A stretch of 64,000 nucleotides of DNA from Oligoflexia bacterium (GTDB lineage: Bacteria > Bdellovibrionota_G > JANQFH01), in contig JANQFH010000008.1 in NCBI GenBank assembly GCA_028277945.1, forward strand, positions 195,442 to 259,441, written 5' to 3'. Position 1 is the first letter of the stretch. Each line of letters begins with the position of its first letter. The translations under genes were made by a program, and so were the position numbers. Shown here piece by piece: positions 1 through 64,000 of this stretch. The notes beneath the pieces were generated by a model, which was given only the letters and a program-made list of their open reading frames with translations, did no database searches and had not been told where the DNA came from.

Positions 1-97
1 GCTATAGTCTAAGCAATGAAAACTATGAGGACCTAGGGGGGCAGCTTCGCGACAAGATCGGCGATGCAAGCTGCCGACATTAGTAGAGAAGGTTGAT

Positions 98-481
98 ATG
101 AAAAGACTTTGGCGATACATAAAATTTGTTTTGAAGAGTCTCTTAATTCTTCTGGTCCTGGCAGGTCTGTTTGCTGGACTAGTGTTTTGGAGAACACCTA
201 TAGAGGATAGGCTTGTGGAAACTGTCGCACGTGAAAAGATAGCAGCCATTAAGCAATCCGTTGAGGAGAGAAGACAGGTCGGTTTACCGGAAGGCATTGT
301 TATTCAAGACGATGAGCCTGACGACACCAACGCCTTAGGTGGCTTTTGGGAATTTTGGTACGAGTGCGAACCGAGAGGGTCCCTGTTATTATACTTTGAG
401 GCGAGACGACGTATTCTTTTGTTTCCGTTGTTCAATAGGAAACAGGATATTAAGCTCATACGAGCGGCCTACGTTCCGTAA
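98..481 (+). CDS. small membrane-anchored protein of unknown function (paralog of 9048..9431)
   Basis: 127-aa ORF with GAGAAGG Shine-Dalgarno-like motif before the ATG; N-terminal hydrophobic helix; shares FWEFWYECEP / LFNRKQD-type motifs with the 9048..9431 product. Confidence 0.5.
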   Translation: MKRLWRYIKFVLKSLLILLVLAGLFAGLVFWRTPIEDRLVETVAREKIAAIKQSVEERRQVGLPEGIVIQDDEPDDTNALGGFWEFWYECEPRGSLLLYFEARRRILLFPLFNRKQDIKLIRAAYVP

Positions 482-487
482 GTCCTG

Positions 488-2617
488 TCAAGAGCGCAGC
501 TGCGGGCCTGGTAGGCGGCTGTTGTCCTGGGTGCGCAGGGTGATCTTGTGCTGATCAAAGTACTCTAAAAAGGGTAGGGTGTACTTTCTTGAGGTGCGCG
601 TGAGCTGCTTAAACTCAGCCAGGCTCAGCATCTTGTTCTTATCAAAGTGATGTTGCAACTCAGTTCTGAGTTGGGCGATGGTTTCAGGGTGGGCATAGAA
701 CTCACCAGGTAGCCGCACCACCCGGTTTTCTCGCAGCAGCGACTTGATAAAACCAGCCGCCTTGGCCACAGGCACTTCCAACAGTTGTGCCAGCTCGCCA
801 ATATTGGGTGGGGTAAGCGCTGCCTTGGCAATAAGCGCTTCCATCTTTTCGGTGATCGAGGCGTTTGATGGCTGTGGCGCTGCTTGTTGGGCAAGTGGTG
901 GTGCCACTTTTTTGGAGGGCTCTTTGCCTTTGGTTTGATAGTCCTCGATCTCTTCGCCCACTAGCCTCAACCCACCATCGTCACTCTGTTGGATTTTTTT
1001 ATCCCTGTTGAGCTGCGTGAGCACACGTTTGAACACAGTTGTAGGCAGTGCCCGTCCCATCTTCACCCGCAGCGACTCTTGGTTCATGACTGGATCCTCA
1101 GGGTGGCTCTGTTGGTAGTGTTGCAACTCTGCAATGGCGCTGTCACACAGCTGCTGCAAACTGACCTCGCTTAGCAGTGGCGTTTGCCATTGTGCCGTCT
1201 CTGCCTGGTTGTCTTGCTGTTGCTTCTGCTTATGCTCCAGCGCTGCAACAATGCGCCCTTGCAGCAACTCCTCCTCCAGTGCCAAGGTAATGGTCTCCGG
1301 TGGGCGATCAAAGAAGCGCGCCAACTCTGCTATGGTACAACCGGCGCTGCCCGCACGTTGGATGAGCATCCCTGCAGCTACGGTTAGTTGCTCTTCATCA
1401 TCGATAAAATCTTGCAGTGTCTGCAGTTGTTGCCTCTGCCAACGACTACCGAGAAAACGTTTTTGCTCGTTGATCGGCACCAAGACTCTACCACCACCAA
1501 TGGTCGTCACCGGTGTTTGGCTACGCAGAATCACGGCATCGCCCAATTTCACAAAAACTGGCTCGTCTATTTTAATGAGCGCAAAGCTCTGCTCACCTGC
1601 CGGCAATTGTGGTTCAGCATAAAAACTCCGAAACAACAACCGCGCCCGGCTCTCAGCTGTGCCCCAGTGCAGTCGTACCCAGCTGTTGTGTTTGATGGCG
1701 TTGATATGGGGTAATGTCTTTATATGGACAAGCAATTGCGTGCTCGGTTGCACATTATCTGCAGTGGTAAGGCAGAACCCACGGTTGATTTCATGGGCAT
1801 CGGCGTGTTGCAGGTTGAGCGCCAAGCGCATGCCTGCCTCTCCCACCTGCAGCGGCTGCAGAAAAGACTCTATCTTACGTAGGGTAGTCTCCACCGCACC
1901 GGGAAAGAGTTGCAGCTTATCTCCCAGCCGCACTCTACCCCGGTAGCCGCTACCGGTGAGAACCGTACCAAAGCCTGGTTTAGAAAAGACCCGGTCCACA
2001 TAAAGGCGAAACGGCGCACTCAATCGGTGTGGCTTGGGTTTTGTTTTTGTGAGTTGTTGCAGTTGCTGCTTGAGTGCATCCACACCCTCACCGCTCACAG
2101 CACTGGTAGCAACAATCGGCGCCCCCTCCAGAGAGCTACCCTCTACCAACTTGGTAATCTCTTGGCGCCGCTGATCAATTAAGGTATGCCGTTCAGAGTC
2201 AGCCACACAGTCAATGCGGCTGATGGCAACCACCGCTTTATCAATGCCAAGCAGATTACAGATGTGCACATGCTCTACAGTCTGCGGCTGCACCCCTTGA
2301 TCTGCCGCCACCACCAACAGCAACAGATCCATGCCATAAGCACCGGCCACCATGTTCTTAATAAAGCGCTCATGTCCTGGCACATCGACAAATCCAAGCA
2401 GCCTGCCATCCTCCAGCGGCAGCGGCGCAAACCCCAGATCAATGCTAATACCGCGCTCCTTCTCCTGCGGCAGCTGATCGGTATCCGCACCCGTGAGCGC
2501 CTTAACCAGGGCACTCTTGCCATGATCAATGTGCCCCGCAGTACCGACAATCCACTGCTTCTTGAGCGTTGCTGCTTGCATAGCGGCAGTGATACTAATA
2601 ACCCATGCAATCGGCAA
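488..2617 (-). CDS. selB: selenocysteine-specific translation elongation factor SelB
   Basis: 709-aa ORF; N-terminal GTPase with G1 motif [11 protein letters not shown] and DVPGH G3 region, long C-terminal extension typical of SelB. Start is either TTG at 2617 (GGAG 9 nt upstream) or ATG at 2581. Confidence 0.85.
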
Positions 2618-3144
2618 TGCTAAAGCTCCTCGTCCCCCTGCTATGGGCAGTCAGCCTCCTGCTGCCTACCTCAAAACTACTCGCCTACGAGGCCGATCCC
2701 TTTGATGAGTACAACATGGTCGAGTTTGCCAGTATGGGCCTGGGCACCATGCTCTTTGCCGGTGACTTTGCCGCCCCCTTCAAAGCGGGTGGCTCTGCCA
2801 ACATCAAGCTGGGTCTGCGTGTGGTTGGCCCCCTCCTCCTGGTGCCCACGGTAGGTGGGGCCATTGTTGGCCGTGAGGGGACCTCAGAGAAGGTCTACTC
2901 CTCCTATAGCCTGAGAGCTCGATTCCGCCTCACCCCCAAGCGCTTCCCCCTCAAACCCTACCTCGAGGCCGGCTTTGGCCTCATCACCATTATAGGTACG
3001 GACTTTCAGTGGCTCGCTGGCCTCGGCCTCGATATCCTCGTTTGGGGCTCTGGCAGCCTCGGCATTGAGACCTTCTTCCAACACGTCCCCGTTGAGGATG
3101 GCCTCATCGTCCCCATCCACTTAGCCTTCACCCGCTTTTTCTAG
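2605..3144 (+). CDS. small outer-membrane beta-barrel-like protein (hypothetical)
   Basis: 179-aa ORF; signal-peptide-like N-terminus ([17 protein letters not shown]), alternating hydrophobic pattern, C-terminal aromatic residues (AFTRFF) typical of OMP barrels. Confidence 0.4.
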   Translation: MQSAMLKLLVPLLWAVSLLLPTSKLLAYEADPFDEYNMVEFASMGLGTMLFAGDFAAPFKAGGSANIKLGLRVVGPLLLVPTVGGAIVGREGTSEKVYSSYSLRARFRLTPKRFPLKPYLEAGFGLITIIGTDFQWLAGLGLDILVWGSGSLGIETFFQHVPVEDGLIVPIHLAFTRFF

Positions 3145-3146
3145 CT

Positions 3147-3569
3147 CTAGTTCGCTAGCAGATCTCTCAAAATGGGTAGCGCTCTTTTTATTTGATCAAG
3201 TGTCGTCCAGGTTGGGTTGGCTGCTTTTGGAGATTCATAGCGTTGGTAGGCAGAGACATCTATACCTATTTTATCAGCAACCTTTTGTTGGGTGAGTTTG
3301 CTCTTAAGACGGCTCATCCGAACCAGCATTGCAATTTCCACCCTAGGATGAACCTTTATCCGCACAATATTTTTCCCTCGAACAGACTTCTTCGGCAGTG
3401 GAAAAATGTATTTGGAATCCTCTGGTTCACTTAGATAAAGATTGAGAACTTCTTCCATTCTTTCCTGCAGTTCCTTTTTGGTTTTAGCGTGTGTAAAACA
3501 GCCATCGAGCTCTAGTCCTTGAGCCCAATAGGCATTGCCTTCCTTATGAACTTTGAAATGATAGTGCAT
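3147..3569 (-). CDS. hicB: HicB-family antitoxin with C-terminal helix-turn-helix
   Basis: 140-aa ORF 9 bp downstream of hicA on the same strand; C-terminal HTH-like segment LTQQKVADKIGIDVSAYQRYE. Confidence 0.7.
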   Translation of the reverse strand: MHYHFKVHKEGNAYWAQGLELDGCFTHAKTKKELQERMEEVLNLYLSEPEDSKYIFPLPKKSVRGKNIVRIKVHPRVEIAMLVRMSRLKSKLTQQKVADKIGIDVSAYQRYESPKAANPTWTTLDQIKRALPILRDLLAN

Positions 3570-3578
3570 GACGCTCTT

Positions 3579-3773
3579 CTATTTTCTCTTTAATCCTAGC
3601 TTTTTACGAATCGACATCTCAGTTCCCTTTGGCAAATCTTCGTTTGCATGTAATGGAATACTGACCGGTTTATGGCCTTCTTTTACAACAATGACATGAC
3701 TACCTGTCTGCCGATCCTTACGCCATCCCTCTTTTAGAGCCGCCCGCAATAGCTTCTTTCCACTTGTTGGCAT
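3579..3773 (-). CDS. hicA: HicA-family mRNA interferase toxin
   Basis: 64-aa basic protein with the HicA/YcfA-like core (QTGSHVIVVKEGH); paired with hicB. Confidence 0.75.
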   Translation of the reverse strand: MPTSGKKLLRAALKEGWRKDRQTGSHVIVVKEGHKPVSIPLHANEDLPKGTEMSIRKKLGLKRK

Positions 3774-3906
3774 TTATAGGCTATCCTCAATACTACAACT
3801 TCTATGCGGTAAAGTAAAGATACAATAATAAGTTATTGAAAATAATTTATAATATTTAACAACACAAACACAGTAAATAAGTGTACCAGCTGTTGATGTA
3901 AAGACA

Positions 3907-5727
3907 TCAAGTTTCTGTTATCGAAATCGGCACATAGCCAACGAGTTCTTTTGGGATGATGCCAACAGAGAGTTTGGCACATCGTTGCTGAAGAGGTTTT
4001 TCTTCATAACGATTGGTCACTAAGATACTCTTTTTGGCAATTCCGAGGCTTTCGATCAGGTCAAGACCGTTCTCTTGCTCTCCAGCAAGTTCATAGTCCA
4101 TGAGAAACAGCGACGACCCATTGTGTTCCAACTGTGAGCAGTCGACTTTAAAACTCTTGGCTGAGCGATAGTGCCGGATGTTCAAGTTCACTCCGTTCAA
4201 CTCCTGCTTAAAACGATAGTCCCATGTTTGGTGTACCGACTGGTCATCGTCAAGAACGATTGCATCCATCCCTTGACTCACCTGCAGGCTAGGTACGAAC
4301 CAGGAGGCCGGGGCGGTTCTCGGCAGCACAAGCGTCACGCAAGTACCCTGGCCAACCTCGGAGTCTATACTGAGATTGCCATTCCACGATTCAAGGGCCT
4401 TACGAGCCTGATAGAGACCAAGGCCCGAGCCTCCTTCTTTGTTATAGGTAAATCCGCGCTCACCGAGTTGGCTGAGCACATCTTTGGGAATGCCTTTACC
4501 ATTATCTCGAATAGTAATCCTGATCTTATCCTTGTCTGGAGGTTTATTATCGTTTTTACTAAGTCCAACTTCTATCAATCCTCCTTTGGGCATTGCCTCA
4601 ACGGCGTTGTTGACAAGGTTGGAGATGACTCGCTTAAAGGTCTTGGGGTCTATCTTGGAGAACAGTCCGTAACAGCTGGGTTCAAAGGTGTCCCGTATCT
4701 GCAAGTCTGTCCTCTCTTTAAACTGCATACGTTTTTCAGAGAGAACGCGACTGACAAGGCTGCTGAGTAGTACAGCCTCTCTTTGGCTGACCTCTGCTTT
4801 CTGGCTATCCATGGTGTCTTCTTTTCTTTTATTTAAATCATTGGCAACATCTCGAATTCTGTCGATAACACTGCGAATCAGCGTGCGTACCTGTTCAGGC
4901 AGATCAACGCAGATGTTGGTTACTGTGTCTAAGGCAGTCAAAGGAGATTGGATATCGTGTGCTACCTGTGTGGCGATCTCTCCCAAGGCCGCGTCCCGCT
5001 CCTTTTTCAAAAGCTCATGTTGCAGCTCGGTGATCTTTTCGCCTACCTCATTGATTGTCTTGTCTATCTCTTTTGATTCAGAGAAGAACAGTGGCGGCAC
5101 AGGTGGCGAGTCATGACGTCTGGCAAGGCCCTTGACGCGACTACGAATCGACAGGATTTCACTCCTAAAAATACGAAACTTTCTATGAGCAATGTAGGAG
5201 GATAGCAACAGTAGCACGGCAAGGGCGACTGTAGTGTAAAAAATAAACTTGTTTTGCAAAGAGCGTAGAAAACGGATGTCAGATACCAAAAATAGCCGCG
5301 CTTGAAGATGTTGTTTCCCGCCAACCATGGTGTGGAAGAAATCAGCCGTTTTATATATGAAGTCTTCGGAGTTTTGGTATTGATCTAGCCTGTTGCTTGA
5401 AAAGAAGCTGCATCCGGTATCGGTGCCGTTGCTGAATGCAAGGCACTGTTGCTCATTATCAAGCAAAAATGCCGCCTTGATATTGCTCAACCCTGAGAGC
5501 GTTTTGAAATACTCCTCTGCAGGCAGGTAGTCTGAATAACTCACCGATTTAGCGATAGCCCAGCGGGTCTGAGCAATAATGACGTCGAACTCCTTGAGGT
5601 AGTTGTCCTTTAGAATCTTCGGCACATAGTAAAAGGCAAGAAAGGCACCAAAGAGCAATAGCACAAGCTGACTACTTAAAATCCCAAGCAGGACTACCGT
5701 TGAAATCGATTGATGGTGCGGTTTCAT
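3907..5727 (-). CDS. hybrid sensor histidine kinase (two TM helices, periplasmic sensor domain, HisKA, HATPase_c, C-terminal receiver)
   Basis: 606-aa ORF; H-box VAHDIQSPLTAL, N-box NLVNNAVEA, G-boxes DNGKGIP and GSGLGL; C-terminal REC-like region (VLDDD ... LFLMDYEL ... ILVTNRY). Paralog of 22314..24110 and 35658..37493. Confidence 0.85.
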   Translation of the reverse strand: MKPHHQSISTVVLLGILSSQLVLLLFGAFLAFYYVPKILKDNYLKEFDVIIAQTRWAIAKSVSYSDYLPAEEYFKTLSGLSNIKAAFLLDNEQQCLAFSNGTDTGCSFFSSNRLDQYQNSEDFIYKTADFFHTMVGGKQHLQARLFLVSDIRFLRSLQNKFIFYTTVALAVLLLLSSYIAHRKFRIFRSEILSIRSRVKGLARRHDSPPVPPLFFSESKEIDKTINEVGEKITELQHELLKKERDAALGEIATQVAHDIQSPLTALDTVTNICVDLPEQVRTLIRSVIDRIRDVANDLNKRKEDTMDSQKAEVSQREAVLLSSLVSRVLSEKRMQFKERTDLQIRDTFEPSCYGLFSKIDPKTFKRVISNLVNNAVEAMPKGGLIEVGLSKNDNKPPDKDKIRITIRDNGKGIPKDVLSQLGERGFTYNKEGGSGLGLYQARKALESWNGNLSIDSEVGQGTCVTLVLPRTAPASWFVPSLQVSQGMDAIVLDDDQSVHQTWDYRFKQELNGVNLNIRHYRSAKSFKVDCSQLEHNGSSLFLMDYELAGEQENGLDLIESLGIAKKSILVTNRYEEKPLQQRCAKLSVGIIPKELVGYVPISITET

Positions 5728-5736
5728 TCTCCAAAC

Positions 5737-6675
5737 TCAAGAGATAGGGTGAAGCGCTGCATGTCGTGGTTGGCAAGCATAGCCCAGGCCCTGGGCACGC
5801 TTTTTGTTAATTTGAATCTCGTTCTCGGAAAAGAAGAGCTCTTGTAAACCATTGGAGAACGCCTGGCAGACAACTACGGAAAAAAATGGCAAGAGCTTTT
5901 GTTTGGTAAAGACAAATTCAACATGGATACGGCTTTTTCGCAGGCTATTCTCCAGCTCTCTAAGCGAGTGGTTTGGAAGGCTGGATTCATCAAGTTTCTT
6001 AATGTCATAGTCGGCTGGCGAAAAAGGCGGTATTTCTGTACTGCATACGGTCGGCACGACAAAGGGGAGAATATGCCAGAGGTTGCCACGGATATCTGTG
6101 GGTGGAGGGACATTGCGTGAGTCATAGAGGAGCAGAGCCTCTTTTAGTGCTTTATCCTTGGCTCTGGCCAGATCAAACGCCGCACCAAAACCGTAGCAAC
6201 GTTGTTTCTCAGCAGAAGCAATCTCAGTCATGACCACATGAATGGGAAGATCATGGGTGAGATAGAAGAGGCGAACGTTTTTGTCTTGGTTATGATCGAT
6301 TTCCCATAATACTTTGTTATAGAAGACGGATAGCAGAGCTTGATCGCGCTCAGCCAGTTCGATTAGCGCTGCTTGTCTTGCCTCATTACGGTTGAAGTGG
6401 CAACTCAGGCCGTTGGTGGTTGGCTTGACAGGTTTTGCGTAATAGTGATGTCGCTCCACACACTCCATCAGTGCCGTCAGTTGTGCCTGATAGGGATCTA
6501 AGGCGACACCCACGCCAGCTACCCGATCGTCTCGTCCCTGGGCGTAGACACGGTGCCAGGTGAGGTTGTTAAAGCGAATCTCTTTGTGGGCGAGCGTTTT
6601 GACGATTCCCTGCTGCTGTTTAAGAGTACCCGCAATAACGAGGTTAAGTCGAGCTCTCTGCAGCAGTTGTCCCAT
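5737..6675 (-). CDS. short YcaO-like domain protein
   Basis: 312-aa ORF carrying both YcaO signature segments, ALMECVERH and NGLSCHFNRNEARQAALIELAERD (compare E. coli YcaO SALGEYFERLS and SNGMSAGNTRNEARVQGLSEVFERY, recalled from memory); sits between an SBP5 gene and a histidine kinase gene. Confidence 0.6.
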   Translation of the reverse strand: MGQLLQRARLNLVIAGTLKQQQGIVKTLAHKEIRFNNLTWHRVYAQGRDDRVAGVGVALDPYQAQLTALMECVERHHYYAKPVKPTTNGLSCHFNRNEARQAALIELAERDQALLSVFYNKVLWEIDHNQDKNVRLFYLTHDLPIHVVMTEIASAEKQRCYGFGAAFDLARAKDKALKEALLLYDSRNVPPPTDIRGNLWHILPFVVPTVCSTEIPPFSPADYDIKKLDESSLPNHSLRELENSLRKSRIHVEFVFTKQKLLPFFSVVVCQAFSNGLQELFFSENEIQINKKRAQGLGYACQPRHAALHPIS

Positions 6676-6688
6676 GGCCTACAGTGAG

Positions 6689-8248
6689 TCATGGAGTTGC
6701 CGGCAGAGCAGTTCTTGCCAGCCTCATATCCGCGAAATTGATGTTAAACTCCCACTCTGGCATGTGAGATAGATCGATTTTGGAGGAGGCATAAAAGGGT
6801 GTGGCCAGAAAATAGTAGGGAATAACAAAGCCCTCTTCTAGCATATAGCGGCTGATCTCTCTTGCCATTTGGATACGCTCTTTGGTGTTTCCTGTGGACC
6901 TGGTTGCTTCAATCATCTTATAGAGCCTGCCATCGTTAGGATCACGCACATAAAAGTCATCTGGACCAAAGTCTAGACGAAACACCAAACAAGGGTCTCC
7001 TGGTGGTATGGGTATAATACGGGACCCAAGATCAAAGCCTTGTCCCTGCAATCGGGCTTGTTTCATGGAACTACGAGATAGGGGGGTCATCTCAATTTGA
7101 AATCCATACGCTGAGAGATCATTGATTAATAATAGATCTCTCTTTGTTCTCTTATTCCAAACGTCTGGGTACATATATCTCAACGTCAAAGGCTCCTCTC
7201 TCAACCTGGCATAGATTGCTGTAAACTCTTTGGTCGCAGGTAGTGGGGCTTCAATGCGGCCACTAAAGCCGGGGGGAAAGAACTGATCAGAAGGAGCGTA
7301 AAGAAGTGAGTTACCGAATCTCTTGTGTTGGTGCTCTATGAGAGCTGCAGCAAAGGCAAGCCGTAGGGTTTTGTCCTTAAGGGGGCCTGTAATCGCATTG
7401 ACATAAACAATACGGCTCCAGTTACGTTTTGGTATAAACTGCTGAAAACGCTTTACCCTCTCTTGATCCTCTCGTTCTACTAGTCTATTGCGCTTATCTA
7501 AGAAGATGTCTGTTGTGCCTGCTAAAAGACGCTCCACAGCCTCCAAATCGTCACGCTCATAAACAATAACCGTCTGTGCTCTCTCGCCCCGTGGCTCAAA
7601 CCACTGCTCATGCCACTGCAACTTCACATAGTCCTTACGTTTCCACTCCACAAACTTGTAGGGTCCGCCTAACACAGGAAGCTTTTCTTTATGATAAGGC
7701 TCGTTCTCTGGATAGATCTTCCTCGGTACAACACCAGTACCTGGCATGGCTAGAATAAAGAGAAAGTACTCATAGGGGTTCGATAGGTTAAACTCCAAAG
7801 TGTGTTTGTCGATCATACGAATGGCTTTAGAATCTTTCTTTGGATCGACCCAATCAAAGAGCACGTACTCGGGCCAGTTAGTCTGTTTTCTCTTTAAGGA
7901 GAAGATAACATCTTCAACAGTGATAGGTGAGCCATCGTGAAAGAAGGCATCTTTTCTGATGGTGATCTCATAGCGTCTGCCACCATCATAAGAGCGCCAG
8001 CTCTGAGCTAACATGCCTATCAATGATTGGTCTTCGGCAATAGCAAAGAGGGTGATGGAGGTGCTGTTCAACATATACCAACCGCTGTTGGTCATATTTG
8101 CAGCTGGATCAAGAAAAGCTGGAAAATGATCCAGGTCCAACTTGATTGTGGAGCGGTCATCGCTTTGCAGCTGAGGCAGAGAACTGGCAAAACAGACAGC
8201 CGAAAGGAGTCCTAGGATGCCGACGGCTTTAAAAATCAATCTTTTCAA
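6689..8248 (-). CDS. family-5 extracellular solute-binding protein (peptide/nickel-type SBP), orphan
   Basis: 519-aa ORF with TTG start and N-terminal signal peptide; SBP_bac_5-like length and motifs; paralog of 24097..25611, 37483..39021 and 43334..44740; no ABC permease or ATPase gene nearby. Confidence 0.8.
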   Translation of the reverse strand: MKRLIFKAVGILGLLSAVCFASSLPQLQSDDRSTIKLDLDHFPAFLDPAANMTNSGWYMLNSTSITLFAIAEDQSLIGMLAQSWRSYDGGRRYEITIRKDAFFHDGSPITVEDVIFSLKRKQTNWPEYVLFDWVDPKKDSKAIRMIDKHTLEFNLSNPYEYFLFILAMPGTGVVPRKIYPENEPYHKEKLPVLGGPYKFVEWKRKDYVKLQWHEQWFEPRGERAQTVIVYERDDLEAVERLLAGTTDIFLDKRNRLVEREDQERVKRFQQFIPKRNWSRIVYVNAITGPLKDKTLRLAFAAALIEHQHKRFGNSLLYAPSDQFFPPGFSGRIEAPLPATKEFTAIYARLREEPLTLRYMYPDVWNKRTKRDLLLINDLSAYGFQIEMTPLSRSSMKQARLQGQGFDLGSRIIPIPPGDPCLVFRLDFGPDDFYVRDPNDGRLYKMIEATRSTGNTKERIQMAREISRYMLEEGFVIPYYFLATPFYASSKIDLSHMPEWEFNINFADMRLARTALPATP

Positions 8249-8458
8249 GTTGTGTACTTCTAACTTAGGTTTTAGTGTTCTCTCTAATAATATGAAGAAC
8301 TTCTGTCAACGGGTACTTTTCATCAGCAACTCAACCAACACAAATGTGTTTCATTTTTAGACAAGTTGTTTCGTAAGACGACACTTAAATGATGGTTCAA
8401 TCTAGCTTCGAGAGCTTGACCCTGTCTATAAAATAAGCAATCATCCTGGGTTAAGAGT

Positions 8459-8965
8459 ATGAGGCGATGGTTTTATGAGCTAACCATATTCGGAACCATC
8501 CTTACCAGTTTGAATGCCTATGCAGTGAGTGAGGAGTGTGCGGCCTTTTTCCAGAACAACAACATTTATCCTGGTGCCGATTGTGAATTGTCGTGTGCAA
8601 CTTTGCCGACATCAATGGCTACGTTTGGTTGTCCCGCTCAGTGTCGCGAATACTGTCGTTCCCGGACATTAGCGACAGAACCCTCCAAATCGAATGAGCC
8701 TTTAGATAGCTTGCCAATGGATGAAGAAGAGCGTCGGCAGCGCCTTAAGGAGTTTGCTATAGAAGAGTTCAAGAGTGAAAACCGATGCAACGCCTTGGCC
8801 AATATTGTCGATGAAGCCTCCAGGCTCATTGGGAGTGAGGAGAACCCCTCAAAGACCATGCTTGAGGATCTTAAAGAGGTGCTAATTGGAGAAGGGCTTC
8901 ATGAAGGTCGAGGGAAGGGGCCATATTTTGCTGGTAATGTCTATGGCGCTTTGGTGACGTCCTGA
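8459..8965 (+). CDS. secreted cysteine-rich protein of unknown function
   Basis: 168-aa ORF; signal-peptide-like N-terminus then 7 Cys within about 45 residues (CAAFF...CELSCATLP...CPAQCREYC), acidic C-terminal half. Confidence 0.4.
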   Translation: MRRWFYELTIFGTILTSLNAYAVSEECAAFFQNNNIYPGADCELSCATLPTSMATFGCPAQCREYCRSRTLATEPSKSNEPLDSLPMDEEERRQRLKEFAIEEFKSENRCNALANIVDEASRLIGSEENPSKTMLEDLKEVLIGEGLHEGRGKGPYFAGNVYGALVTS

Positions 8966-9047
8966 ATGATGACAACTATGACACATTAGGGGATAGGATC
9001 AGAACAGCGATTGGAGATGAGAGTTGTCAGAAACTAGAGGAAATCAA

Positions 9048-9431
9048 ATGAAAAGGCTTTGGAAGGTCGCCAAGGTATTACTCTTCATTTTCTTGTTCCT
9101 AGTCGTGGTGGGTTCAGGTTTTGTAGTCGCTCTGATTATGACTAAAGATCAGGAACTCAAGGTTGCTCAGGAGGCGGCCTATGAGGTAGTGACCTCCATT
9201 ATGTCCTCCAAAGATAGACAACGTGAAGTTGGAATGCCTCAAGGTGTGGAACTTATCGACACGGATCCGGAAGATATTGATATATTATTTAGAACTTGGC
9301 AGTTTTGGTACGATTGCAAGCCTGAGGGCGTGCTTTTGTTGGAGTTTTTTCCCAAACGGGGGATTTGGATTTTTCATTTGTTCAACAGGAAAAAAGACCT
9401 AGAACTGATTACAGCAAAATACATAAAGTGA
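9048..9431 (+). CDS. small membrane-anchored protein of unknown function (paralog of 98..481)
   Basis: ATG at 9048 preceded by AGAGGA; 127 aa; N-terminal TM helix; conserved WQFWYDCKPEG / LFNRKKD motifs shared with 98..481. Confidence 0.5.
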   Translation: MKRLWKVAKVLLFIFLFLVVVGSGFVVALIMTKDQELKVAQEAAYEVVTSIMSSKDRQREVGMPQGVELIDTDPEDIDILFRTWQFWYDCKPEGVLLLEFFPKRGIWIFHLFNRKKDLELITAKYIK

Positions 9432-9716
9432 TGGCACTGAGCAAAAGAGACAAAAACAAGATTAAAAGCGTCTAGCTACCTATCTACCTCGTACAACCAT
9501 ATTCTTGGCAATTTTGGTGGAGAATTTCTGGCTTGATCACACCAACTTCAAATTTACTTAATAATTTTAGATGGTTATTATTAAATCTGTTATTCCGGCA
9601 AAAATATCGGCATATTTCTCTTAAAAAATAACTTCCCAAATTTATAACCATTTGTTATAAAATGTTATATATGAAAAATTCATCGGTAATAATACCGGCA
9701 TTTTCGACTTAAATCC

Positions 9717-10907
9717 ATGTCTCATCCAAAACCAGAGTCTCCAGCGCTTATGGAGCCGATGCTTCCGGCTGCAGGACAATCCTCGCAACTCGAGGATCTT
9801 GCTGTTGATCTCATTGCCAAGGGCAGTAGCTTTCACAGCCTTTTGCCCACGAACCTACAGACAGGCATTGCGGATCTGGTGCGCTCGATGAACTGCTATT
9901 ACAGCAATCTCATCGAAGATCATCACACCCACCCCCGCGACATTGATCGCGCTCTAGCAGATGATTTCTCTACTGAACCAAAAAAGAGAGCCTTACAATT
10001 GGAAGCCAAAGCGCACATTGAAGTACAACGCCTCATGGATCATGGAGGCATCCCCGCCAATCCAACGACGTCTACATTTATTACCTGGATCCACCGGAAG
10101 TTTTGTGAGCGTTTGCCCGACAATCTTCTATGGACTGAAAACCCTGACAGTGGAGAACGTCTTCGCATCCACGCAGGCAAGCTCAGACAAACTAATGTCA
10201 TAGTTGGTCGCCACCTTGCGCCTGAGGCAAAAAATCTCCACGCTTTTCTGGCTCGCTTTCAAGAGGCCTATGATCTACAGCGCCTTTCCAAAGTGCAACA
10301 GATCCTCGCAGTCGCTGCGTCACATCATCGGTTACTGTGGATCCACCCTTTTCTCGACGGCAACGGTAGGGTGGCACGTCTCTTCTCGCATGCGCTCTTG
10401 TTGCATCTGGGTATTGGCAGTTCCCTTTGGTCAGTATCACGCGGTCTAGCCCGTAGCGTCGACGACTATAAAAGCATGCTCATGCAGGCAGATCAGCTGC
10501 GCCGCAATGACCATGATGGTCGTGGTACGCTCTCCCAACAAGGGCTGATGGATTTTTGTGGCTTTTTCTTGGCCACATGTCTTGATCAAATTGAGTTCAT
10601 GCGCTCTCTGTTAGAACCTAAAGAGCTTCTAAATCGTGTTGCTGTTTATACCGAAGAAGAGATGCGTGCCAAGAGACTTCCAAAAGGGAGTCTGGCGCTA
10701 TTGCGACATGCCATACTGGTTGGCGAGATTGCGCGCCATGAGCTCTCTGGCATTACGGGTTACAAAGAACGTCAGGCTCGTAATGTATTAAAAGAACTAT
10801 TAGCTAAAAAACTCCTTTACTCAGCAACTCCACGTGGCCGCGTGCGTCTGGGTTTTCCTATTGAGGTGGTAGAGCGCTGGTTCCCAACCCTCTACCCTGG
10901 AGTCTAA
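9717..10907 (+). CDS. fic: Fic family protein (probable AMP transferase) with C-terminal winged-helix-like region
   Basis: 396-aa ORF with canonical Fic motif HPFLDGNGRVARL; AT-rich promoter-like region upstream (9540..9716). Confidence 0.85.
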   Translation: MSHPKPESPALMEPMLPAAGQSSQLEDLAVDLIAKGSSFHSLLPTNLQTGIADLVRSMNCYYSNLIEDHHTHPRDIDRALADDFSTEPKKRALQLEAKAHIEVQRLMDHGGIPANPTTSTFITWIHRKFCERLPDNLLWTENPDSGERLRIHAGKLRQTNVIVGRHLAPEAKNLHAFLARFQEAYDLQRLSKVQQILAVAASHHRLLWIHPFLDGNGRVARLFSHALLLHLGIGSSLWSVSRGLARSVDDYKSMLMQADQLRRNDHDGRGTLSQQGLMDFCGFFLATCLDQIEFMRSLLEPKELLNRVAVYTEEEMRAKRLPKGSLALLRHAILVGEIARHELSGITGYKERQARNVLKELLAKKLLYSATPRGRVRLGFPIEVVERWFPTLYPGV

Positions 10908-11045
10908 TAAGCGCTCTGTCACGATAACAAAAGGATAGACCACCCATAGTGTCCCCAGGGGCCGATTTGCAACTAGCCAGCGCATGCGATAGACTAGATC
11001 TAAGCTAAGACAACGAGATTTTTGAACATCTTCGCGGAGATACGC

Positions 11046-11987
11046 ATGCAACCAACCCCCCGTTTGTGGGTTTTGCCTCTCTTGATACTCTCTCTTCTAG
11101 CCAGTCCACTGATGGCCCAGGGGCCCGTAGAGGAGCTGGAGAAACAGCAAGAGGATACCCGTCTCTACCTTGAGACCATCGACATGCTCAAGGACAACTC
11201 CCTGGAAAATCAAATCAAAGGCTGGGAGAAGTTCCTCAAGGAGCATCCCGACAACTACTTTCGTGATGAGATCGAGGCCAACCTCGATAACATGAAGGCA
11301 CGCCAGGAGATCATTGCCAGAGAGCAGGAAGAGCAGGATTCTCGACGCTACTTTGCAACCGTGGAGCGGGCCGCAGACAAACCCGTAAGCGAGCAGATCC
11401 CTATCTGGGAGAAGTACCTCAAAGAGAACCCAGACTCACTCTTTGCCAACGAGGCACGCACCACCCTAAACCGCCTGCGTCTACAAGCAGGGCCTGCTGT
11501 GGCACCAGCCCAACAACCCCTGCCATCATCGCCACCCCCTCCAGCGCCCCTACCAACAGCTCCGCCAACCGTCGAGACCACCGCCAAAGATCTGACCCTG
11601 CAGGATGATGGGCTGCTCGATCCCAATCGCGCCCTCTTTCTCGCCTCCGTCCCAGGTCTCATTGTTCCAGGCCTTGGCCACTTTTATGCCGGCAACTATA
11701 CTATTGGCGGAGTCCTCGTCGGCCTACGCGTAGGTGGCTTAGCCCTCATGGGCTATGGTTTCTTTGATGAAAACCGCTTAGCGCTGATTATCCCCGGCAG
11801 CCTGGTGGCTGGCTTCTCCTACGTTCTCGATGTGGTCATGGCGCCCATCCAGGTACGCAACCGCAATCACAGCCTCGAGCCACTCCCACCCTTAGAGGGG
11901 AGCCAACTCAGACCTCTCGACCAAGATCACCCCTTCGCCAAGGCAGAGCAGGAGCTGCTCACCCTCACTGTGGGCTTCTCCTTTTAG
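11046..11987 (+). CDS. secreted/membrane hypothetical protein with proline-rich linker
   Basis: ATG at 11046 preceded by GGAG; signal peptide, helical repeat region, Pro-rich linker (PLPSSPPPPAPLPTAPP), glycine-rich hydrophobic C-terminal segment. Confidence 0.45.
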   Translation: MQPTPRLWVLPLLILSLLASPLMAQGPVEELEKQQEDTRLYLETIDMLKDNSLENQIKGWEKFLKEHPDNYFRDEIEANLDNMKARQEIIAREQEEQDSRRYFATVERAADKPVSEQIPIWEKYLKENPDSLFANEARTTLNRLRLQAGPAVAPAQQPLPSSPPPPAPLPTAPPTVETTAKDLTLQDDGLLDPNRALFLASVPGLIVPGLGHFYAGNYTIGGVLVGLRVGGLALMGYGFFDENRLALIIPGSLVAGFSYVLDVVMAPIQVRNRNHSLEPLPPLEGSQLRPLDQDHPFAKAEQELLTLTVGFSF

Positions 11988-12392
11988 GCTGGATAAAACG
12001 GGACTTTGATCTAGTCTGACCTAAGGTTTCTGGCCCCATACTTGGAAGAGCCACGGCACACTCATAAGAGTGCGGGTATCCTGAGACAAAGTCTTTAAGG
12101 TTGTAACGATTGCAAGGATACTTCTTCATCGTGATATTTGTCGAACTCAAGCAAAGCCCTGCCTTCGCCCTGTAATCAAAACAAGTTGGTCGTATAGTGA
12201 CCATTTTGTTTCCATAAAAGACAATCAGCATTCTATCCAACGTTAGGATCAAGACAAAGTTAATCACTCCACTCCCTTCGTGAAGGCTAACAACTGATTA
12301 CTCTTCGGCTAATAATGGTCTGGCTTTCTTGGCACACAATTTGCTTTTTTTTAAGCCAGCCACGTCACCTTCAATTTGTTATGGGAGGAACT

Positions 12393-12515
12393 ATGAAGGA
12401 CGCAAAAAAGACAAAACGTCAACAGTCTAAGTCGTCAAAAAAAATCTTTTCCCCTATTAAGGACAAGCTGTTAGATACAGCTATGTCGACTATCACATAT
12501 GATGTAACTGGCTAA
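12393..12515 (+). CDS. candidate precursor peptide (40 aa): MKDAKKTKRQQSKSSKKIFSPIKDKLLDTAMSTITYDVTG
   Basis: ATG preceded by GGGAGG at 4-nt spacing; lysine-rich N-terminal part and Ser/Thr-rich C-terminal part; 93 bp upstream of the HExxH and YcaO-like genes. Confidence 0.35.
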   Translation: MKDAKKTKRQQSKSSKKIFSPIKDKLLDTAMSTITYDVTG

Positions 12516-12608
12516 GTAGGCAACGAAAATAAGACAACGAAGCTAAGTATGGGAGTGGATGGTCTCTGCTCCCGTACCTTCAAGCCAGGCATATGAGAGA
12601 TCGATTTA

Positions 12609-13601
12609 ATGTGTTTAGAATATCATTCCGCCCCAGGAAAATTATCACCTTTTGTGCTTCGAAAAAATTTTCAAGGATATTTGGTTAAAAGCGCTATTTC
12701 CTACATTAATGAAGTTCAGTCGTCTTTAAAATTGGACCTCAACCACATAATATTAAAGTTATCCAGCCTAGATCAAAACCAGAAATTTTCCCCCTCTATC
12801 TATACAGGGTATCACATACTACAGTCAGCTTACGATAGTCAGAATAAAACCCTTGTGTTGGATGCCCTTCATTTCTTGGTTCAGTATTGCAATGATAAAG
12901 GTGGTAACAATAACATTGATTATTCAACTATACTTACAGAACCATATGAGAATCATTGTATAGACACTTTTCGAAAATCGAACCCTAAAGATGACTTCGG
13001 CGTGCCAGCTTTTGACGTTGTAGAAATGTTTCCAATACTGAATGTTAAAAAATATAAAATTCCTCCGTCTAGCCTTAAAAAGGCTGAAGAAATATTATCG
13101 CTGATTGATATGGATTTATGGAAAGAGTATCAAGCTTACGTTTCTATCTTAAAGATCTTCCAAGGAAAGAGTCTTCAAGGTGGAACAAGTCTCAACTGTT
13201 TTGGTACGGTATACCTGAGAATGCCTGAGGATTCCGAACATCCGGTACTCTACTTCCTGGAACATATTGTGCATGAAACCTCCCATTTGCATCTCTATGC
13301 ATTAGCCGGAGACAGAGACCTTGTTAGAAACGATTCAGCCTCTGTTTATGACTCGCCAATACGACACGACAAACGGCCCATTATTGGGGTATTTCACGCT
13401 ACGTTTGTTTTGGCTCGCTTAGTCCGTATATTTCAGCGCTACCTAAATCATTTTAGCAATGACTATCCAGAAGGAACTACCTTCTACAACAGAATAAGCA
13501 GAGACTTCAAAACCGGATACTCTATATTGAAAGAAAATTGTCTTTTTACAACGCTTGGGCGACAAATTTTTGATTCGTTAGATGATTGTACGAAAATTTG
13601 A
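12609..13601 (+). CDS. HExxH-motif protein (putative metal-dependent peptide-modifying enzyme)
   Basis: 330-aa ORF with HETSHLH motif and downstream RPIIGVFHATF segment; paralog of 26946..27779 (AHELGHH ... RPLFGIYHAAF); 3' end overlaps the next gene by 20 nt. Confidence 0.55.
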   Translation: MCLEYHSAPGKLSPFVLRKNFQGYLVKSAISYINEVQSSLKLDLNHIILKLSSLDQNQKFSPSIYTGYHILQSAYDSQNKTLVLDALHFLVQYCNDKGGNNNIDYSTILTEPYENHCIDTFRKSNPKDDFGVPAFDVVEMFPILNVKKYKIPPSSLKKAEEILSLIDMDLWKEYQAYVSILKIFQGKSLQGGTSLNCFGTVYLRMPEDSEHPVLYFLEHIVHETSHLHLYALAGDRDLVRNDSASVYDSPIRHDKRPIIGVFHATFVLARLVRIFQRYLNHFSNDYPEGTTFYNRISRDFKTGYSILKENCLFTTLGRQIFDSLDDCTKI

Positions 13602-14607
13602 AAGGAACGACCCTCTTGGAAATACCGCGTTTGGCAAACTACCTATCAAAAAACTGGTACGTGCTGCAGTCTTCCCTGATCGCTTTTTTGTAGGCAAAGC
13701 AGGTATCAAGCTTGTCAATTGGCAAGGAAATAATCAGTACCTTTGTGGCTTCTCATGCAGCAGACAACCGGCTATTGCCGAAAATGTAGCTGTTTTCGAA
13801 CTCTGTGAACGCTTGACAGCAAAGTATGAATTTCAATCTTTTCTGGGCACGAATATGAATACTTTCAGAGCGTTTACCTGGCCCGATGGGAATCCAGCTA
13901 GAGTGACAAAATCTCAATTATTCCTTGGTCCAAATCCATTTTCCCAATTTGGACAAGAGGCAACTGGCCTAGGTTTTGGCCCTGATTATCATCAAGCATT
14001 AAATCACGCTATTCTTGAATTGTTGGAGAGGCACATCTGCGCAGGTCTTTGGTATGAAGCAAAATATAGGCTATGCAAGGCAATCGACAGAGTATCTTTA
14101 GACTCCTTTGACATTTTCTACTATACCCTCCACAGACCGAAGATACCATTTGTTCTAGCCATTATATACTCGAATGAACTTGAGGTGCTTTCAGTCGGCC
14201 ATGCAATAAGATCTACGTTTGAGGAGGCGAAGGAAAAATCCTACTCCGAAGCAGTGATGCTGTTAGATTGTGTTCTCCACAAGGATAACGGTATCTGTAC
14301 CAATTTAAGAACTAAAAATCGTTTGCTTTCTCAAAGAGGTCCCTTAGCAAAAGAACGATTCCAACAATTTAACGATCTGACAGTAAACGTGGCAGCAGCA
14401 AAAAATATCCTAAGCCGATATTTTTCAATATCTGAGATTACTGCGGCGGTGCTTGGCACTAATGACGATATCGAAATTATTCAACTTTTCCGGGATAGAA
14501 ACTTCTGGTCTCTACGAGCACTTTCGAAGAAGGTGGCTACCTTGGCAGAACGTCGACAATCGAATCGATATTCAGAAAAACAAAAGATTCTGGACCCTTA
14601 TTGCTAA
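13582..14607 (+). CDS. short YcaO-like domain protein
   Basis: 341-aa ORF with YcaO signature segments VAVFELCERLTA and TGLGFGPDYHQALNHAILELLERH; overlaps the upstream HExxH gene. Confidence 0.6.
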   Translation: MIVRKFERNDPLGNTAFGKLPIKKLVRAAVFPDRFFVGKAGIKLVNWQGNNQYLCGFSCSRQPAIAENVAVFELCERLTAKYEFQSFLGTNMNTFRAFTWPDGNPARVTKSQLFLGPNPFSQFGQEATGLGFGPDYHQALNHAILELLERHICAGLWYEAKYRLCKAIDRVSLDSFDIFYYTLHRPKIPFVLAIIYSNELEVLSVGHAIRSTFEEAKEKSYSEAVMLLDCVLHKDNGICTNLRTKNRLLSQRGPLAKERFQQFNDLTVNVAAAKNILSRYFSISEITAAVLGTNDDIEIIQLFRDRNFWSLRALSKKVATLAERRQSNRYSEKQKILDPYC

Positions 14608-14619
14608 GATCAGCATACA

Positions 14620-15888
14620 TTAGAGCTTGTCGGAAATAAGGCTATATCTTTTGGCCGTGCTCCACAACAACAGTGTTGAAGCAAGCCCCACAATGCCAGA
14701 AAGACCAATTAACTTGCCTATGGCTGGATCGGCTTTCATAAGTACAGTGAAGATTACCATGGACAGTATATACCCGACTCTGCCATAAGCCTGTCCTTTC
14801 GATATTGAGTAGGTAAACCGATCTTGGCTAAATTGTGACTGAATCTTGTTTGAAAACATTATAAGGGAAACACCGTACAGGATACCGATAATGATCATTA
14901 GGGCAATAAAGGAGTCTCGAGAAGTTCCTCCAGCAAGAATTAGTGTTAGACTTAGAGCTACAAGAAGAAGAATCAATTTATGAATACTACGGAAGTACAC
15001 TTGAAATGCATTTGGGAAGAGAGTAATTGCGGTTAATGCTAGGAGGAATCCAAAGTAGATAGACGATGGACCTGAAAGTATTCGTGTAATTCCAGAAAGA
15101 TGTTTTGATGCTGCTAGCGATTGCATAAGAATAAAGGCAACCGCTCCAAAAGCTAAATTTGTCAAAAATAGAAACTGATTGTTCCATTTTAGCCAATGGT
15201 CGTCTTTTAAATCTATGATACGTTGATTTGCATTGTTCTGAAAAACATCAACCGATACTTGTTGCATACTGGTTATCTTTTTCATAAAGGATAGTAAAAG
15301 GAAGAGTCCAAGTAGAGAAATAAGGTAGGTTATGGAGTTTACGATGCAGACGACAGACCATCCACTAGTTAGCAGCAACGCTGCGACTGAAGCACTTACC
15401 ATGTTTACTCCACGATTTGCAGCATTCGAGAACGCTAAAGCTCTAGGTAGAGGGAAAAAATTATTCCTATCCAGGAAGATAGGAATAATGGTGGTCAGTT
15501 GTCTTGTTATAAGTGATAATGTACGCATTACTATCATCAGAGCGAGAAATAAGCCGTAAAATAGGTGCCTTGGAAGATATGATATTAAGATAGGCAGAAT
15601 GGTCAGTCCCATTAGGATAAATTCGATACATAGGGCGTAAAAAATTCTATCCTTGATATTTATAATGCGATCAATGTATTTTCCAAGAAAGGGTGCTAAA
15701 CCAATTTGCAGTATGGCATCTGTAGAGAACAGAATCCCCGATAACAATATTCCCGAACTATCGTCAAGAAAGAGTGCAACTGCGAAGAAAAGTAAAAGGC
15801 TATCCCCAAGTTTGGAAATAATCGATAAAGAAAGATACCCCCAAATAGGCGCCTTTGTCATGTTGTGGATTGGCTTTTCTCTATCCAT
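14620..15888 (-). CDS. MFS-type transporter
   Basis: 422-aa polytopic membrane protein (about 12 predicted helices), MFS-like loop motif GKYIDRIINIKDR; AT-rich. Confidence 0.7.
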   Translation of the reverse strand: MDREKPIHNMTKAPIWGYLSLSIISKLGDSLLLFFAVALFLDDSSGILLSGILFSTDAILQIGLAPFLGKYIDRIINIKDRIFYALCIEFILMGLTILPILISYLPRHLFYGLFLALMIVMRTLSLITRQLTTIIPIFLDRNNFFPLPRALAFSNAANRGVNMVSASVAALLLTSGWSVVCIVNSITYLISLLGLFLLLSFMKKITSMQQVSVDVFQNNANQRIIDLKDDHWLKWNNQFLFLTNLAFGAVAFILMQSLAASKHLSGITRILSGPSSIYFGFLLALTAITLFPNAFQVYFRSIHKLILLLVALSLTLILAGGTSRDSFIALMIIIGILYGVSLIMFSNKIQSQFSQDRFTYSISKGQAYGRVGYILSMVIFTVLMKADPAIGKLIGLSGIVGLASTLLLWSTAKRYSLISDKL

Positions 15889-15905
15889 ATACTATCATCA
15901 ACAAG

Positions 15906-16033
15906 GCAAGAATTAGGCCAATAGGAATGTCCGGTATTCCAATGGGTTGTAGATAGGTAACGCTTAGGAACAGTATGTCTGATATAGGACGCTCTGTTCA
16001 CCCTGAAGACAGTTTGTTTGTATTGCGAACAAT
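15906..16033. repeat. conserved ~128-bp operon-leader element, copy 1 (pairs with 28018..28145)
   Basis: About 80 percent nucleotide identity to 28018..28145 by eye; internal dyad symmetry (ACAG..GTCTGATATAGGAC..CTGT) and ACAGTTTGTTTG core; lies 17 bp upstream of the MFS start at 15888. Confidence 0.6.
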
Positions 16034-16149
16034 TGAGCCGTTGCCGGTCTGCCATCATGGAACCTCGCATCTGCCTTCAAGGTAAAGGTATACTCATCTC
16101 CTGCATCAGAGAGCAGCCCATTTTCTTGACCACAAACCAACGAACGCAT
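15964..16149 (-). pseudogene. internal fragment of a family-5 SBP gene (deletion remnant)
   Basis: Translation LLSDAGDEYTFTLKADARFHDGRPATAQ matches residues of the SBP5 paralogs (SDAGDEYTFTLNSDARFHDGSPVTAR in 43334..44740), then runs into the leader repeat; no signal peptide and no remainder of the roughly 500-aa protein. Confidence 0.5.
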
Positions 16150-17643
16150 CTAGCGTACCCACAAGACAGATGTATCATGTCTCGTTAGATTGATACTTTC
16201 AGGAAGCATGCCCGCAGAAGCACGATCATCGTGTACCAGGGTCTCAATAGCTCGGCCATCCGCAGATTCACCATGAAAAGCAAAGTAGCCACACCAATAG
16301 CTTAGTGGATCTGCCATGGCATTCAAGTAGGAATAGACATCTATGAGTTCAGAACGTAGCTGAGCAATCTCCGTTTCTGTTTCTCCAAGACCAAAACTCA
16401 GTTCTTCGATAGTCTCTTCCAAGTCGTGAGATGACCGCAAGTCGCCGCTGAAGCAGGTCGCAATAGCAGAAAGTCTTTCCTTCTCTAACCGGCTCAGCTT
16501 TCCTTCGTCGTGAAGTACTTGAACTTTTTGTCTAAACTCCTGTGGATTTTTCTCGATTTCCTCTACAGTAAAACTAATCGACTCTCTCTTATTTTCCAAA
16601 ATTGACAGGCCTCTCAGCGCGTCGATCAGTGTATCTATGACTACTACATCCTCGCCTTTCAAATCCTTGCGAAATTTTTCGAGACTTTGGACAGCCAATT
16701 CGACTGTCGCAAGACTTTCTCTAAAGTAGCTCCCCAGGGCCCTTCGAACAGTCATAGCATCTCCTATTAAAGAGACGAGTTCTCTTGAAGAGTCAGCAAT
16801 AGCCTCTAATCTTCTCAACCTCTGGCCTATTTCCTGACAAGGTTCGAGCAAAATTTTTCTTCTAGCACCTACTCTCAATATCAAGAGAGGAACATGATAT
16901 GGCCGATAGAACATCACAACTTCTGATAGGTCTGTCCTCGACCGCTCATCATATGAGCCCGTAATCGGATGAGGGTAGTATCGCCCTCGAAAATAATTAT
17001 CCACCACTCTTCTAATCAGTTCCCCTTTGAGACGAATTTCCAAAATTCCAGGCTCATCGATTTCAAAAGCTAGTTGAACAAACTCTGGACCAAGTTCAAA
17101 TTGCCTACCCATATCTGCATTTCTGTACATACCCCTATCGGCAAACATAATAGGTTCGCTTAGGGCAAAGTGGGAAACCCCATAATAAGCTTCCCTTTTC
17201 CTATCCCATCTCTTCAAGCTCTTCCAGGTAGTTAGAATGGTCTTTGAGTTTAAACGAACATCAACGTTTACCTTTAATCCGTCTAAACTCCTTTCCAGAT
17301 CGGTTCTCTCACCTCGCCGTTCTTCAAAACTTGCTCCAACAAAATGTAGATCTAGCTCCAAGAGGTACGGCCCTGGGCGAATGATTTTCACTCCTGGGAA
17401 CCTTAGTTCTTTGTTGCCATCTATGATATCAGGATAGTCCGAAGATAGACTGGTAATAAATCTACCGTTTTCCATCCTCCCAAAGAGTCGAAAATTAGTA
17501 ATATCAGCGTAGCTTCCAATTCTAGGACCACGAACTCCATGATAAAAAGTATCTCCAGCCTCTGCAGCACGATCACATAGCGCTACTAGTGCAACCAGAG
17601 ACAATAGGAGCCAATGGTACTTTTGTGTCTTTAGAATTATCAT
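16150..17643 (-). CDS. secreted hypothetical protein
   Basis: 497-aa ORF with N-terminal signal peptide; no recognised motif; the C-terminal end may be derived from the adjacent SBP5 remnant. Confidence 0.4.
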   Translation of the reverse strand: MIILKTQKYHWLLLSLVALVALCDRAAEAGDTFYHGVRGPRIGSYADITNFRLFGRMENGRFITSLSSDYPDIIDGNKELRFPGVKIIRPGPYLLELDLHFVGASFEERRGERTDLERSLDGLKVNVDVRLNSKTILTTWKSLKRWDRKREAYYGVSHFALSEPIMFADRGMYRNADMGRQFELGPEFVQLAFEIDEPGILEIRLKGELIRRVVDNYFRGRYYPHPITGSYDERSRTDLSEVVMFYRPYHVPLLILRVGARRKILLEPCQEIGQRLRRLEAIADSSRELVSLIGDAMTVRRALGSYFRESLATVELAVQSLEKFRKDLKGEDVVVIDTLIDALRGLSILENKRESISFTVEEIEKNPQEFRQKVQVLHDEGKLSRLEKERLSAIATCFSGDLRSSHDLEETIEELSFGLGETETEIAQLRSELIDVYSYLNAMADPLSYWCGYFAFHGESADGRAIETLVHDDRASAGMLPESINLTRHDTSVLWVR

Positions 17644-17648
17644 GCTAT

Positions 17649-18392
17649 TCAGTCTTTTCGCGGTGAAAAAATTACGCCCCCAAGCGTTTCAAAAGGCCTT
17701 CCTATATCTACATCTACCTTCAATACATCGCGGGTCTTGATTCTTGCCCAAAGCGTAGTCGGATCCACACGCCTTTCCTCTTCCATCCAAAACTCGTACT
17801 CGCGAACGAAGAATGCTGGAGAGGTAATATCCGCATCAAAAGCGTTCGGATTAAGATAGTAAATTCTAGGTACCCTATGTTGATGGACCCAATCTATGTC
17901 AGGTTTCTCACTACGAGGCCACTTGTGTGTTTCATAGTTGACCTCATCCACACGTGTTCCGTCGTAGCGGCGACTGTGTTTGAATGTTGCCTTGAGCTTC
18001 CGATTCTCTAGTGCTGATTTTATAATTTTGACTTTCCCAACTCCTGCATAGTGAAAAAATAGAATTACAAGTGCCGTTCGGCCTGAATCGATGTCCTGTA
18101 GAAGTTTCTGAGGAAGAACGGAATCTCTAATTTTATCCGTACCTTCCCTACTTAGGAAGTCAAAAAACCAAATTAGGAAGTCTGATCGAACGAAAAAGAA
18201 AAGTCGATCACCAACGGGATCATGAAATACAAGCGGTTCTTTTATAATCTCCTCCGCCTCGTTCTCGGAAAGCTTCACTCGATGAAAATATTTTGATTCC
18301 TTAATCACTTTGTCCGATGGAAAGTAAGAATCAGCATACAACACTGGCGTCACCACTATAAGAACACTCAAACACAACGTAAAGCGATACAA
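17649..18392 (-). CDS. secreted hypothetical protein
   Basis: 247-aa ORF with signal peptide, 5-bp gap to neighbours in a same-strand gene string. Confidence 0.4.
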   Translation of the reverse strand: MYRFTLCLSVLIVVTPVLYADSYFPSDKVIKESKYFHRVKLSENEAEEIIKEPLVFHDPVGDRLFFFVRSDFLIWFFDFLSREGTDKIRDSVLPQKLLQDIDSGRTALVILFFHYAGVGKVKIIKSALENRKLKATFKHSRRYDGTRVDEVNYETHKWPRSEKPDIDWVHQHRVPRIYYLNPNAFDADITSPAFFVREYEFWMEEERRVDPTTLWARIKTRDVLKVDVDIGRPFETLGGVIFSPRKD

Positions 18393-18395
18393 CTT

Positions 18396-19142
18396 CTACT
18401 CTCCAAAACCCTTCACAAAAAACTTCTCATCGATCAACCGCAGACCCTCATAGACCTCATACTTGATCAAGGCACCCTTGGTATCGCGGTAGAGCCCTTT
18501 GCGCACTTGTCTTGGTTTTTTGTAAAGGCCCTCAACCTTGCTCAAAAAGGCTGCCAGTTCCTCTCTACTAAAAGGGCCATGCCGTTCCCAATCGAGCCAA
18601 TCAGGGCCAATGGAGACCACCACCGATAGCTCACGGCTGCCAGGTTTTACTCCACCAAAGAGCTTCTTTGCCATCCTCTGACTGCCAAGCGTCAGGAGGT
18701 GCCAGTTGCGGCTTTCAAAATGCTCTCGCTTGTTCTGCTGATCCATAAACATAAAATAGACGCCTTCGCTCCAGGAGCTACGATCCAGATTGACGCCTTT
18801 TTTGAAGCGCTCTAAAAATGTTTTTAAATCGGCAGGTTGATCATGCCAATGCCGTATGATCCTTTTGATAAAAGACCAGGTTGAGATGACAGACATGCCC
18901 TCCTCATCTTGCGACTGATCCAGAGAGTCGAGTTTTTCTAATTCATAACCTCTAAACAGTTCCGAACCTGTATCAGGCTCTGTTACCAGCAGCAGAGCAC
19001 CATCTTTAAGTTCCACAGTATCTCCAAACTCTATAGGTCTTTCGATATCCTCAGGAACTCCAGGGATATCAATCACTGTATCTCCCTGCTGTGCAAAGGG
19101 AGAGTCTGGATGGGGGGGTCGTTTTTCTCTCTCACGCATCAC
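18396..19142 (-). CDS. hypothetical protein, possible immunity/partner protein for the upstream RES-domain protein
   Basis: 248-aa ORF whose start overlaps the stop of 19139..20923 by 4 nt; no signal peptide; acidic. Confidence 0.4.
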   Translation of the reverse strand: MMREREKRPPHPDSPFAQQGDTVIDIPGVPEDIERPIEFGDTVELKDGALLLVTEPDTGSELFRGYELEKLDSLDQSQDEEGMSVISTWSFIKRIIRHWHDQPADLKTFLERFKKGVNLDRSSWSEGVYFMFMDQQNKREHFESRNWHLLTLGSQRMAKKLFGGVKPGSRELSVVVSIGPDWLDWERHGPFSREELAAFLSKVEGLYKKPRQVRKGLYRDTKGALIKYEVYEGLRLIDEKFFVKGFGE

Positions 19143-20923
19143 TCTAGGGCCTCAAAAAGAACGACGTTAAAGCCATCTGGATTTCTTGCCGAGGGTACGA
19201 CAATACCACGATAGTGCAGCCGCGCCAATTCTCCTATTATTTGTGTTATTGAGTAATCCTCAGAGATCAAAGCTTCAGGAGCTATATTTAATAGCTCCCT
19301 GACACTTGGTTCATTAAGATCGAGCATGTTGTCGAGTGTGACATAGCGGCTTCTTGTTTCAATCACCCCCTTGACACCATGGGCTCGCATTTCCGCGGCG
19401 ATGGTCTGCCGATCGCCGCTCATGTAAAGCGCGCTTCTTCCCGGCGCTGAATAGCGATGGTTGGCGGCAATATTACCCTGCGGTATTTTCCACGAACCTG
19501 CTCGGTAAACATCACCTCTGTATTTACTTCCCTTGACAACACCTTGAACCAGCTTTTTGGTGGTATCAGGCCCCAAAGCTTGGCTCGCCCTTATCACCGC
19601 AGGCAGATGCTGCTGATCAAAGAGCTTTCTTGCCAAGCCACCACCACCGCGCCCTAGCAAACTGGTGGTCCCTCGGACCATGACCGTGCCTGACAGGACC
19701 ATAGGCACCATCATGGAGACAACTGTCTCTAAAGCCATCTCAAGCGGCAAGCTCGCCTCGACAACTCCAGTTGACGAATCCTCTTGTAGTGCCCACAAAT
19801 GGTAGTCTGCTGCCGCCATTTTGAGTGCTCCTGACAAGAACTCGCCGTCTCGGATATCTTGCACTCCCTCAATCATTAAATAGGCGGCATCTATAAGATG
19901 TGGCAGATCTGGCAGGGTTAAGGCATGATCGAGGGTAATCTCCACATGTTGCCAGATGTGTTGGGAGAGCCTCTCACCTAGATCGCGCTCTAACAGCGCC
20001 AACTCATCGAAGGTCTCAACACGGATGCGCGCCATGGAGCTGTCTGCTTCCAAATGGAGTCGACCTTTGGCCGTTGATTGAGCGCGTTCTGCTCGGTCAA
20101 TGAGTTCGTCTAATGTCTCCTGTATCCAGCGATGTCGTATGAGATCTCGCATGCTGCGAAGCTCGTGAACCCGCCGTGAGAATGCCGCGTAGCCATAGGC
20201 AACCACCTCCTTACTTGAAGCCCGTTCCACAGCCGCCAGGGCAACATCGGTGGAGGTGGCCGTGAGCCCCAGAAATAGTGGCAATCCATGTCTGTTTTCA
20301 GGAAGTGGCAACTGAGCTTGCTGTTGAAGTTGCACAAAAAGAGAGGAGTTGTGGATCATGTCACTAGCGGAACTGTGAGAAGCGAGATCGGAACCACCCC
20401 TTTCGTGGAGGGTGCGAATGTCGAGGCCGCTTGCAGATGATTCATCTCGAAGCTGATCATCTTGAGCTTGCTCTGCAGAGAGGCTTAGATGTTTGTTACT
20501 CTCTGCAACTGCAGTGTTGGCTTGAAGTAGGCTGAGGCCACGTTGCAACCCTGTAAGGTACTGAACTCTACGCCGAGCTTCCACATCACTGTGAGTCGGT
20601 GCTGAGCCTTCTTCATCCTCATCATCAAATCCACCGATCTCTCCTCTCGGGCTATCAAAGAAAGGGTCAAATCCTTCATCTTCTGTTTTGTCTTTGGGTT
20701 TTTGAGAGGAAACGATAACAATAGGCGTGTCAAAAACAATATGGACGTTGCCATCGGAGTCAACGGTCACATTTCCTGGCTCTGTGGTGTAGTCGTGCTC
20801 TCTTTCCTGAGCTGATTCAGTTTGTCCTGCATCATCTTGTGCAACAAGCTCTCTCTGCAACGGCGAAAAAAGACAAATCGTCGCGATCAATAAATAAAGC
20901 AGGCTTTTACATGAAATTTTCAT
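19139..20923 (-). CDS. secreted protein with C-terminal RES-domain (NAD-targeting toxin-like) module
   Basis: 594-aa ORF; signal peptide; C-terminal region with RES-domain signatures YRAGSW ... RYSAPGRSALYMSGDRQTIAAE ... VVPSARNPDGFNVVLFE. Confidence 0.6.
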   Translation of the reverse strand: MKISCKSLLYLLIATICLFSPLQRELVAQDDAGQTESAQEREHDYTTEPGNVTVDSDGNVHIVFDTPIVIVSSQKPKDKTEDEGFDPFFDSPRGEIGGFDDEDEEGSAPTHSDVEARRRVQYLTGLQRGLSLLQANTAVAESNKHLSLSAEQAQDDQLRDESSASGLDIRTLHERGGSDLASHSSASDMIHNSSLFVQLQQQAQLPLPENRHGLPLFLGLTATSTDVALAAVERASSKEVVAYGYAAFSRRVHELRSMRDLIRHRWIQETLDELIDRAERAQSTAKGRLHLEADSSMARIRVETFDELALLERDLGERLSQHIWQHVEITLDHALTLPDLPHLIDAAYLMIEGVQDIRDGEFLSGALKMAAADYHLWALQEDSSTGVVEASLPLEMALETVVSMMVPMVLSGTVMVRGTTSLLGRGGGGLARKLFDQQHLPAVIRASQALGPDTTKKLVQGVVKGSKYRGDVYRAGSWKIPQGNIAANHRYSAPGRSALYMSGDRQTIAAEMRAHGVKGVIETRSRYVTLDNMLDLNEPSVRELLNIAPEALISEDYSITQIIGELARLHYRGIVVPSARNPDGFNVVLFEALE

Positions 20924-22077
20924 TTTGCCAGGCTCAGAATCAACTGTAATAGAAATGTGCCGTCCCCCTCCAAGGCTTTGGCGATCTCCAACAAGAGTTC
21001 AAGCTCTTTTGCCTTTTCAGTATCTCCTTGCGCCTTCAAAGCGCTGATTCTTTTCTCAGCCTCTGCAACTGGATTGAATCCCTTGACAATACCGGCAATT
21101 CTCTCGATATCCTCTTGACTATGAGCAACAAGTACTTCCAGGTCTCCTTTCAGCTCAGCATCGCTCAACTGTGGTAACACCTCCTCCCGGATCATGTGCG
21201 TTGCTGTAGACCACGTGAAAATGGCTTCTAATGCGGCAAAGAAATCTCGATTGACCAAAACCTCTTTTTGAACCTCAAGCTTCAACGAGGAGAAGAGATC
21301 GGAAATGTCGAAAAGAAAATCAATCCGTTGAAAATCAGCAAAGTATTGTTCCTTGAGCTCCTTATAAATCGCCGCTGACAGTTCAGCGGGTGCAGCGGCA
21401 AGATAGGAGGCAAGCTGATTGTCACTGCGATCGAGTTTTCGCAGCAGAACATCAACCGCCTGTACGAGCCTATCCCCAGTCTCCAAAGCTTCTTTAAAAC
21501 CAATAATGACCTTGCGGTCCTCTTCTCGAATCCGCCGTTCCACTTCCCGAAATCCTTCTAAGTAGAGAGGATCTAATCGGTTACCAGGCGGAGGTATCCG
21601 TTCATCGATGTCTTCTCGGGTTAGCTCTGGAATAACCGCTGATAGACCGGAAGTCGCCGACAGGGCGACCTGTCGAGAGCCTGCAAGCAGGTTTCTCGCT
21701 GCATCAATGTGCGAGCGGACTTGAAAGGCGAGCGACACAGCCTGACGTATCTCTTCTCTAGAGGATGCTGTTTTAACGGCGTTGACTTTGGCAAAGGGAG
21801 CCTCCAACCCTTCTTTGGTACGGCGAAATTCGTTAAGGGCAGCCGTTAGTCGACGCGTTGACCTCGAGGCCCTTGCATAAAGACCCCGATAGTGCTTATG
21901 CGCTGCGGTGCGTCCCTCACTCTTAACGGTAGCGCTCCTGGTCTGCTCGTATTTAAGCTGGAGACGCCGCAGCTCACCTTCCAGTTCCTCTACCGACTGC
22001 GCAAAGGCAGGTGAAAGAACAAAAAGCGAGATCAGCAACGATTTTAAGACCGACATGGGTAAGTATTTAAAGCACAT
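20920..22077 (-). CDS. secreted coiled-coil hypothetical protein
   Basis: 385-aa ORF with signal peptide (LISLFVLSPAFAQS); overlaps the downstream gene start by 4 nt; similar N-terminal organisation to 54768..55964. Confidence 0.4.
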   Translation of the reverse strand: MCFKYLPMSVLKSLLISLFVLSPAFAQSVEELEGELRRLQLKYEQTRSATVKSEGRTAAHKHYRGLYARASRSTRRLTAALNEFRRTKEGLEAPFAKVNAVKTASSREEIRQAVSLAFQVRSHIDAARNLLAGSRQVALSATSGLSAVIPELTREDIDERIPPPGNRLDPLYLEGFREVERRIREEDRKVIIGFKEALETGDRLVQAVDVLLRKLDRSDNQLASYLAAAPAELSAAIYKELKEQYFADFQRIDFLFDISDLFSSLKLEVQKEVLVNRDFFAALEAIFTWSTATHMIREEVLPQLSDAELKGDLEVLVAHSQEDIERIAGIVKGFNPVAEAEKRISALKAQGDTEKAKELELLLEIAKALEGDGTFLLQLILSLAK

Positions 22078-22313
22078 TTAATGCCATCGAGCTGAGAGTT
22101 CAACTTTTTAAACAAAGTTCGTACCTTCTGAAACAAACTAGCCACCACAAGAACTGCTGCCACGCGTTTCAAGAACGACCACTTTGTCCATATAAGAAAC
22201 AAACCGTTCACGATCAAATCAGTCGTCGAAAAGCCTTCTTGTTCTTGGTGATGGCTACCGGGACGGTTCTGTGCACCAGCCCATCCGGTCCAGACTTCAC
22301 CGCTCTAAACTCT

Positions 22314-24110
22314 CTAACTCTGAGGCCGCAGGCCAATTGGAACGAGGCTAGCGAGACTTTTAGGAATACATTTCACACCAAGTCGAGCACAATTCATGAG
22401 GACAACCTCCTCTTCAAAATGGCTTGTCACAAGTATAGCCTGATCTTGAAGGTTGAGCTCTTCAATGAGATCGAGCCCGGTTTCCTTAAAGTTGAGAAGT
22501 TCATAGTCACACAGAAATAAAGCATTGTGTGTATCATTCTTCTCAACCCATGTTCTTATGGCGTCGGGTGTAGACAGATTGTCAAGTTTGATCCTATTTC
22601 CTCCTCCGTTGCGTAATGCATGAAATCGCTCTCGCCAAATCTGATGAATCGTAGGATCGTCGTCCAAGGTTACAATGCGGGAGTCTGGCGCAACTTCAAG
22701 TCTGGGTACAAACCAAGACGGAGGACTTTCTTTGGGTAAAAGCAGAGATATCTGAGTACCTTGTCCTTCCGTACTCTCAATTTTAAGCTCACCTCCCCAG
22801 CTTTCAGCGGCCACTTTTGCATGATAGACTCCAAGACCTAGACCACTATCCGTTCCCCCCTTTCCATAGGTCACTCCCTTTTGGCCCAGTTTTCCGAGAA
22901 TGTCCGGTGGTATTCCTGTCCCGTCGTCTTTTACATAGAGACACAATGTTGAATTATTATGTTGGAACAGGCCAATTTCGATGACACCCTCATCGGTCAT
23001 TGCTTCAACAGAGTTATTTACAAGATTTGAAATTACACGCTTAAGCTCAACAGCACTGACTTTGGCAAACAGTCCGTAGGATTTTTCATCCAATTTGGCC
23101 TCAATTCGGATTCCTGTTTTAGTTCGGAATTGACCCCGTTTTTCGCTGACGATACTTTCTATAATACTTGATATCAACCAAGTCCTTCTCATGGCTTGAT
23201 TGGGCCTCTCGTCATGTTGAGCCTGATGTATATTTCTGCCCAGCAAGTTGTTGGCGATATCTTTAATACGTTGGGACGCATTACGTATAAGAACGCGTTT
23301 CTCTTCCGGAATGTCTACAAGAGTGCCAGCCAAAAGATCCAATGCTGCTACAGGAGCTCGTATATCATGCGCGATTTGTTGAGCCACTTGGTAAACAGCT
23401 TCCGCCTTTTTTGTTTCGATCCTATATTGATTTGACTGAAGAGTTTGTTGCGCAAGTTTCCTAATGGAAGAGGTGAGAATAACAACTTCGGACAGATCAC
23501 CCTTGATATTTGGCTGATCAAGGAGTGAAAGATCTTCTAAGTTGCCACTTTCAGCTGTTTGACTAAGCGTGTGTAGCGGTGCTGAGATCCGATGTGCCAC
23601 TCTTTTTAGCATAAGGAAAGCTATAGCAGCGATAGTCATTAAGACAAATAGAGATACTCCCATAATCCGGTAGTATAGACCACGAATGATTCCGGTATTA
23701 AACCTCATACTAACCATAGCCGCTGGTTGTGTCTTTTCGTCGTCAAAATATACAGTGCGTTCAACGACAAATTTACTCGTCCTCGACACTTCTGCAGTTT
23801 CTGGTAAACTCTCGTAAATAACTTCTCCTCTTATGTTCGAAATAATAATGTTATCTATGGCCTCTTTTTTTATCAAGAGATTGCACTTTTCACGGATGCT
23901 GAGGTGAGAGCCGGTAAGAATTTCGTAGCGAATATTCTCGGAAAAGAGTTCTAAAATCATCTCATGTTTTGACGCAACTAAGTTATCGAAACTCTTGTTA
24001 ACCGCAAATAGAATTAGGATTCCCACAAGAATTAAACCCAATGATACTGTTATTGAAAAAGTTCTGAGTAAACTGGTGAATACAGTATGTTGACGTTTAG
24101 GCATTTCCAC
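22314..24110 (-). CDS. hybrid sensor histidine kinase with C-terminal receiver domain
   Basis: 598-aa ORF; two TM helices flanking a periplasmic domain, H-box IAHDIRAPVAAL, HATPase_c motifs (NLVNNSVEAM, DDGTGIP, GLGLGVY), REC-like C-terminus (TLDDD ... LFLCDYEL). Confidence 0.85.
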   Translation of the reverse strand: MEMPKRQHTVFTSLLRTFSITVSLGLILVGILILFAVNKSFDNLVASKHEMILELFSENIRYEILTGSHLSIREKCNLLIKKEAIDNIIISNIRGEVIYESLPETAEVSRTSKFVVERTVYFDDEKTQPAAMVSMRFNTGIIRGLYYRIMGVSLFVLMTIAAIAFLMLKRVAHRISAPLHTLSQTAESGNLEDLSLLDQPNIKGDLSEVVILTSSIRKLAQQTLQSNQYRIETKKAEAVYQVAQQIAHDIRAPVAALDLLAGTLVDIPEEKRVLIRNASQRIKDIANNLLGRNIHQAQHDERPNQAMRRTWLISSIIESIVSEKRGQFRTKTGIRIEAKLDEKSYGLFAKVSAVELKRVISNLVNNSVEAMTDEGVIEIGLFQHNNSTLCLYVKDDGTGIPPDILGKLGQKGVTYGKGGTDSGLGLGVYHAKVAAESWGGELKIESTEGQGTQISLLLPKESPPSWFVPRLEVAPDSRIVTLDDDPTIHQIWRERFHALRNGGGNRIKLDNLSTPDAIRTWVEKNDTHNALFLCDYELLNFKETGLDLIEELNLQDQAILVTSHFEEEVVLMNCARLGVKCIPKSLASLVPIGLRPQS

Positions 24111-25611
24111 CTAATCCTTTTCGGTGCAATTTCCATAATTCATGAAAAAATGTCTCTCCAAATTTTGGCATGTCTATTTGCTTTTTTAAGAGAATAGGAT
24201 AGTCAAAGGCCAGAATAGGGACAAAAAAATGTCTGCTTTCAAAATCTACCAGCTCTCTCTCGTACAGTTTTAGGCGTCGCAAGCGTTTTTTAGTAAACCG
24301 GATTGCCGAAATCCTATCCAAGAATTCTTTAACGGGAAATAATCTTTCAACGCCAAATAGCTTGCTCTGTAGAGGCCACAGGTAGCCATCTGGATCAGTT
24401 AGGCCTGCACCAAAAATAAAAGAGATCAGATCGAAATCCCCTGTCTTGTAGTAATTCAATAGCAGGGCCAAATCGACGATTCGAATATCCGGAACTAACC
24501 CTAGTCGTTCTAAAAGGGAGGAAACGCTATTGATGTGTTGCTGAGACATAAAACCTTTGTATACAACGACTCGAAATTTGTGGCCCTCAAGTTTCGGATA
24601 TTTTGTGACAAAGTTATCTTCAGTGATTTGGCTTTTTCTTGGTCCATAATAAGACATCGGAAGAGTACCCTCGGGAAGGAAGGTATGAAGAGATTTCTGG
24701 AAAGGCACTAGATTTTTCTTGATGGTGGATAGTGATGAAATAAGATAGCTTAAGTCGCGTCGTAGATTAGAGGACTTTAGATGGGCTCTATGTGTGTTAT
24801 ATAGGAAATGTAACACAAACACATTGTTGGGAAGAACCACATCAAAGCTGCTGCTATCAAGTTTGATTTTCGCAAGTTCATATGGGGCCACACCCAAAAA
24901 AACATCGAATTTGTTGGCCTCTATCAAGGTTCTTAAATCACTATAATCGTATCCTTCAACCACAAGTTTATAAATATTTTCGGAGGAAGTTCTTGGTTCA
25001 AAGCTCCAAGTTTTTCCTTTATTTGTTAGACTTGCAGTCATTAAACCGGAGCCGGTACAACAAAACGATTCTTTTTCGACAATGCCAAAAAGAGGATTGT
25101 TAAGAAGCTTTAGAAAAGGAGGATAGGGCCCCTTGAGATAAAATCTAATGTGTTGTTCGTCTATTGCCTCGACAGCATTGGTGCCTGCTTTGGTCTTGGG
25201 TTGCAGGGCAAGCTCCAAAATCGATCGTGAAGAAAAGTTTGATTCTAAAATTCTGAGAAATGAGTGCTCAACATCTTTGGCAGTGATTTTTCTTCCATTA
25301 TGAAAGCGTAGGTTAGGTTTTAGCTTAAAAGTGTATTCTCTGCCACTATCGTTTATGCTCCAACTTTCGGCTAGTTCAGACACAACAATACCTCTCTCAT
25401 TCAGGCGGACTAGACGCGAAAATACACAGGCGCTCATCATAAGGTGCGATACCGATACTATTTTCATTGGATCTAGAGTTTGTGGGAGAATGCTCACACC
25501 AATCTTTAGTTCATTGTAATTCGTCAGGTCTTTTGCCAGCAAATCAGTACTCAAAAAGCATATTAAGAATAGCACGGAGAAAATATTGAATTGTTTAGCA
25601 CTCTTTTTCAT
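24097..25611 (-). CDS. family-5 extracellular solute-binding protein, orphan
   Basis: Start chosen at ATG 25611 (MKKSAKQFNIFSVLFLICFL signal peptide) rather than the upstream in-frame start at 25701; stop overlaps the histidine kinase start by 14 nt. Confidence 0.8.
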   Translation of the reverse strand: MKKSAKQFNIFSVLFLICFLSTDLLAKDLTNYNELKIGVSILPQTLDPMKIVSVSHLMMSACVFSRLVRLNERGIVVSELAESWSINDSGREYTFKLKPNLRFHNGRKITAKDVEHSFLRILESNFSSRSILELALQPKTKAGTNAVEAIDEQHIRFYLKGPYPPFLKLLNNPLFGIVEKESFCCTGSGLMTASLTNKGKTWSFEPRTSSENIYKLVVEGYDYSDLRTLIEANKFDVFLGVAPYELAKIKLDSSSFDVVLPNNVFVLHFLYNTHRAHLKSSNLRRDLSYLISSLSTIKKNLVPFQKSLHTFLPEGTLPMSYYGPRKSQITEDNFVTKYPKLEGHKFRVVVYKGFMSQQHINSVSSLLERLGLVPDIRIVDLALLLNYYKTGDFDLISFIFGAGLTDPDGYLWPLQSKLFGVERLFPVKEFLDRISAIRFTKKRLRRLKLYERELVDFESRHFFVPILAFDYPILLKKQIDMPKFGETFFHELWKLHRKGLGGNA

Positions 25612-25616
25612 TTGTG

Positions 25617-26933
25617 TTATGATCCTGACCGCACAGAGCTCTTTCGTTTTTGTTCGGATAATAAATAGACAGAAAAAATAGAAACAACACAGATGATACA
25701 CACTGTAATCATGGCCTCTTCAACAGAAGGAGCTCCATCTCTACATTTGCCTAGGTACCAGCTGTAGAAGCCGATACCTGCAAAAGCAGGCATATTCTGT
25801 AAACTTAGAGCTGTTGCCAATTCCTCATTGTCTACTACGGAGCATAGAAGGTTAGTTGCTAATGCGCCTGTGGCTCCGACCACAACATCAGCCATAACGG
25901 CGTATACTAAGATCATGAGGATTAGCATCGTAGGGTTTAGTGAGCTGAATGTACATAAAATATACAGACTGATTGTAGCAAGAAGAGTAAAGTGAATTAA
26001 GAGGTAATTATTTGTACTTAATCTTTTGCTCATCACTAGCCTTGGTAGTACATGTCCTCTTACAATCCATCCTATTCCACCATAAGCAAAGGTAAAGAGT
26101 CCCATGATAAACCACGAGAATAGGCCGTGGTCCGCATTTCCAAACTGTCTACCCAGAGTGATCGCAAAGTAGCCCGCGTTTACTGCAGCTAACATAAAGG
26201 CTGATAGCCGTAAATAAATCGCCTTTTTGGCGACCATACTTTGCCGTAACCTGCTGATTAGATTCGATGTGCTTGGTCTCCCCCCACTTATTGAAGTATC
26301 ACCATAAATACGAAAGTCCCTGAAAAGACGATAGAATCCTGCATACCATAGCAAAATACCGATGATCAGTGTGTGATGCACTCCAATGGTGTGATAGGTA
26401 ACAAAAAGTAAGACAAAAGCCAGCAGGATAACCAAGGCTGTGAGATATTTCCCGGCATGTTGGCTGAGAGTAAAACTTTGGCTGGCCATTTTCTCTGCTT
26501 CGTTATGTCCTTTTGATAACCTACGGATAGCATCCTGGTAGAAAGCCTCCACAGATCCTGAAATCAATGGCTTTGAAAATCCAACAATGACGCCATGTAT
26601 GATAAAAAGAAGCCGAGAAAAGGTGTTCGGCATGCTCGGGAAAAGGGCCACATAGATGCCACAGGTTCCAAGGAGAATAAGAAAACCGCCCAATAGTGCG
26701 CAAGGAATTCTACCAAAACGATCCGCAACGTATCCCATTGGAACTTCAAAAATCACATTCATCAGAAACTCAATGCCCGTAAGCAGAGCAACTGTATCAA
26801 GCGGTACGTTAGCCAGCACACCAGCAGTAATACGGAAAGTGATCGAAATGAAATGAGTTGATGCGAGGTTGAGAGCTCTAAATATACCTAAACTTTTAAC
26901 ACATGCTTGAGTTTGTGCGAGGGTTTGATCCAT
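25617..26933 (-). CDS. MFS-type transporter
   Basis: 438-aa polytopic membrane protein with MFS motif-A-like loop GYVADRFGRIP. Confidence 0.7.
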   Translation of the reverse strand: MDQTLAQTQACVKSLGIFRALNLASTHFISITFRITAGVLANVPLDTVALLTGIEFLMNVIFEVPMGYVADRFGRIPCALLGGFLILLGTCGIYVALFPSMPNTFSRLLFIIHGVIVGFSKPLISGSVEAFYQDAIRRLSKGHNEAEKMASQSFTLSQHAGKYLTALVILLAFVLLFVTYHTIGVHHTLIIGILLWYAGFYRLFRDFRIYGDTSISGGRPSTSNLISRLRQSMVAKKAIYLRLSAFMLAAVNAGYFAITLGRQFGNADHGLFSWFIMGLFTFAYGGIGWIVRGHVLPRLVMSKRLSTNNYLLIHFTLLATISLYILCTFSSLNPTMLILMILVYAVMADVVVGATGALATNLLCSVVDNEELATALSLQNMPAFAGIGFYSWYLGKCRDGAPSVEEAMITVCIICVVSIFSVYLLSEQKRKSSVRSGS

Positions 26934-26945
26934 TATGATCTCTAT

Positions 26946-27779
26946 TTACACTTCTATTCTCTCTCTGACACCTAGCATAAACAACTTAATGTCCTTATCG
27001 AATTCCAGAAGACCAGATTTTGTAATAGTAGTAAGATCCTTTATATACTTGTTCTTATAACAATCTAAAATACGACTGGAACTCTGCTTGATTAACTCTT
27101 CTATCGAGTGATTCGAATGTATCCGCAAACCAAGTTCCAGCATGGCCGCCTCAGCAAAGGCTGCATGATAGATACCGAACAGTGGCCTTTTCATGTTTCT
27201 CAAAGCTGATCGGTCTTCTTTTGCCCATGGATAGCGATTCACTGTGGCTTCACTTTTTGTTGCAAAGACAATAGTAAGGTAGTGATGGCCCAACTCGTGA
27301 GCTAGAATTTCTGCCCACTTCACAGGGTCATCACTATTCATTACATATTCAATAAGTCCAAAGACTTGGGGATCAGAGGCTGATTCGTGTTCAACACCTT
27401 GCCTGGGAAAACACATTCTTGGTTTGATAATTTGCTCAAATGCAAATAGTTTCTTCCATACTACTCCGATAATTGTTCTTGCTGCAGAGTATAGTGCTTC
27501 TTTTTCTGGATAGCGTTGCAGTGAAGAATCAAAAATAATGTTACTGCCAACTACGAACTTGCTACGTGCGATATCACGAGTTATTAGATTGCTAACTTGG
27601 TCAGTTGACAGACTAAACTTATCACGATTGAAATAGATCCAAGAGAGAGTTGATAAGCTCAATTCTCTATTAATGTCTATATTGCGGAATGCTGGTATGA
27701 GCTTAAGAGCTTGCATTCCCTGCTGTCTAAATTGACTAACGTATTTTTTTGTCAGATCAATTGAGAATATAGAAGGCAT
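26946..27779 (-). CDS. HExxH-motif protein (paralog of 12609..13601)
   Basis: 277-aa ORF with AHELGHH and RPLFGIYHAAF segments; first long gene after the candidate precursor ORF. Confidence 0.55.
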   Translation of the reverse strand: MPSIFSIDLTKKYVSQFRQQGMQALKLIPAFRNIDINRELSLSTLSWIYFNRDKFSLSTDQVSNLITRDIARSKFVVGSNIIFDSSLQRYPEKEALYSAARTIIGVVWKKLFAFEQIIKPRMCFPRQGVEHESASDPQVFGLIEYVMNSDDPVKWAEILAHELGHHYLTIVFATKSEATVNRYPWAKEDRSALRNMKRPLFGIYHAAFAEAAMLELGLRIHSNHSIEELIKQSSSRILDCYKNKYIKDLTTITKSGLLEFDKDIKLFMLGVRERIEV

Positions 27780-27817
27780 TCATCATGCCAATTTTTTATT
27801 ACGTTTTAGTTGCCTCA

Positions 27818-27922
27818 CTACGACCCGGTAGGTATGCTAGCTAACTTAGCACCTAGCACACGGTGTGATTGAAAAGAGAAATTGAAGGAAACTGTCTTTT
27901 TACTTTCGTTGCTTTTTGCCAT
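27818..27922 (-). CDS. candidate precursor peptide (34 aa): MAKSNESKKTVSFNFSFQSHRVLGAKLASIPTGS
   Basis: Below the ORF-track size cutoff; ATG preceded by AGGAG at 7-nt spacing; stop lies 38 bp upstream of the HExxH gene start. Confidence 0.35.
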   Translation of the reverse strand: MAKSNESKKTVSFNFSFQSHRVLGAKLASIPTGS

Positions 27923-28017
27923 TTTCTAGCTCCTGGTTACAGATGGTTTGTAACTTGTTTGTAATTTTGTCAGTTACACATTATCTGGAATCGATAGCAA
28001 TTAATACCTTTTCAAAA

Positions 28018-28145
28018 GCAAGAGTTAGGCCAATGGGAATATCCAATATTTCAATACGTTGTAAATATATGATACTCGGAGACAGTGTGTCTGATATAAG
28101 ACATTCTGTTCACTATGAAGACAGTTTGTTTGTATTTCGAACAAT
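28018..28145. repeat. conserved ~128-bp operon-leader element, copy 2
   Basis: Paralogous to 15906..16033; contains GTCTGATATAAGAC imperfect palindrome and ACAGTTTGTTTG; lies about 95 bp upstream of the candidate precursor ORF at 27922. Confidence 0.6.
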
Positions 28146-28499
28146 AGCCTCAGTAAGGATTGAGGTAGGTTAGGCTCCATTTTTTATTCCTAGGTAACCC
28201 ACTGAAAGTAAACAAAAGGTGCAGTTGACGCAACTTGGGTTGGCACCGATCTGATGCGGCGCGCCCTTATTTGATATATTCTTGTTATTTTCATATAGTT
28301 AGCGAACCTATCTTCTGGTACACTAGTTGCAACTCCTAGAGAGTAGGGTACTAGGAGTTAATAGGGAACTAAAGTTACAAAAACCTCGGTATGAGGTTGC
28401 AATGTAACACGATAATGTATTAAAATTAAATTCTTAATTGAAAAAATAATACGTAACTTCTAGAGCTACGAACGTGTGTCATCAAAGGAGGGGGGCAAC

Positions 28500-29189
28500 A
28501 TGTTTCGCAACAAGGGTAGACGGTTTTCAAATAACGGCTTTTCTCTAACCGAGGTGATGATCTCGGTATCGATTGTTGGCATCCTCTCTGCTGTAGCCAT
28601 TCCTACGTATAAGAAACACTTCCGCCGCGCAAAAATCGCTGAGGCGCATCTGGGTTTGGCTGACCTACACAAATCCATGCAAGCGCACTTTCTCCAACAT
28701 CGTTGGTACAACGCCAATATAGATCAACTAACTAGTGACGCTAAGTTCACAGACTCAAAGTCACGGGCAATCTATGGGTTTAATGCAAACCAATATACTG
28801 GAGGTACATTCCCAACATGTAAAACCACCAACGAGGACTGCTTTACTACTCATGGGGAGGGTAATGATTTAAACGTAACTCCTGCGGATATCTTATTTGA
28901 ACGAGCCTGCCCCCAAGTGTCCTTCGGATCACTAGTAAAGTGTTCCTTTCCTATTCCGAGCTATGATCCTCGCAGCGGCGACCCTAAAGCCAGCGATTTT
29001 ACGTGGGGTCGACCAACCCGTTATGAAGCGCATGCAGTCATGGATATAGATAACGACGGCGAGTTGACAGTCTTTGGTGTTAATGAAACAGGTACGATTT
29101 TCCAGCTCTGTAATGATGGTGACAGTGTTGAAGTGGCTGGCAGTTATACTGGGGCACTTGCGGGAGATGTTATCTGTAGTAGACCCTAG
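28500..29189 (+). CDS. type IV pilin-like protein (prepilin-type N-terminal cleavage/methylation domain)
   Basis: ATG at 28500 preceded by AGGAGG; N-terminus RRFSNNGFSLTEVMISVSIVGILSAVAIP matches the prepilin G-F-(S/T)-L-x-E motif plus hydrophobic helix; Cys-containing C-terminal domain. Confidence 0.7.
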   Translation: MFRNKGRRFSNNGFSLTEVMISVSIVGILSAVAIPTYKKHFRRAKIAEAHLGLADLHKSMQAHFLQHRWYNANIDQLTSDAKFTDSKSRAIYGFNANQYTGGTFPTCKTTNEDCFTTHGEGNDLNVTPADILFERACPQVSFGSLVKCSFPIPSYDPRSGDPKASDFTWGRPTRYEAHAVMDIDNDGELTVFGVNETGTIFQLCNDGDSVEVAGSYTGALAGDVICSRP

Positions 29190-29207
29190 TAGATCACCTT
29201 TAAGACT

Positions 29208-31196
29208 ATGCCCCGAAGATTTAACTATAACTTTTCTGGCTGGCTGAAGAAGTATTTCATTCCTCTTTTTATCTTCCTATTAAGCCTTACCACGGTCTTC
29301 AGCTTTTACCTTCTCAGTTCTCCCTCTGATCAAAAAACTGTCTTCAGCATTGTAGACCGCTCCCTCTACCACTCCTTTTTATTGCCAACAACTACCCAAG
29401 AGCTCTCTAGCAACGCCCCCATAACTATCGTCGCCATAGACGACGAAGATCTAGAGCGTTATGGCTCTTGGCCTTGGTCACGAGCGCTCTTAGCCAACGG
29501 TATCGAGGCGATTAATCGTTACGATCCAGCCCTGGTTGGGTTCTCTATCCTCATTGATCCTTTGCGCACGGTGGCCCCTTCAGAGAACGCAGCGCTATTC
29601 AAAGAACTCGCTGCCACTAAACACTTGGTTACTGCCTTTAACTTCAACTTCTCTCAACGCTTTCAAATAGGCACTGAAGAAGTCAGCTGGATCGCCAAGG
29701 CCGCTTTAGATGATCGACCAACTACAGAGGTCTCTGTCTTTCCCTATCAGCGTCCATTTAGCTTTCATGCTGCTGCACCTGAAGTCGTCAACGCCTCTGC
29801 CAACATGGGCTTTCTCAGCTACGCCAACTCTAAGGGACTTCTAGTCTACCCAACACTCTCTTACTTTGGCAGTCACTTCTACAAATCCTATCCGTTGGCA
29901 ATCGCGCAGAGTTTTAAACAGCAACAAACCCCAACAAAACTCTCCATCTTACGTAATAGAGAAGGTGTAGAGGGTTTGGAGTTTGGTAACCACACCCTGC
30001 CTACCCTTAACAACGGTACCATTCTATTGAGACCCTACAAGAAGCTCTCCCAAAGGAACGACCGTGCCTTTCCACAACTACGCTTTCGTGATCTTTTAGA
30101 AGGCAAAATACAACCGCACAAGTTGCGCGATAAGATCGTCCTGGTTGATCTAACTGCTTCAGGTTACTCACAGTCCTTCAACGTTCTCGATGGTGGTTTG
30201 GCCTCGAGACCAGTGATCCATGCCACTGCTGTGGCCAACCTGTTGCAAAACGACTTTATCCGTCGCGATGGGCGGGCCACGCTGCTAGAGACCCTATTGA
30301 TTCTCCTGGTAACCCTCTTGGTTTGGTGGTGCTCACGTAACCTCAAGGCAGTTACGGCAGTATTTGCCATCTGCCTTACGATTCCAGCTACCTTGCTCCT
30401 CATTGCATTAGCTGCGATCCACTTTGCCAACCTCTGGTTGCTGATCTCCTATCCATTAGCAGCACTGCTGATCTCCTTTCCCCTGCAGTTTGGCTACAAA
30501 CACTTTGTTGAAGATCGCCAGCGTCGCATAGTCGAGCGAGCACTCACAGGTTACACCTCAAAAACCGTGATGGACCGCTTGATTGAGAGAGGAGAGAGCT
30601 TTTTAACCTTAGGGGGTGAACGCCGTGATCTCACTATCTTGTTGTTCGATATCAAGGGTTTTACCCAACTATCCCACCGTCTGACCCCTGAAGAGACCTT
30701 TAAGCTGTTAAACCACATCTTTAAGCTTACGGATGAGATCATTATCGATCGCTTCAATGGAATGATTGATAAAAAGATGGGTGATGCTTGCATAGCTCTC
30801 TTTGGTCTTGATGGTGGCAAGGAGCATGCTCTGCATGCTGTGCAGGCAGCGCTGGCTATACAGGAGACTTTGTTTGAGCGCTTTGCTGAGCTCTCTCGCT
30901 TGGCTCACAAACAGGAGCTGGGTCCAGGTTGTATCCAGATCCGCGTTGGCATCACCACCGGTACCGTACTCCTTGGCAATGTCGGCTCTGAGCGACACAA
31001 GAACTTTACGGCCGTGGGTGAGATCGTCAACCAATGCCAACGCCTTGAGGCAGCTTGCAGTCTAGGTGAAGTGTTGATCAGTGAGGAGACCTACAGACGT
31101 TTAGGTGACCAAGTCAGGGTTGAGAAGAAGCAAGCACCCGGCAAACGAGAGGAAGAGTCTTATCTCGCTTACCGGGTACTGGGTTTAGCACATTAA
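29208..31196 (+). CDS. CHASE2-sensor adenylate/guanylate cyclase (class III nucleotidyl cyclase)
   Basis: 662-aa ORF; N-terminal TM helix, extracytoplasmic CHASE2-like region, TM cluster, C-terminal cyclase homology domain (ILLFDIKGFT ... MGDACIALFG ... GNVGSERHKNFTAVGEIVN). Confidence 0.8.
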   Translation: MPRRFNYNFSGWLKKYFIPLFIFLLSLTTVFSFYLLSSPSDQKTVFSIVDRSLYHSFLLPTTTQELSSNAPITIVAIDDEDLERYGSWPWSRALLANGIEAINRYDPALVGFSILIDPLRTVAPSENAALFKELAATKHLVTAFNFNFSQRFQIGTEEVSWIAKAALDDRPTTEVSVFPYQRPFSFHAAAPEVVNASANMGFLSYANSKGLLVYPTLSYFGSHFYKSYPLAIAQSFKQQQTPTKLSILRNREGVEGLEFGNHTLPTLNNGTILLRPYKKLSQRNDRAFPQLRFRDLLEGKIQPHKLRDKIVLVDLTASGYSQSFNVLDGGLASRPVIHATAVANLLQNDFIRRDGRATLLETLLILLVTLLVWWCSRNLKAVTAVFAICLTIPATLLLIALAAIHFANLWLLISYPLAALLISFPLQFGYKHFVEDRQRRIVERALTGYTSKTVMDRLIERGESFLTLGGERRDLTILLFDIKGFTQLSHRLTPEETFKLLNHIFKLTDEIIIDRFNGMIDKKMGDACIALFGLDGGKEHALHAVQAALAIQETLFERFAELSRLAHKQELGPGCIQIRVGITTGTVLLGNVGSERHKNFTAVGEIVNQCQRLEAACSLGEVLISEETYRRLGDQVRVEKKQAPGKREEESYLAYRVLGLAH

Positions 31197-33940
31197 GGCA
31201 AATTGGGATCAATTGTAAACGTTCCCTGGGTGGTCTCCTCTAAGCCATTGTCATACAAGACCGTGGCGCTGACGTTAATTGGTTGGTCCTGCGCGGTGAT
31301 AGGTTGCGACACGTCACCAATAAGAGCACGGTTGTAGAGTTTAACGGTATGGGGTGAATTGGGCTGCAACATACCCTGGGTACCATCACCCCAATCAATG
31401 TTGACGCTGACAATATCAAGCGTTGGGTTAAGCAGTTCAGACATACTTGCATCCACAAAGAGCCACATTGGGTCTTTAAAAGGCACGGCTGAAGCGCGTA
31501 GGACAAAACCATTCTGAGGTGTTGATGGAGGAGGATCATCCGGTGGCTTGATCATTGCTTTGGTCACGAGGTAGCCAGGGCCACGTTTTCCATCGGCCAG
31601 GGAGTTTAATTCTAGGATGACCGTATCGCTGTCTGTGGCTGCATCCAGAGGTATAGTAACAGTGACTCCTTGTAGCTCGGTGTTTTTGTAGGTGTTGACA
31701 ACGGTTTCAATAGTACCGGTGGTGTCCAGCTTGATAATGGTGAGTGTGTCTTGATTGCCGGTATCGTCAAAGAAGAAGCGAGTTAGGTTATCAAAGGTGA
31801 GCATCATGCCCCCTGCAGCTGCAGCTCCAACCACGGTCTTTTTCTGTCTGAATTTATCCACCAAATCAGGGTAGGGACGTGGGGATTCAAGGTTGGACCC
31901 ATCATCTGCTGATTCAACAAAGCCTGGTGGGTTGGTAAAGCTGCCAACGCCTCGGGAAGCAAAGGCCTGTTGGATATCTTGGCTGTGCAGGCCACCAAAC
32001 ATCAGTTGATCAGTTGCTTGTAAGATGGTGGGAACATCGGGCAATCCATCCAATGAGGTGAAGCTAGCAACAGATTCTTGCATGATTAGGTAGGCTAAAT
32101 CGCCACGCATTTTGCTCCATTCCCAACCGGCAGAAGAACAAATCCGACTATCTTCGTGTTTTTCGCCAACAATGTCATCAGGAAAGGTAAGGGTGTTGTC
32201 GACGTTGCGGATGAACTGGAAACCAAAGTTCTTTGCATAGTACGGAGCAATTTCCGGGAATTTCAACATCAACGCAGAGTTTAGATCAGCAAAGCACTCG
32301 TCAATCAGCTCGTTGGCCGGGCCGCCAGTAAACGGGTAAATACCACCACCACGTACATGGTTAGCCCAGTGCTGCCACTCATGATATCCTACACTAGCGT
32401 CCCTCGATCCTTCAAACGAAGGACCGGCATCAAAGATTACCTTGCCAGTAATCGAATCATAAAAGTTTCCGAATGCACTCAAATTGATAGCCTCTGCTAG
32501 AGCGGCTCCTGGTAGGCCTGGGGGGTGGTCTAGAGGACCTGAGAATAAGTCGTCTAAGCTGAGGAGCTCAAAGGCATGTCCTTGGTCTGTGAGCCAACCG
32601 AGCACATTCACTTCAAGAGCGTGCAGTTTGTCAAGCGGAGAGCCAGCAGTCAAATAGCCGGTAAAATCGAGATCAGCTTCAAAAGCACGTTCAAACGGAG
32701 GCTCAACGATCGTTTTGACAAAATTGTTTTGTAGAAAACCCGTACCATCCACAAAGATCGGCTTGCCAAAATGAGTATGGTCTCCATCGGGATCTTGAAC
32801 ATCACCAATACCCACAGCCGCTATCAAAGGATTTTTCACTCCAAGAATGTCGCCATTTTCTGCATCAAAATATACTATCCGCTTGGTTTCTCTGTAGACT
32901 CGTTTACCATCATCGAGAGTTCTAGAATAGGCAAAGTCTGCATGTCTGCCGTTGTCTACGAAGTGTCCCTCTACCACAGCCTTGTCAACCACCTTGGGTG
33001 TAGTCTGAGCGGCATCTTTTTCTATTATGGCTCTGCCATCGTGAAGGATATTAGTATTAGCAACCTTGTCGGCATTGTAGGTAGTCTCTACGAGAATGCC
33101 CTTATCCATAATCTCGATGGATTCAATTTCCATCACGACGCCAACGGTTTTTGGAACACGTCTAGAGGTGTAATAGGTCTCTAACACATCGAGCTGTGCG
33201 CCTTGCCATCTGCTAATAATCTCTCGTTCACTCAACCACTCACTCGAGTCGACTGTTTCCTCAGGACGCGGGTTATCAAGCATTTGTATGGCTACTTGGG
33301 TAAGCGTGCCGGCGTTGGCTTGCCCGCTACCAACCAATTCAGTAGATCTCTGTCCACTAAAGAGATTTCCACCTGAGCTTTTTACCAAGGGTAGGGCCTT
33401 TTGCTCTCCTGGCTGTAGTGCCAATCGTTCAACGATCAACTTGGCGATCTCTTCAGGATCTTCTGGCTTCTCTATAGGAGGCTCATAGGCTGAGAAGAGC
33501 ACCTTCACCAGGCCACCAAAGACTGGCAGCTCTCCTAGCTTTTGTTTAAAGATAACCACGGTTGTGCGCTTTCCAGGCACGATTGTGGGGTCTTCTAGCT
33601 CATCGACACTTATTTCTAGCTCGGCGGCATTAGCCCGCAGAAACTCTAGGGCAAAGTCTTCGTAGTCTTCATTACTGTAGTGACTCTGACTACCCAATTG
33701 GTTGGCTAACGAGTGCCCTCGGATACCATAGACACGCTTAATACGGGTATAGTTAGGGTGGTTGGTATTTTCTTGCCAGGTCTCACCACTATATAATTGA
33801 TAGTAGCGAAGATCTTCAGAAGGCGCTGCAACCAGTTGTTGCTGGGTGACGACTCCCAAGAAAAGCAGTGGCAGGAGCAAACTCCCTGCCTTGACTAGAA
33901 AAGTTCTAGGACGACTGAGGCTCATGTCACTATCCTCCAT
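31193..33940 (-). CDS. large secreted protein with HExxH-like motif (possible metallopeptidase)
   Basis: 915-aa ORF with signal peptide; HEWQH motif followed by an acidic ELIDECFAD segment; family not assignable by eye. Confidence 0.4.
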   Translation of the reverse strand: MEDSDMSLSRPRTFLVKAGSLLLPLLFLGVVTQQQLVAAPSEDLRYYQLYSGETWQENTNHPNYTRIKRVYGIRGHSLANQLGSQSHYSNEDYEDFALEFLRANAAELEISVDELEDPTIVPGKRTTVVIFKQKLGELPVFGGLVKVLFSAYEPPIEKPEDPEEIAKLIVERLALQPGEQKALPLVKSSGGNLFSGQRSTELVGSGQANAGTLTQVAIQMLDNPRPEETVDSSEWLSEREIISRWQGAQLDVLETYYTSRRVPKTVGVVMEIESIEIMDKGILVETTYNADKVANTNILHDGRAIIEKDAAQTTPKVVDKAVVEGHFVDNGRHADFAYSRTLDDGKRVYRETKRIVYFDAENGDILGVKNPLIAAVGIGDVQDPDGDHTHFGKPIFVDGTGFLQNNFVKTIVEPPFERAFEADLDFTGYLTAGSPLDKLHALEVNVLGWLTDQGHAFELLSLDDLFSGPLDHPPGLPGAALAEAINLSAFGNFYDSITGKVIFDAGPSFEGSRDASVGYHEWQHWANHVRGGGIYPFTGGPANELIDECFADLNSALMLKFPEIAPYYAKNFGFQFIRNVDNTLTFPDDIVGEKHEDSRICSSAGWEWSKMRGDLAYLIMQESVASFTSLDGLPDVPTILQATDQLMFGGLHSQDIQQAFASRGVGSFTNPPGFVESADDGSNLESPRPYPDLVDKFRQKKTVVGAAAAGGMMLTFDNLTRFFFDDTGNQDTLTIIKLDTTGTIETVVNTYKNTELQGVTVTIPLDAATDSDTVILELNSLADGKRGPGYLVTKAMIKPPDDPPPSTPQNGFVLRASAVPFKDPMWLFVDASMSELLNPTLDIVSVNIDWGDGTQGMLQPNSPHTVKLYNRALIGDVSQPITAQDQPINVSATVLYDNGLEETTQGTFTIDPNLP

Positions 33941-34453
33941 GCAGATTCACATTCTGTTCGCGCTATTGGGTTGCTCCCCACAACCATCACCACAACTTTG
34001 CGAACCTTACACCCGGTCGTGACTCTATTTAGTCTAGGTTGGCTATTGCTCTACAAGCCACACGACTGTCATCCCTCCTAAGTTGATGTCGAACAAACGA
34101 TGCGTTGTTGACAGCTTCGTGTCCACACCGGGATGAGTGCCCGTCTTTGGTACCCCCCAAAATGACGCACACTCGCCAGGGTGCTTAGCCCGCTTACTTA
34201 GTACACTTTGACCCACTTTGTCAATCCTGAAGACCTAACCCACTGTTTTTAAACAAAAATATTCAGAAAGCCACTATTGTTATCATCACGGTGACAAAGC
34301 TTATACCACACGGTATCAAAGTCTTAATTGATAGAGTGCCAGTAGAGTAGAGTAAGGAATAAAGCGTCTCTCGATCTCTTATCATCACGAGAGAAGAAAG
34401 AGGGCCTCCACTAATATAGATTTCGGAAATTGGTCTATTAAAAAGTGTGACTT

Positions 34454-35638
34454 ATGAATAAAGAAAAGACGATTAAGAGCTCTCTTTTCAATGGATTTTC
34501 TCTCCAGGCCTTTATCTCCTCCACTCCAAGCATTGTGACGGTTGCGATTATTCCATTTATCGTTAAACACCTCGGTTTAGCATATATATGGATCGGAGTT
34601 ATTTTTTTTCTATTACGAGTGGGTCTAATAAGCGGTCGGTTTATCGGTCCGTTCTTTCTAAAATGGCTAAAACCACATTACCTCTGTGCTATTTTTGAGC
34701 TAAAGAATTTTTTCTTGATTACCATTATCTGGTTTTATTTCGACAGGATACCTTCTTCCCTCTTTGCTATTCTTTGGCTGCTAAAAGGAATCATCATTGG
34801 AGCCATATCAACCCTGGTATTTTCTTGGCTGCGTCATCTATCCGACGTCAGTAAGACCAAGCGAACGTTAATTACGGTTATGGCTATTATACAGTCTAGC
34901 TATGGTGTAGCAGGAGTTATCATTCTTACTACAACTCCTGATATAAATCTTATCAAGAATATCTTGTTAATTGATGCGCTGTCATCCTGTGTAGGACTAG
35001 TTACATTTTTGAATCTTAGGCGTTTTCGGGCTAAGGACACAGGTCGTGGAAACGCATTCTCCATATTTAAATTTCCATTTCTCAATAGAGAACGCGTCAT
35101 TCTTCTTATTGTGGATATTTTGGTAGCGGCAGGTCTTGGCGGTGCAAATATTCTACTAGTGAAGTATGGTGAAATGTACTTTTCTACCATAGGCGGATAT
35201 GGCACGACGCTTGTCGTATATGCGATAGCTTTTCTAATCGTTGGCTTTCTATTTAATATAGAACAGTCAGATACAGATCTCATTATTCGTAGACTGACGA
35301 TGCTTTGCGTGCCTCTAATGTGGGCAGGGTTGGTTGTTTTGGCTATCGCATCAGATAAGTCTTTGTTAGGTATTGCTGGATTTTCACTAGTCTATTTAAA
35401 CTTACCTATTTTCTTTTTAAGAATACAGGCGAAATGGTTCACGTTAAGTACCCCTGAAGAAGCGGCTAAGATATTCGCTTACAGAAGTTTACTTGTAGAT
35501 GTTGTTAGTGCTGTCGGTGAAGTGGTCTACGGTAGTATTAAAGAAGATATTCTGATAAGAATTACTCTCTTAACTCTTGCTATTATTCTTGGAATTGCTT
35601 TCCGAAATATGATCTTTCCTCACACACAACAATCATGA
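34454..35638 (+). CDS. polytopic membrane transporter (MFS-like)
   Basis: 394-aa ORF with about 12 hydrophobic segments; convergent with the histidine kinase at 35658..37493. Confidence 0.5.
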   Translation: MNKEKTIKSSLFNGFSLQAFISSTPSIVTVAIIPFIVKHLGLAYIWIGVIFFLLRVGLISGRFIGPFFLKWLKPHYLCAIFELKNFFLITIIWFYFDRIPSSLFAILWLLKGIIIGAISTLVFSWLRHLSDVSKTKRTLITVMAIIQSSYGVAGVIILTTTPDINLIKNILLIDALSSCVGLVTFLNLRRFRAKDTGRGNAFSIFKFPFLNRERVILLIVDILVAAGLGGANILLVKYGEMYFSTIGGYGTTLVVYAIAFLIVGFLFNIEQSDTDLIIRRLTMLCVPLMWAGLVVLAIASDKSLLGIAGFSLVYLNLPIFFLRIQAKWFTLSTPEEAAKIFAYRSLLVDVVSAVGEVVYGSIKEDILIRITLLTLAIILGIAFRNMIFPHTQQS

Positions 35639-35657
35639 AGAATGAGCTTTGTATAGC

Positions 35658-37493
35658 CTAGGCACTATATCTCGCCAGTGATGATTGATTGTTCAATTCG
35701 GGCATTACTAGTAGCGGCACAGTATTCGCCAGCATTTTAGGTAGTAATTTCACTTTCCACTTAGTACATAATTCTTGAATTTCCATTTCTTCAAAGCGAG
35801 AAGTTACAAGTATTGATTGTTGCTCCAGCCTGTATTCCTTGATCAAATCCAATCCGGTTTTTTTACTTCCTAGCAATTCATAGTCAAAAAGATAAATTGA
35901 TGGTCCCTGTTCTTTATGTTGTGCTAGATAGCTTGATGCATCGGTATAATTAGACAAATCAACTTGATTAATGGAATGTAGATATTTCAGCGGGCCAAGC
36001 CGGTTTGTCCACACGTGGTGGATAAATATATCGTCGTCAAGTACTACAAAGTCACTATTTGGCTTTATATGAATTTTTGGAACATACCAATTTGGTGGAG
36101 GAGCCTTGGGAACTATCATCTTCACATTCGTTCCCATGTTTTGCCGTGAGTCTATTGTTAGTTCTCCATGCCAACGTCCTAAGGAGCTCTTCGCATAGTA
36201 TAAGCCTAGTCCTAATCCATGTTTCTTGTTAGCAGTCACACCTCTCTCTGTCGCTTTTTTAAGCAGTTCCTCTGACATGCCGCATCCATTATCCGAGACT
36301 TCAATACAAAAATTGTCTCCGGAACAATTGCATAGTCGTATACTAACTTCACCATTATTTGGAATAGCTTCCACGGCGTTATTAATAAGGTTCGAGAGAA
36401 TTCTTTTGAACTCGACAATCTCGACCTTCGCAAAGATACTATAGGCTTCTTCCGTAAAAACTGTATTAATCTTTATATCCTTACGTCCTGAAAACTGAAT
36501 CCTCTTTTCGGACACAAGAGTTTCTATAAGCACGGCGATCTGCTGAGTACTTACACGTTCGAAGTGAGTGTTGTCTAAATGGCGGGCATCCTGATCTGAG
36601 TAATAGGTATTGTCATTCCAAAGTAGCTGACGATGCTTTTCTACTAAGCTATTAGCAATATCCTGAATACGTGTGGCCGCTTGTCGCAAAAGAACACGTT
36701 GTTCTTCAGGGATATCACTAGAAGACTTGCCCAACATCTGCAAAGCAGTCAACGGTGATCTGATATCATGGGCCACTCTTGAGGCAATCTCGCCCATTGC
36801 GGCCTTCTTTGTTGCTCGTACTAGAACAGCTTGGGCTGTTTCTAATTCTTTTACCAATTTTCGAGTATTTTTGTATAATTCATTAATCTCCTTTATGTTT
36901 GAAAATCGTACTTCTTGAGAATTCTCAAATAGAGACCTTAGTCCATGTTGCGAAAGTCGTCTAGATAGATGCACTATCGGCCAAGTAATTTTTTTTCCTA
37001 TAACCCCTCCTATCCAGACGAATATAATAAATAGGGAAACAAGGGCTATTACGAGCACTACTAACGCTCGATAAACAGATCGTGATAATAGTTGTTGTGA
37101 AAAAACAATCTGGATCGTTGCTGCCATTTCTTTGCTAGTTTGATCAAAGTAGACATGAGAGGTAATAACTTCAGTTGAGGAGATTCCCTCACGTTTGGTG
37201 GTACTGCAGATTGAAAAATTTTGACTGTCAACAACACTTATACCCAAAATTGACCGGTCACGTAAAAGTATTTTACATTTTCTGTAGACTTCCGCATGGG
37301 CTCCTATAAGAAGACTGTGGCTTATGTCCTCGGTAAAGATGTTTACGATAGATTGGAACTTTGCTTGAAGCTCCTCCTCTGCACTCTTCTTTATCAAGTA
37401 GAGTGCCAATGCCCCACTAAGTACGACAGTTGCCGCCGTTATGACGGCTGAGGGAACGAACATAGCCCTGCCTAATGTCCACCTAAATCTCAT
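35658..37493 (-). CDS. hybrid sensor histidine kinase with C-terminal receiver domain
   Basis: Paralog of the other two kinases; H-box VAHDIRSPLTAL, N-box NLINNAVEA, G-box DNGCGM, REC-like VVLDDD ... LFDYEL; start taken at ATG 37493 (track TTG start at 37532 is the alternative). Confidence 0.85.
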   Translation of the reverse strand: MRFRWTLGRAMFVPSAVITAATVVLSGALALYLIKKSAEEELQAKFQSIVNIFTEDISHSLLIGAHAEVYRKCKILLRDRSILGISVVDSQNFSICSTTKREGISSTEVITSHVYFDQTSKEMAATIQIVFSQQLLSRSVYRALVVLVIALVSLFIIFVWIGGVIGKKITWPIVHLSRRLSQHGLRSLFENSQEVRFSNIKEINELYKNTRKLVKELETAQAVLVRATKKAAMGEIASRVAHDIRSPLTALQMLGKSSSDIPEEQRVLLRQAATRIQDIANSLVEKHRQLLWNDNTYYSDQDARHLDNTHFERVSTQQIAVLIETLVSEKRIQFSGRKDIKINTVFTEEAYSIFAKVEIVEFKRILSNLINNAVEAIPNNGEVSIRLCNCSGDNFCIEVSDNGCGMSEELLKKATERGVTANKKHGLGLGLYYAKSSLGRWHGELTIDSRQNMGTNVKMIVPKAPPPNWYVPKIHIKPNSDFVVLDDDIFIHHVWTNRLGPLKYLHSINQVDLSNYTDASSYLAQHKEQGPSIYLFDYELLGSKKTGLDLIKEYRLEQQSILVTSRFEEMEIQELCTKWKVKLLPKMLANTVPLLVMPELNNQSSLARYSA

Positions 37494-39021
37494 TGTCTTT
37501 AGCCCACTGTAGTCGGTAGAGAGGAAAGTCAAATTGGTAGCGTTTTTCCGGGACTTTAATATGTTTGTGGTAAATTACCGGAGTATAAAGATGAAATAAT
37601 GGAACGATAAATGACTTTTCCTCAAACTCAATCATTAGATCAGTGTATTTTTCTAATCTCCGTATACGGTCAGATATGAAACTGATTTCATCAGCACCCT
37701 TTAAAAGCTTCGTTGTGGGGAAATTGCCAAATTGGATTGGATTTTTGGCTCGAAACAAGTCTAGGAAGCCATCTGGGTCTGGTATGACTCCAAAATAACC
37801 TACCATAATCAAATCGTAATCTTTGCTTTTTAGAAGAGGTATAACCTCTTCAATATTTTTGAACTCTATAATCGGGATCATACCTACGTTGGTCAACACT
37901 TCACTGATAGCCTTACCTACAGGTATGTTTAAATATTCTTTCCTCAAAACTATTCTAAGCTTTTTATGTTTTACTTTATTTTTCCAGAGCTTTTTGAAAC
38001 TGATCGGACTCATACGGCGAAAGTCACGTTCGTAGTATCTTCTTAGAAGAACGCCATGTGGTAAAAAATGCTTCTGATGGTCTATAAAGAAACCGGGTTT
38101 CTCTATCTGGGAAACTCGAGTTTTTATTAGCGCCGCAATATCTCTTCTAAAACTTTCATTACTTAGTGCTGGATTGTCAGTGTTTGTATATAGATGTAGG
38201 ATGCCCAGTCCTCCTAGACGGAGTAACTGATAATTATTTGGTAGTGTTCCCGGTTGTAATCCTGGATCAGCAAAGCCTAATGCGAAGTCAATCGAGTCAT
38301 TCCGTAATTGTGATAGTAGTTGATTTGCGCTTTCTACCCGTCGAAACGAAAGCCTGGATATATGGCTATCATTGGGAACGAACGGAACCATCTGCAGACG
38401 ATTTGGCAGTTGTACTGAGTCCAGAGAAAAAGAGCCAGACCCCACTACCTGAGAAGAACTACCAGAGGACTTTTTAGTTACACCGTAACCAGGTACTGCT
38501 AACAATTCTAACAGATACGGATACGGACGCTTGAGGCTTAGAATAATCGTGTGCTGATTCGGAGTGATAATTCCCGATGGTATTTGTCCATCTTTCAGGT
38601 TTTCGGCACCTACCACGATACGACCTAGATAGCTGGATATTTGCGTCATACTACCTTGCCATAAATGGCGTGACAGACTAAAGGCGATATCTTTACTCGT
38701 AATGAGCGCACCATCATGGAACCGAGCATGACGATCCAGATGAAAGCTATAACGTCTTCCATCTGAAGATATCTTCCAGCGCCTTGCAAGATCAGCTGTA
38801 ATACGATTTTCTTTGTCTAACTTTACTAGAGTGCGTAAGTATGGTCTAAGAAGGTCAGAATGTACGTAATGCCACGCATCTATTGGATCCAGAGAGCTGG
38901 GCAAAATAGGCAACGCTATCTCAAAGCTGTTGGTTGTCTTACGGTACTTCTGTTTAGATGATGCTGCATAAGTATGAAAGACAAATGAAAATAAAAGAAA
39001 GTGCAACAGGCACGCCTTCAT
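37483..39021 (-). CDS. family-5 extracellular solute-binding protein, orphan
   Basis: SBP5 paralog; start taken at ATG 39021 (MKACLLHFLLFSFVFHTYAASS signal peptide; GTG at 39042 is the alternative); stop overlaps the kinase start. Confidence 0.8.
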   Translation of the reverse strand: MKACLLHFLLFSFVFHTYAASSKQKYRKTTNSFEIALPILPSSLDPIDAWHYVHSDLLRPYLRTLVKLDKENRITADLARRWKISSDGRRYSFHLDRHARFHDGALITSKDIAFSLSRHLWQGSMTQISSYLGRIVVGAENLKDGQIPSGIITPNQHTIILSLKRPYPYLLELLAVPGYGVTKKSSGSSSQVVGSGSFSLDSVQLPNRLQMVPFVPNDSHISRLSFRRVESANQLLSQLRNDSIDFALGFADPGLQPGTLPNNYQLLRLGGLGILHLYTNTDNPALSNESFRRDIAALIKTRVSQIEKPGFFIDHQKHFLPHGVLLRRYYERDFRRMSPISFKKLWKNKVKHKKLRIVLRKEYLNIPVGKAISEVLTNVGMIPIIEFKNIEEVIPLLKSKDYDLIMVGYFGVIPDPDGFLDLFRAKNPIQFGNFPTTKLLKGADEISFISDRIRRLEKYTDLMIEFEEKSFIVPLFHLYTPVIYHKHIKVPEKRYQFDFPLYRLQWAKDNEI

Positions 39022-39038
39022 CAAAATGTGAATGAGTT

Positions 39039-40130
39039 TCACTGCGTACTCCGGTCACAGTAGATCTCAATATCATTCTGTTTTATCAGTATATGTTTTT
39101 GTGTATACGTTACTTCTACGCCTTTATGGTGTGCTTTGTAATCATATCTATAATGACCATCGAAATATCGGCATATTTGTAACGGCCCTGATTTTTTTAG
39201 TAGGTCTGTCACCCCCAATTGTAGAGGATTTTTATTTCCCGAACGTGATGACGAGGCCATCTCCTGAAACGGATGCAATTTTGAATCAATTCGCTTAGGT
39301 ACATTAGGATGAGCGTAATAAAATATTTCTCTGTCACCGCACTTCCTAAAGTAATAGGGAATGTCACCTCGTTCTAATTGTTCTAGCTCACTAGGTAGAA
39401 ATTCGTTCCCGTTTAAATTATTCGCCTTCTTTGTCAAGAAGGAATGATAATCTCTTGTAGACCGAGGAATGACCCGAATCGGATTTTGCATGAATCCATC
39501 AATGGAAGCAAAAAGATTCGCTGTGAGTTCTGTTACTGATGAGAGAAAGTTCAATGCGTCAAAAAAACCAAAGCAAATTGCAGCAACGCCACTGTGGGAT
39601 CTATCCAACTCTCGAAAGTTATTTAATAGGTGGGAGAGTCCTGAATCTTCAAATGTCAATGCAGGGGAAGGTATGAGTGCTGTTTCAGAGAGAAGTGTGT
39701 GATCTTCAAAGATACATTCTATATCGATAGGGCTGAATATGATACTGCCAGCAGAAGTCTTGCCAAGCAATACATTGGCACGGTGCAGATCTCCAATTCC
39801 GAACCAAGTAATAAGTGCGATGGTACGGCCAATATCTTCTAATACTTCTAAATCTAGATCTTTGGAAATGAGAGGTTTAAGTAGGAGTTCCTCTACTCTG
39901 CCAAAACATTTTTCACCAGGAGATGACATTTCGACATATAGTTTTGGTAAAGATCTTCCTGGGTATACAAATCCCCTTTTCTTAGCTTCAGATTCTAATA
40001 AAGATGTTAAGGGACTTAATCGAGATAAGAAGAGGTATTCCCAAAATACAGTTCTAGGCTTGCAAATCCTTTGGGTACCATCACGACAAACTCGCTGTCC
40101 AAAATTGTGAGGGTCGCCTAACGGTTGCAT
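39039..40130 (-). CDS. hypothetical protein, possible kinase-like phosphotransferase fold
   Basis: 363-aa ORF with GGGAGG before the ATG; segment GIGDLHRANVLL resembles catalytic loops of aminoglycoside/protein-kinase-like phosphotransferases; occupies the modifying-enzyme slot of the cassette. Confidence 0.35.
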   Translation of the reverse strand: MQPLGDPHNFGQRVCRDGTQRICKPRTVFWEYLFLSRLSPLTSLLESEAKKRGFVYPGRSLPKLYVEMSSPGEKCFGRVEELLLKPLISKDLDLEVLEDIGRTIALITWFGIGDLHRANVLLGKTSAGSIIFSPIDIECIFEDHTLLSETALIPSPALTFEDSGLSHLLNNFRELDRSHSGVAAICFGFFDALNFLSSVTELTANLFASIDGFMQNPIRVIPRSTRDYHSFLTKKANNLNGNEFLPSELEQLERGDIPYYFRKCGDREIFYYAHPNVPKRIDSKLHPFQEMASSSRSGNKNPLQLGVTDLLKKSGPLQICRYFDGHYRYDYKAHHKGVEVTYTQKHILIKQNDIEIYCDRSTQ

Positions 40131-40144
40131 ATGCCTCCCATCAG

Positions 40145-40258
40145 TCTATGCGGGTAGAGAAAGGGGAGGCTTACCTAGATCCCTACAGTCACGCCACGTA
40201 TTACGACAATCTTCTCCAATTTATCTAAATCTATGTATTCTCGTCTTCTTTTTTTCAT
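40145..40258 (-). CDS. candidate precursor peptide (37 aa): MKKRRREYIDLDKLEKIVVNTWRDCRDLGKPPLSLPA
   Basis: Below the ORF-track cutoff; ATG preceded by AGGAG at 6-nt spacing; stop lies 14 bp upstream of the 39039..40130 gene. Confidence 0.35.
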
Positions 40259-40895
40259 GATTTACTCCTATTTAGGTTATATCCACCAATTTTTCAAGCT
40301 CTTATTTGATATCCTTAAAGCTTAGGATGCACCCTATCCTAATTTATTTCTGCAAGGAACGTGCTAACAAAAAAGTTAATGATTTTAAAAGATTGGGTTC
40401 TTCAGGAAAGAGTATTGTTGGTTTTTGCAACAATCTAGTGCATAAAACGACAAATTGTATCTCTTACGACCAAGGTTAATAAAAGTTAATAGTGATTGAA
40501 GGGGAGGATTAGTTGTGGAGTGTTAACCCTTGGATGATATTAGACGAATTTTGAAAATCGGTCTTAATCTATTGATAAAAAAGAAACTTTTTGGGAAATT
40601 GGGGTTGATTGCCGACTGACCCAACAAAATACTACAGAAGTCTTAATGTGACAGACGTAACACATGATTCATTTCAGATGCTTATGTTGTAGTGCAGAGT
40701 GTATAGAATTTTCTCAACAAGAAGGCATATATCCTGGGAAAGGCTGCTGGTTATGGGATGTGGCCTTGCCTACTGGTATGGCGACTTACAACACTTACTC
40801 TTTTGTTAATTTCCGTAGGACTAAGAGTGGTTGCGAGGCTGGTGTACAGCATTCTCCCTATTTCAGTGGAGGGCTTGTTTTCAGAGTTTAAACAC

Positions 40896-41000
40896 CTAGT
40901 TCGCTATGAGGCTTTCCATAAACTGGTAGCCTTCGGCAATTGCAGCATCGGTAATTTGGTCCTTCAAACTGTCAACACTTCTCCGTCCCCAAGCACATGA
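40896..41000 (-). pseudogene. 3'-terminal remnant of a paralog of the lipase-like gene 44960..46414
   Basis: Minus-strand translation ...SVDSLKDQITDAAIAEGYQFMESLIAN-stop matches the C-terminus ...GLKDQITDAAITEGRQFMESLIVN-stop of 44960..46414, with a nucleotide match of about 70 bp; no upstream body. Confidence 0.5.
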
Positions 41001-41116
41001 AGTGTGTTGAACTTGAAATAGGTCTGCTACCTAAGCGAATGCTTTCCTACATTCCTATTGAAGTAGTTGGGCATAAATTACGTTAGTGGTTTTAACAAAT
41101 ACTAGTTAAGGTCTTG

Positions 41117-42331
41117 ATGTTTAGATTCTATTTCAACTCTTTTCGAGGTTTACCCAGGGCGGGAGTGTTGCTTTCATTGGCTGCATTGATAAACCGTCTT
41201 GGAAGTGTGGTGTTGTTTTTCTTTGCGATCTATTTAACGAAAAATAATTGGAGCGTATTTGATATTGGGAAGGTTCTATCAGCCTATAGTTTTGGCTATG
41301 CAGGTGGGGCTTATCTTGGTGGTCGTCTTAGTGATCGTTATGATAGCCGTTTTATACTTATAATTACACTAATGGGTTCTGGCTTATGTTTCTTCGGACT
41401 TTCTATAGCGGATTCTTTTACACCTGTTATTCTTTTACTTTCTATGGCTGGCATTTTGGAAGGTGCCTTTAAACCAGCATACAATGTTACAATGACCCGA
41501 TGTTGTACCCAGGACGAGTGGTCACGTGCTTATGCACTGTATATGACCACGACTTATTTAGGAGGAGCTATAGCTTCAATGGCAGGTGGATTTTTGTCCA
41601 AATGGAACTTTAGCTACATTTTTTATTTTGATGGTGTAACGTGTATCATTGCAGCGGTTTTTGTGTGTATTGTTTTCGATCGGCTAACCCGTTCAGTGGA
41701 AGCAGAGAAAGAGCAAATCACCGATGAGTTCAGTCTATCTAAAAATACACCTCCATCTTCTCTAGTTATTTGGATAATTTTTGTATCCATGTTTTTTGTC
41801 TATCTTGTTGATCAACAGGAGTCTGGAAGCTATATGATTCATATTACAAAACAGTATGGTATTGATACTCACCAGGTAGGTATGTTGATTGCTTTTGGCT
41901 GTGTACTTATGGCACTGACCACTGTACCTTTGACTCAGTTTTTCAAACGCATTCCGGATTTTATCGCGATGACTTTAGGATCTTTGATTCTTTGCCTGTC
42001 CTTTGGTCTTTTGAATCAGGGTGATAGTTTTGCCTTTCTTTTCTTGTTGATGGCTATGTGGTCCTTGGGCAGCATCATATCATTTCCGACCGTAGTGAGC
42101 CTCATTGGTAAGTACTCAACAAAGGAAAGGGTTGGACATAACATGGGAATTTACCATTTCATCTCTGGCTTAAGCAGAATCGTCGCGCCCTCTCTTGGTA
42201 CCTATGTCTATCAAAACTTGGGTCCGAATATCTTGTGGAGTGCTTGCACTGCTATTGGTGTTTTCAGTGGTGTATCCTTCCTTCTCATTTATCGTTTTAG
42301 TTTAAGGTCAATTCACTCCAGAGAAGCATGA
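41117..42331 (+). CDS. MFS-type transporter
   Basis: About 404-aa polytopic membrane protein, motif-A-like loop GGRLSDRYDSR; ATG at 41117 (track start is TTG at 41114). Confidence 0.7.
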   Translation: MFRFYFNSFRGLPRAGVLLSLAALINRLGSVVLFFFAIYLTKNNWSVFDIGKVLSAYSFGYAGGAYLGGRLSDRYDSRFILIITLMGSGLCFFGLSIADSFTPVILLLSMAGILEGAFKPAYNVTMTRCCTQDEWSRAYALYMTTTYLGGAIASMAGGFLSKWNFSYIFYFDGVTCIIAAVFVCIVFDRLTRSVEAEKEQITDEFSLSKNTPPSSLVIWIIFVSMFFVYLVDQQESGSYMIHITKQYGIDTHQVGMLIAFGCVLMALTTVPLTQFFKRIPDFIAMTLGSLILCLSFGLLNQGDSFAFLFLLMAMWSLGSIISFPTVVSLIGKYSTKERVGHNMGIYHFISGLSRIVAPSLGTYVYQNLGPNILWSACTAIGVFSGVSFLLIYRFSLRSIHSREA

Positions 42332-43131
42332 AACTGATCGAAAGAGATGTAGCTTTAATCAACCATGAATATTACATCGATGGAATTGCTGGCAGTCAGT
42401 ATACATCGAGACAGGTGTTTACGTGCCGAGGTAAACTATTTGTTGTGATTGATGAATTGTGTGTCGATAAGTTACATGATATAGCGGTTAACTACGTTGG
42501 CCAATATAGTACTAAGAGTATAGTGTGTCTTTGCTCACATTTACGTGTTAGACAAATTAGTGAAATGTGGGAAAAGACAAGTTCAAAATTCTATTCGTGG
42601 TTTGGTTTTACGTTTGATCCGGCATTGTCCCGGTTCGACTTTGCTTACTCGAAAAGTGCACTAGAGGGATTCGACGTATCGGTCGGTATGCCAATTAGTA
42701 AGGTTGAAAAGGAAACACTGTTAAAATTGTGGCAAAAACACTATATTGAAAAGGTTCTCCTAGGTTATCCGGAGAAAATAAGGCATCGTTATCTTGAAGA
42801 ATTTCAACAAAGATTGGGTTCTGATAATGAAAATCGGCATACCATAGTTCGGCAGGATAGTGAGATTGTGGCCCATCAGATGCTACGAAGACTTTTTACG
42901 GAGCAAAGAAACTGTTGGGATAAAGAGTTGCACTTTTGGGTCGATGGACAGCTGAATAAGTCGATTCGACGAGAAATTCATCGACGGTTTTGGTATGAAG
43001 TACATGAGGCATCGAGAAAACATATGGTGCTTGGTGGTGTTGCGAGTAATAATATATCGAGTATCAAACATCTCATTAAAAATGGTGGCCGATTACTTTT
43101 TATTCAATACATAGGGTTATCGTCTTACTAG
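42328..43131 (+). CDS. hypothetical protein (cassette enzyme slot)
   Basis: 267-aa ORF whose start overlaps the MFS stop by 4 nt; no recognised motif. Confidence 0.4.
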   Translation: MKLIERDVALINHEYYIDGIAGSQYTSRQVFTCRGKLFVVIDELCVDKLHDIAVNYVGQYSTKSIVCLCSHLRVRQISEMWEKTSSKFYSWFGFTFDPALSRFDFAYSKSALEGFDVSVGMPISKVEKETLLKLWQKHYIEKVLLGYPEKIRHRYLEEFQQRLGSDNENRHTIVRQDSEIVAHQMLRRLFTEQRNCWDKELHFWVDGQLNKSIRREIHRRFWYEVHEASRKHMVLGGVASNNISSIKHLIKNGGRLLFIQYIGLSSY

Positions 43132-43253
43132 TGGTCTGACATATCTTGGTTGTCACCCTACAAACTACACATAGATTGTGTCAAAATTGAACAGTTTGTT
43201 TGAAATGGAGACAGTAACAAACCAAGTAAAAACTAACTGATTTTATGCCTGTG

Positions 43254-43343
43254 TAACCTTGACGGATTTAAGCGATCAGGGTAAGCATTTATAATTAGAC
43301 GAGATTATAAATGAGCTTAGAAAGGGAAGCGCAATGCGGAGTT
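43254..43343. repeat. duplicated promoter/5'-leader element, copy 1 (pairs with 47260..47352)
   Basis: AACCTTGACGGATTTAA ... ATTATAAAT.AGCTT.GAAAGG.AA..GCAATGCGGAGTT shared with 47260..47352, including a TTGACG -35-like box, a purine-rich RBS and the ATG CGG AGT start. Confidence 0.6.
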
Positions 43344-44740
43344 CAAAAATTGGTATGACAAACGTTCCAAGTGACCTTGATCCATTGAAGGCACGATATG
43401 CTTACGACCTGATGATGAACGCATGCGTTTTTTCGCGACTTGTACAGCTTGATGGTAATGGTCAGGTGGTGTCAGAGCTTGCGTCCAGTTGGAAGGTTAG
43501 TGATGCAGGAGATGAGTATACCTTTACCTTGAATTCGGACGCGAGATTTCATGATGGGTCACCAGTAACAGCTCGAGATGTTGTCTATACCTTCGAAAGG
43601 ATCTTGAAGTCAGATCGGCCACCTGCTTCGATTCTTCGTCTAGCATTAGATCCTTCCTTTCGTTCGGATGAGGATTGTCCGGTAAAGGCAGTGAACGATC
43701 GTCAGGTCAAATTTCATTTACCTGGTGCGTACCCGCCATTTCTGTCTCTGCTTTGTAATCCTGTTTTTGGAATAGTTGCTCAGGATAGTGATGGTAAGAT
43801 TGGCTCTGGTCCAATGGTGCTGGAGGCTGACGAGCATAGTAAGACATTGAAGTTTAAACCCTTCCAGGAAGGCGCCGGTCTCGGCGAGTTTTATGTAAAG
43901 CAGATCTCCCGTGACAGCTTACCGGAAGTTATTGCCGAAGATGAACTAGATCTGATTTTTGGGCTCAATTCAATAGATTTTCAGAACGTAATCCGCATAG
44001 ACCCATACAAGGTCGTCAGAGGCCATGATTCGTTTGTCGCTCACTTTTTATGCAATACCAAAAGTCCAGTACTAGATTCTTTAGAGAGGCGACGTAATCT
44101 AAGCTATTTGATCAATTCGCTTTCAGATGAAGTGAGCAATTTAGCAGAATATCAAAAACCGCTGAAAAGTTTTCTACCAAGTGGGTTGTTGTCGCCATCT
44201 TATTACCAGAGAGCAACATCGCCTGTATCCGAGGATGCCTTTAGTGCAAAAAACAGCCAATTCAAAGCCCAACCGCTGCGTATCGTGGTTCAGAAAGGTA
44301 TTTTTTCTCAGAGTTATATGAGTGCGCTAGGTTCTCTAATAGAAAGGCTAGGTATGGTACCTGATATTCAACTAGTGGATTCAGACGCATTATGGAACCG
44401 CTATGCAAAGGATGATTATGATCTTATATCTTTTAGTTACAGTTTGGCGATTCCCGACGATCCAGATGGCTACCTATGGCCCTTCGACAATAAGGAGCTC
44501 GGCATTGATAATCGGTTTCCTATGAGCTCTTTTCTTCAGAAGATTGAAAAGGTCCGTTTTACGTCGAACCAGAAAGAGAGACTCGAGCTCTATGAACGTG
44601 AGTTCAAGCAGTTTGAACAGGAACATTACTTTATTCCAGTGCTTCAACATGACCATCTTATTGCTTTTAAAAACCGGAGCGAAATACCGACTTTAAAGCC
44701 TACATTCCTTTATCGATTGTCTGATTTTATCAGACCTTAG
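43334..44740 (+). CDS. family-5 solute-binding protein lacking a signal peptide (N-terminally truncated paralog)
   Basis: 468-aa ORF aligning to the other SBP5 paralogs from about residue 40 onward (SKIGMTNVPSDLDPLK vs LKIGVSILPQTLDPMK); begins MRSSKIG with no hydrophobic leader. Confidence 0.65.
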   Translation: MRSSKIGMTNVPSDLDPLKARYAYDLMMNACVFSRLVQLDGNGQVVSELASSWKVSDAGDEYTFTLNSDARFHDGSPVTARDVVYTFERILKSDRPPASILRLALDPSFRSDEDCPVKAVNDRQVKFHLPGAYPPFLSLLCNPVFGIVAQDSDGKIGSGPMVLEADEHSKTLKFKPFQEGAGLGEFYVKQISRDSLPEVIAEDELDLIFGLNSIDFQNVIRIDPYKVVRGHDSFVAHFLCNTKSPVLDSLERRRNLSYLINSLSDEVSNLAEYQKPLKSFLPSGLLSPSYYQRATSPVSEDAFSAKNSQFKAQPLRIVVQKGIFSQSYMSALGSLIERLGMVPDIQLVDSDALWNRYAKDDYDLISFSYSLAIPDDPDGYLWPFDNKELGIDNRFPMSSFLQKIEKVRFTSNQKERLELYEREFKQFEQEHYFIPVLQHDHLIAFKNRSEIPTLKPTFLYRLSDFIRP

Positions 44741-44959
44741 CCTAGATCCGGACACAGACATATTTTTTAACGAATTTATTATGGTTCATTTCGTGTAATA
44801 GTGTGTTCGATCCGAGTGTGTACCCTAGGCTTTTTCAAGAATGAGTTTGGTTTTGAGCCGAAAGGGCTCTAGCAGTATATCCAGGGTACCCCGTTTCAGG
44901 CGGCGACGTCCTTTAAGAAAGGCGGAGATGTTTGCTGGCGTTGCATGGGCAAGTAAAGC

Positions 44960-46414
44960 CTAATTCACTATTAGGCTCTCCATAAACTGGCGGCCTTCGG
45001 TAATTGCCGCATCGGTAATTTGATCCTTTAAACCTGTGGCATTCTTTGCCCAACACTCAGGGCTTTTTGAGAATAGGAATCGCTGCTGGTTGGCCTTGAA
45101 CCCATATTGGTGTCCGCCACCTCTGCCGCGCTGGGCGTGACCGTTGTAAGAGGTACAATAAGACATCTCTGCCCATTCTAAATCCTCTCGTCTCGCTTTC
45201 AAAACCAATGCCGGACAATCATCAAACCATTTCAACACGGCATCTGCCTGTTCACTACATTTAAGCAAAAGACCAGAGATAACATCCATAAAAGCCATTC
45301 CTGCCATACACTGACCTACACTCAACTTTTGCGGCCTATGAATATGCCGATGCATCCAATGCCAAACAGGCATTAAAGAAGAGTGTAATCCATTTACCAG
45401 TTCATGCATATAGGCTCGTTCGTATTGTACTACCGGATCTTCAGAATTGATTGATCCGATCAAAAATTCTTCTTTAATCTTTATCTTCATCTCTCCATTG
45501 TTTTCAAAAACCCATTTTTCAAACATCTCGTCTATAGCCGAACGGATCATCAGCATTACAAAATCCCATGCTGAACCACTAAGATAATGCCTTACAAAAT
45601 CGTGCCCCGTACCTGTCGCCTCCTCATCACTCCAGTTTGGCGGTAGTTTTTTTGGCACTGCTCTGATAATTCGATCTTGCTTCAGCGTAATATGCAATGG
45701 CTTGATATAAGGGGTGTCTCCAGGACCTTTTGCTCTAGATAAATCACCCAACTTAGTTCGCTCAAACCGAGTATCAGACACCTTACTTGCTGGCGTTGCC
45801 ACTGAAATCAGCATCATGATACCTTTAAAGCCTCCGTTATCACCCTCGAACATCACCTTTTCATAAGCCTCATTTGAAAAGAAATTCCCTTGTGAGTGAC
45901 TGACTGTTAATGTATTGTAACCTTCCTCCAGTGATTTTCGATAAGCCGCTACTTGTTCAGCAATGTCAGCTCTTCTTTGTCTGTTCACAAATTCGTCAAA
46001 TAACCCCCTAATCGACTTAGAGATGTTCACCAAAAAATCCGGCGCTAGGTGCTGCTGGGAGAACAGACGAAACATGCTCCCTGAATCTAAGACAACGTTT
46101 TTTCTACGCAGATCGTCCCGCTTTTGATCCATTGCCTCGGCAATCTGCAGCAAAACTGTTTGATCGGTGTTGAACGCGATGTTCGGCTCAGCGTCTCGTA
46201 CTAGCCCTTCCACACCTCTCAAAACACGCATTTTCTCCCAAAGCTGAGTCCAAGATTTTTGTGCCTCCTCAAAAGAGGTAAACATTCCATTTGCGAAATA
46301 TAATCTCGATTTCCTCCAACACTCACCTGCACCATAACCTACCTCAGCCACAGTCAGCAGAACGACAAGGATCCCTAGAGCAATGTTCAAATTTCTACTT
46401 GTGTTCAAATTCAC
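44960..46414 (-). CDS. secreted hypothetical protein, possible alpha/beta-hydrolase (lipase-like)
   Basis: 484-aa ORF with signal peptide; SxSxG-type nucleophile-elbow candidate (TVSHSQGNFF); its C-terminus is duplicated as a remnant at 40896..41000. Confidence 0.35.
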   Translation of the reverse strand: MNLNTSRNLNIALGILVVLLTVAEVGYGAGECWRKSRLYFANGMFTSFEEAQKSWTQLWEKMRVLRGVEGLVRDAEPNIAFNTDQTVLLQIAEAMDQKRDDLRRKNVVLDSGSMFRLFSQQHLAPDFLVNISKSIRGLFDEFVNRQRRADIAEQVAAYRKSLEEGYNTLTVSHSQGNFFSNEAYEKVMFEGDNGGFKGIMMLISVATPASKVSDTRFERTKLGDLSRAKGPGDTPYIKPLHITLKQDRIIRAVPKKLPPNWSDEEATGTGHDFVRHYLSGSAWDFVMLMIRSAIDEMFEKWVFENNGEMKIKIKEEFLIGSINSEDPVVQYERAYMHELVNGLHSSLMPVWHWMHRHIHRPQKLSVGQCMAGMAFMDVISGLLLKCSEQADAVLKWFDDCPALVLKARREDLEWAEMSYCTSYNGHAQRGRGGGHQYGFKANQQRFLFSKSPECWAKNATGLKDQITDAAITEGRQFMESLIVN

Positions 46415-46898
46415 AAGGATCTACCTTTGGATCATGCCCGCCAAGCATCTTCCCTGAAAGCTTACCGTTGAACTCTATATAACGCCTCGCTCTTGCTCGT
46501 GTGTTCACTACGAGATCTTCGATTACCTCACCAGCCTCCCCAGCATAAGCCTCCAAATCTACCTTGGCAAAACAAAGCGATGCTCTCGTAATCTGTCCTG
46601 CCACTACCTCAGCGTCTAAGTCGTTTTTAAGGGCATTCTGTAGGGCCTTTGCCTGTTGTCGCATCGCCATCTGTACCATTCTATCTCCGGCATACTCCCT
46701 CTCAATGAGGGCTTCCACGTCATCTCGCACGCCGTCTTGGTTTTTATCTACCCCCTCAATTGTCTCGTCTTCTGCTTTCTTACTACAGGGCCCACATCCA
46801 GCTCCCACCAGGCTTCCTAAGGTAAGACTAAGCAGCAGGACAAAAGAGGCACCGGTCATACGGATTGTCTTCAGAATCAACAACCATAAATTCATCAT
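46395..46898 (-). CDS. probable lipoprotein of unknown function
   Basis: 167-aa ORF; signal peptide with lipobox-like LVGAGC; 3' end overlaps the start of 44960..46414 by 20 nt. Confidence 0.4.
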   Translation of the reverse strand: MMNLWLLILKTIRMTGASFVLLLSLTLGSLVGAGCGPCSKKAEDETIEGVDKNQDGVRDDVEALIEREYAGDRMVQMAMRQQAKALQNALKNDLDAEVVAGQITRASLCFAKVDLEAYAGEAGEVIEDLVVNTRARARRYIEFNGKLSGKMLGGHDPKVDPCEFEHK

Positions 46899-47259
46899 CT
46901 CTATTCTCCTTCTTTAGTTACTACGATTGCGGAAAGTTGTTCTGTTTCCTTAATAACGCAAGAATCGTGCCTATACAGGGTCATATAGGCAATCTCATGA
47001 TTCGGGTTTCTGATGTATCTGATAAAACAAAGATGGATGAAGGAAAATGAAACAACCTGACGTTAATCCAAGCAATATGTATGAAAAGAAAACAACAGCG
47101 TGTATGTCATGCTTGGAGTCTTTTCACTCGGTATAAGTAAAAGAGCCTCGACAGAAACGACGTGGATATGTTTGTGCTGAGTCAATTGTTATTTGCGCAT
47201 CTCCGGATCTGATGAAACAGCGACAAACTGAAAGAAGAACTGACCAACTTTACCATTTA

Positions 47260-47352
47260 TAACCTTGACGGATTTAATCAGTCAAGGTAGTCAATGAACT
47301 AGGATTAGTAGGATTATAAATAAGCTTGGAAAGGAAATTGCAATGCGGAGTT
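47260..47352. repeat. duplicated promoter/5'-leader element, copy 2
   Basis: Matches 43254..43343; here the shared ATG CGG AGT start opens only a 16-codon upstream ORF (MRSLMLQFIGRKYVSR, stop 47391..47393) overlapping the start of the gene at 47380. Confidence 0.6.
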
Positions 47353-47379
47353 TAATGTTGCAGTTTATAGGAAGAAAGT

Positions 47380-47748
47380 ATGTCAGCCGTTAAAATTACA
47401 GCAAATTTATTTTCGCTGTACTTTGTAATAGTGCCTTTCAGCAATGCAGCAAACTGGTCACTCGTAGAGAAGATTGACCCAAGCACAACGGCTCAGACCA
47501 AACGTGAATTAACCGACAGCGAGTATTCGTATATTTCTGGTAAATTCAAATGCACTGTTTTAGCACCAGAGAAAGACTCAAATAAAAAACGTGGGTGGTT
47601 TAGAACTATTAAGTGTAAAAATGGCGATCTAGTATTTGAAGATACTGCTTCTTGTGGCGGTATACATGGAGAATTCGGTATTGTCGGGGTTAAAGTTACC
47701 TATAAAGGTGAAACTTTTCAGCCATTGCTAGTTTGTCAGGCAAAATAG
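47380..47748 (+). CDS. small secreted hypothetical protein
   Basis: 122-aa ORF with signal peptide and four Cys. Confidence 0.45.
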   Translation: MSAVKITANLFSLYFVIVPFSNAANWSLVEKIDPSTTAQTKRELTDSEYSYISGKFKCTVLAPEKDSNKKRGWFRTIKCKNGDLVFEDTASCGGIHGEFGIVGVKVTYKGETFQPLLVCQAK

Positions 47749-47975
47749 TTTCATCGCCTAAAATGGCCTAGTCAAGAAAAGCGTTTACAGGTTGTGAAAA
47801 GAGAAGGCCCTCTTATTTCAATGAGGCCGAATTTATCCGCGATATAAATTAGTTGTACAATGGAAACGCATAAGGAACCAGGGCATTCTAGATTTCTCCG
47901 CCCGTCTAAAACCGTGTATATCTGGTATGTAACATCAATAATGCATGATATTGGTCGAAGAAAAGGTTAACATGC

Positions 47976-49151
47976 GTGGATAGGTTAATGAGCGGAAGCT
48001 TGGTCCGTGTCTATGTTGTCCGATTTTGTGCTTCAAGCATTGAAGGGATCGTAGCCGTAATCACGATTACAGCCTTCATCAGAGCGACGGGATCAGTTAG
48101 TGCGGCAAACCTTCTCAATTCCATATTTTGGCTGACGTTATTTTTTGCAGAGCTGCCAACTGGCTATCTAACAGATAAGTGGGGTGGTAAAAGAGCGCTA
48201 GGTATTAGCTTAACTCTACGGGCTATTGGGTTTTTAATTTTCTACCTTGCTGGAGGCTCTTGGATTCTGCTTATAGTAGGCTGTATATTAACAGGCGTCG
48301 CTGTAACTTTCCTAAGTGGAACCTTTGAGCTACAAGTAAAGCAAATTCAAAAAGAGGCACAGACACAAGAGCTAGCCGGAGATTCCTCAAAGACCGTCAT
48401 TTCTTATCTACATTTTTCTCACTATCTGGGCCTATGTACCGGGTCACTTCTCGTAACACTTTGGCTGCTTAAAATGGAGATACAGACAGCATGGCTATTG
48501 TCGGCTTGTCTATCATTTATTGCGCTCGGTATCTTATCCTTTACCTGGGATTCTCTTAAGCCTGCTTATGATAAGGGTCCTTTTATTCATTTCAAAGAAG
48601 CTGTCTCGAAAGTTATTAATGAGCAGAAAGTTCGGAGCCTATTTGTATATCAATTTATCTTTGTACTTTTTTCGATATCGTTTCTAACGAACTGGGTAGT
48701 GATTTTTGTCCCAAGACTAGACAATACGCCGATTCAGCTCGGCGTATTAACGGTGGTTTTTTCTATGCTGATTAGTTTTTTTGTATGGACGTGGAAGTAC
48801 CTAGAGATACTTAAAAGATTAACTATACCTTATGTTTTCATTGGATTTTCTATATCGCAAGTGCTCGCATGCAGCGATGTTATGGTGTTTAGATTTCTTG
48901 GCGGATTAGGTGCCTTATTTTTCTTTGCTGGCTGCCAGATAGGCATCCGGCATGCAATATTTTCATCTATTTCGTCCTCGAAAGCGGGAGCTATCTTGTC
49001 GCTATTTAGTTTGCAGGAAAATTTTTCTGGTTGGGTTGGTTTACTTTCATTGGCATTCTTTCTGAAGCTCTATTCAGTTGAGGTATCCTGGATAGCCTCA
49101 GGAGCCTGCATGGTTGCTGCAGTTGGCTTTTATTCATTCCATCGACGTTGA
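47976..49151 (+). CDS. MFS-type transporter
   Basis: 391-aa polytopic membrane protein; motif-A-like loop GYLTDKWGGKRAL; GTG start at 47976 or ATG at 47988. Confidence 0.55.
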   Translation: MDRLMSGSLVRVYVVRFCASSIEGIVAVITITAFIRATGSVSAANLLNSIFWLTLFFAELPTGYLTDKWGGKRALGISLTLRAIGFLIFYLAGGSWILLIVGCILTGVAVTFLSGTFELQVKQIQKEAQTQELAGDSSKTVISYLHFSHYLGLCTGSLLVTLWLLKMEIQTAWLLSACLSFIALGILSFTWDSLKPAYDKGPFIHFKEAVSKVINEQKVRSLFVYQFIFVLFSISFLTNWVVIFVPRLDNTPIQLGVLTVVFSMLISFFVWTWKYLEILKRLTIPYVFIGFSISQVLACSDVMVFRFLGGLGALFFFAGCQIGIRHAIFSSISSSKAGAILSLFSLQENFSGWVGLLSLAFFLKLYSVEVSWIASGACMVAAVGFYSFHRR

Positions 49152-49213
49152 AAGGACCGGTTAATAGCTACGGTCATATTGCACTTTCAGCTTCTATGAT
49201 CTATTAAGTCGAA

Positions 49214-50011
49214 ATGGCAAGAAAGTCGGTCTACACAAAGGAGTGGTGGAACGCCGCATTTCAAGGAGGTGTCTATCCTCTTACGCAACTGGCGGCCTTA
49301 AAGGATCAAGTGGGGTTAACGCGAAGAGAGGTTCAGGGTATTAAAAAACTGTTGAATCTTCCAAAAGGGTCAAAGATCTTGGATTTAGGATGCGGAGTCG
49401 GACGACACTCGCTAGGTCTTGCAAGACATTCATATGATGTAACCGGAGTTGACATCTCGAATACGTTCCTTAGATATGCACGAGCGAGAGCTAGAAAAAT
49501 GAAACTGCAAGTCAATTTTATACGAAAAGATATGCGACTCCTATCTTTCAAGGGTCAATTTGATGCAGCTATAAATATTTTTACCAGCTTCGGATACTTT
49601 CCGCAAAAGTCTGATGATCTCCGCGTTGCTAGAAAAGTCTGTAAATGCCTTAAGCCAGGCGGTAAATTTCTTCTAGAGATCTTCAACGGTACAAAAATTC
49701 AAAAACTCCTGGTTAATGCCAATAGCAATAGAGAACCCGTCCGCCGCTGGTATGAATTTGCAGATAGGAGTCTGCTGTTAGAGCATCCAAGCTACTCCAA
49801 GCGTCTCGGGGGGACAGTCACGAGGTGGATTTATATCACTAAGGGAAAACGAAAAGAAGTGACTTCGTTCACCAGAGCGTATTCTAAGAGCAGTTTAGTC
49901 CATTTGCTGAAAAATGCAGGATTCAGACAGGTGACAGTTTATGGAGACCTGGAATGTTCACGTTACTATCCGCATAAATCTAACCGCCTAGTAGCAGTAG
50001 CAACGAAGTAG
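49214..50011 (+). CDS. class I SAM-dependent methyltransferase
   Basis: 265-aa ORF with motif I ILDLGCGVGRHS and downstream acidic-loop and motif-II-like segments. Confidence 0.75.
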   Translation: MARKSVYTKEWWNAAFQGGVYPLTQLAALKDQVGLTRREVQGIKKLLNLPKGSKILDLGCGVGRHSLGLARHSYDVTGVDISNTFLRYARARARKMKLQVNFIRKDMRLLSFKGQFDAAINIFTSFGYFPQKSDDLRVARKVCKCLKPGGKFLLEIFNGTKIQKLLVNANSNREPVRRWYEFADRSLLLEHPSYSKRLGGTVTRWIYITKGKRKEVTSFTRAYSKSSLVHLLKNAGFRQVTVYGDLECSRYYPHKSNRLVAVATK

Positions 50012-50306
50012 AGGATGACGGGGGAAAACTAGCAGTCGATCGACAATTTGGAAACCCTATTCCGGATTTTGAGGATATACTAAATGGAAGATTTTGAGAC
50101 ATTGACTCCGCAAATAAATCCTATGGGCGCTATTCGTCCTGTATCCTACGACCAACGGTTGAGGAGGCTGTACGCCGCTATCCTGAGAGTGTCACAATGC
50201 AAAAACTCGTTCAGGCGTTAAAAGCTGCTACTCCGTTCCCCACGCCAGTTCCTAAAAATTAAATCGCTATTCACTGCTTCGGTTGGTGGCAACGCATTAG
50301 GGAAAA

Positions 50307-50426
50307 AATTCCCGATCGGTAATAAATAGGCCTCAAATCTGTCTTATTTGATATAAAATTCCCGATCAGGAATAATTTTCTTGATTTCAGTCTAGGTGTA
50401 GATTAATATTCCCGTACGGGAATATG
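50307..50426. promoter_or_regulatory. three spaced palindromic operator-like sites upstream of hipBA
   Basis: AATTCCCGATCGGTAAT (about 50307..50323), ATTCCCGATCAGGAAT (about 50358..50373) and the perfect 16-bp palindrome ATTCCCGTACGGGAAT (50407..50422) at about 50-bp spacing; the third ends 1 bp before the hipB ATG at 50424. Confidence 0.55.
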
Positions 50427-50654
50427 AAACAGGCAGCAGCACAGATTGGTCATTTAGTGAAAAAGACCCGTAAAAGTCTAGGTGTCACCCAGAAGGAGTT
50501 GGCGCTGACCTCGGGTACAGGTCTGCGCTTCATCATTGAGCTGGAGAAGGGCAAACCGACCTGTCAACTAGCCAAGGTGCTGACGGTTCTACATACGCTG
50601 GGCATCAAGCTTGAGCTAACGGCGCCAGCCACTGCAAGAGATGACGGCAAATGA
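50424..50654 (+). CDS. hipB: HipB-like XRE-family HTH antitoxin
   Basis: 76-aa ORF with HTH segment LGVTQKELALTSGTGLRFIIELEKGK; overlaps the hipA start by 4 nt. Confidence 0.7.
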   Translation: MKQAAAQIGHLVKKTRKSLGVTQKELALTSGTGLRFIIELEKGKPTCQLAKVLTVLHTLGIKLELTAPATARDDGK

Positions 50655-51907
50655 GCAAGACTCTTGATGTTTATTTGTACCGCCACCTGGTTGGCTGCCT
50701 CATACAGGATGAGCATGGTCTGATGGTATTTGATTATGCAGAGAACTGGCTAGAGAATCCCAACGCAATTCCTCTATCGTGTTCGCTACCGCTAAGAAAA
50801 GAGCGCTTCTCGTTTAAGGAATGCCGAGGATTTTTTACCGGCGTCCTACCAGAAGAAAGTAAACGAGAGGTGATTGCGCGCATTTTTGGAATTAGTGCAC
50901 GCAATGACTTTGCCATGCTTGAGCAAATTGGCGGTGAGTGCGCTGGAGCAGTTACTTTCATTCCCACTGGTCAATTGTTGCCGGAGCGTGACGAGCACTA
51001 CCGTGAGGTTTCCAACCAAGAGTTGGCGGAAGTTCTTCGAACACTACCAACTCGGCCCCTTTTGGCGGGAGAAGAGGGCGTCCGTCTATCGCTAGCAGGT
51101 GCACAGGACAAAATTGCTGTTCGTATGGATGGCGATAGAATCTCCATTCCGCTTGGAGACTCTCCCAGCACACACATCCTGAAGCCCGACATCGAGCGTT
51201 TCCAAGGGGTGGTTTTCAACGAGGCGCTCTGTATGCAATTGGCGGCCTCTATCGGCCTACCAACGGCGAATGTACAAACCCGCAGCGTTGAAGGCATCGA
51301 TTATCTTTTGATTGAACGCTATGACCGAGTGGTTCATATGACGTCCGATGGTCAGGCAAAGCTTCAACGTCTGCATCAGGAGGATTTTTGTCAGGCACTC
51401 GGTATTCCATCCGAGATGAAGTACCAGAGCGAGGGAGGGCCATCTCTCAAACAGTGCTTTAGCTTACTGCGAGAAGTTTCCAGCGCACCGGTGATCGACC
51501 TACAGCATCTTCTAGATGCCGTTATTTTTAATCTGCTGATTGGCAATCACGATGCGCATGCAAAGAACTTTTCATTTTTGTATGGAGATGGGACATCAGT
51601 AGAGCGGGGGACAAGACTTGCACCTCTGTATGATCTGATCAGCACCGTCTATTACCCAGAACTATCCAAGAAGATGGCCATGAAAATTGGTGGTGAGTAT
51701 GCTGCAGACAAAATCTTCCCAAGACATTTTGAGAGACTTGCCGAAGAGGCTGCCTTAGCCAAGCCGATGGTCAAGAAACGTATACCGGAGGTAGCTGAAT
51801 CCCTGATACACAGTCTAAGCAGCTTAACTACTGAAGAGTCGGTAGCAAAGGGTGTCACTCAAACTATACAAAAGCAGGCTGAATTGGTTCTGGAACGATT
51901 CAGATAA
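50651..51907 (+). CDS. hipA: HipA-family serine/threonine kinase toxin
   Basis: 418-aa ORF; HipA N-terminal region and catalytic motif FNLLIGNHDAHAKNFSF, plus LAGAQDKIAV. Confidence 0.85.
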   Translation: MSKTLDVYLYRHLVGCLIQDEHGLMVFDYAENWLENPNAIPLSCSLPLRKERFSFKECRGFFTGVLPEESKREVIARIFGISARNDFAMLEQIGGECAGAVTFIPTGQLLPERDEHYREVSNQELAEVLRTLPTRPLLAGEEGVRLSLAGAQDKIAVRMDGDRISIPLGDSPSTHILKPDIERFQGVVFNEALCMQLAASIGLPTANVQTRSVEGIDYLLIERYDRVVHMTSDGQAKLQRLHQEDFCQALGIPSEMKYQSEGGPSLKQCFSLLREVSSAPVIDLQHLLDAVIFNLLIGNHDAHAKNFSFLYGDGTSVERGTRLAPLYDLISTVYYPELSKKMAMKIGGEYAADKIFPRHFERLAEEAALAKPMVKKRIPEVAESLIHSLSSLTTEESVAKGVTQTIQKQAELVLERFR

Positions 51908-51913
51908 GGTTAG

Positions 51914-52180
51914 TTATTTCCCCCATCCGATATATTTCTTGTAACCTTTTTCTAAATTTATAATTTCAAAGACATCACCATCAAATGTTGAGCACTGCAA
52001 TTTTTTTCCATTACATCCAAGATTGGCGTAGTTAATTTCTGGCTGGTGTCTGGATGGCGGTGCTAGGGTCCACATTTCTTTACCGTTTAGATCGAACGCT
52101 CGGATGTTTTGTGGGTCTCTGGATTCAAAGAGAAAGACGATGAGTTTATCAGCTAGGTAGGCTGTTTGATACATTCCCAC
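51914..52180 (-). CDS. immunity-like small protein, N-terminally shortened paralog of 52293..52658
   Basis: 88-aa ORF sharing RDPQNIRAFDLNG ... DVFEIINLEKGYKK with 52293..52658; in-frame stop about 8 codons upstream of its start. Confidence 0.4.
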   Translation of the reverse strand: MGMYQTAYLADKLIVFLFESRDPQNIRAFDLNGKEMWTLAPPSRHQPEINYANLGCNGKKLQCSTFDGDVFEIINLEKGYKKYIGWGK

Positions 52181-52292
52181 AATGCTTTGGGATTGGTACA
52201 GGCTTGAGGTTATCAGTTTTTATCTCTATGTTATCGCCGTTAGTAATAAAATATATTGAATTGAGCATTCTGAGTTTGCCAAACAACGTTGA

Positions 52293-52658
52293 TTACTTAC
52301 CCCATCTTTTTTTAAAACCTTTTTCTAGGTTTATGATCTCGAATACATCGCACTCCACTGTAGCGCATAGCAGACTGTTTTCATATTCCCATAGATTGAC
52401 GTAGTAGACCTCCGGTCTATATCTAGATGCCTTTGTTAGTGCCCATAATTCATTGCCATGGAGATCAAAAGCACGGATATTCTGTGGGTCTTTGGATCTA
52501 AAAAGTACAATAATGATGTTATCGATCAGATATCCTACTGTAATCTTCCCATATGTTTTAGGAAGGAGTATGGATTTGTGATTGTCTACTTTTATTTCTA
52601 TTCTATTGTCTCTTTCTAGAAGTTTTTGTAATTTCACCATATTATTGGTTCGCTCCAT
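52293..52658 (-). CDS. immunity-like small protein (downstream of large secreted toxin-like gene)
   Basis: 121-aa ORF overlapping the 3' end of 52634..54766; no signal peptide. Confidence 0.4.
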   Translation of the reverse strand: MERTNNMVKLQKLLERDNRIEIKVDNHKSILLPKTYGKITVGYLIDNIIIVLFRSKDPQNIRAFDLHGNELWALTKASRYRPEVYYVNLWEYENSLLCATVECDVFEIINLEKGFKKRWGK

Positions 52659-54766
52659 GCTTCAACCGATGATTCTAGAGGTTCATCAATCAATTCCCAT
52701 TGAATGCCTCCACCCGGAGTACCGAATTCATCAACTTTGTCGACGATTCCCTTTCTTAGAACAGTACTCGTAGGGACACGAACTTCGACCATGAAGGTCA
52801 TACTATTATTTGGAGGAAGAGAATATAAATCCCTTACAACACTTTTACTCAGAGTTCGAGGATCAACTTCCATTAACCATGGCCCCATTTTGTCAGAATT
52901 ATCTCCAAACACTCGATAGAAGATTTTTGTTTCTTTTAGTTCTATTGTTTCAACAATCTGATTTGGGGCATAGGGCCTGATACCTTTGGCATATTTCCAA
53001 TAGCTGTCAACCGCACCGGCGGTCTGTTTGCCAGGAAGAGCAGCTTTTGCCAGTTTGGTCCAGGTCGAGGCTTGTGTGAGCTCTTCTGGGGTTATCTGGT
53101 CCTTTTGTACGGCGCGGAAGCCGCGAAGGGAGAGGAGGACAGGACGTTTTTTGACGAAGGCTTCTACGGTCTCTGGGCCCAGCTCTGCGACCACCGTGGC
53201 GAATCCGGCGCTGGCCTGCTTTTCTCCGGAAATGGCCATCTTTAGGGCGATGGCTTGGGTATAGGGGCCGAGACGGGGCAGGGTATCGACAAGAACGCCA
53301 GACTGTAATGCCTTTGCCATCCTGGCGTGGTGGATTTTGGCGAGGGGGATGCCAACTTTACTCAAGACAACGCGTAATGATTGGACGCCGATGGCTCTGG
53401 CAAGACCGCCGATGGTATTAACGCCGAGGCTGCCGAGTGCCAGGACCGTTTCCCCAGCTATCCCTGGGGCAGTGATGGCGTCACGATCCACAAAGCCATC
53501 GGTGAGATACTTGGCGATGGCTGCTGCGGTTGCTGCTCGCAGGTAGTCGCCTTGGGAGAGGGCCTCTTGGCTACTGCGGATCTGCTCCTGCAGTAGGGCA
53601 GGTGAGTACGGTTGGTTGTAAGGGGTGATCTTACCGGCAACCACCTGCTGGTTGTAAAGGGCAGCACGGATCAGGGTGTTGAACACGGCACTTTCGGCTG
53701 CTGCATCGATCTCCGCCAGTCCTTCGTGCAGAGTGCGTTCAAAATCGTAACTGCGGAGAATTCCCGCCAGTCCTGAACGGAGTGTGGCGAGTTTCGTGCG
53801 CATGCTTTCAAAAAGCTCACGGGTTGCCAGCATCGAGGCATGCAAGTTGGGATCTTCAATCAGATCGGCAACAGCCTCGATGGTAAGCAGATGCAGATCA
53901 ACAGCTTCGGTGAGCTCTAAGACAAGATACTCGTCGTTGACACGAATGGCCTCCTCGACTTTGGCTCCTAGAGGCGCGTACGCAGCTGCCAGGGACTGTT
54001 TGAGTGGGTCTCTGAGAAGAGAGAGAGGATTTTGAAAGACATCATGGAAGATCTGTTCAGGGTTCCAGAGATTTTCTAGATCCACCTCCTGCATGGCTTC
54101 TTCAATGAGCTCTCTGTGGGTGGCACGGGCCATGTTTGCTACTGCCTTGTCCCCCTCTAAGGTATCGAGGCCGACGACAATGGTGTTTTCACTCAAGTGG
54201 CTCCATTTGAGATTTGCCTGTTGATGAAAGCGCTGGTAAAGCGCTTGCATCCGGGGGATTAAGGATTGTTGTTCGTAACCTTTCCACTGTTGGTGTTTGA
54301 TGCGGATCACTTCTGAATTGGGACGAACAGTGTGCAATGGCTCAGGTCTTTTAGGTGGCTCTCTAGGATCGACCTCACCAGGATGAGGTCTGTCCCAGTG
54401 AAAGGGATCGAAGTCATTAAAATGATCATGACCGTTGCTGTTGGGAAGGTCGTCTTCAGCATACTGTTCATCGACCGGATGAGGTCGTTCTGTCGGGTTT
54501 TTTGGGGATTCGTTCTTTACGGGAAATTCAACATCACGCTCCATCGTGACGGTGATTTTTCCTGTTTTAGGATCTATATAAACTCCAGGATAACCTCCAG
54601 GCATGATGTCTTTAGGCGCGTGGTTATTTCCTGGTTTTTCGACCTCGCTCCCATTGCCATCACCGCCGCCTGTTTCCTGAGCGCTAGCTGATAAATCAAC
54701 AGCTGATGTGGCCATGATATAGAGAGTCAACAAGAAGGTGATAAATCTCTTCAGAGAGTCCTTCAT
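52634..54766 (-). CDS. large secreted polymorphic-toxin-like protein
   Basis: 710-aa ORF; signal peptide, Gly/Pro-rich region, long helical region; C-terminal about 100 residues contain an R ... TST ... QWE arrangement (FYRVFG, PTSTVL, IQWELID) compatible with, but not proving, an ADP-ribosyltransferase-like domain. Confidence 0.45.
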   Translation of the reverse strand: MKDSLKRFITFLLTLYIMATSAVDLSASAQETGGGDGNGSEVEKPGNNHAPKDIMPGGYPGVYIDPKTGKITVTMERDVEFPVKNESPKNPTERPHPVDEQYAEDDLPNSNGHDHFNDFDPFHWDRPHPGEVDPREPPKRPEPLHTVRPNSEVIRIKHQQWKGYEQQSLIPRMQALYQRFHQQANLKWSHLSENTIVVGLDTLEGDKAVANMARATHRELIEEAMQEVDLENLWNPEQIFHDVFQNPLSLLRDPLKQSLAAAYAPLGAKVEEAIRVNDEYLVLELTEAVDLHLLTIEAVADLIEDPNLHASMLATRELFESMRTKLATLRSGLAGILRSYDFERTLHEGLAEIDAAAESAVFNTLIRAALYNQQVVAGKITPYNQPYSPALLQEQIRSSQEALSQGDYLRAATAAAIAKYLTDGFVDRDAITAPGIAGETVLALGSLGVNTIGGLARAIGVQSLRVVLSKVGIPLAKIHHARMAKALQSGVLVDTLPRLGPYTQAIALKMAISGEKQASAGFATVVAELGPETVEAFVKKRPVLLSLRGFRAVQKDQITPEELTQASTWTKLAKAALPGKQTAGAVDSYWKYAKGIRPYAPNQIVETIELKETKIFYRVFGDNSDKMGPWLMEVDPRTLSKSVVRDLYSLPPNNSMTFMVEVRVPTSTVLRKGIVDKVDEFGTPGGGIQWELIDEPLESSVEAWSEPIIW

Positions 54767-54767
54767 G

Positions 54768-55964
54768 TTAATCTTCTTCTAGTTTGTTGAGAGCTAGTTC
54801 CGCGAACGCGGCATATGTGCCATGGCTGTCTTCGTTAGCGATTTCTGCGTAGAGTAGAAGTGCCTTTGCCTGTTCAAGCTCTGCTGGCAGGACTCTGCCG
54901 CTCTTTTCTAGCTTGCGGATACGCTTTTGGATCCAATAGGAAGGTGGATTCTTTGTGACCAGGCGTCGGTATTTTTTGACCTTTGCTGTCCATTCAACGG
55001 CCAGCTCTTTTGCCTTTTTCGCCTCTTTTTCGCGCAAATCAAGCGACAGTAGGGCATTAAGGAGGATGAGAGAACCTGTTTGCAGGACTTCTAACCTTCG
55101 TAGGGCCTCAAAGTAACGGTAGTGCAGGAGTAAAGCATCTTGAAACTGTTGCTCCAGCTCCACCAATACATTCTCGGCATCGTAGTAGGCGTCAAGACTG
55201 ACTTCTGCATGAGCCAGCCTCTCCTGAAAATCCTTGTACATACCATGGGCTAAAACTTCGGAGGTGTGGTCGAGGTATTTCTCCAAAGTTTCGCCATACT
55301 GCTCGAAAATGCGCCCATAAGCTTGCTCGACTTGTGGCAATGGTTGCCTGAGCTTTTCGCAGTAATCCACCAGAGGGGAGAAACCATGTGATTTGAGCCA
55401 AGAGATTGCACCTGCAAGGGATGGCTTGTAGCCGTATTGCAGATCTTGTGAATATTCGGGAGGAATGGCATCTACAAGTCGGTCGGCGTTGGTTTCGAGG
55501 ACGATGCGACACTGTGCTTCCATGGACGATAACGACCTACGGTATCGTTCCAAGGCCGTGGTGGCTTTATGTTCTTCCTCGGCAAACCCAAAAGCCGCCG
55601 TATGGAGCTTTTGTGTCCACTGCTTTGCCTCTTCAGCCCCTAGACTCTCAACCTCCGGAGGTTGTATTACTTGGACATTCTCAGCAGCTACAGCAATGGT
55701 CCTGAATGCAGACTTCATCACCTCACGATGTTTGACCCCTTGTAGATATGCCCCATTCAAGAAATCGTAGGCTTGCAGGCGGGCCTTTTCATGGACTATC
55801 TTGCGTTTTAGCTCATCTTTTTGCGTCTCAATTTCTCTCCTCTCACGTGCCATTTCTTCGACAGATTGTGCCTGACTAAGAGAAGGAAGTGAGACAAACA
55901 ACAAAAGTAAAAGAGGAAGATTGAACAGGTTTGTCATAACAACGTTACTTTTAATCGCCCTCAA
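54768..55964 (-). CDS. secreted coiled-coil hypothetical protein
   Basis: 398-aa ORF with signal peptide (LFVSLPSLSQAQS); 1-bp gap to the downstream toxin-like gene. Confidence 0.4.
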   Translation of the reverse strand: MRAIKSNVVMTNLFNLPLLLLLFVSLPSLSQAQSVEEMARERREIETQKDELKRKIVHEKARLQAYDFLNGAYLQGVKHREVMKSAFRTIAVAAENVQVIQPPEVESLGAEEAKQWTQKLHTAAFGFAEEEHKATTALERYRRSLSSMEAQCRIVLETNADRLVDAIPPEYSQDLQYGYKPSLAGAISWLKSHGFSPLVDYCEKLRQPLPQVEQAYGRIFEQYGETLEKYLDHTSEVLAHGMYKDFQERLAHAEVSLDAYYDAENVLVELEQQFQDALLLHYRYFEALRRLEVLQTGSLILLNALLSLDLREKEAKKAKELAVEWTAKVKKYRRLVTKNPPSYWIQKRIRKLEKSGRVLPAELEQAKALLLYAEIANEDSHGTYAAFAELALNKLEED

Positions 55965-55969
55965 TAGTG

Positions 55970-57538
55970 CTAATAGCGGCGTCCTACTTGGTCTCCATAT
56001 CTATCTAGTATAGGAGTTTGCGTCCTGTACTTTTTATCGCCTTCGATAGCCCCAATAGCGGCGTCCTCCTTGGCCTCCATACACTTTGTATAGAGCAGAT
56101 CGCGTCCTGTATCTTTTAAGGCGCGAATAAACTTTTGCAGGTGTTTGGTTTCATCTTGCACTTCAAAACTCTTGGAAATCAGCATGGCATGCAGCTCTGT
56201 TAAGCGAGTGAATGCTCTGCCTATCTCGTCTTCCGGGCCGACTGTATCTGTAGGTTCCTGCATAAGGCTGTAAACGGCGATCAGGCGCTCATAGTCGCTT
56301 AGCGACAATTCTTCGTCTTCATAGAGCTCTTCTACTGTCTTCCGAAACGCTTTCGGGCGCTTCTCGATCTTAGCTAGCGTCCATTCCTGCAGATTCCCTA
56401 CTTTTTTGAGTAACAACAGCCCTTCGAGTGTTGCGGCTGTAAGTTCTAACTCTTGGAAGGTATCGTCGTACTCCTCATCGTTTATAGCGCGGAGACGATC
56501 GATGATTCTTTTTAGCGAGGATTCGGATTTCTTGAAATAGGCTTTGAATATCCTGCGTGCCTCAAAATTGACCATTAACGCTCTTTCAAGATCTTCTTTG
56601 TCTGATTTAATTAGCGTTTCGAGCCAACTCAGGCGATTTTCTGCATCACCAAGGTTTGTGCAAGCTTCGAGCACAGAGTCTTCATAAACAAGGAGATCGT
56701 AACCAACGAGGTTAAGGGAGTAACTACGAAGCATCCCAACAGGCATTTTTATCTTTATTGTTGTGTTTCCCAGCAGGTCTAACTGCTGTCTCATGCTGGA
56801 CCTTGCTGTGTAGGTCCATCGCTGTGGTCCTCTTTCTTGACACCAAAATCCGTCTTTAGGATTATGATGGTGTGCGTGACGCCCATTTAAATTGCAGTAA
56901 CACCAGCCACTGTCACCCGTGTAGGTGGGTTTTCCATAGCGCCAATGATCCTCGGGAAAGACGATTTCAACACGGTGCATACGGTATAGAGAGTTTAACT
57001 TGCTTAAAGGGGTGTCACCGAGAAATGCATTGGTCGTCTGTTCGGTGCGAAATTTATTCCAGTCTATGACTGCGAGTGGAAGAGGAAAGTTTTCAATATC
57101 ATACCTCTTATAAGATGCTGGAGGATCTAACGCAGACGAGAAAGGTCGATAGCTGACGGTTGTTTGGGGAAATGGATATTTGTATTTAAACAGTGTTTCG
57201 TCATTTTGTTTATAATAGAGCTTAAAATAGACGTTGCTTCCTAAGAGCTGCTGCTCCAGCTCTCTATGTACTTCGGAATCATCAATTCCTTCGCCTTTCG
57301 CACCCATCTTGCCAAATAGCCGAACTTTGTAGGTGGCGGGATAGAGATATGATTCTCTTTCGTCAATATCCTCAAAATCTGAAAGGAATAATCCCAAGGA
57401 AGGAAGGCCTTGCTTCATCGCATAGCTGTTAACGTAGTAAATTTCACTCTTAGCCCAGGAGATTGGTGGAAAAATAATTAGGACCATGGTTAGAAGCAGA
57501 AAATATAGCCAGGGGATATGTGTTACTCGGTTTGACAT
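55970..57538 (-). CDS. membrane-anchored hypothetical protein
   Basis: 522-aa ORF; N-terminal TM/signal segment; His-rich patch HAHHHNPKDGFWC; first gene of a same-strand string ending at 51914. Confidence 0.4.
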   Translation of the reverse strand: MSNRVTHIPWLYFLLLTMVLIIFPPISWAKSEIYYVNSYAMKQGLPSLGLFLSDFEDIDERESYLYPATYKVRLFGKMGAKGEGIDDSEVHRELEQQLLGSNVYFKLYYKQNDETLFKYKYPFPQTTVSYRPFSSALDPPASYKRYDIENFPLPLAVIDWNKFRTEQTTNAFLGDTPLSKLNSLYRMHRVEIVFPEDHWRYGKPTYTGDSGWCYCNLNGRHAHHHNPKDGFWCQERGPQRWTYTARSSMRQQLDLLGNTTIKIKMPVGMLRSYSLNLVGYDLLVYEDSVLEACTNLGDAENRLSWLETLIKSDKEDLERALMVNFEARRIFKAYFKKSESSLKRIIDRLRAINDEEYDDTFQELELTAATLEGLLLLKKVGNLQEWTLAKIEKRPKAFRKTVEELYEDEELSLSDYERLIAVYSLMQEPTDTVGPEDEIGRAFTRLTELHAMLISKSFEVQDETKHLQKFIRALKDTGRDLLYTKCMEAKEDAAIGAIEGDKKYRTQTPILDRYGDQVGRRY

Positions 57539-57901
57539 GTGGCACTTTCCATGTGCAAAGAAAATGCCACTGTCATTTCGAAACGCCGATCTCTGCTAAA
57601 TTACAACAGAGATGTTCATTGAAAATTGAAGCTTAAGATCTATGCATATTTTTTTCAGTTGTTGGTTCCTCGTACAGGCTATTGCATATCTGGGCAACTT
57701 GTCTCTTCAGCAGGCAATGACAGATGGGAGAATCACTGAAAGGTGGACGGGATCGGCTGTTCATGTCTAACCTTATGATATAACAGGGATAAACGACTAA
57801 ACTGCAAGGCACAGGAGTTGCAAAAGTTAGATCAAAGAACTTGACGGAGCCCCAAAAAGTATATACTATTAAATATATACTATAATCTCGTCCTGAGTAA
57901 G

Positions 57902-58138
57902 GTGATGAAACAAGCGAAGCTATTTAAGAACGGTCAGAGTCAGGCGGTGAGACTGCCGAAGGAATTTCGTTTTAAGGGGAATCGGGTATTTATTCGTCGG
58001 ATTGGGAATGCTGTGGTACTTCTTCCTGAAGATCAGCCATGGCAACCACTGTTAGAAAGCCTGGAACACTTTTCAGATGATTTTATGCAGCAACGTCGTC
58101 AGCCTTCCTCGCAAGAGAGAGATCTCTCTTTTGACTGA
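57902..58138 (+). CDS. vapB: AbrB/MazE-fold antitoxin (VapB-type)
   Basis: 78-aa ORF with SpoVT/AbrB-like segment KNGQSQAVRLPKEFRF; stop overlaps the vapC start. Confidence 0.7.
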   Translation: MMKQAKLFKNGQSQAVRLPKEFRFKGNRVFIRRIGNAVVLLPEDQPWQPLLESLEHFSDDFMQQRRQPSSQERDLSFD

Positions 58139-58536
58139 TGTATCTTCTTGATACCAACATTTGTATTTATATTATCCGAAAAAAACCGAAGAAAGTATTA
58201 AACCAACTGCAGTCTATATCTCCTACTGAGATTGGCATCTCTGCTGTGACCCTTGGCGAGTTGCAGTATGGTGTTGAAAATAGTAAACAGCCGACAAAAA
58301 ATCAAGAGGCGCTGAATTATTTTTTGGCACCATTAGAAATCTATCTGTTCGGTGTGGAAGCAGCTCAGATGTATGGTAAGGTACGTGCTGATCTCGAGAC
58401 CAGAGGCAAGACCATTGGGCCGTTTGATACGATGATTGGGGCACACGCTTTGGCATTAGGGGCGATTTTGGTTACAAATAATACTAGGGAGTTTTCGCGG
58501 ATTAAGAGTCTATCTGTCGAAAACTGGACTCGGTAG
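58138..58536 (+). CDS. vapC: PIN-domain ribonuclease toxin VapC
   Basis: 132-aa ORF; PIN-like acidic residues (MYLLDTNICIY ..., TLGELQYG, FDTMIGAHALALGAILVTNN). Confidence 0.8.
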   Translation: MYLLDTNICIYIIRKKPKKVLNQLQSISPTEIGISAVTLGELQYGVENSKQPTKNQEALNYFLAPLEIYLFGVEAAQMYGKVRADLETRGKTIGPFDTMIGAHALALGAILVTNNTREFSRIKSLSVENWTR

Positions 58537-58591
58537 ACTCTTCAACCCTTGTGATGCACCGCATCTAGAGTCTGGGAATCTGCTGCAACGC

Positions 58592-60259
58592 CTACCGTAA
58601 CATATCTTCGACCTGGGCATAGAGGTCATCGCCGCGCAGGTCCTTAGCTGCTATGGTGCCCTCTTTATCAATCACGAAAACCCGGGGGTAGGAGCGTACG
58701 CAGTAAAGGGTGCGGATATTATGTGTTGCATCGTGGAGCTGTGTCCAGTCCATAGTGAACCTGCCGGAGTCAAGAAAACGTTTAAGATCGGCCAAACTAT
58801 TGTCAGTAGAAACTGAAACCAATGCAAACTCGTTTGAGTCGCCAAAAGCTTGGTGCAGTTTAATAAGGTTTGGTAACTCGTTGATGCAGGGAGGGCAGGT
58901 GGTGTACCAAAAATCAAGTACCACGACCTTGCCTTTGAGGTGTTCTAATTCAATTGGATTGTTGTCCAAATCTTTTATGTTGCCGCCAAAACCAAAGTCT
59001 GGCGCTGGTTTGCCTACTACCAAGTGGTCTAATTCCGTGAGCATTCTCTCACAGTAAGACAGGTCTCTACTGTTTGGAAAGTGCTCGATCATGAGGTTGC
59101 AGTATTCTCTTGCTGTATCGAGATGGCCGGTTTTCTCGGCATGGTATGCAAACGCGTAGAGGAGGAATGGACCGGTATAGGAGTTGGTGCGCACATCCAT
59201 ATTGTTGGTGGCTAGGGTTTGCTCGATGCTTGTACTCAGGGCGATGTCGATGGCCTCCAACCAGGTTTTATCGTCGTCTCGCTTAGAGATCTCTTCTTCA
59301 CTATCGTCCATAATGCGGGCGAGGGATAGTGCTCGCCTTGCATCCATGCCAACCTCTGGTGCTGTGGGGTGGTTGGTGGCGAGATCTTCGAAGTGCTGTA
59401 ACCATTTTAGGGTGGCCACCTCTGGGTCGATCCATTCTACGTCTGTTTCCGGGCCTCGATACGGTCTCCGTAATTTGAAAAGAATAGTGAGAAGATCGAA
59501 GTAAATCTGGGATTGAATGCGTGGTGCTCTGTGGGTCTCTAGCATTGCTTCAAAGTACGGTAGCCACTCTTCTTGCGCCTTCTGTCGATCCCGCTGGCTA
59601 CGAAGATAGTCGCGTCTTTGGAGTGCATAGTGGATTGCTGAAGCACTCGACGTTGTCGGATGCCCATCTAGGCTAGCCCTTAATGCATCTACGAGTTTTT
59701 GCGACCTACCGCTGACTGCAGCCCACTTTAGTGCTGTTACAGCAAGGTTGCCGACCGCTTCGTCTTCGGGTCTTTGCTCGAGCATGGTGAGGTAGAGCTC
59801 TACTGCCTTGGCTAAATAGGCAGCAGGTTCTTGGGCTTGATGGGCTGCACGTTGGTAGGCAGCTAGCAGATCGTGCTGCATCTCAGGTATGCGTGCCTGG
59901 TTTTCTTCTGCTGCGAGGGCTTTTTCCAAGCGGCCGAGCCAGTCGGGATAAAAATCTGCGGGCTCTTCGGGCACATCCTTAACCGAACCTGTTTTGATGG
60001 CCGCTTCAAAGCGTTGCATGGCGATGGCATCGTCGCTGAGATCGATGGTTGCTGCTAGGCCATGGCGTTGGCGTTGTTCTAAGCGCCAGCGGATAAAAGC
60101 TTTTTGACGGTCCTTTTTTATCCTATGCCAAGTTGCTTCAGTAACGGTAAAAGTAGCGGAAAAATCTTGTTCGAACCTCTCATACCCCTGCTGAGCGTAA
60201 CTATTAGAGATTATTAGGCTAGAGACAATGATGGCAAGGATGGTGCGGTGTAGAGACAT
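58592..60259 (-). CDS. secreted TPR-like / TlpA-like thioredoxin-fold thiol-disulfide oxidoreductase
   Basis: 555-aa ORF; signal peptide, helical N-terminal region, C-terminal thioredoxin-like domain with WYTTCPPC active-site motif. Confidence 0.65.
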   Translation of the reverse strand: MSLHRTILAIIVSSLIISNSYAQQGYERFEQDFSATFTVTEATWHRIKKDRQKAFIRWRLEQRQRHGLAATIDLSDDAIAMQRFEAAIKTGSVKDVPEEPADFYPDWLGRLEKALAAEENQARIPEMQHDLLAAYQRAAHQAQEPAAYLAKAVELYLTMLEQRPEDEAVGNLAVTALKWAAVSGRSQKLVDALRASLDGHPTTSSASAIHYALQRRDYLRSQRDRQKAQEEWLPYFEAMLETHRAPRIQSQIYFDLLTILFKLRRPYRGPETDVEWIDPEVATLKWLQHFEDLATNHPTAPEVGMDARRALSLARIMDDSEEEISKRDDDKTWLEAIDIALSTSIEQTLATNNMDVRTNSYTGPFLLYAFAYHAEKTGHLDTAREYCNLMIEHFPNSRDLSYCERMLTELDHLVVGKPAPDFGFGGNIKDLDNNPIELEHLKGKVVVLDFWYTTCPPCINELPNLIKLHQAFGDSNEFALVSVSTDNSLADLKRFLDSGRFTMDWTQLHDATHNIRTLYCVRSYPRVFVIDKEGTIAAKDLRGDDLYAQVEDMLR

Positions 60260-60390
60260 GGGCTCTCCTTTTTCGATGCATTACTGAGCCCATAACTGAT
60301 TTCTGCCAATTTAGCAATGGCGTCAAATGGCTTTGCGAGAGCTCTGATATTGTTCATACAAACACTCACTTATAGTATATTTCAGAGACT

Positions 60391-61332
60391 ATGGTCTGCC
60401 GTTGGGTCTTGTTGGGAGTACTGTTTGCTAGCGTTTCTGGCTATGGCAACTCCTTAGAGTACCATCCGGTGACGCCGGGTAAGGTGTGGTGGATTGTGGC
60501 GCCGGATGAGAAGATACCCCGGTTTGATCCTTCGGGCTTGGTGAAATACCAAGGCCAGTGGCTGGTGGTGAGCGATCGGACGGCTTACAACGATATCTAC
60601 AAACTTACTGAAGTGGGACGGTCTAAGCTGCAAGCAGAGACATTTTTACAACTACAGTTGCCAGCAAGCCAATCCAAAGGCCAACCCAAGCATCGTCAAG
60701 ACTTTGAAGGCATTACCTATTGTCATGGGCGTTTCTATATCGTCGAAGAGATAACCAACTCACTGTTGACGGTGGAGCTGTCTGGAAAGACTACAGTACA
60801 ACCCTTGGATCTGGTTTCTATCCATAAGGAGAGATCCCAGGCTCCAGCTACGGGTACTAGCCGTGGTGGCTTGGAAGGTGTTAGCTGCGATGCCCACAAG
60901 CAGCAACTCTATGTGGCCAACGAGCGGCAGTTCCGTATGATCTACGTGTTAAAACTTGGTATGGCTAAACCCTTTGACTTTTTTGATGTGCCAGCTGGTT
61001 GGGATTCACCAAGATGGGAGGGGCGGTTTGATGTCTTTCCTGACTATACGGGTCTGCACTTTGCGGATGGCTTTCTCTATGCGCTACAACGTAGCGACCA
61101 TCAGATCTTAAAGATTGATCCAAAGAAGAAACGTCTGGTCGCTGTACTCAAGTACGATTTGGATGAGAGGACGATCTACCGCTGGAAAAAGCCCTTTGGC
61201 ATGGCGGAAGGACTCTATGTGGATAAAGAGAAGATCTATCTGTTGCTGGATAACAATGGTGTCGGGCGAAGAAAGAAGCGCAGAGATATCTCAGCGAGCT
61301 TGGTCGAACTCGCACGTCCACAGGGATTTTAG
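60391..61332 (+). CDS. secreted hypothetical protein
   Basis: 313-aa ORF with signal peptide; no recognised catalytic motif. Confidence 0.4.
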   Translation: MVCRWVLLGVLFASVSGYGNSLEYHPVTPGKVWWIVAPDEKIPRFDPSGLVKYQGQWLVVSDRTAYNDIYKLTEVGRSKLQAETFLQLQLPASQSKGQPKHRQDFEGITYCHGRFYIVEEITNSLLTVELSGKTTVQPLDLVSIHKERSQAPATGTSRGGLEGVSCDAHKQQLYVANERQFRMIYVLKLGMAKPFDFFDVPAGWDSPRWEGRFDVFPDYTGLHFADGFLYALQRSDHQILKIDPKKKRLVAVLKYDLDERTIYRWKKPFGMAEGLYVDKEKIYLLLDNNGVGRRKKRRDISASLVELARPQGF

Positions 61333-61337
61333 CGATT

Positions 61338-61832
61338 TTAGTTTGCCAGCTGTTCTAGGGAAGCCTTAAGCTTTTTGTTGAGGCGATCGCCACGATACTG
61401 AATTCTGCCATGCTGATCAACCAGAATGATGGTTGGGGTGGCGTTTACTTTAAAGAGTTCTGCAAGCTCTATATTGGAGTCGATGAGGTTGGGGTAGGGG
61501 AGTGAGGTCTTATTAATAAATGCCTGTGCCTTGGCAACTTTAATGTCAACGCTGATGCCAACGATATCGACCTTGGTGTGGAGTTGCTCATAGAGCTTTA
61601 GAAGCTCAGCGATTTCATAGTGGCAGGACTGGCACCAACTGGCCCAAAAGAGCAACAGTGTTGGTTTTTGGCGGCTGGCTGGATCAAACTGCCACGGCTG
61701 ACCACCCAGCGTTTGCGCGGTGAAGCTTGGGGCTAACGCTGTAGCAGGAGTAGGATTGGTTTTACCGAGAGCAAACGTGGCGACGACGCTGCTTAAGACA
61801 ACCAACAACAGAATGGGCTTTGCTGTGTGCAT
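61338..61832 (-). CDS. TlpA/ResA-like periplasmic thioredoxin
   Basis: 164-aa ORF; signal peptide; WASWCQSC CxxC motif in a thioredoxin-size domain. Confidence 0.75.
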   Translation of the reverse strand: MHTAKPILLLVVLSSVVATFALGKTNPTPATALAPSFTAQTLGGQPWQFDPASRQKPTLLLFWASWCQSCHYEIAELLKLYEQLHTKVDIVGISVDIKVAKAQAFINKTSLPYPNLIDSNIELAELFKVNATPTIILVDQHGRIQYRGDRLNKKLKASLEQLAN

Positions 61833-61895
61833 GAGGAAAATGTAACCTACCGAGTTTGAGTTGACAAATGACCTTTATATAGTCATAGTATAGTC

Positions 61896-62183
61896 ATGAA
61901 AAGGTCATCAGCACTACCCAAAAAATCTATTAATATCGCAAGCTTAAAGGCAGAGTTGGCGAAGTATCTGCGCTTGGTTAAAGCTGGAGAGGAGGTTGTG
62001 GTGTTGGAGCATAGGATGCCGATTGCCAAGATTATCCCGTTTGCGACCGATAGCACGCTCGAGTCTATTCAGCCTAAAGGGAACTTTGCCGCCAAGGTGG
62101 CTAAATTAAAGATTCCGCCGCTAAAGAGGAGAACTGGTGTTGATTCCCTCAAGCTTCTTTTGGCCGAACGTGGTCAGCGCTGA
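61896..62183 (+). CDS. Phd/YefM-family antitoxin
   Basis: 95-aa ORF with Phd/YefM-like N-terminal region (ASLKAELAKYLRLVKAGEEVVVLEHRMPIAKIIP); overlaps the downstream PIN gene start. Confidence 0.55.
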   Translation: MKRSSALPKKSINIASLKAELAKYLRLVKAGEEVVVLEHRMPIAKIIPFATDSTLESIQPKGNFAAKVAKLKIPPLKRRTGVDSLKLLLAERGQR

Positions 62184-62596
62184 TGTTAGCCTACGTGGAT
62201 TCGTCTGTACTACTGCGCATTGTTCTTGCGGAACCTCACGCCCTAAAAGAGTTCAGAGAGATCAACTTTGCGGTCTCTAGTGAGTTGATTCGGGTTGAGT
62301 GTTTAAGAACGATGGATCGTTATAGAGTGCAAGCGTCTCTGTCGGAGGAGGAGTACCTATCTCGTGTTGGTCTTGTGCACGACCTTCTTGCTGAGTTTGA
62401 ATTGATTAAAATTTCATCCATGGTTTTGAACCGAGCCTGTCATCCCTTTCCCGTCAGGCTAGGAACCTTGGATGCTATCCATCTTTCAAGCTGCCTATTG
62501 TATGGAGAGAGGGCCGAACAAGAGATCACCCTCTGCTCCCATGACGAAAGCTTAAAAAGAGCAGCGCGATCTCTTGGACTAGCTGTGCTTGGTTAG
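62183..62596 (+). CDS. PIN-domain toxin (VapC-like)
   Basis: 137-aa ORF; PIN-type pattern (LAYVDSSVLL ..., TLDAIHLSS). Confidence 0.65.
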   Translation: MLAYVDSSVLLRIVLAEPHALKEFREINFAVSSELIRVECLRTMDRYRVQASLSEEEYLSRVGLVHDLLAEFELIKISSMVLNRACHPFPVRLGTLDAIHLSSCLLYGERAEQEITLCSHDESLKRAARSLGLAVLG

Positions 62597-62768
62597 ACCA
62601 CATACCTTCAGGCCAAAAAACAAATAATTTCAAATAGTTATTTTATATTCTGGTTTAAACAGAGGTCAGCTTTCCATATTTGTATAAATTTAGAAACTAT
62701 ACTTGCCAAATTTGTACAAATACAGCGCACTGATGTGGTCACACTGTTGGAGTTTCTGACCTGATGGG

Positions 62769-63206
62769 TTAGCGCTCGAGCCAGGCGGCAACGATGCCCA
62801 TGCAGGTGACGGCAATGGTGTCGAAAATGATCTGTTTGAAAACAAGCATGCCTGGTGTGGGCTGAACGGCGTAGTAGATGAGATAGACCGGAATGATGGC
62901 GATCAAGGCGACGGCGATGCCGTAGCGCAGACCCTGACCGAGCCACGGTTTGTTTGCTTTACCCTGACGGTAAATCCAGACAAAGCCAAAGCTGAAGAGG
63001 ATGTGCGCGAGCAGCATAAAGTGGAAGTAGTTTTGTGAGTCTTCGGGAGTGCGAAAGAGCTCTGGCAGGGTGGCGTAGGTGCCTCCTAAGAGAGCGCCGT
63101 GGACGACAAAACCAAACACCATGGAGAGAACAAAAACAGCCAGTGCAGCTAGGAAGAACTTCTTATCCATGTCCATGATGGTAATGTGATTGAGGGGCTT
63201 AATCAA
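62769..63206 (-). CDS. small integral membrane protein of unknown function
   Basis: 145-aa ORF with about four hydrophobic helices; alternative starts at the internal MDMDKK. Confidence 0.45.
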   Translation of the reverse strand: MIKPLNHITIMDMDKKFFLAALAVFVLSMVFGFVVHGALLGGTYATLPELFRTPEDSQNYFHFMLLAHILFSFGFVWIYRQGKANKPWLGQGLRYGIAVALIAIIPVYLIYYAVQPTPGMLVFKQIIFDTIAVTCMGIVAAWLER

Positions 63207-63367
63207 TGCTTTTCAGCTGGGACATCGATGCCCCTGATATCCAAGCCTTGAAGCAGATTTATCGAGAGTGCCGGTTTGCTTTCGTGAAATAACCACTTGA
63301 AATCTATGAAATATCTGGCAGGATGCAGACAGAGCGGGTGGCATATTCGTTGCTTCACTAGGTCCTG

Positions 63368-64000
63368 ATGAGAAGCCAAAGCCAAAGAGCTCAGCTAGGT
63401 ATTGGTTCACAGACACTGCGGTCATGGTCGTTGCTTGTGGCCTGGATTTTTTTGGTGGCCATGGCTGTCTGCGAGCCACTCTTTGCCCAGATCCCAAGAG
63501 AAAAAGCTCCTCTAACGACACCGCAGCTGCACGGACAAGTCGATGAGGAAGACGCAGAGGCACTCTATGATCTGCTTGTCTTTCTGCATCATGGCGACAT
63601 GGATGCTATTCTAAACTACCTCAAAGAAGAAAAGAACATTAAGACCAAGGAAGATGATGAGCCCCTTAGTAAGAAGCTCATCGTCTATCTCTACTTTTAC
63701 TTTGGCCTGATGGATCCAGATTATGAAGGAACGATTTATTTACGTCCAGTGGAAGGGAGGAGTGGCGCTGAAAGACCAGACTTGGTTTTCAGAAGAGACC
63801 GTGCTGATGGGGCGCACCTGTTTTTCAGGCCTAATGCGGACGATCGGCTTTTTCTGACAGAGCTCGATGAGGCTTATGCTGAACAGAAGACAAACCCGCA
63901 GGTCTCTTTGGATTCACCTGCGCCGTCCTCTTCTCTAACAACCGAGAGCGCTCACCTGACTCGCCTAATTGTTAATTTTAATAACACCCTGTTCGAACAG
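63368..64000 (+). CDS. secreted hypothetical protein (3' end outside window)
   Basis: Open frame from ATG 63368 to the window end with no stop (hence absent from the ORF track); signal-peptide-like LLVAWIFLVAMAVCEPLFAQ. Confidence 0.4.
   Translation, partial: MRSQSQRAQLGIGSQTLRSWSLLVAWIFLVAMAVCEPLFAQIPREKAPLTTPQLHGQVDEEDAEALYDLLVFLHHGDMDAILNYLKEEKNIKTKEDDEPLSKKLIVYLYFYFGLMDPDYEGTIYLRPVEGRSGAERPDLVFRRDRADGAHLFFRPNADDRLFLTELDEAYAEQKTNPQVSLDSPAPSSSLTTESAHLTRLIVNFNNTLFEQ

Follow-up and report, generated by a model that had tools for sequence, protein, structure and literature searches.

The 34-codon open reading frame (ORF) at 27922..27818 on the minus strand of the window, by which we mean the whole 64-kb stretch of DNA analysed here, is a real and conserved gene under purifying selection. 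It likely encodes the cognate peptide of an alpha-KG-HExxH-type enzyme whose gene follows directly downstream. The assignment as a precursor-peptide gene is based on the translation (MAKSNESKKTVSFNFSFQSHRVLGAKLASIPTGS), the conservation of a peptide family, Smith-Waterman comparisons and dN/dS values with a frame control. The genomic criteria for a RiPP precursor are met, namely a small, co-oriented, maturase-adjacent gene that is conserved, under coding constraint and preceded by a Shine-Dalgarno (SD) sequence. The role of the peptide as a substrate of the enzyme is inferred, and there are no modification data.

The ATG of the ORF is located at 27922-27920 and its TAG stop at 27820-27818, with a TGA directly in frame after the TAG. 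An SD sequence, AGGAG, at 27930..27934 (minus strand) is separated from the ATG by a 7-nt spacer, and 38 nt lie between the stop codon and the ATG (27779) of the gene for a 277-aa HExxH protein on the same strand. Since the two genes are in different frames, the ORF is not an N-terminal extension of the HExxH protein. The original prediction had claimed a 34-codon ORF with AGGAG 7 nt before its ATG, located 38 bp before the HExxH gene in the same orientation and upstream of an HExxH-MFS-SBP5-kinase operon. These claims held, including the downstream genes for the HExxH protein, an MFS transporter, an SBP_bac_5 protein and a histidine kinase; the strand, which had not been stated, is the minus strand. 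The description of the ORF as unannotated held only in part, being true of the ORF track used for that prediction alone, whereas a public protein collection already lists the identical 34-aa sequence as a called protein without a name (P0053, source NCBI). Only seven distinct ORFs of 20-70 codons with a strong SD were found on both strands in the approximately 11.9 kb of intergenic DNA of the window, and three of the seven sit directly 5' of peptide-maturase genes.

Besides the window, a homologous ORF of 23-41 aa was found in 15 related loci, whose contexts were drawn from assemblies and metagenomes. Names of relatives (Bacteriovoracia, Bacteriovoracaceae, Oligoflexales; Bdellovibrionota) are available only where a record title existed. 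In 14 of the 15 loci, the peptide ORF directly precedes the HExxH gene in the same orientation at a distance of 0-40 nt, and all 12 ORFs that were inspected carry AGGAG, GGAGG or AAGGA 5-9 nt before the start. Examples are the peptides of L001 (MKKSKKIGVKRRSFNLSILKNKVIGEIRGSFP), L006 (MKTNKKLGIKRRSFNLALLKNKLIGEVRASYP), L002 (MNEFSFNLEIHEDEVLGEARASGL), L015 (MSTVTFNLEIHEDQILGEARASM) and L004 (MNNADVTFDLRIHEDEILGAGRYSTGLNG). A family HMM found three members blind, in L026 (E=1.7e-10), L025 (1e-4) and L024 (9e-4), two of which had already been called as genes. In L009, where the SBP5 gene abuts the HExxH gene, a divergently oriented copy of the peptide (MNNQVQNAMEFDFAVYTDAVIGEERASF; HMM E=3.7e-8) is found about 1.6 kb away and yet still within the cassette, which indicates a linkage to the cassette and not to the position of an upstream ORF (uORF). 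No peptide ORF was found in two Oligoflexales-type contigs, which are probably too short to show one.

The peptides follow the consensus F-N/D-L-x-I/V-x-x-D/N-x-V/I-L/I-G-E-x-R-A/G-S, followed by one to nine variable residues. Two blocks are conserved, F-N/D-L-x-I and V-I/L-G-E-x-R-A/G-S, and the most conserved residues are at the extreme C-terminus. NCBIfam and Pfam gave no match for the family, and neither a transmembrane (TM) segment nor a predicted fold was found for peptides of this length. Among the closest relatives, dN/dS values of 0.16 (L001/L006), 0.12 (L005/L006) and 0.12 (L005/L001) were obtained, with dS around 1 or more in these comparisons. In the frame control, substitutions in the peptide ORFs are concentrated at third codon positions, and in the relatives the annotated frame is the only stop-free frame and also the best conserved one. 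Furthermore, the pairwise identities of the peptides correlate with those of the enzymes (Mantel r=0.51, 2/5000 permutations). A lack of conservation of the reading frame in related genomes had been named beforehand as a result that would refute the gene; the frame is kept in 15 related loci under purifying selection, so this refutation did not occur.

Within the family, the peptide of the window diverges most and has G-A-K-L-A-S instead of G-E-x-R-A/G-S. A leave-one-out HMM of 11 sequences placed it at rank 1 of 2534 six-frame segments, but only with E=2, and an HMM of three peptide sequences was uninformative due to a Lys-rich N-terminus that dominated the score. Smith-Waterman alignments with the L001 and L006 peptides, which belong to the nearest relatives of the window enzyme, gave scores of 40 and 37 that were reached by 2-3 of 5000 shuffles; for L001, with 2 of 5000 shuffles, the window peptide ranked first among 2269 short six-frame segments. 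Together with the HMM rank and the exact synteny, these scores place the window ORF adequately in the peptide family. A chance ORF preceded by a coincidental SD-like sequence would be compatible with the short length and the weak leave-one-out HMM score. This explanation is practically ruled out by the synteny with 15 homologous ORFs, the Smith-Waterman results, the rarity of small ORFs with a strong SD in the window and the fact that the sequence has already been called as a gene.

The 277-aa protein encoded downstream (26946..27779, minus strand) is a stand-alone member of the alpha-KG-HExxH-type peptide hydroxylases. It has no Pfam match and passes NCBIfam TIGR04267 (aKG-HExxH-type peptide beta-hydroxylase; IPR026337) with 43.6 bits against a cutoff of 40 (E=3.1e-11). 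A word-indexed protein search returned only the protein itself, and a single-protein contig scan returned nothing. Relatives were therefore taken from an exhaustive HMMER search and alignment-based scans; the HMMER search of 1.84 billion representatives yielded only 52 of them, with identities of 30-39%. In a family alignment of 21 sequences, H161-E162-x-x-H165, Y167, R198-P199 and H205 are invariant. The HExxH and R-P...H motifs align with HEHRH and RPPSGLLH of ChlH, and a profile of the family finds ChlH (PDB 8s5f) with E=7.9e-5 in an alignment that spans these motifs. The AF2 model of the enzyme has a pLDDT of 95.1, and its best PDB match with Foldseek is the ChlB-HExxH alpha-KG oxygenase 8s5f (TM 0.68-0.71, probability 1.0), followed by SjiH. 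Membership in the alpha-KG-HExxH family is thus shown by sequence, motifs and fold, while Fe(II)/alpha-KG-dependent peptide oxidation is inferred; the active-site roles in these enzymes were taken second-hand from the literature (PMC12636437, PMC13060819). Given the zincin-like HExxH fold, a hydrolytic instead of an oxidative role is not excluded, and PflC hydrolyses under some conditions (PMC12636437). As a separate observation, distant HExxH relatives in MAGs of Alphaproteobacteria have another conserved 34-aa ORF upstream (L011, 336-440, MSYLMQQRKTILNKLTLLLIASMLRSLMLKILSF; L012, 440-544, MNYLMQQRKTILNKLILLSIASMPRSSMLKISNF), which could be a further precursor family.

Characterised alpha-KG-HExxH enzymes hydroxylate Asp, His, Phe, Gln and Pro in RiPP precursors, and PflC/PosC also oxidatively remove a conserved C-terminal tetrapeptide (PMC12636437, PMC13060819). 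The substrates of all characterised members are genetically encoded peptides from adjacent genes (PMC12636437, PMC13060819), and it is by analogy with them that the peptide is presumed to be the substrate of the window enzyme. The known pathways (ChlB-HExxH, PflC/PosC, PesO and BipH/BpmH) involve the same enzyme family by sequence, motifs and fold. They likewise have an adjacent small precursor gene, and the conserved C-terminal residues of the peptides described here resemble those of PflA/PosA and PesA. As in the window cassette, an MFS gene accompanies the enzyme in the bip cluster (PMC12636437, PMC13060819, PMC12707348). In contrast to these pathways, the window HExxH protein is the sole maturase, without an rSAM, MNIO or nitroreductase enzyme, and the precursor is much shorter (23-41 aa) and has no NHLP-type leader. 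Further differences are the location of the cluster inside a two-component sensing cassette with SBP5, kinase and sigma54 regulator, and the lineage, Bdellovibrionota. The SSN clusters described in PMC12636437 include no such group.

An alternative is that the peptide is not a substrate but a small regulatory or accessory partner of the kinase, the SBP5 or the HExxH enzyme. Purifying selection proves only that the peptide sequence matters, and no modification has been demonstrated. Nevertheless, this alternative is considered unlikely, since the characterised enzymes all act on adjacent encoded peptides (PMC12636437, PMC13060819) and since a peptide of 23-41 aa without TM segment or predicted fold is most strongly conserved at its extreme C-terminus. 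A class I lanthipeptide was rejected as well because the cassette contains no LanB or LanC and the peptide no Ser/Thr/Cys-rich core. The leaders of class I lanthipeptides such as nisin, subtilin and Pep5 contain an FNLD box that resembles F-N/D-L-D/E-(I/V/L). An FNLD-like motif is present near the N-terminal half of the cassette peptides, and this resemblance can only be regarded as a lead.

Several promoter-like elements are located upstream of the ORF. A tentative sigma54-like -24/-12 promoter, TGGCCTAACTCTTGCT (28017..28032, minus strand), has the correct GG-N10-GC spacing and two mismatches to TGGCAC-N5-TTGCW, and lies 95 nt before the peptide ATG. Four TGTCT/AGACA half-sites within 44 nt (28080..28123, minus strand), 48-100 nt upstream of the sigma54-like site, form the densest such cluster of the 64-kb window, in which no other 70-nt span has four; they are tentatively regarded as a candidate enhancer-binding-protein site. 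A sigma54 promoter with a half-site regulator is possible but inferred from sequence alone. The sigma54-dependent response regulators encoded in related cassettes would fit such a promoter, but sigma54 consensus sites do not recur in the related loci. Two overlapping sigma70-like matches (28038..28093, minus strand; 9/12 each) could be alternative promoters, and such matches are no more numerous than in shuffled sequence. Between the promoter-like sites and the SD, an inverted repeat (27937..27990, minus strand) with 19-nt arms, 79% complementarity and a 16-nt spacer may represent an operator or a 5'-UTR hairpin. A transcription start downstream of the ORF had also been named as evidence against the gene. 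As far as sequence prediction can tell, all promoter-like sites from which the HExxH gene could be transcribed are upstream of the ORF. The peptide operon shares the 550-nt intergenic region with divergent genes for a type IV pilin-like protein (N_methyl and ComP_DUS-like) and a CHASE2-adenylate/guanylate cyclase (28476-31196).

A riboswitch, attenuator or sRNA in the leader was rejected because the leader has no Rfam match at E<=1 and its predicted folding is not better than that of shuffled sequences (z=-0.71). It also lacks a terminator or attenuator structure. These results also bear on the possibility that the ORF is a cis-acting leader peptide, that is, a uORF controlling the HExxH operon whose sequence acts as an arrest or attenuation signal. 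In favour of this, the ORF is located in the 5' leader, the HExxH gene has no obvious SD of its own, and the two ORFs are only 0-11 nt apart in most relatives, which suggests translational coupling. Against it stand the missing terminator or attenuator, the unremarkable fold, the lack of an Rfam match and the peptide gene of L009, which is conserved despite its location on the opposite strand. A leader peptide is therefore considered very unlikely.

The genes following the HExxH gene are closely spaced and encode a transporter, a binding protein and a kinase, all on the minus strand. The 438-aa MFS transporter (25617..26933) has multiple TM segments, matches Pfam MFS_1 with an E-value of 5.7e-7, below the gathering score, and is presumed to be an exporter. 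Its counterparts in the relatives are 27-47% identical to it and always directly follow the HExxH gene. The family-5 solute-binding protein (SBP5) of the OppA/DppA/NikA type (24097..25611; SBP_bac_5, 1.9e-31) has a signal peptide with a hydrophobic N-terminal segment. Its mechanically called ORF starts at a GTG at 25701 and overlaps the MFS gene. The true start is likely the ATG at 25611 (MKKSAKQFNIFSVLF..., MKKSAKQ...), which is 5 nt past the MFS stop and gives a normal signal peptide. The sensor histidine kinase (22314..24110, 598 aa) contains HisKA and HATPase_c domains, a C-terminal extension of unknown fold and two TM segments flanking a loop of about 110 aa, and no REC domain is detectable in it. 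The periplasmic location of both the SBP5 and the kinase loop is shown. Two paralogs of the kinase in the window, HK_A and HK_D, are 34-39% identical to it. The cassette contains no ABC permease genes and no terminator was found at its 3' end. Its GC content of 0.39-0.43 (22.3-28.5 kb) is lower than that of the adjacent genes (0.47-0.50) and of SelB (0.54).

The linkage of the peptide gene to the maturase gene and the conserved gene order of the cassette are shown. HExxH, MFS and histidine kinase follow each other in an invariant order in the related Bdellovibrionota-type loci, with homologous kinases ending the cassette, and the SBP5 gene adjoins in those longer loci that were annotated. A sigma54-dependent response regulator is present in five related loci (L003-L006 and L026), and the full order in the longer contigs is sigma54 response regulator, helical ORF of about 65-71 aa, SBP5, peptide, HExxH, MFS and kinase. 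In the window this order is rearranged to peptide, HExxH, MFS, SBP5 and kinase, and neither a response regulator nor a helical protein of about 70 aa was found within the 64 kb. The helical ORF is conserved between regulator and SBP5 (L003, 4198-4395; L004, 4247-4462; L026, 3193-3408; L005/L006, approximately 6160-6390) and has an 'HDF' motif in two loci, L005 and L006. Its product could be a phosphotransfer protein, in agreement with the weak REC match that the relatives' kinases show in three loci.

The arrangement suggests a signalling circuit, whose individual steps are mostly inferred. In this view, the ORF would be a small RiPP precursor gene that is co-transcribed with the downstream genes and efficiently translated from its own strong SD. 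The HExxH enzyme would oxidise the peptide, most likely by beta-hydroxylation of a side chain, and might also trim it oxidatively near the conserved C-terminal G-E-x-R-A/G-S. The modified peptide would then be exported by the MFS transporter and bound in the periplasm by the SBP5, acting as a co-receptor for the two-TM histidine kinase. In the related cassettes, the kinase would signal to the sigma54 response regulator, which would probably exert feedback on the promoter of the cassette. The direction of MFS transport is inferred by analogy with the HExxH-containing biphenomycin cluster, in which the hydroxylase is likewise accompanied by an MFS gene (PMC12707348); the binding of the product by the SBP5, the coupling of SBP5 and kinase, and the autoinduction are also inferences. 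It is possible that the SBP5 binds something else or that the MFS transporter imports instead. The site of modification cannot be predicted from the present data. Another point against the proposal is that no protease is encoded in the cassette and the peptide, with its two conserved blocks, has no defined cleavage site, leaving leader removal and the mature product undefined. Taken as a whole, a RiPP precursor that is hydroxylated, exported and sensed by SBP5 and kinase is slightly favoured by the evidence, while for the signalling reading specifically, which is an inference, the arguments for and against are nearly balanced.

Parts of this circuit have precedents in known systems. ComQXPA of Bacillus subtilis, AgrBDCA and the IP-HK-RR bacteriocin regulators encode a precursor, a modifying enzyme, a kinase and a regulator together. 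The operon logic of the cassette is alike, in that genes for a small precursor, a dedicated modifying enzyme, a kinase and a response regulator are grouped. In L003-L006 and L026 the peptide gene is accompanied by both the kinase gene and the regulator gene, whereas the window has the kinase without a regulator within 64 kb. ComQXPA-type systems are Gram-positive, their kinase binds the pheromone directly via a polytopic membrane domain, the modification is a prenylation or a thiolactone, and export occurs by ABC, AgrB or unknown routes. The cassette differs from them in its diderm host, the periplasmic SBP5 co-receptor, the MFS transporter, the hydroxylase and the sigma54 regulator. LuxP-LuxQ, TorT-TorS, ChvE-VirA and DppA-Tap resemble the cassette in that a binding-protein gene lies beside a kinase with a periplasmic loop and without a cognate ABC permease. 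The criterion for an SBP-dependent sensor is satisfied here, as the gene for a secreted SBP adjoins that for a kinase with a periplasmic domain in the absence of ABC permease genes. The proposed activation of the kinase by product-loaded SBP5 is modelled on LuxPQ, TorTS and DppA-Tap. Known SBP-dependent sensors detect AI-2, TMAO, sugars or free dipeptides, and none is known to detect a self-made RiPP. A pairing of a family-5 SBP with a kinase is undocumented in the literature searched, in which neither such a cassette nor RiPPs from Bacteriovorax-type bacteria are described.

The most plausible competing explanation, which overlaps with the preferred one, is that the product is a bioactive RiPP, such as an antibiotic or a compound directed at prey or competitors. 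In this case the MFS transporter would serve export or self-protection, and SBP5 and kinase would only regulate the cluster, either through autoinduction by the product as in nisin/NisK or in response to an unrelated cue. The evidence from precursor, maturase and exporter is identical for both explanations, antibiotic RiPP clusters with alpha-KG-HExxH enzymes contain MFS exporters (PMC12707348), and the relatives belong to predatory lineages. Speaking against a bioactive product, the peptide is linked just as closely to the SBP5-kinase pair as to the maturase, and the presumed core, which is very short, is not hypervariable but conserved even between distant loci. There is also no immunity gene and no protease, and the genome pairs SBP5 and kinase with three types of maturase, which resembles receptor-ligand modules. 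A bioactive RiPP remains possible. The proposal made beforehand that the ORF fits a RiPP precursor or a signalling pro-peptide is supported, but the chemistry and the choice between signal and bioactive compound are unproven in the absence of expression or mass-spectrometry data.

The window holds four modules in all, the peptide-HExxH cassette and three further maturase modules. Module A is a single operon on the minus strand (3907-8248) with SBP5 (6689-8248), YcaO (5737-6675) and histidine kinase (3907-5727). It yielded no convincing candidate for a precursor ORF; a 24-codon ORF with an SD is located downstream (3431-3505). Module B (12330-15888) is likely another RiPP locus. A perfect sigma54 consensus, TGGCACacaatTTGCT, at 12330-12345 (plus strand) is followed by a 40-codon Lys-rich ORF (12393-12515, GGGAGGA SD, MKDAKKTKRQQSKSSKKIFSPIKDKLLDTAMSTITYDVTG), a second alpha-KG-HExxH gene (12609-13601; TIGR04267, 66 bits), YcaO (13582-14607) and a convergent MFS gene (14620-15888). 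In module D (35658-42331), a 27-codon ORF, MKKRRREYIDLDKLEKIVVIRGVTVGI (40258..40175, minus strand), with an AGGAG SD precedes a DUF4135/LanM-dehydratase-like gene, SBP5 and kinase, accompanied by a divergent MFS gene; a sigma54-like site (40366-40351) lies 93 nt upstream. Two relatives of module D, L027 and L028, keep the order DUF4135-SBP5-HK. The upstream gene there encodes a secreted protein of 113-126 aa, which has a C-terminal D-L-x-K-L-E-K-like motif in common with the module D ORF.

Further genes were observed among and beside the modules. An MFS gene, a gene for an unknown 267-aa protein and an SBP5 gene (SBP5_E) lie in a row at 41114-44740 without an adjacent kinase or small ORF. SBP5_E is 42% identical to the cassette SBP5 and has no evident signal peptide. 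The 267-aa protein was considered as an HExxH relative and rejected, since it is not HExxH-like. Genes of a toxin or defence type, encoding Fic, a RES-domain protein and HipA, are interspersed with the modules (within 9717-10907, 19139-20923 and 50651-51907), and a 60-codon ORF of unknown function with an SD is found near 62 kb (61998-62183). Three maturase modules (12.4-15.9, 22.3-28.5 and 34.4-44.7 kb) have a GC content of 0.36-0.43, compared with 0.49-0.57 in the SelB, RES and Fic genes, so these GC-poor modules could be horizontally acquired islands, in which case the genome that hosts them need not belong to the Bacteriovoracia.

The SBP5-kinase pairing recurs three times in the window. 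The recurrence of SBP5/kinase and maturase modules is the basis for a bolder reading, according to which members of the Bdellovibrionota, a phylum of diderm and mostly predatory bacteria, would use self-made RiPPs as extracellular signals. These would be detected in the periplasm by OppA-like SBPs that dock to histidine kinases, which in turn act on sigma54 regulators, and the receivers would be combined with modular maturases. This reading goes beyond the cassette itself, and on the present evidence the balance tips slightly against it. If it were true, an SBP5-kinase receiver with interchangeable maturases (alpha-KG-HExxH, YcaO, LanM-dehydratase-like) would provide several orthogonal peptide channels per genome.

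The cassette is of interest for natural product research, as it comprises a precursor family not described before and a stand-alone alpha-KG-HExxH system reduced to one substrate of 23-41 aa and one enzyme. Such a minimal system is attractive for studying how substrates are recognised by this recently discovered class of enzymes. The cassette is also an example of how a gene of fewer than 40 codons that is missed by length filters can be the organising element of a cassette of five to seven genes. Peptide-based cell-cell signalling is regarded as a Gram-positive speciality. If the signalling proposal is true, RiPP signals sensed by a periplasmic SBP and a kinase in a diderm bacterium would constitute a new signalling architecture and would provide a handle on how relatives of obligate predators coordinate their behaviour.

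Follow-up and report, generated by a model that had tools for sequence, protein, structure and literature searches.

Two operons in the window, by which we mean the whole 64,000-nucleotide stretch of Oligoflexia DNA that was analysed, are preceded by similar copies of one short sequence, and the question raised by this locus is what that sequence does and why it occurs twice. An earlier note on this DNA had described an element of about 128 bp in two copies of roughly 80% identity. The repeat search recovers it, slightly longer, as the longest direct repeat of the window, an ungapped match of 131 nt at 80% identity (blastn E = 1e-28) between the following positions.

15903-16033, minus strand: copy 1 of the element (131 nt), flanked by gene 16150-17643 and the MFS gene 14620-15888
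28015-28145, minus strand: copy 2 of the element (131 nt), within the 696-nt intergenic region 27780-28475, whose flanking genes are divergent

Compared directly, the copies differ at 26 mismatches and share a longest exact run of 21 nt; within the window, nhmmer aligns them with E-values of 1e-42 to 1e-44. The similarity ends abruptly on both sides, and the flanking sequences are unrelated. Copy 1 is also carried, with 0 mismatches, by an independent Logan assembly contig (L009, equivalent to window positions 9886-16105), which passes through the element unbroken and ends only in a 33-nt exact repeat inside the relic of a solute-binding-protein (SBP) gene described below. The unbroken assembly suggests that no other sequence in that read set shares a 31-mer with copy 1, and hence that no near-identical extra copy is apparent there.

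Neither nhmmer nor sensitive blastn finds a third full copy in the window, and a scan of genome contigs with a 20-mer core of the element gave chance or coding matches only. Alistipes genomes match this core in the first codons of a 406-aa ORF, and a cyanobacterial gene that matches it contains the motif YTSGSTGKPKG and presumably encodes an AMP-binding enzyme. Of two degenerate patterns run against metagenome contigs, the first gave no match and the second one chance match (L010); the element was not found in viral contigs, and the plasmid and phage collections yielded nothing relevant. The HExxH protein and the MFS protein encoded next to the element each match only themselves among 5.8 billion proteins. 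That only two copies are found in the searched data thus reflects a genome without relatives in the databases searched.

Both copies are located upstream of minus-strand operons and in the same orientation, and the gene positions given in the earlier note hold: copy 1 ends 15-17 nt ahead of the MFS ATG at 15888, and copy 2 precedes its cassette operon, 238 nt upstream of gene 26946-27779. The genes concerned are as follows.

27818-27922, minus strand: 34-codon ORF (MAKSNESKKTVSFNFSFQSHRVLGAKLASIPTGS) preceded by an AGGAG ribosome-binding site; candidate RiPP precursor, first of the genes that follow copy 2
26946-27779, minus strand: homologue of aKG-HExxH-type peptide beta-hydroxylases (TIGR04267, 43.6 bits against a cut-off of 40), unmatched in the 5.8-billion protein set
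22314-26933, minus strand: rest of the copy 2 operon, with an MFS protein (25617-26933), an SBP_bac_5 protein (24097-25701) and a histidine kinase (22314-24110)
14620-15888, minus strand: MFS transporter directly downstream of copy 1, convergent with the operon 12393-14607
12393-14607: operon with a 40-codon precursor-like ORF (12393-12515), a second TIGR04267 HExxH protein (12609-13601) and a YcaO protein (13582-14607)

For the transporter downstream of copy 1, NCBI annotates a 413-aa version (P0002) that matches an ATG start at 15861. The two copies serve two different RiPP-type clusters that are only distantly related to each other; the MFS proteins of the two clusters display no similarity, and those of the HExxH type are 28% identical over 121 residues. 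An element that is 80% identical beside genes so much more diverged is not a passive leftover of an old cluster duplication, and must either have been copied later or have been conserved.

The gene-proximal end of both copies reads TTGGCCTAAYTCTTGC on the minus strand, which fits a -24/-12 promoter of the sigma-54 type (GG-N10-GC).

28017-28033, minus strand: candidate sigma-54 promoter of copy 2, TTGGCCTAACTCTTGCT, with GG at 28031/28030 (-25/-24) and GC at 28019/28018 (-13/-12)
15905-15921, minus strand: candidate sigma-54 promoter of copy 1, TTGGCCTAATTCTTGCC, with GG at 15919/15918

Both sites conform to TGGC-N7-TTGC, i.e., GG and GC are exactly 10 nt apart with TTGC at -12 (TGGCCTAACTCTTGC at 28032-28018 and TGGCCTAATTCTTGC at 15920-15906, minus strand), and transcription would be predicted to start near 28006 in copy 2 and near 15894 in copy 1. 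The 17-mer promoter core differs between the copies by one substitution, at 28024, which falls in the non-specific N5 spacer. Both candidate promoters are intergenic and point to a gene, the distance to the start codon being 95 nt for copy 2 (ATG at 27922) and, for copy 1, 17 nt (ATG at 15888) or 44 nt (ATG at 15861). By our estimate, the chance of finding TGGC-N7-TTGC in a given 131-nt sequence is well below 1%, even before its position at one end and its orientation are required.

The candidates were ranked with a scoring matrix built from the 29 Salmonella sigma-54 sites listed in PMC3844500 and applied to both strands, some 128,000 window positions. Copy 2 ranks 3rd (14.7 bits) and copy 1 14th (11.4 bits) among these positions; both score below all 29 Salmonella training sites (at least 16.0 bits), but rank high regardless. 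The -24 box reads TGGCCT in both copies, whereas the consensus TGGCAC-N5-TTGCW has an A after TGGC, and the A of TGGCA has been described as important for recognition (PMC3844500). A consensus scan found no sigma-70-type promoter common to both copies; its two weak hits in copy 2 fall into the variable spacer described below, and copy 1 has no candidate on its minus strand. A plus-strand ECF-type promoter (GGAAT-N16-CGTT) seen in copy 2 was considered but rejected, since copy 1 lacks it. Among the proteins of the 64-kb window, neither a Sigma54_activat nor an rpoN gene is found, and PDB sequence searches with the unannotated ones brought up no hidden regulator.

Upstream of the promoter match, a variable stretch is followed by a second conserved block that contains three short dyads, here numbered from the distal end.

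28045-28081: variable AT-rich spacer between the promoter and the candidate enhancer
28077-28145: distal conserved block of copy 2, candidate enhancer, 69 nt, -76 to -139 from the predicted start
15965-16033: distal conserved block of copy 1
28126-28144: dyad i, TTGTTTG-N5-CGAACAA, centre at -129
28107-28123: dyad ii, TGT-N11-ACA, centre at -109
28088-28103: dyad iii, TGTCTGATATAAGACA (TGT-N10-ACA), centre at -89.5

Dyads i and ii differ between the copies only at their centres (28137 and 28114-28115, respectively), with unchanged arms; in dyad iii, one inner arm is degenerate in copy 1 (CGTCC for TGTCT). The pentamer AGACA recurs in copy 2 at 28080, 28099 and 28119, with a spacing of 19-20 nt. 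Enhancers usually lie 70-150 bp upstream of a sigma-54 promoter (PMC3844500), and the dyads, at about -90, -109 and -129, are situated where enhancer-binding proteins usually bind and may thus be candidate activator sites, with the reservation that the three dyads are short and not individually significant. In the spacer, 15 of 37 positions differ between the copies, compared with 11 of 94 in the rest of the element (Fisher p = 4.6e-4, with boundaries chosen post hoc); a scan statistic that corrects for the choice of boundaries gives p = 0.06 for uneven conservation. A bipartite pattern, with conserved ends and a variable spacer, is therefore suggestive. A possible IHF site in the spacer of copy 2, where TATCATATATTTA resembles WATCAANNNNTTR, was rejected, copy 1 having none.

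The earlier note had also claimed nested inverted repeats, and the corresponding ACAG/CTGT arms are found in both copies.

28082-28085 and 28106-28109, copy 2: ACAG and CTGT, enclosing TGTCTGATATAAGACA at 28088-28103
15968-15973 and 15994-15999, copy 1: GAACAG and CTGTTC
43191-43202, plus strand: third exact copy of the core 12-mer ACAGTTTGTTTG, intergenic, 132 nt upstream of the SBP gene 43334-44740

These inverted repeats have arms of 4-7 nt and are singly no more than is expected by chance in 131 nt; the notable point is their retention in both copies. Likewise, the copies do not differ in the core ACAGTTTGTTTG, to which the window has 5 matches with at most one mismatch, against 0.37 expected from shuffles. 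The third exact copy at 43191 is not followed by a -24/-12 site.

These features can be combined into one explanation. The element is most likely a non-coding, regulatory element; that it is regulatory DNA of some kind is probable, and we give about an even chance to the more specific reading that it is a duplicated sigma-54-type promoter-enhancer module, through which one activator would control both operons. Read on the minus strand, the module would consist of the distal 69-nt block with its three dyads, the variable AT-rich spacer and the -24/-12 promoter TTGGCCTAAYTCTTGC, in keeping with the general architecture of sigma-54 promoters (PMC3844500). An NtrC-family enhancer-binding protein would bind the dyads, loop over the spacer and open the complex of the sigma-54 holoenzyme with ATP. 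From the start near 28006, transcription would then proceed into the precursor-like ORF and the genes for the HExxH hydroxylase, the MFS protein, the solute-binding protein and the histidine kinase, and from the start near 15894 into the gene for the MFS exporter of the neighbouring hydroxylase/YcaO cluster. Given the close similarity of the two enhancers, a single activator would act on both operons and switch them on together. As a conjecture, the SBP-kinase pairs might sense exported peptides and feed the activator. The use of sigma-54 at this locus, the binding of an activator to the dyads and the feeding of that activator by SBP-kinase pairs are all inferred.

The sigma-54 reading fits a pattern that is seen across the window, where -24/-12 sites are locally enriched; the enrichment speaks for the use of such promoters by this genome and is indirect support for its encoding rpoN and an enhancer-binding protein. 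TGGC-N7-TTGC occurs 9 times against 2.6 expected, and of the 8 sites that fit a weighted consensus best, 7 fall into the 13% of the window that is intergenic, against 0.2 intergenic sites expected, a count of 7 not being reached in any of 300 dinucleotide shuffles of the intergenic DNA. All 7 intergenic sites point to a gene 14-316 nt downstream, and several of them precede operons for small peptides and modification enzymes. Sites of this kind include the following.

Upstream of the HExxH/YcaO operon, 48 nt from its first ORF (40 codons, at 12393): near-perfect TTGGCACACAATTTGCT
Upstream of a DUF4135/SBP/kinase operon, 93 nt from its first ORF (27 codons, at 40258): TTAGCACGTTCCTTGCA
Before 46898: TAGGCACGATTCTTGCG
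28315-28331, ahead of the pilin-like gene 28476: CTGGTACACTAGTTGCA

The other sigma-54-like promoters have no 8-mers in common with the distal block, and no shared enhancer motifs are found upstream of them; the absence of shared 8-mers is compatible with an activator that is specific to the two operons preceded by the element.

The main rival explanation is that the element is a non-functional relic, a 131-nt scrap, possibly of decayed SBP coding sequence, that was copied in a rearrangement among paralogous cassettes and has since drifted neutrally. We consider this unlikely. It draws on the abundance of scraps in the island, which are listed here.

16035-16108, minus strand: SBP gene relic (74 nt, 84% identity to 43501-43574) that directly adjoins copy 1 on its distal side
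40895-40969: 75-nt copy of the 3' end of gene 44960-46414
43216-43346 and 47220-47355: second duplicated upstream region (repeat 43254-43346 / 47260-47355)

The second duplicated region carries a promoter-like sequence, a ribosome-binding site and the first SBP codons, ahead of another operon. The island clearly shuffles pieces, including whole 5' regions, which supports the copying of promoter modules and at the same time keeps the scrap explanation alive. Furthermore, in the frame of the adjacent SBP relic, copy 1 reads ...NPLEYRTFLLA where the SBP encoded at 6689-8248 has NPYEYFLFILA (a weak blastx extension), and the unevenness of conservation between the copies is marginal. However, the Pfam SBP_bac_5 alignment covers only the adjacent relic and ends before the element, and the DNA identity to the SBP gene at 43334 falls from 84% to random exactly at the junction. 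Smith-Waterman comparison with four SBPs yields z = 2.9 for copy 1, which is marginal as one of 48 tests, and z = 0 for copy 2. Also counting against a relic, the two copies have the same orientation directly upstream of operons, and the GG and GC dinucleotides are kept in both.

Alternatively, the element could be regulatory DNA that operates without sigma-54, namely an operator or promoter for a dimeric transcription factor that binds the ACAG/CTGT and TTGTT/AACAA dyads, the -24/-12 match being coincidental. The dyads are kept in both copies and the -24 box departs from consensus, as this explanation would have it; ACAGTTTGTTTG is found again upstream of the SBP gene at a position where a -24/-12 site is lacking, and motifs containing ACAAAC recur in the second duplicated upstream module (43216-43346 / 47220-47355). 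What makes it improbable is that the copies have no conserved sigma-70-type promoter in place of the sigma-54 one, that a TGGC-N7-TTGC match is not readily obtained by chance (<1%), and that such sites are enriched in the window.

The earlier note had spoken of a leader and had left regulatory RNA as an option, with structure and covariation as its check. The -24/-12 match at the gene-proximal end instead suggests a start just downstream of it, so that the bulk of the element, as promoter and enhancer DNA, would not be transcribed and would not form a leader. A structured RNA, whether transcribed as the 5' leader of the minus-strand operons or as a small RNA from the plus strand, antisense to these operons, appears quite improbable, and the RNA reading is unsupported. 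Rfam gives no match in the window at gathering threshold, and at E-values up to 10 only SNORD12, outside the element, and narK, which scores 18.6 bits (gathering score 43.2), lies largely outside the shared element and is missing from copy 2; within the shared part there is no match. For the plus strand, hairpins can be proposed (ACAG..GTCTGATATAAGAC..CTGT, as well as TTGTTTG-loop-CGAACAA, the latter including a G:U pair), and the consensus fold of the two copies on this strand reaches -21.2 kcal/mol, z = -1.7 against column shuffles (25 of 500 shuffles as good), and copy 2 folded alone on the minus strand gives z = -2.6. In contrast, the minus-strand consensus fold is no better than shuffles (z = -0.3), and copy 1 alone gives z = 0.0 on the minus and -0.85 on the plus strand. 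Compensatory pairs are at chance level, 2 against 1.3-1.4 expected, a count that 226 of 500 shuffles reach, two sequences affording low power, and the copies have no terminator in common.

That the element is non-coding, and more likely regulatory, had likewise been proposed in the earlier note, and is borne out by mismatches that are distributed 10/10/5 over the codon phases and by stops that interrupt every long frame in one copy or the other, together with the shared orientation upstream of operons. The statement that the plus-strand ORF over copy 2 is not conserved applies to the 85-codon ORF, which is broken by a stop in copy 1 and for which no homologue was found, but not to a shorter plus-strand ORF, which has a shared start and is intact in both copies.

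15975, plus strand: ATG of the small ORF in copy 1, 36 aa, MSDIGRSVHPEDSLFVLRTI...
28087, plus strand: GTG of the small ORF in copy 2, 28 aa, MSDIRHSVHYEDSLFVFRTI...

A short protein encoded on the plus strand, conserved at its N-terminus and variable in its tail in the manner of a RiPP precursor with a conserved leader, would be in agreement with a start codon that is placed identically in the two copies, the purine-rich GGAG/AGGA that precedes it by 5 nt, unrelated tails after the shared part and RiPP enzymes encoded nearby. Such a protein is nevertheless very unlikely. Within the 20 shared codons, all 7 nucleotide differences are non-silent and none is silent, and the protein identity (16 of 20, 80%) is lower than the DNA identity (88%), the opposite of what is expected for a gene under selection. 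The tail in copy 1 runs antisense to the SBP relic, the 72 nt upstream of the start are equally conserved, and the only match among 1.84 billion representative proteins is a spurious tandem-repeat ORF; moreover, better precursor candidates with strong ribosome-binding sites are encoded on the strands of the enzymes themselves.

Finally, a miniature mobile element or an insertion-sequence end, as might be read from the sharp boundaries, the unrelated flanks and the truncated gene relic that copy 1 abuts, is barely credible for a sequence that lacks terminal inverted repeats and target-site duplications in both copies, is only 80% identical between them, has no match in the plasmid and phage collections and is traversed by an unbroken Logan contig at copy 1.

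Returning to the promoter-enhancer module, sigma-54 promoters with upstream activator sequences are known from glnAp2 with NtrC, from nif promoters with a NifA site TGT-N10-ACA and from pilin promoters with PilR. The element resembles them in its GG-N10-GC with TTGC at -12, in dyads that lie 76-139 bp upstream and in an AT-rich spacer that could bend, and also in its setting, since it precedes operons next to histidine kinases and, on the other side of copy 2, CTGGTACACTAGTTGCA faces a pilin-like gene. One dyad of copy 2 is literally TGT-N10-ACA, a motif too simple to imply NifA. The element differs from the sigma-54 consensus in its -24 box, TGGCCT rather than TGGCAC/T, and from such systems in that the window holds neither an activator nor an rpoN gene; its dyads also seem shorter and less regular than NtrC and NifA sites.

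A second point of comparison is provided by lantibiotic clusters with nis-box or spa-box elements, in which the same cis element precedes the precursor operon and the transport/immunity operon and a two-component system senses the mature peptide; these have sigma-70-type promoters, and OmpR-family activators bind direct repeats. As in these clusters, one element is used twice in RiPP clusters, before a precursor-plus-enzyme operon and before a transporter, and sensor kinases are encoded in the same operons. Here, however, the promoter looks to be of the sigma-54 type, the sensors are paired with SBP_bac_5 proteins, and autoinduction is conjecture only. With REP/BIME, ERIC and MITE sequences the element shares the character of a short, intergenic, non-coding repeat with internal inverted repeats, but differs from them in having two copies at 80% identity, with neither terminal inverted repeats nor target duplications, in a fixed orientation and at a fixed distance to the downstream genes.

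A wider interpretation, which is speculative and rather unlikely as a whole, takes one enhancer-promoter module as the wiring point of a sigma-54-based peptide-signalling network across paralogous cassettes. Each cassette would then comprise a precursor gene, a RiPP-type enzyme, an MFS exporter, an SBP_bac_5 receptor and a histidine kinase; the SBP-kinase pairs would sense the modified peptides and feed enhancer-binding proteins, and the module copied before the exporter gene of the second cluster would couple two peptide systems to a single signal. We know of no description of RiPP autoinduction of this network type, which would here belong to a lineage in which no homologues of the cassette proteins are detectable.

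If the element is indeed a promoter-enhancer module, it offers a handle on the control of the island, and predicts that two of its operons have a common activator. It would also define the exact bases to mutate, i.e., the GG and GC dinucleotides and the three dyads, and serve as a DNA bait for the regulator. A sigma-54 promoter with an enhancer is a textbook mechanism, and the value of its assignment here would be in annotating an opaque RiPP/SBP-kinase island of homologue-less proteins, with no new principle involved. Considered together with the second duplicated upstream region, the element suggests that operons in this island acquire their regulation by the copying of whole promoter modules.

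The window's intergenic DNA holds far more sigma-54-like -24/-12 sites than expected, seven having been observed against 0.2 expected:

12329-12345, + strand, sigma-54-like -24/-12 site
28315-28331, + strand, sigma-54-like -24/-12 site
40367-40351, - strand, sigma-54-like -24/-12 site
46973-46957, - strand, sigma-54-like -24/-12 site
57570-57554, - strand, sigma-54-like -24/-12 site
57806-57822, + strand, sigma-54-like -24/-12 site
63338-63354, + strand, sigma-54-like -24/-12 site

One of the seven faces the pilin-like gene 28476-29189. At the sites 57570 and 63338, as at copy 1 of the element (the 131-nt non-coding repeat), the predicted start codon lies just 14-17 nt beyond the end of the site, which points either to very short leaders or to start codons that were wrongly called. 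In the 11-nt inverted repeat GTGGCATTTTC ... GAAAGTGCCAC (57536-57570), which spans the start codon of the gene 55970-57538, one of the arms is the sigma-54-like site GTGGCATTTTC; this site may be an operator, either in place of a promoter or in addition to one.

The same order, i.e., a sigma-54-like promoter, then a small ORF and then a gene for a peptide-modifying enzyme, recurs at three places, and the three small ORFs are candidate RiPP precursors, with no similarity evident among them:

12393-12515, + strand, small ORF of 40 codons, strong ribosome-binding site
27818-27922, - strand, small ORF of 34 codons, strong ribosome-binding site
40175-40258, - strand, small ORF of 27 codons, strong ribosome-binding site

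The 34-codon precursor-like ORF and the start of the gene for the HExxH protein (a peptide beta-hydroxylase homologue) have a hairpin between them, GGCATGATGAATGCC (27773-27791); this hairpin also scores as -24/-12-like, and it might work as an attenuator, setting the ratio of precursor to enzyme.

Four cassettes in the window combine an SBP_bac_5 solute-binding protein (SBP) with adjacent RiPP-type or transport genes:

3907-8248, SBP_bac_5 cassette
22314-27922, SBP_bac_5 cassette
35658-40258, SBP_bac_5 cassette
41114-44740, SBP_bac_5 cassette
5737-6675, cassette gene, YcaO
26946-27779, cassette gene, aKG-HExxH hydroxylase
39039-40130, cassette gene, DUF4135

A histidine kinase is also present in three of the four, no kinase being recognised in 41114-44740, and the cassettes further contain MFS transporters and small leading ORFs. 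Their GC content is 0.40, compared with 0.47-0.51 in the flanks. The cassettes look like units for peptide production and sensing.

A second upstream region is likewise duplicated (43216-43346 and 47220-47355, ~130-140 nt, roughly 75-85% identity). The duplicated stretch takes in the opening codons (ATGCGGAGTT) of the SBP gene 43334 together with its ribosome-binding site and promoter-like sequence; its duplicate precedes the operon 47380-50011, which encodes a 122-aa protein, an MFS transporter and a methyltransferase, and leaves a 16-codon stub ORF upstream of it. Two intergenic relics indicate recombination between cassettes:

16035-16108, inverted, 74-nt SBP gene fragment, 84% identical to 43501-43574
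40895-40969, 75-nt copy of the 3' end of gene 44960-46414, 87% identical

The proteins encoded immediately downstream of the element (14620-15888 and 26946-27779) matched only themselves in a collection of 5.8 billion proteins. For these genes, the source genome (a 514-kb NCBI contig, which is also represented in run SRR20820740) seems to lack sequenced relatives.

A SelB gene lies at 488-2617. Toxin-type domains occur in large numbers at scattered places in the island (the RiPP gene cluster region with both element copies), and the RES-domain protein has, in addition, an MbnB/TglH-like Pfam match that is weak and below threshold (E 0.005):

9717-10907, Fic
19139-20923, RES domain
50651-51907, HipA
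58138-58536, PIN protein
62183-62596, PIN protein

Follow-up and report, generated by a model that had tools for sequence, protein, structure and literature searches.

The closest described relatives of the enzyme considered here are the LanM synthetases, whose N-terminal region includes capping helices implicated in leader binding. The catalytic residues of their dehydratase domain have been sorted by mutagenesis of CylM: K274, D347, H349, N352 and D364 are phosphorylation residues, K274 activating the gamma-phosphate and D364 serving as a metal ligand, and D252, H254, R506 and T512, the last two in the KA domain, act in phosphate elimination, their Ala mutants accumulating phosphorylated peptide (eLife 2015, PMC4550811). 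It has also been stated that the excised dehydratase domains of several LanMs dehydrate alone (PMC10676384). Moreover, in the case of the dehydrazole carnazolamide, the DUF4135 enzyme LanMbC (CcaM) leaves dehydro-residues and forms no lanthionine rings (Nat Commun 2023, PMC10676384). LanM dehydratase domains and a ring-free DUF4135 product are therefore already known. What is apparently new is a natural stand-alone form of about 360 aa: neither such a DUF4135 protein nor a case in which one is paired with binding protein and kinase was found in the literature searched, which is not proof of absence.

We describe such a form from a bacterial DNA stretch of 64 kb, analysed as a whole and called the window here. 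The 363-aa enzyme is a stand-alone, minimal homologue of the LanM N-terminal dehydratase domain and has a PI3K/PIKK-like kinase fold. Its gene stands between that of a 27-aa peptide and those of an SBP_bac_5 binding protein and a membrane histidine kinase (Table 1). Judging from the sequences, its most likely function is probably the ATP-dependent dehydration of Thr24 of the peptide MKKRRREYIDLDKLEKIVVIRGVTVGI, which would yield a ring-free modified peptide. For the cassette as a whole, the reading that we favour, and think fairly likely, is that of a minimal LanM-type dehydratase of Thr24 whose product, a linear dehydro-peptide, would be exported and sensed by the adjacent binding protein and kinase. 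The homology, the fold, the conservation of catalytic residues, the gene order and the spacing between leader and Thr are computed results.

Table 1. Features of the cassette, catalytic motifs of the enzyme and tailoring-enzyme homologues elsewhere in the window. Column counts refer to 145 full-length family representatives.
Feature	Position	Strand	Remarks
Precursor peptide gene, 27 aa, MKKRRREYIDLDKLEKIVVIRGVTVGI	40175..40258	-	AGGAG 8 nt 5' of ATG
Enzyme ORF, 363 aa	39039..40130	-	GGGAGG Shine-Dalgarno 4 nt 5' of ATG
P-loop LGDPHNF, residues 4-10	40101..40121	-	D6 = CylM D252, H8 = CylM H254 (elimination); D6 column D 130/145, E 8/145; H8 column H 139/145, remainder gaps
Lys24 of KPR motif	40059..40061	-	= CylM K274; K 142/145, remainder gaps
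Catalytic loop GIGDLHRAN, residues 111-119	39774..39800	-	D114 = CylM D347 (145/145), H116 = H349 (138/145), N119 = N352 (145/145)
D136-I-E138 (PIDIE motif)	39717..39725	-	D136 = CylM D364; D 144/145, E 145/145
R219-V-I-P-R-S-T225	39456..39476	-	R219 = CylM R506 (145/145), T225 = CylM T512 (T 139 + S 5 of 145)
SBP_bac_5 (OppA/DppA/NikA-type) binding protein, 519 aa	37483..39042	-	Pfam 109 bits; signal-peptide-like N-terminus
Membrane histidine kinase, 624 aa	35658..37532	-	HisKA + HATPase_c (Pfam)
Hydrophobic protein, 394 aa	34454..35638	+	Homologues adjoin the enzyme-SBP-histidine kinase triad in L002 and L059
YcaO homologue	5737..6675		Neighbour of paralogous SBP_bac_5/histidine kinase genes
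YcaO homologue	13582..14607		Neighbour of paralogous SBP_bac_5/histidine kinase genes
aKG-HExxH peptide beta-hydroxylase homologue (TIGR04267)	12609..13601		Neighbour of paralogous SBP_bac_5/histidine kinase genes
aKG-HExxH peptide beta-hydroxylase homologue (TIGR04267)	26946..27779		Neighbour of paralogous SBP_bac_5/histidine kinase genes

An earlier note on this DNA had presented the enzyme as an unknown protein with a kinase-like segment. The reading frame and the segment are both real, the latter being GIGDLHRANVLL (residues 111-122). The back-translated GIGDLHRAN pattern has a single match in the window and none in 100 shuffles. No block of the enzyme family is more strongly conserved (G111, D114, L115 and N119 are invariant and H116 nearly so among 23 homologues), and in the family profile alignment the motif falls on the DxHxxN catalytic loop of CylM. 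This top conservation, together with the alignment, rules out a chance resemblance. The label 'unknown', in turn, no longer holds: the enzyme is not family-less, because Pfam DUF4135 (PF13575, the LanM dehydratase domain) scores 39.7 bits against a gathering cutoff of 29, although the match pairs residues 182-260 with no more than the model's C-terminal quarter (profile positions 274-375 of 378). Most homologues of the enzyme also bear a precomputed PF13575 match. The NCBIfam model of full LanM (TIGR03897) stayed below its cutoff (27.4 against 304 bits) and matched only residues 240-273.

The short form is a genuine and sizeable family and not a fragment, since the lengths of the homologues cluster near that of the enzyme. 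A word-indexed search of 5.8 billion proteins returned 24 homologues, of 334-388 aa except for two (207 and 295 aa). With the homologue profile, 387 proteins with E below 1e-30 were found among 1.84 billion cluster representatives, which puts the family at about 390 clusters at 50% identity under that threshold. Of the 150 profile matches listed, about a dozen fall outside the range of 320-407 aa, and the shorter proteins among these 150 cover the profile only partially. The Rhizobium and Rahnella plasmid 'DUF4135 domain-containing proteins' do not represent the short form: they come from LanM-like genes that are either split (434+573 aa) or full-length (903 aa).

Profile and structure-based searches agree on the nearest relatives. 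A PDB search with the single sequence of the enzyme gave no match, and with the family profile one protein was matched, the class II synthetase LicM2, in an alignment that spans the blocks GDxHxxG..KPR, DxHxEN, IDxE and E..L..DIPYF. For the AlphaFold2 model of the enzyme (pLDDT 88.8, pTM 0.91), Foldseek placed CylM (5DZT, E 7e-7) and LicM2 (6ST5) first, followed by PI3K/mTOR-type and protein kinases. The fold is that of a PI3K/PIKK-like kinase, with LanM as the nearest solved structures, and the model does not show the non-kinase fold that the earlier note had named as a refutation.

To compare catalytic residues, CylM from an E. faecalis ATCC 29212 plasmid, whose numbering agrees with PMC4550811, was aligned to the family profile. 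All nine residues defined by mutagenesis in CylM have counterparts in the enzyme, and these are 95-100% conserved when E at D6 and S at T225 are counted (Table 1). The distance from R to T is six residues in the enzyme and in CylM alike. The sequence thus speaks for the phosphorylation-dependent modification suggested before, which can now be refined to a putative LanM-type kinase/lyase. As the residues for both half-reactions are retained, full dehydration is favoured over phosphorylation alone.

Large parts of a LanM are nevertheless missing. Position 4 of the family profile aligns to CylM residue 249, so the family begins at the P-loop and lacks about 245 N-terminal LanM residues. The reading frame of the enzyme cannot be extended upstream, and nearly all homologues start within about 10-25 residues of the P-loop. 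Leader recognition would consequently have to work differently, since the region before the P-loop is absent. The stretch from the catalytic loop to the R/T motif has about 45 residues in the enzyme against about 106 in CylM and is thus some 60 residues shorter. No LanC cyclase was found in the 363-aa protein or in any scanned ORF of the window (all ORFs of at least 230 aa).

This reduction bears on the alternative that survives best, namely that the enzyme is a peptide kinase only and that a stable peptide with phosphothreonine-24 is the end product, for example as ligand of the binding protein. It is the literal form of the earlier phosphorylation idea and is compatible with the presence of all kinase residues; moreover, the elimination apparatus could be impaired in an enzyme so much smaller than the LanM dehydratase domain, above all between loop and R/T motif. 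However, the four elimination residues are near-invariant in the family (R in 145/145, T or S in 144/145, H in 139/139 ungapped sequences), and such constancy of the CylM counterparts points to selection on elimination. We therefore consider a kinase-only enzyme rather unlikely and retain dehydration as the preferred reaction.

The predicted substrate is encoded immediately upstream. The small ORF noticed there in the earlier note does exist; its proposed span, 40145..40258, reads through a stop codon at 40175..40177, so the ORF ends at 40175, 44 nt upstream of the enzyme gene. The peptide carries the leader motif YIDLDKLE at residues 8-15, followed by the core KIVVIRGVTVGI, and contains neither Cys nor Ser. 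T24, its sole hydroxyl residue, is the predicted site of modification, at +9 from the anchor E15. In a six-frame translation of the window, the leader motif xIDLDxLE has a single match, which is this peptide; the other cassettes in the window must accordingly use different precursors. In the gap between the peptide gene and the enzyme gene, a hairpin taking in the Shine-Dalgarno of the latter (-18.9 kcal/mol) was considered as an attenuator and rejected, as it is no better than in shuffled sequences (z -0.76). A scan of 39900..41200 for promoters and terminators found nothing.

Nearly all Bdellovibrionota-type loci have a small ORF that ends 3-110 nt before the enzyme gene. A leader ending in [LIV]E, most often in the form xIDL(D/K)x(L/I)E, is common to 18 independent peptides encoded there. 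In 13 of the 18 a Thr lies exactly nine residues after the leader Glu (binomial P about 7e-8, at a core Thr frequency of 0.15), a count in which the choice of leader anchor is ambiguous for two peptides; in the other five Thr is not at that exact position. At least 17 of the 18 have Ser or Thr at +8 or +9, and only one has Cys in its core. A fixed distance from the motif to Thr is the pattern expected of a leader-guided enzyme that acts on one position.

The neighbourhood in relatives defines how far a signalling role can be extended. One genome per species was scanned, 134 relatives were found, and neighbourhoods were read for the best 80 of them. The order enzyme, SBP_bac_5 and histidine kinase on one strand occurs at 11 of these best 80 loci, all from Bdellovibrionota by record titles (Bdellovibrionales, Bacteriovoracaceae, Pseudobdellovibrionaceae, Oligoflexia and Fluviispira multicolorata). 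Other homologues are carried by eight metagenomic contigs; seven of these have SBP_bac_5 and kinase genes adjoining the enzyme, and the remaining one (L089) breaks off right after the enzyme gene. About 18 Bdellovibrionota-type loci have the order peptide, enzyme, SBP_bac_5, histidine kinase or a close variant of it, and where the flank is long enough, almost every locus of this type has an SBP_bac_5 gene beside the enzyme. The other 69 of the best 80 loci are almost all from Myxococcota, mainly Polyangiaceae. No SBP or histidine kinase neighbour, no ORF with the leader motif and no conserved small upstream ORF was found at these 69 loci, and their sole conserved neighbour is a downstream protein of about 224 aa with a DGTW motif. 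Because 69 of the 80 loci lack binding protein, kinase and peptide, we restrict the signalling model to the Bdellovibrionota-type branch and do not apply it to the whole family.

In the window, the start of the SBP_bac_5 gene overlaps the enzyme stop by 4 nt, and the histidine kinase gene overlaps the SBP_bac_5 gene by 50 nt. The hybrid-kinase model NF041832 matches residues 252-599 of the kinase at a score far below the cutoff, and the C-terminal extension of the kinase aligns with the receiver part of this model. No ABC permease or exporter genes, immunity genes or leader peptidase were found in the cassette. The 394-aa hydrophobic protein, which has no Pfam or NCBIfam match, is a possible exporter. 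That role would be taken by an MFS gene directly upstream of the peptide in L082, and in L083 by one 865-aa gene in which an MFS and an SBP_bac_5 domain are fused, tying export to binding. MFS transporters also neighbour the paralogous SBP/histidine kinase cassettes of the window. As the earlier note had recognised in speaking of an enzyme slot, the corresponding place in these paralogous cassettes is held by YcaO or aKG-HExxH homologues (Table 1), and we thus place the enzyme in a peptide-tailoring slot. Three histidine kinases of the window are 34-37% identical to each other, and four SBP_bac_5 proteins 26-42%.

From these observations we infer a substrate, a chemistry, an export step and a sensing step. 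We hypothesize that the enzyme binds the 27-aa peptide by way of the xIDLDxLE leader and would use ATP to phosphorylate Thr24, nine residues past the leader LE, by means of K24, D114, H116, N119 and D136. The phosphate would then be eliminated through D6, H8, R219 and T225, giving dehydrobutyrine. As a LanC cyclase is lacking and the peptide contains no Cys, no lanthionine ring is expected and the product should be a linear dehydro-peptide. We propose the co-translated SBP_bac_5 protein as the receptor that would bind the modified peptide in the periplasm after export. This protein would signal through the adjacent histidine kinase, as do LuxP-LuxQ and TorT-TorS, established paradigms of binding-protein-dependent sensor kinases. 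The cassette would then be a self-contained module of peptide signal and receptor.

The product could instead be an antimicrobial or predation-related RiPP, with the binding protein and kinase serving only for autoregulation, in the manner of NisK and SpaK, or for immunity or uptake. Autoinduction through a histidine kinase is common among lanthipeptide clusters, as in the production of nisin (NisK) and subtilin (SpaK); Bdellovibrionota and Myxococcota, to which the relatives belong, are predatory lineages, and MFS exporters are nearby. Yet known antimicrobial lanthipeptides do not look like this core, which has only about 12 residues, a single modifiable position and no Cys from which a ring could form; the cassette contains no immunity or ABC genes, and several parallel cassettes in one genome, each with its own receptor pair, resemble multiple signalling channels. 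This explanation, which would alter the biological role and not the enzymology, we judge to be less probable still than a kinase-only enzyme. Least probable of all is that the enzyme acts on a different substrate (such as a lipid, a small molecule or a protein like the binding protein or the histidine kinase), the upstream ORF then being an unrelated signal peptide gene or no gene at all. In favour of this, lipid and protein kinases come next after LanMs among the fold relatives, the N-terminal part of LanM is missing, and in the large Myxococcota branch neither a peptide nor a binding protein or kinase adjoins the enzyme. Against it, the similarity is specific to LanM and includes the LanM-specific R-x5-T and E..L..DIPYF blocks, the conserved-leader ORF with its Ser/Thr at a fixed distance precedes the enzyme in nearly every Bdellovibrionota-type locus, the leader pattern has no match upstream of the 69 Myxococcota genes and a stricter one has a single match in the 64-kb window, and the equivalent slot of the paralogous cassettes holds known peptide-tailoring enzyme families.

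Going beyond dehydration and sensing at this one locus, it is possible, although we would stop short of calling it likely, that Bdellovibrionota use modular peptide 'languages', composed of a precursor, a swappable tailoring enzyme of YcaO, aKG-HExxH hydroxylase or minimal LanM type, an exporter and a reader made of binding protein and histidine kinase, for RiPP-based cell-cell signalling. In the same tentative proposal, no natural ATP-dependent peptide dehydratase would be smaller than this family of 340-390 aa, which would read a leader without the LanM N-terminal region and act on a single Thr at a fixed distance. If this is true, the modular cassettes would represent a Gram-negative RiPP-based form of cell-cell signalling of which we found no description. 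The wiring of swappable tailoring enzymes to paralogous pairs of binding protein and kinase suggests that predatory Gram-negatives may signal with ribosomal modified peptides. If the prediction for the enzyme holds, the family of about 360 residues would be the phosphorylation-elimination core of LanM, without N-terminal region or cyclase. It could thus provide a compact tool to install dehydro-amino acids in peptides, as well as a natural experiment on leader recognition and elimination in LanMs.

Among known systems, LanM (CylM 5DZT, LicM2 6ST5) is the best fold match and the sole relative at sequence level in the PDB. The enzyme shares with it the five phosphorylation and four elimination residues, matching spacing and a short precursor gene directly upstream. 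However, it has 363 aa and CylM 993, of which the dehydratase part accounts for about 640; it has no fused or neighbouring LanC, the substrates (one of the 18 cores excepted) have no Cys and would form no lanthionine, and the operon contains a binding protein and histidine kinase and not a LanT-type ABC transporter/protease. We set the enzyme outside LanM proper, as it has no cyclase, no N-terminal region and no Cys-containing substrates.

CcaM resembles the enzyme in its DUF4135 domain, its ring-free dehydro product and its co-occurrence with YcaO, cassettes of which are also found in this window. It differs in having about 1015 aa, with a zinc-free class III cyclase domain needed for activity, and in being leader-independent and requiring azole-containing cores (PMC10676384). 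The survey in that work discarded DUF4135 proteins below 500 aa (PMC10676384), so the short family fell outside its scope. PI3K, PI4K and PIKK kinases (mTOR, Vps34, PI4KIIIbeta) share the fold at 9-14% identity to the enzyme, but they have neither the LanM-specific R-x5-T and DIPYF blocks nor the elimination residues, and their substrates and biology are unrelated.

With LuxP-LuxQ and TorT-TorS the cassette shares its gene arrangement: a binding-protein gene overlaps the gene of a membrane histidine kinase, which may be of hybrid type, and the cassette has no ABC permease genes. The binding protein of the cassette, however, belongs to family 5 (oligopeptide/nickel type) and differs in type from LuxP and TorT, and its presumed ligand would be a ribosomal, enzyme-modified peptide made from the same operon.

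The plus-strand module made up of an MFS gene (presumed exporter), a 267-aa ORF and a gene for an SBP_bac_5 binding protein is flanked by two copies of a 75-nt direct repeat, 87% identical and 4064 nt apart. In the left copy we see what remains of the 3' end of the gene at 44960..46414, and the copy's 23-aa ORF MKDQITDAAIAEGYQFMESLIAN is similar to ...LKDQITDAAITEGRQFMESLIVN of that gene. Since the repeat brackets the module and its left copy is such a remnant, this arrangement suggests that the three genes were inserted, or recombined, at the end of gene 44960..46414. The 267-aa ORF, placed between the MFS gene, which it overlaps by 4 nt, and the SBP_bac_5 gene, gave no matches in Pfam and NCBIfam scans. 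It fills the position of the tailoring enzyme (the "enzyme slot") in this kinase-less module, and because of that position it may encode an unrecognised peptide-tailoring enzyme.

The HExxH proteins of other cassettes match NCBIfam TIGR04267 (described as TIGR03267-type), the aKG-HExxH-type peptide beta-hydroxylases. Toxin-like genes of the Fic, RES and HipA families are scattered among the peptide cassettes of the window.

Features in the window and in loci of enzyme relatives
Feature	Location	Strand	Remark
Fic-domain protein	9717..10907		
Candidate precursor MKDAKKTKRQQSKSSKKIFSPIKDKLLDTAMSTITYDVTG	within 12315..12515		just upstream of HExxH gene 12609..13601
aKG-HExxH-type homologue	12609..13601	+	TIGR04267, 66 bits (cutoff 40)
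594-aa protein	19139..20923		C-terminal RES domain
aKG-HExxH-type homologue	26946..27779	-	TIGR04267, 44 bits (cutoff 40)
Candidate precursor MAKSNESKKTVSFNFSFQSHRVLGAKLASIPTGS	27818..27922	-	just upstream of HExxH gene 26946..27779
Peptide-enzyme spacer	40131..40174	-	
Direct repeat, left copy	40895..40969		
MFS gene	41114..42331	+	module between repeats
267-aa ORF	42328..43131	+	module between repeats
SBP_bac_5 gene	43334..44740	+	module between repeats
Direct repeat, right copy	44959..45033		
HipA-family kinase	50651..51907		
Conserved ~224-aa protein (example)	L041 11223..11894		Myxococcota branch
Precursor, Fluviispira multicolorata	L059 9773..9991		upstream of enzyme
MFS_1-SBP_bac_5 gene	L083 9045..11642		

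A GCCUCCC/GGGAGGC hairpin (-18.9 kcal/mol) is possible in the spacer between the peptide gene and the gene of the 363-aa LanM-type enzyme, and it would, if formed, hide the Shine-Dalgarno sequence of the latter. The folding of the spacer does not exceed that of shuffled sequence (z -0.76), so we do not count the hairpin as evidence of regulation.

Variant cassettes were found among relatives of this enzyme. The F. multicolorata precursor carries six tandem leader motifs, MDLDKLEC five times and then MDLDKLEIKSFKFFGTVL, an unusual arrangement in which many leader copies precede one core. On a metagenomic contig (L083), a single 865-aa gene, immediately 3' of the enzyme gene and 5' of the kinase gene, contains both MFS_1 and SBP_bac_5 domains, this way joining presumed exporter and presumed receptor in one protein.

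The Myxococcota branch of the family comprises 69 loci within L004-L080, almost all from Myxococcota, and peptide, SBP and histidine kinase neighbours are all absent from them. This branch may act on a different substrate. Downstream of the enzyme, about 66 of these loci encode a conserved protein of ~224 aa with the motif CxxC...DGTWSKAK, which we take to resemble a DTW domain.

Follow-up and report, generated by a model that had tools for sequence, protein, structure and literature searches.

In the nisin and subtilin systems, the two-component kinases encoded in the biosynthetic clusters (NisRK and SpaRK, respectively) sense the RiPP that the same cluster produces. These kinases sense the peptide directly, with no solute-binding protein (SBP) involved; they have a response regulator alongside, occur in Gram-positive hosts, and respond to ring-containing antibiotics. 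A different use of short peptides is found with OppA, which binds the Phr peptides, and PrgZ, which binds cCF10: these family-5 proteins bind short peptides that are cleaved from the C-terminal end of small secreted precursors, the peptides are unmodified, and the binding proteins feed an ABC importer which delivers to a cytoplasmic receptor of the RRNPP family. To our knowledge, Gram-positive bacteria as a rule use peptides as autoinducers, and hardly any case is known among Gram-negative ones. LuxP-LuxQ is an SBP-dependent sensor kinase for AI-2. Another SBP-dependent sensor kinase is CBP-ChiS of Vibrio cholerae (PMC12704726).

On the side of the modifying enzymes, the catalytic roles of the LanM residues in CylM have been established by mutagenesis (PMC4550811), and it was found that phosphate elimination in this enzyme requires R506 and T512 (PMC4550811). 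The dehydrazole LanMbC enzyme CcaM has about 1,000 aa and a class III cyclase domain, works independently of a leader and acts only on azole-containing cores (PMC10676384). In salivaricin 10, a phospho-Thr persists in the mature product (PMC10235938). Because the survey of DUF4135 proteins left out all proteins below 500 aa (PMC10676384), the family of enzymes of about 350 aa that we describe here was not covered by it. A literature search of incomplete coverage (DUF4135, Bdellovibrionota RiPPs, HExxH enzymes with SBP and histidine kinase, stand-alone LanM dehydratases) likewise returned neither a family of this size nor a four-gene module like the one below.

The window in the following is the whole 64,000-nucleotide stretch of Oligoflexia DNA that was analysed. 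The locus of interest is a cassette on its minus strand, called cassette D, which is headed by a very small open reading frame (ORF). The features that matter for the argument are these:

40175 to 40258, minus strand: predicted precursor-peptide ORF, 27 codons plus a TAG stop; direct translation gives MKKRRREYIDLDKLEKIVVIRGVTVGI.
40270-40265, minus strand: Shine-Dalgarno sequence TAGGAG, read from the sequence, with a 6-nt spacer to the ATG at 40258.
40214 to 40234, minus strand: leader recognition-type motif I9-D-L-D-K-L-E15, conserved as (I)D[LM]xx[LI]E in 17 distinct loci.
40187 to 40189, minus strand: codon of Thr24, which is the predicted modification site and follows Glu15 by 9 residues.
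40133 to 40170, minus strand: hairpin of the minimum-free-energy fold in the 44-nt spacer, in which GCCUCCC pairs with GGGAGGC, the ribosome-binding site of the 363-aa gene.
39039 to 40130, minus strand: 363-aa "mini-LanM", a LanM-type kinase/dehydratase core that lacks the cyclase domain and the N-terminal cap; the gene has a GGGAGG site of its own.
37483 to 39042, minus strand: SBP_bac_5 protein (SBP5), 519 aa, a periplasmic family-5 solute-binding protein of the peptide-binding type (Pfam, E 3e-31).
35658 to 37532, minus strand: membrane sensor histidine kinase, HisKA plus HATPase, 624 aa, by Pfam and hydropathy; alternative start at 37463.
41114 to 42331, plus strand: divergently transcribed MFS transporter (Pfam MFS_1, E 1e-56), a tentatively assigned candidate for the export of the precursor.

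A preliminary description of this locus had recognized the ATG at 40258 on the minus strand with its AGGAG-type site, and had seen that the ORF was missing from the ORF track and stood first in a co-directional string. All of this agrees with what we found: the site is the TAGGAG listed above, an independent gene caller on the identical Logan contig left the ORF uncalled, and the string consists of the small ORF followed by the genes of the 363-aa protein, the 519-aa SBP_bac_5 protein and the 624-aa histidine kinase. The dimensions of the ORF had to be corrected. It had been given 37 codons, an end at 40145 and a distance of 14 bp to the 363-aa gene; the true frame runs from the ATG at 40258-40256 to an in-frame TAG at 40177-40175 and has 27 codons, and the gap from the ORF stop (40175) to the start of the next gene (40130) measures 44 nt. 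Residues 1-19 of the 37-aa sequence match the true frame, while the last 18 are out of frame by a slip of -1: the DNA reads GTA-ATA-CGT and the 37-aa version reads GTA-AAT-ACG, the last A of codon 19 being used twice. All three errors arose because the slipped tail had replaced the true C-terminal core, RGVTVGI, which contains the invariant Thr.

We rejected the 37-aa frame. Its translation would call for a slip of -1 at GTA-ATA, where there is neither a slippery sequence nor a homopolymer. The identical and independently assembled Logan contig of SRR20820740 has the same bases, gtcgtaatacgtggc, so the two assemblies agree, although they may share source reads. The slipped frame puts a Thr at +6 of the motif and scores lower against the profile of the peptide family described below: the 27-aa product reaches 20.7 bits with an alignment that spans Thr24, and the 37-aa product reaches 15.2 bits on the leader motif only. 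The 27-aa peptide contains no Cys, and NCBIfam returned no match to it. A double-glycine leader reading of LDKLEKIVVIRG was also rejected, since a GG/GA site before the Thr is not conserved across the precursors. A scan of 39900-41200 for sigma-70-type promoters and terminators found none near the ORF, and an Rfam search of the entire window gave zero RNA families.

The 363-aa protein scores 39.7 bits with Pfam DUF4135 (PF13575), for which the cut-off is 29; only model positions 274-375 of 378, i.e., the C-terminal quarter, are covered. Its AlphaFold2 model, built with 23 homologues, has a mean pLDDT of 88.8 and a pTM of 0.91; when it was compared with the PDB by Foldseek, only CylM (5dzt, E 1.5e-6) and LicM2 (6st5, E 2.8e-6) were found, with probability 1.0. 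In LicM2, residues 198-324 and 488-567 are aligned with the profile of the family. The following positions of the 363-aa protein correspond to catalytic residues of CylM, and all are invariant or nearly invariant in the family:

GD6-x-H8, P-loop: CylM D252/H254.
K24, catalytic Lys: CylM K274.
D114-L-H116-x-x-N119, catalytic loop: CylM D347/H349/N352.
D136, metal ligand: CylM D364.
R219 ... T225, phosphate elimination: CylM R506 ... T512.

Around the last pair, the stretch PIR219VIPRST225RDY aligns residue by residue with ..IVR506NVIRPT512QRY of CylM and VRHVFRPTHVY of LicM2. Judged by the model and the alignments, the protein has the kinase fold of a LanM dehydratase together with its phosphorylation and elimination residues. 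With roughly half the size of such a dehydratase domain, it retains all the catalytic residues. The chain begins at the P-loop (residue ~250 in CylM, ~200 in LicM2) and ends after the beta-rich C-terminal region, so the N-lobe is incomplete, and the capping helices and the entire cyclase domain are missing. Pfam and NCBIfam gave no match to a LanC-like zinc cyclase in the 363-aa protein, the score of TIGR03897 being 27 bits where the cut-off is 304. An exhaustive profile search collected 387 cluster representatives at E<=1e-30, and since the best 150 of the 387 are all 257-407 aa long, the mini-LanM proteins form a discrete family and are not gene fragments.

For the comparison of loci we used 80 from species-representative genomes, 80 from metagenomes, and 8 more places obtained by an exact look-up of six proteins. 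Conservation is read here from distant loci, with homologues of the 363-aa protein at 30-39% identity, because close relatives of the strain were not available. The fetched loci fall cleanly into two groups, one of low GC and one of high-GC Myxococcota. The low-GC group comprises Bdellovibrionales, Bacteriovoracaceae, Pseudobdellovibrionaceae, Oligoflexia, the isolate Fluviispira multicolorata and unbinned metagenome contigs, and its loci have SBP5 and/or kinase genes after the enzyme gene wherever the contig is long enough. In 16 of these foreign loci, an ORF lies directly upstream of the enzyme homologue, at distances between a 3-nt overlap and a 120-nt gap, with AGGAG-type sites before nearly all of the predicted starts (including those of L007, L088, L128, L006, L002 and L166). 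The 16 ORFs and that of the window share a C-terminal pattern, which consists of (I)DLxxLE, 7-8 residues, a Thr, and 1-7 further residues before the stop. In all 17 precursors the Thr stands at +8 or +9, counted from the motif's final acidic residue, and none of the 17 has a Cys after the motif. The sequences, each running to the stop codon, are as follows:

Window, C-terminus: ..EYIDLDKLEKIVVIRGVTVGI
L031, C-terminus: ..TFIDLDALEKEMSHSGVTVSSG (also given as ..IDLDALEKEMSHSGVTVSSG)
L004, C-terminus: ..QVIDLKTLEYEARGPATGITSG (also given as ..IDLKTLEYEARGPATGITSG)
L011, C-terminus: ..ETIDLKKLELESKGPATITSG
L006, C-terminus: ..EVIDLDSIEATTVISSSTVGTF
L045, C-terminus: ..EFIDLKSLEKHLSHAERTLTSTKVE
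L056, C-terminus: ..QSIDMDSLESEMKTVHTTDF
L064, from the culturable Fluviispira multicolorata 33A1-SZDP, C-terminus: (MDLDKLEC)x5 MDLDKLEIKSFKFFGTVL
L002, C-terminus: ..VTDPAKLEKVLSRPNQTMTSVVE
L073, C-terminus: ..INDKKELEKILARPSKTITSL
L149, C-terminus: ..IKNKKKFEDILSKPGQTVTSL
L007, precursor: MNVTIVEIEEVEKEEVVGVDTI
L088, precursor: MNYEIINIDVIEAEANVSGTSIN
L128, precursor: MVIDLDKIESESAPVLATRTAPEN
L166, precursor of 26 aa: MESNNIEFVDMDLVEAQAVVPSNTSV; GGAGGA site, profile E 4.9e-4, beside the closest enzyme homologue (38% identity)
L167, precursor of 120 aa with a signal peptide, ending in ..NDETVLDDAIAMTDNTMTSI
L168, precursor with a GTG start: VDIKHIDLQSIEQTNVLVSGTWG

Short precursors of 22-31 aa resembling that of the window are found in L007, L088, L128, L166 and L168, and probably in L006. 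The peptides of L166, L167 and L168 were retrieved after the profile had been built, and all three fit, with the Thr at +9. On a 1.5-kb contig, L130, no precursor was recognizable in the 395 nt available. In sequence terms, each of the 17 loci has what looks like a RiPP precursor: a small ORF beside the enzyme gene, with a putative recognition motif and a core that carries the predicted target residue. The 363-aa enzyme seems to target a single Thr whose distance from a motif of 6-7 residues is fixed. The preliminary description had been staked on the frame being kept in relatives; in its corrected form the frame is kept at the same position in the 16 distant loci, which also bear out the central idea of that description, a genuine, unannotated small gene heading a cassette of enzyme, SBP5 and sensor kinase.

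The high-GC group looks different. Neither a regular-expression search nor a six-frame HMM search found such a peptide upstream of the enzyme gene in about 140 Myxococcota loci, which also have no SBP5 or kinase genes, and the conserved neighbour ORFs of these loci had no Pfam match. Since most members of the family, those of the Myxococcota, come without the peptide, the enzyme is not strictly dependent on it.

The two genes that complete the cassette encode a sensor pair. The start of the SBP5 gene overlaps the stop of the mini-LanM gene by 4 nt, and the SBP5 protein begins with a hydrophobic signal peptide. The kinase, for which the Logan gene call gives 601 aa, has two TM segments by hydropathy (~23-48 and ~147-183) flanking a periplasmic loop of about 100 aa. 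It had been described as a hybrid kinase. The label "hybrid" is unproven: divergent, receiver-like DD...D...T/S...K motifs can be picked out by eye in the C-terminal 145 aa, and the Pfam Response_reg model matches this region weakly, at 13.7 bits and E 0.073 (cut-off 30.2). The cassette holds no gene for an ABC permease or ATPase by a Pfam survey of its genes, none for a C39 peptidase or other leader protease, and none for a response regulator or Hpt protein. A secreted SBP5 thus stands beside a membrane kinase without an ABC partner, in genes that overlap or abut, which is the layout of an SBP-dependent two-component system, and the same order is found in related loci. In one of these, L168, a 402-aa gene with faint similarity to metallopeptidases lies between the enzyme and SBP5 genes.

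The window has two further cassettes, A and B, with SBP5-kinase sensors that are paralogous to those of cassette D at 26-37% identity; the kinase of cassette D is 34% identical to that of B (E 1e-106) and 36% identical to that of A. The sensor pair of cassette A is found beside a YcaO/SagD-like enzyme, and that of cassette B beside an enzyme resembling the aKG-HExxH peptide beta-hydroxylases (TIGR04267). This arrangement would fit a set of parallel peptide channels formed by cassettes A, B and D. For the enzyme of cassette B, no homologues were retrieved with which the small ORFs of the other cassettes could be compared.

The loci also differ in how the precursor might leave the cytoplasm. Precursors of 100-126 aa with a Sec signal occur in six cases (L002, L004, L031, L056/L084, L149 and L167), none of which has a transporter beside the cassette. 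The signal-less precursors have an MFS-like neighbour in six of eight loci, the window included. Two families of these neighbours can be told apart: one in L064, L007, L166 and L168, with a mutual identity of 27-32%, and another comprising the MFS of the window (41114-42331) and the divergent MFS of L086, at 23% identity (E 3e-18). An unrelated 9-TM protein adjoins the signal-less precursor gene of L128. The complementary pattern of MFS neighbours and Sec signals suggests that the peptide is destined for a place outside the cytoplasm. In the window, the assignment of the MFS to the small-ORF cassette is tentative because its gene stands first in a divergent operon that has an SBP5 of its own, and the MFS may be part of that operon rather than of cassette D; for the 267-aa and 75-aa proteins encoded there, no homologues were found in the related loci.

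Taken together, we think it rather probable that the product of the 27-codon ORF is the precursor peptide in a RiPP-like signalling module. As we picture it, the mini-LanM would bind the recognition motif I9-DLDKLE-15 in the N-terminal part of the peptide and phosphorylate Thr24, the Thr that lies at a fixed distance (+9) from the motif. The phosphorylated Thr24 would then probably be converted to dehydrobutyrine, with retention of the phospho-Thr as the alternative; dehydrobutyrine is the likelier product because the residues for phosphate elimination in LanM are kept. A lanthionine ring is not expected, since neither a Cys nor a cyclase is present. The modified peptide would reach the periplasm, here probably through the neighbouring MFS and in the relatives with a Sec signal through Sec. 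It would be trimmed, and a short C-terminal fragment would be bound by the orphan family-5 solute-binding protein, which would switch the membrane histidine kinase encoded next to it, after the manner of LuxP-LuxQ or CBP-ChiS. The modification and its chemistry, the export, the processing and the binding to the SBP5-kinase pair are steps that we infer, and the peptide is probably processed or secreted. A linear product of 7-12 residues with one modified residue would be an unusual ligand, which speaks against the signalling reading.

Two other readings that accept the peptide as a functional product should be weighed against this one, and we regard both as unlikely, in about equal measure. The first is that the module makes a secreted effector, an antimicrobial or predation-related RiPP, with the SBP5-kinase pair sensing the product for autoinduction or immunity, as nisin is sensed by NisK/NisR. 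The combination of enzyme and precursor and the conserved catalytic residues would be expected just as well for an effector, the relatives are predatory Bdellovibrionota, and the window is rich in peptide-modifying enzymes. However, the core is very short for such a product, with at most 12 residues past the motif, a single invariant Thr, and no Cys or rings. An immunity ABC transporter and a dedicated protease are absent from the cassette, which is strictly linked to the sensor pair and has no further conserved genes.

The second is that the peptide, modified or not, never serves as an intercellular signal and acts on the SBP5-kinase pair within the periplasm or cytoplasm of the cell that made it, be it as co-ligand, chaperone or inhibitor, reporting a cytoplasmic state such as the ATP level. 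Several relatives do route the precursor by Sec directly into the periplasm, where the SBP5 sits; the enzyme is ATP-dependent by homology, and the cassette has no component for export across the outer membrane. Porins, however, let small peptides through, so that a periplasmic peptide is effectively extracellular, and the presence of several orthogonal, paralogous cassettes in one genome fits distinct signals better than a single metabolic read-out.

Much less credible is a purely regulatory upstream ORF, whose translation would open the hairpin that hides the ribosome-binding site of the 363-aa gene and whose peptide would have no function. The GCCUCCC...GGGAGGC hairpin does lie just 3' of the ORF stop and covers the downstream Shine-Dalgarno sequence. 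It is a weak feature, since its stability does not exceed that of shuffled sequence (z -0.04) and it is absent in the other loci, where the spacing varies between an overlap and 120 nt; on these grounds, an anti-SD hairpin as a conserved regulator was rejected. In addition, it is the amino acids, with the Thr at a fixed position, that are conserved between loci sharing no nucleotide similarity, and some relatives have precursors of 110-126 aa that carry signal peptides.

That a random 27-codon frame came to lie beside a fortuitous AGGAG is hardly believable: small frames are abundant (16 ORFs of at least 20 aa in the surrounding 600 nt) and the gene finder made no call, but the ORF is the sole match of the profile, and its position, motif and Thr spacing are common to 16 distant loci. 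The profile was a leave-one-out HMM of 13 foreign peptides, with the window peptide excluded. The six frames of the window yield 2,973 stop-to-stop segments no shorter than 12 residues, and of these the HMM matched only 40261-40178 on the minus strand (E 2.3e-5, 21.7 bits), the runner-up having an E of 2.4. Among the 29,391 segments that the fetched loci provide, 1.12 Mb in all, it matched the upstream ORFs and nothing else. By these sequence comparisons, the small ORF is more than chance.

A wider generalization from the signalling reading can be offered as a tentative possibility, about which we are more doubtful than hopeful. It holds that Bdellovibrio-like Gram-negative bacteria use short, modified ribosomal peptides as autoinducers, which are read by orphan family-5 binding proteins with sensor kinases, and that one genome has several orthogonal channels, each with its own modifying enzyme (mini-LanM, YcaO-like, or aKG-HExxH hydroxylase-like). 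If this were true, it would be a new architecture of peptide quorum sensing for Gram-negatives, and it would provide a testable example in predatory bacteria, about whose cell-cell signalling little is understood. The enzyme, for its part, would be a natural, minimal, single-site, leader-guided LanM dehydratase, and the mini-LanM would make an attractive minimal system for studies of leader-guided dehydration and for peptide engineering. The module has been invisible in annotations because gene callers miss precursors of 22-31 codons.

In comparison with the known systems, the class II lanthipeptides (CylM, LicM2 and LctM with their LanA precursors) are closest on the side of the enzyme. They share with the present cassette the P-loop D/H, the catalytic K, DxHxxN, the metal D and the R..T pair, a small precursor gene immediately upstream of the enzyme gene, and a precursor with an N-terminal recognition part and a C-terminal core bearing Ser or Thr. 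However, the enzyme has 363 aa here against about 900-1000 aa in LanM, with no LanC-like cyclase, capping helices or complete N-lobe; the core has no Cys and would form no thioether rings; and there is one invariant Thr at a fixed distance in place of many sites. A double-glycine-type leader and a LanT/C39 transporter-protease are also missing, and the partner genes are those of an SBP5 and a kinase. With no cyclase, Cys or LanT, the cassette is not a lanthipeptide system, although its enzyme is predicted from alignment and model to use the LanM dehydration chemistry. In having a DUF4135-type domain outside classical lanthionine formation, it is similar to CcaM and salivaricin 10.

On the side of the sensor, the cassette resembles CBP-ChiS and LuxP-LuxQ in the SBP gene beside that of a membrane kinase, in the absence of an ABC permease, and in the small periplasmic part; it differs in the proposed ligand, which would be a modified ribosomal peptide from the same operon rather than a sugar oligomer or AI-2. 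As in the lantibiotic autoinduction by NisRK and SpaRK, a RiPP and the kinase that senses it would be encoded in one cluster, but here an SBP is interposed, the cassette has no response regulator, and the organism is Gram-negative. The proposed binding of a short C-terminal signalling peptide by a family-5 protein recalls the pheromone uptake by OppA and PrgZ, with the difference that the SBP5 here has no ABC partner in the cassette, would work with a membrane kinase, and would bind a modified peptide. As proposed, the module joins two parts that are each of a known kind, a RiPP precursor with its LanM-type enzyme and an SBP-dependent two-component sensor.

The small ORF that heads cassette D (ahead of the 363-aa LanM-type kinase/dehydratase core, or mini-LanM, and the SBP5 and sensor kinase genes) encodes the leader motif DLDKLEKIV, and a direct repeat lies in the same stretch of DNA. 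Tandem copies of the motif occur in a homologous precursor.

Window 40209-40232 and 40279-40302: direct repeat of 24 nt, 71% identity.
L064 4773-4991: homologous precursor of Fluviispira multicolorata 33A1-SZDP with six tandem leader-motif copies.

The repeat copy immediately 5' of the ribosome-binding site encodes, on the minus strand and without a start codon, ELEKLVDIT followed by a stop, a degenerate second version of the DLDKLEKIV motif. Either an old duplication of the motif left it behind, or the match may have arisen by chance. In the Fluviispira precursor, MDLDKLEC is present five times and is followed by MDLDKLEI, all ahead of one core, KSFKFFGTVL; an MFS gene lies immediately 5' of this precursor on the same strand.

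Two further features flank the small ORF, one between it and the mini-LanM gene and the other at the head of a divergent operon.

Window 40133-40170, minus strand: hairpin in which the 363-aa gene's Shine-Dalgarno site, GGGAGGC, is paired with GCCUCCC.
Window 40664-40891, plus strand: Cys-rich 75-aa ORF (beginning MIHFRCLCCSAEC), first gene of the divergent operon.

The GCCUCCC arm lies 4 nt past the stop of the small ORF, and the hairpin could couple translation of the two genes. Statistically the hairpin does not stand out, and a check for its conservation in other loci found none. The 75-aa ORF, which the gene caller used for the identical Logan contig does predict, is followed by MFS (41114), 267-aa (42328) and SBP5 (43334) genes. 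It may be another precursor; no homologues of it were found in the fetched loci.

The other cassettes with paralogous SBP5 and kinase genes, A and B, are accompanied in the window by an additional enzyme pair and two strings of secreted proteins.

Window 27818-27922, minus strand: 34-codon ORF MAKSNESKKTVSFNFSFQSHRVLGAKLASIPTGS with a CAGGAG site, 5' of the cassette B 277-aa protein gene.
Window 3907-8248, minus strand: cassette A, in the order SBP5, 312-aa YcaO/SagD-like protein, kinase.
Window 12609-15888: peptide-modification-type pair, a 330-aa HExxH-like protein gene overlapping a 341-aa YcaO gene.
Window 52634-57538 and 16150-22077, both minus strand: first and second gene strings, paralogous to each other, whose secreted products have no Pfam match.

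The cassette B 277-aa protein matches TIGR04267 (the aKG-HExxH peptide beta-hydroxylase model), and MFS, SBP5 and kinase genes lie downstream of its gene; a search for homologues of this enzyme retrieved none. Cassette A differs in its gene order, with SBP5 in first place, and short ORFs 5' of this SBP5 gene are unconvincing as candidate small genes; its kinase is 36% identical to that of cassette D. The 330-aa HExxH-like protein and the cassette B enzyme share 28% identity, and the HExxH-YcaO gene pair is adjoined by a convergent MFS gene, with no SBP5 or kinase gene alongside. Between the two strings, the 522-aa protein is similar to one of 497 aa and the 398-aa protein to one of 385 aa; a 594-aa RES-domain protein belongs to the second string.

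Homologues of the mini-LanM itself extend to Myxococcota and, in one relative, come with an additional gene.

L009-L085 and L090-L165: about 140 high-GC Myxococcota loci with mini-LanM homologues.
L168 3580-4788: 402-aa gene between the mini-LanM and SBP5 genes.

The Myxococcota homologues, mostly from Polyangiaceae, are slightly longer (~400 aa), and their neighbourhoods vary, with an RsmE-like gene upstream in several and no SBP5, kinase or motif peptide in the ~140 loci. In L168, further upstream of the 402-aa gene, there are a radical-SAM gene and two ORFs of ~43 aa. With its faint similarity to YgjP-like/MATCAP metallopeptidases, the 402-aa protein is a candidate leader protease.
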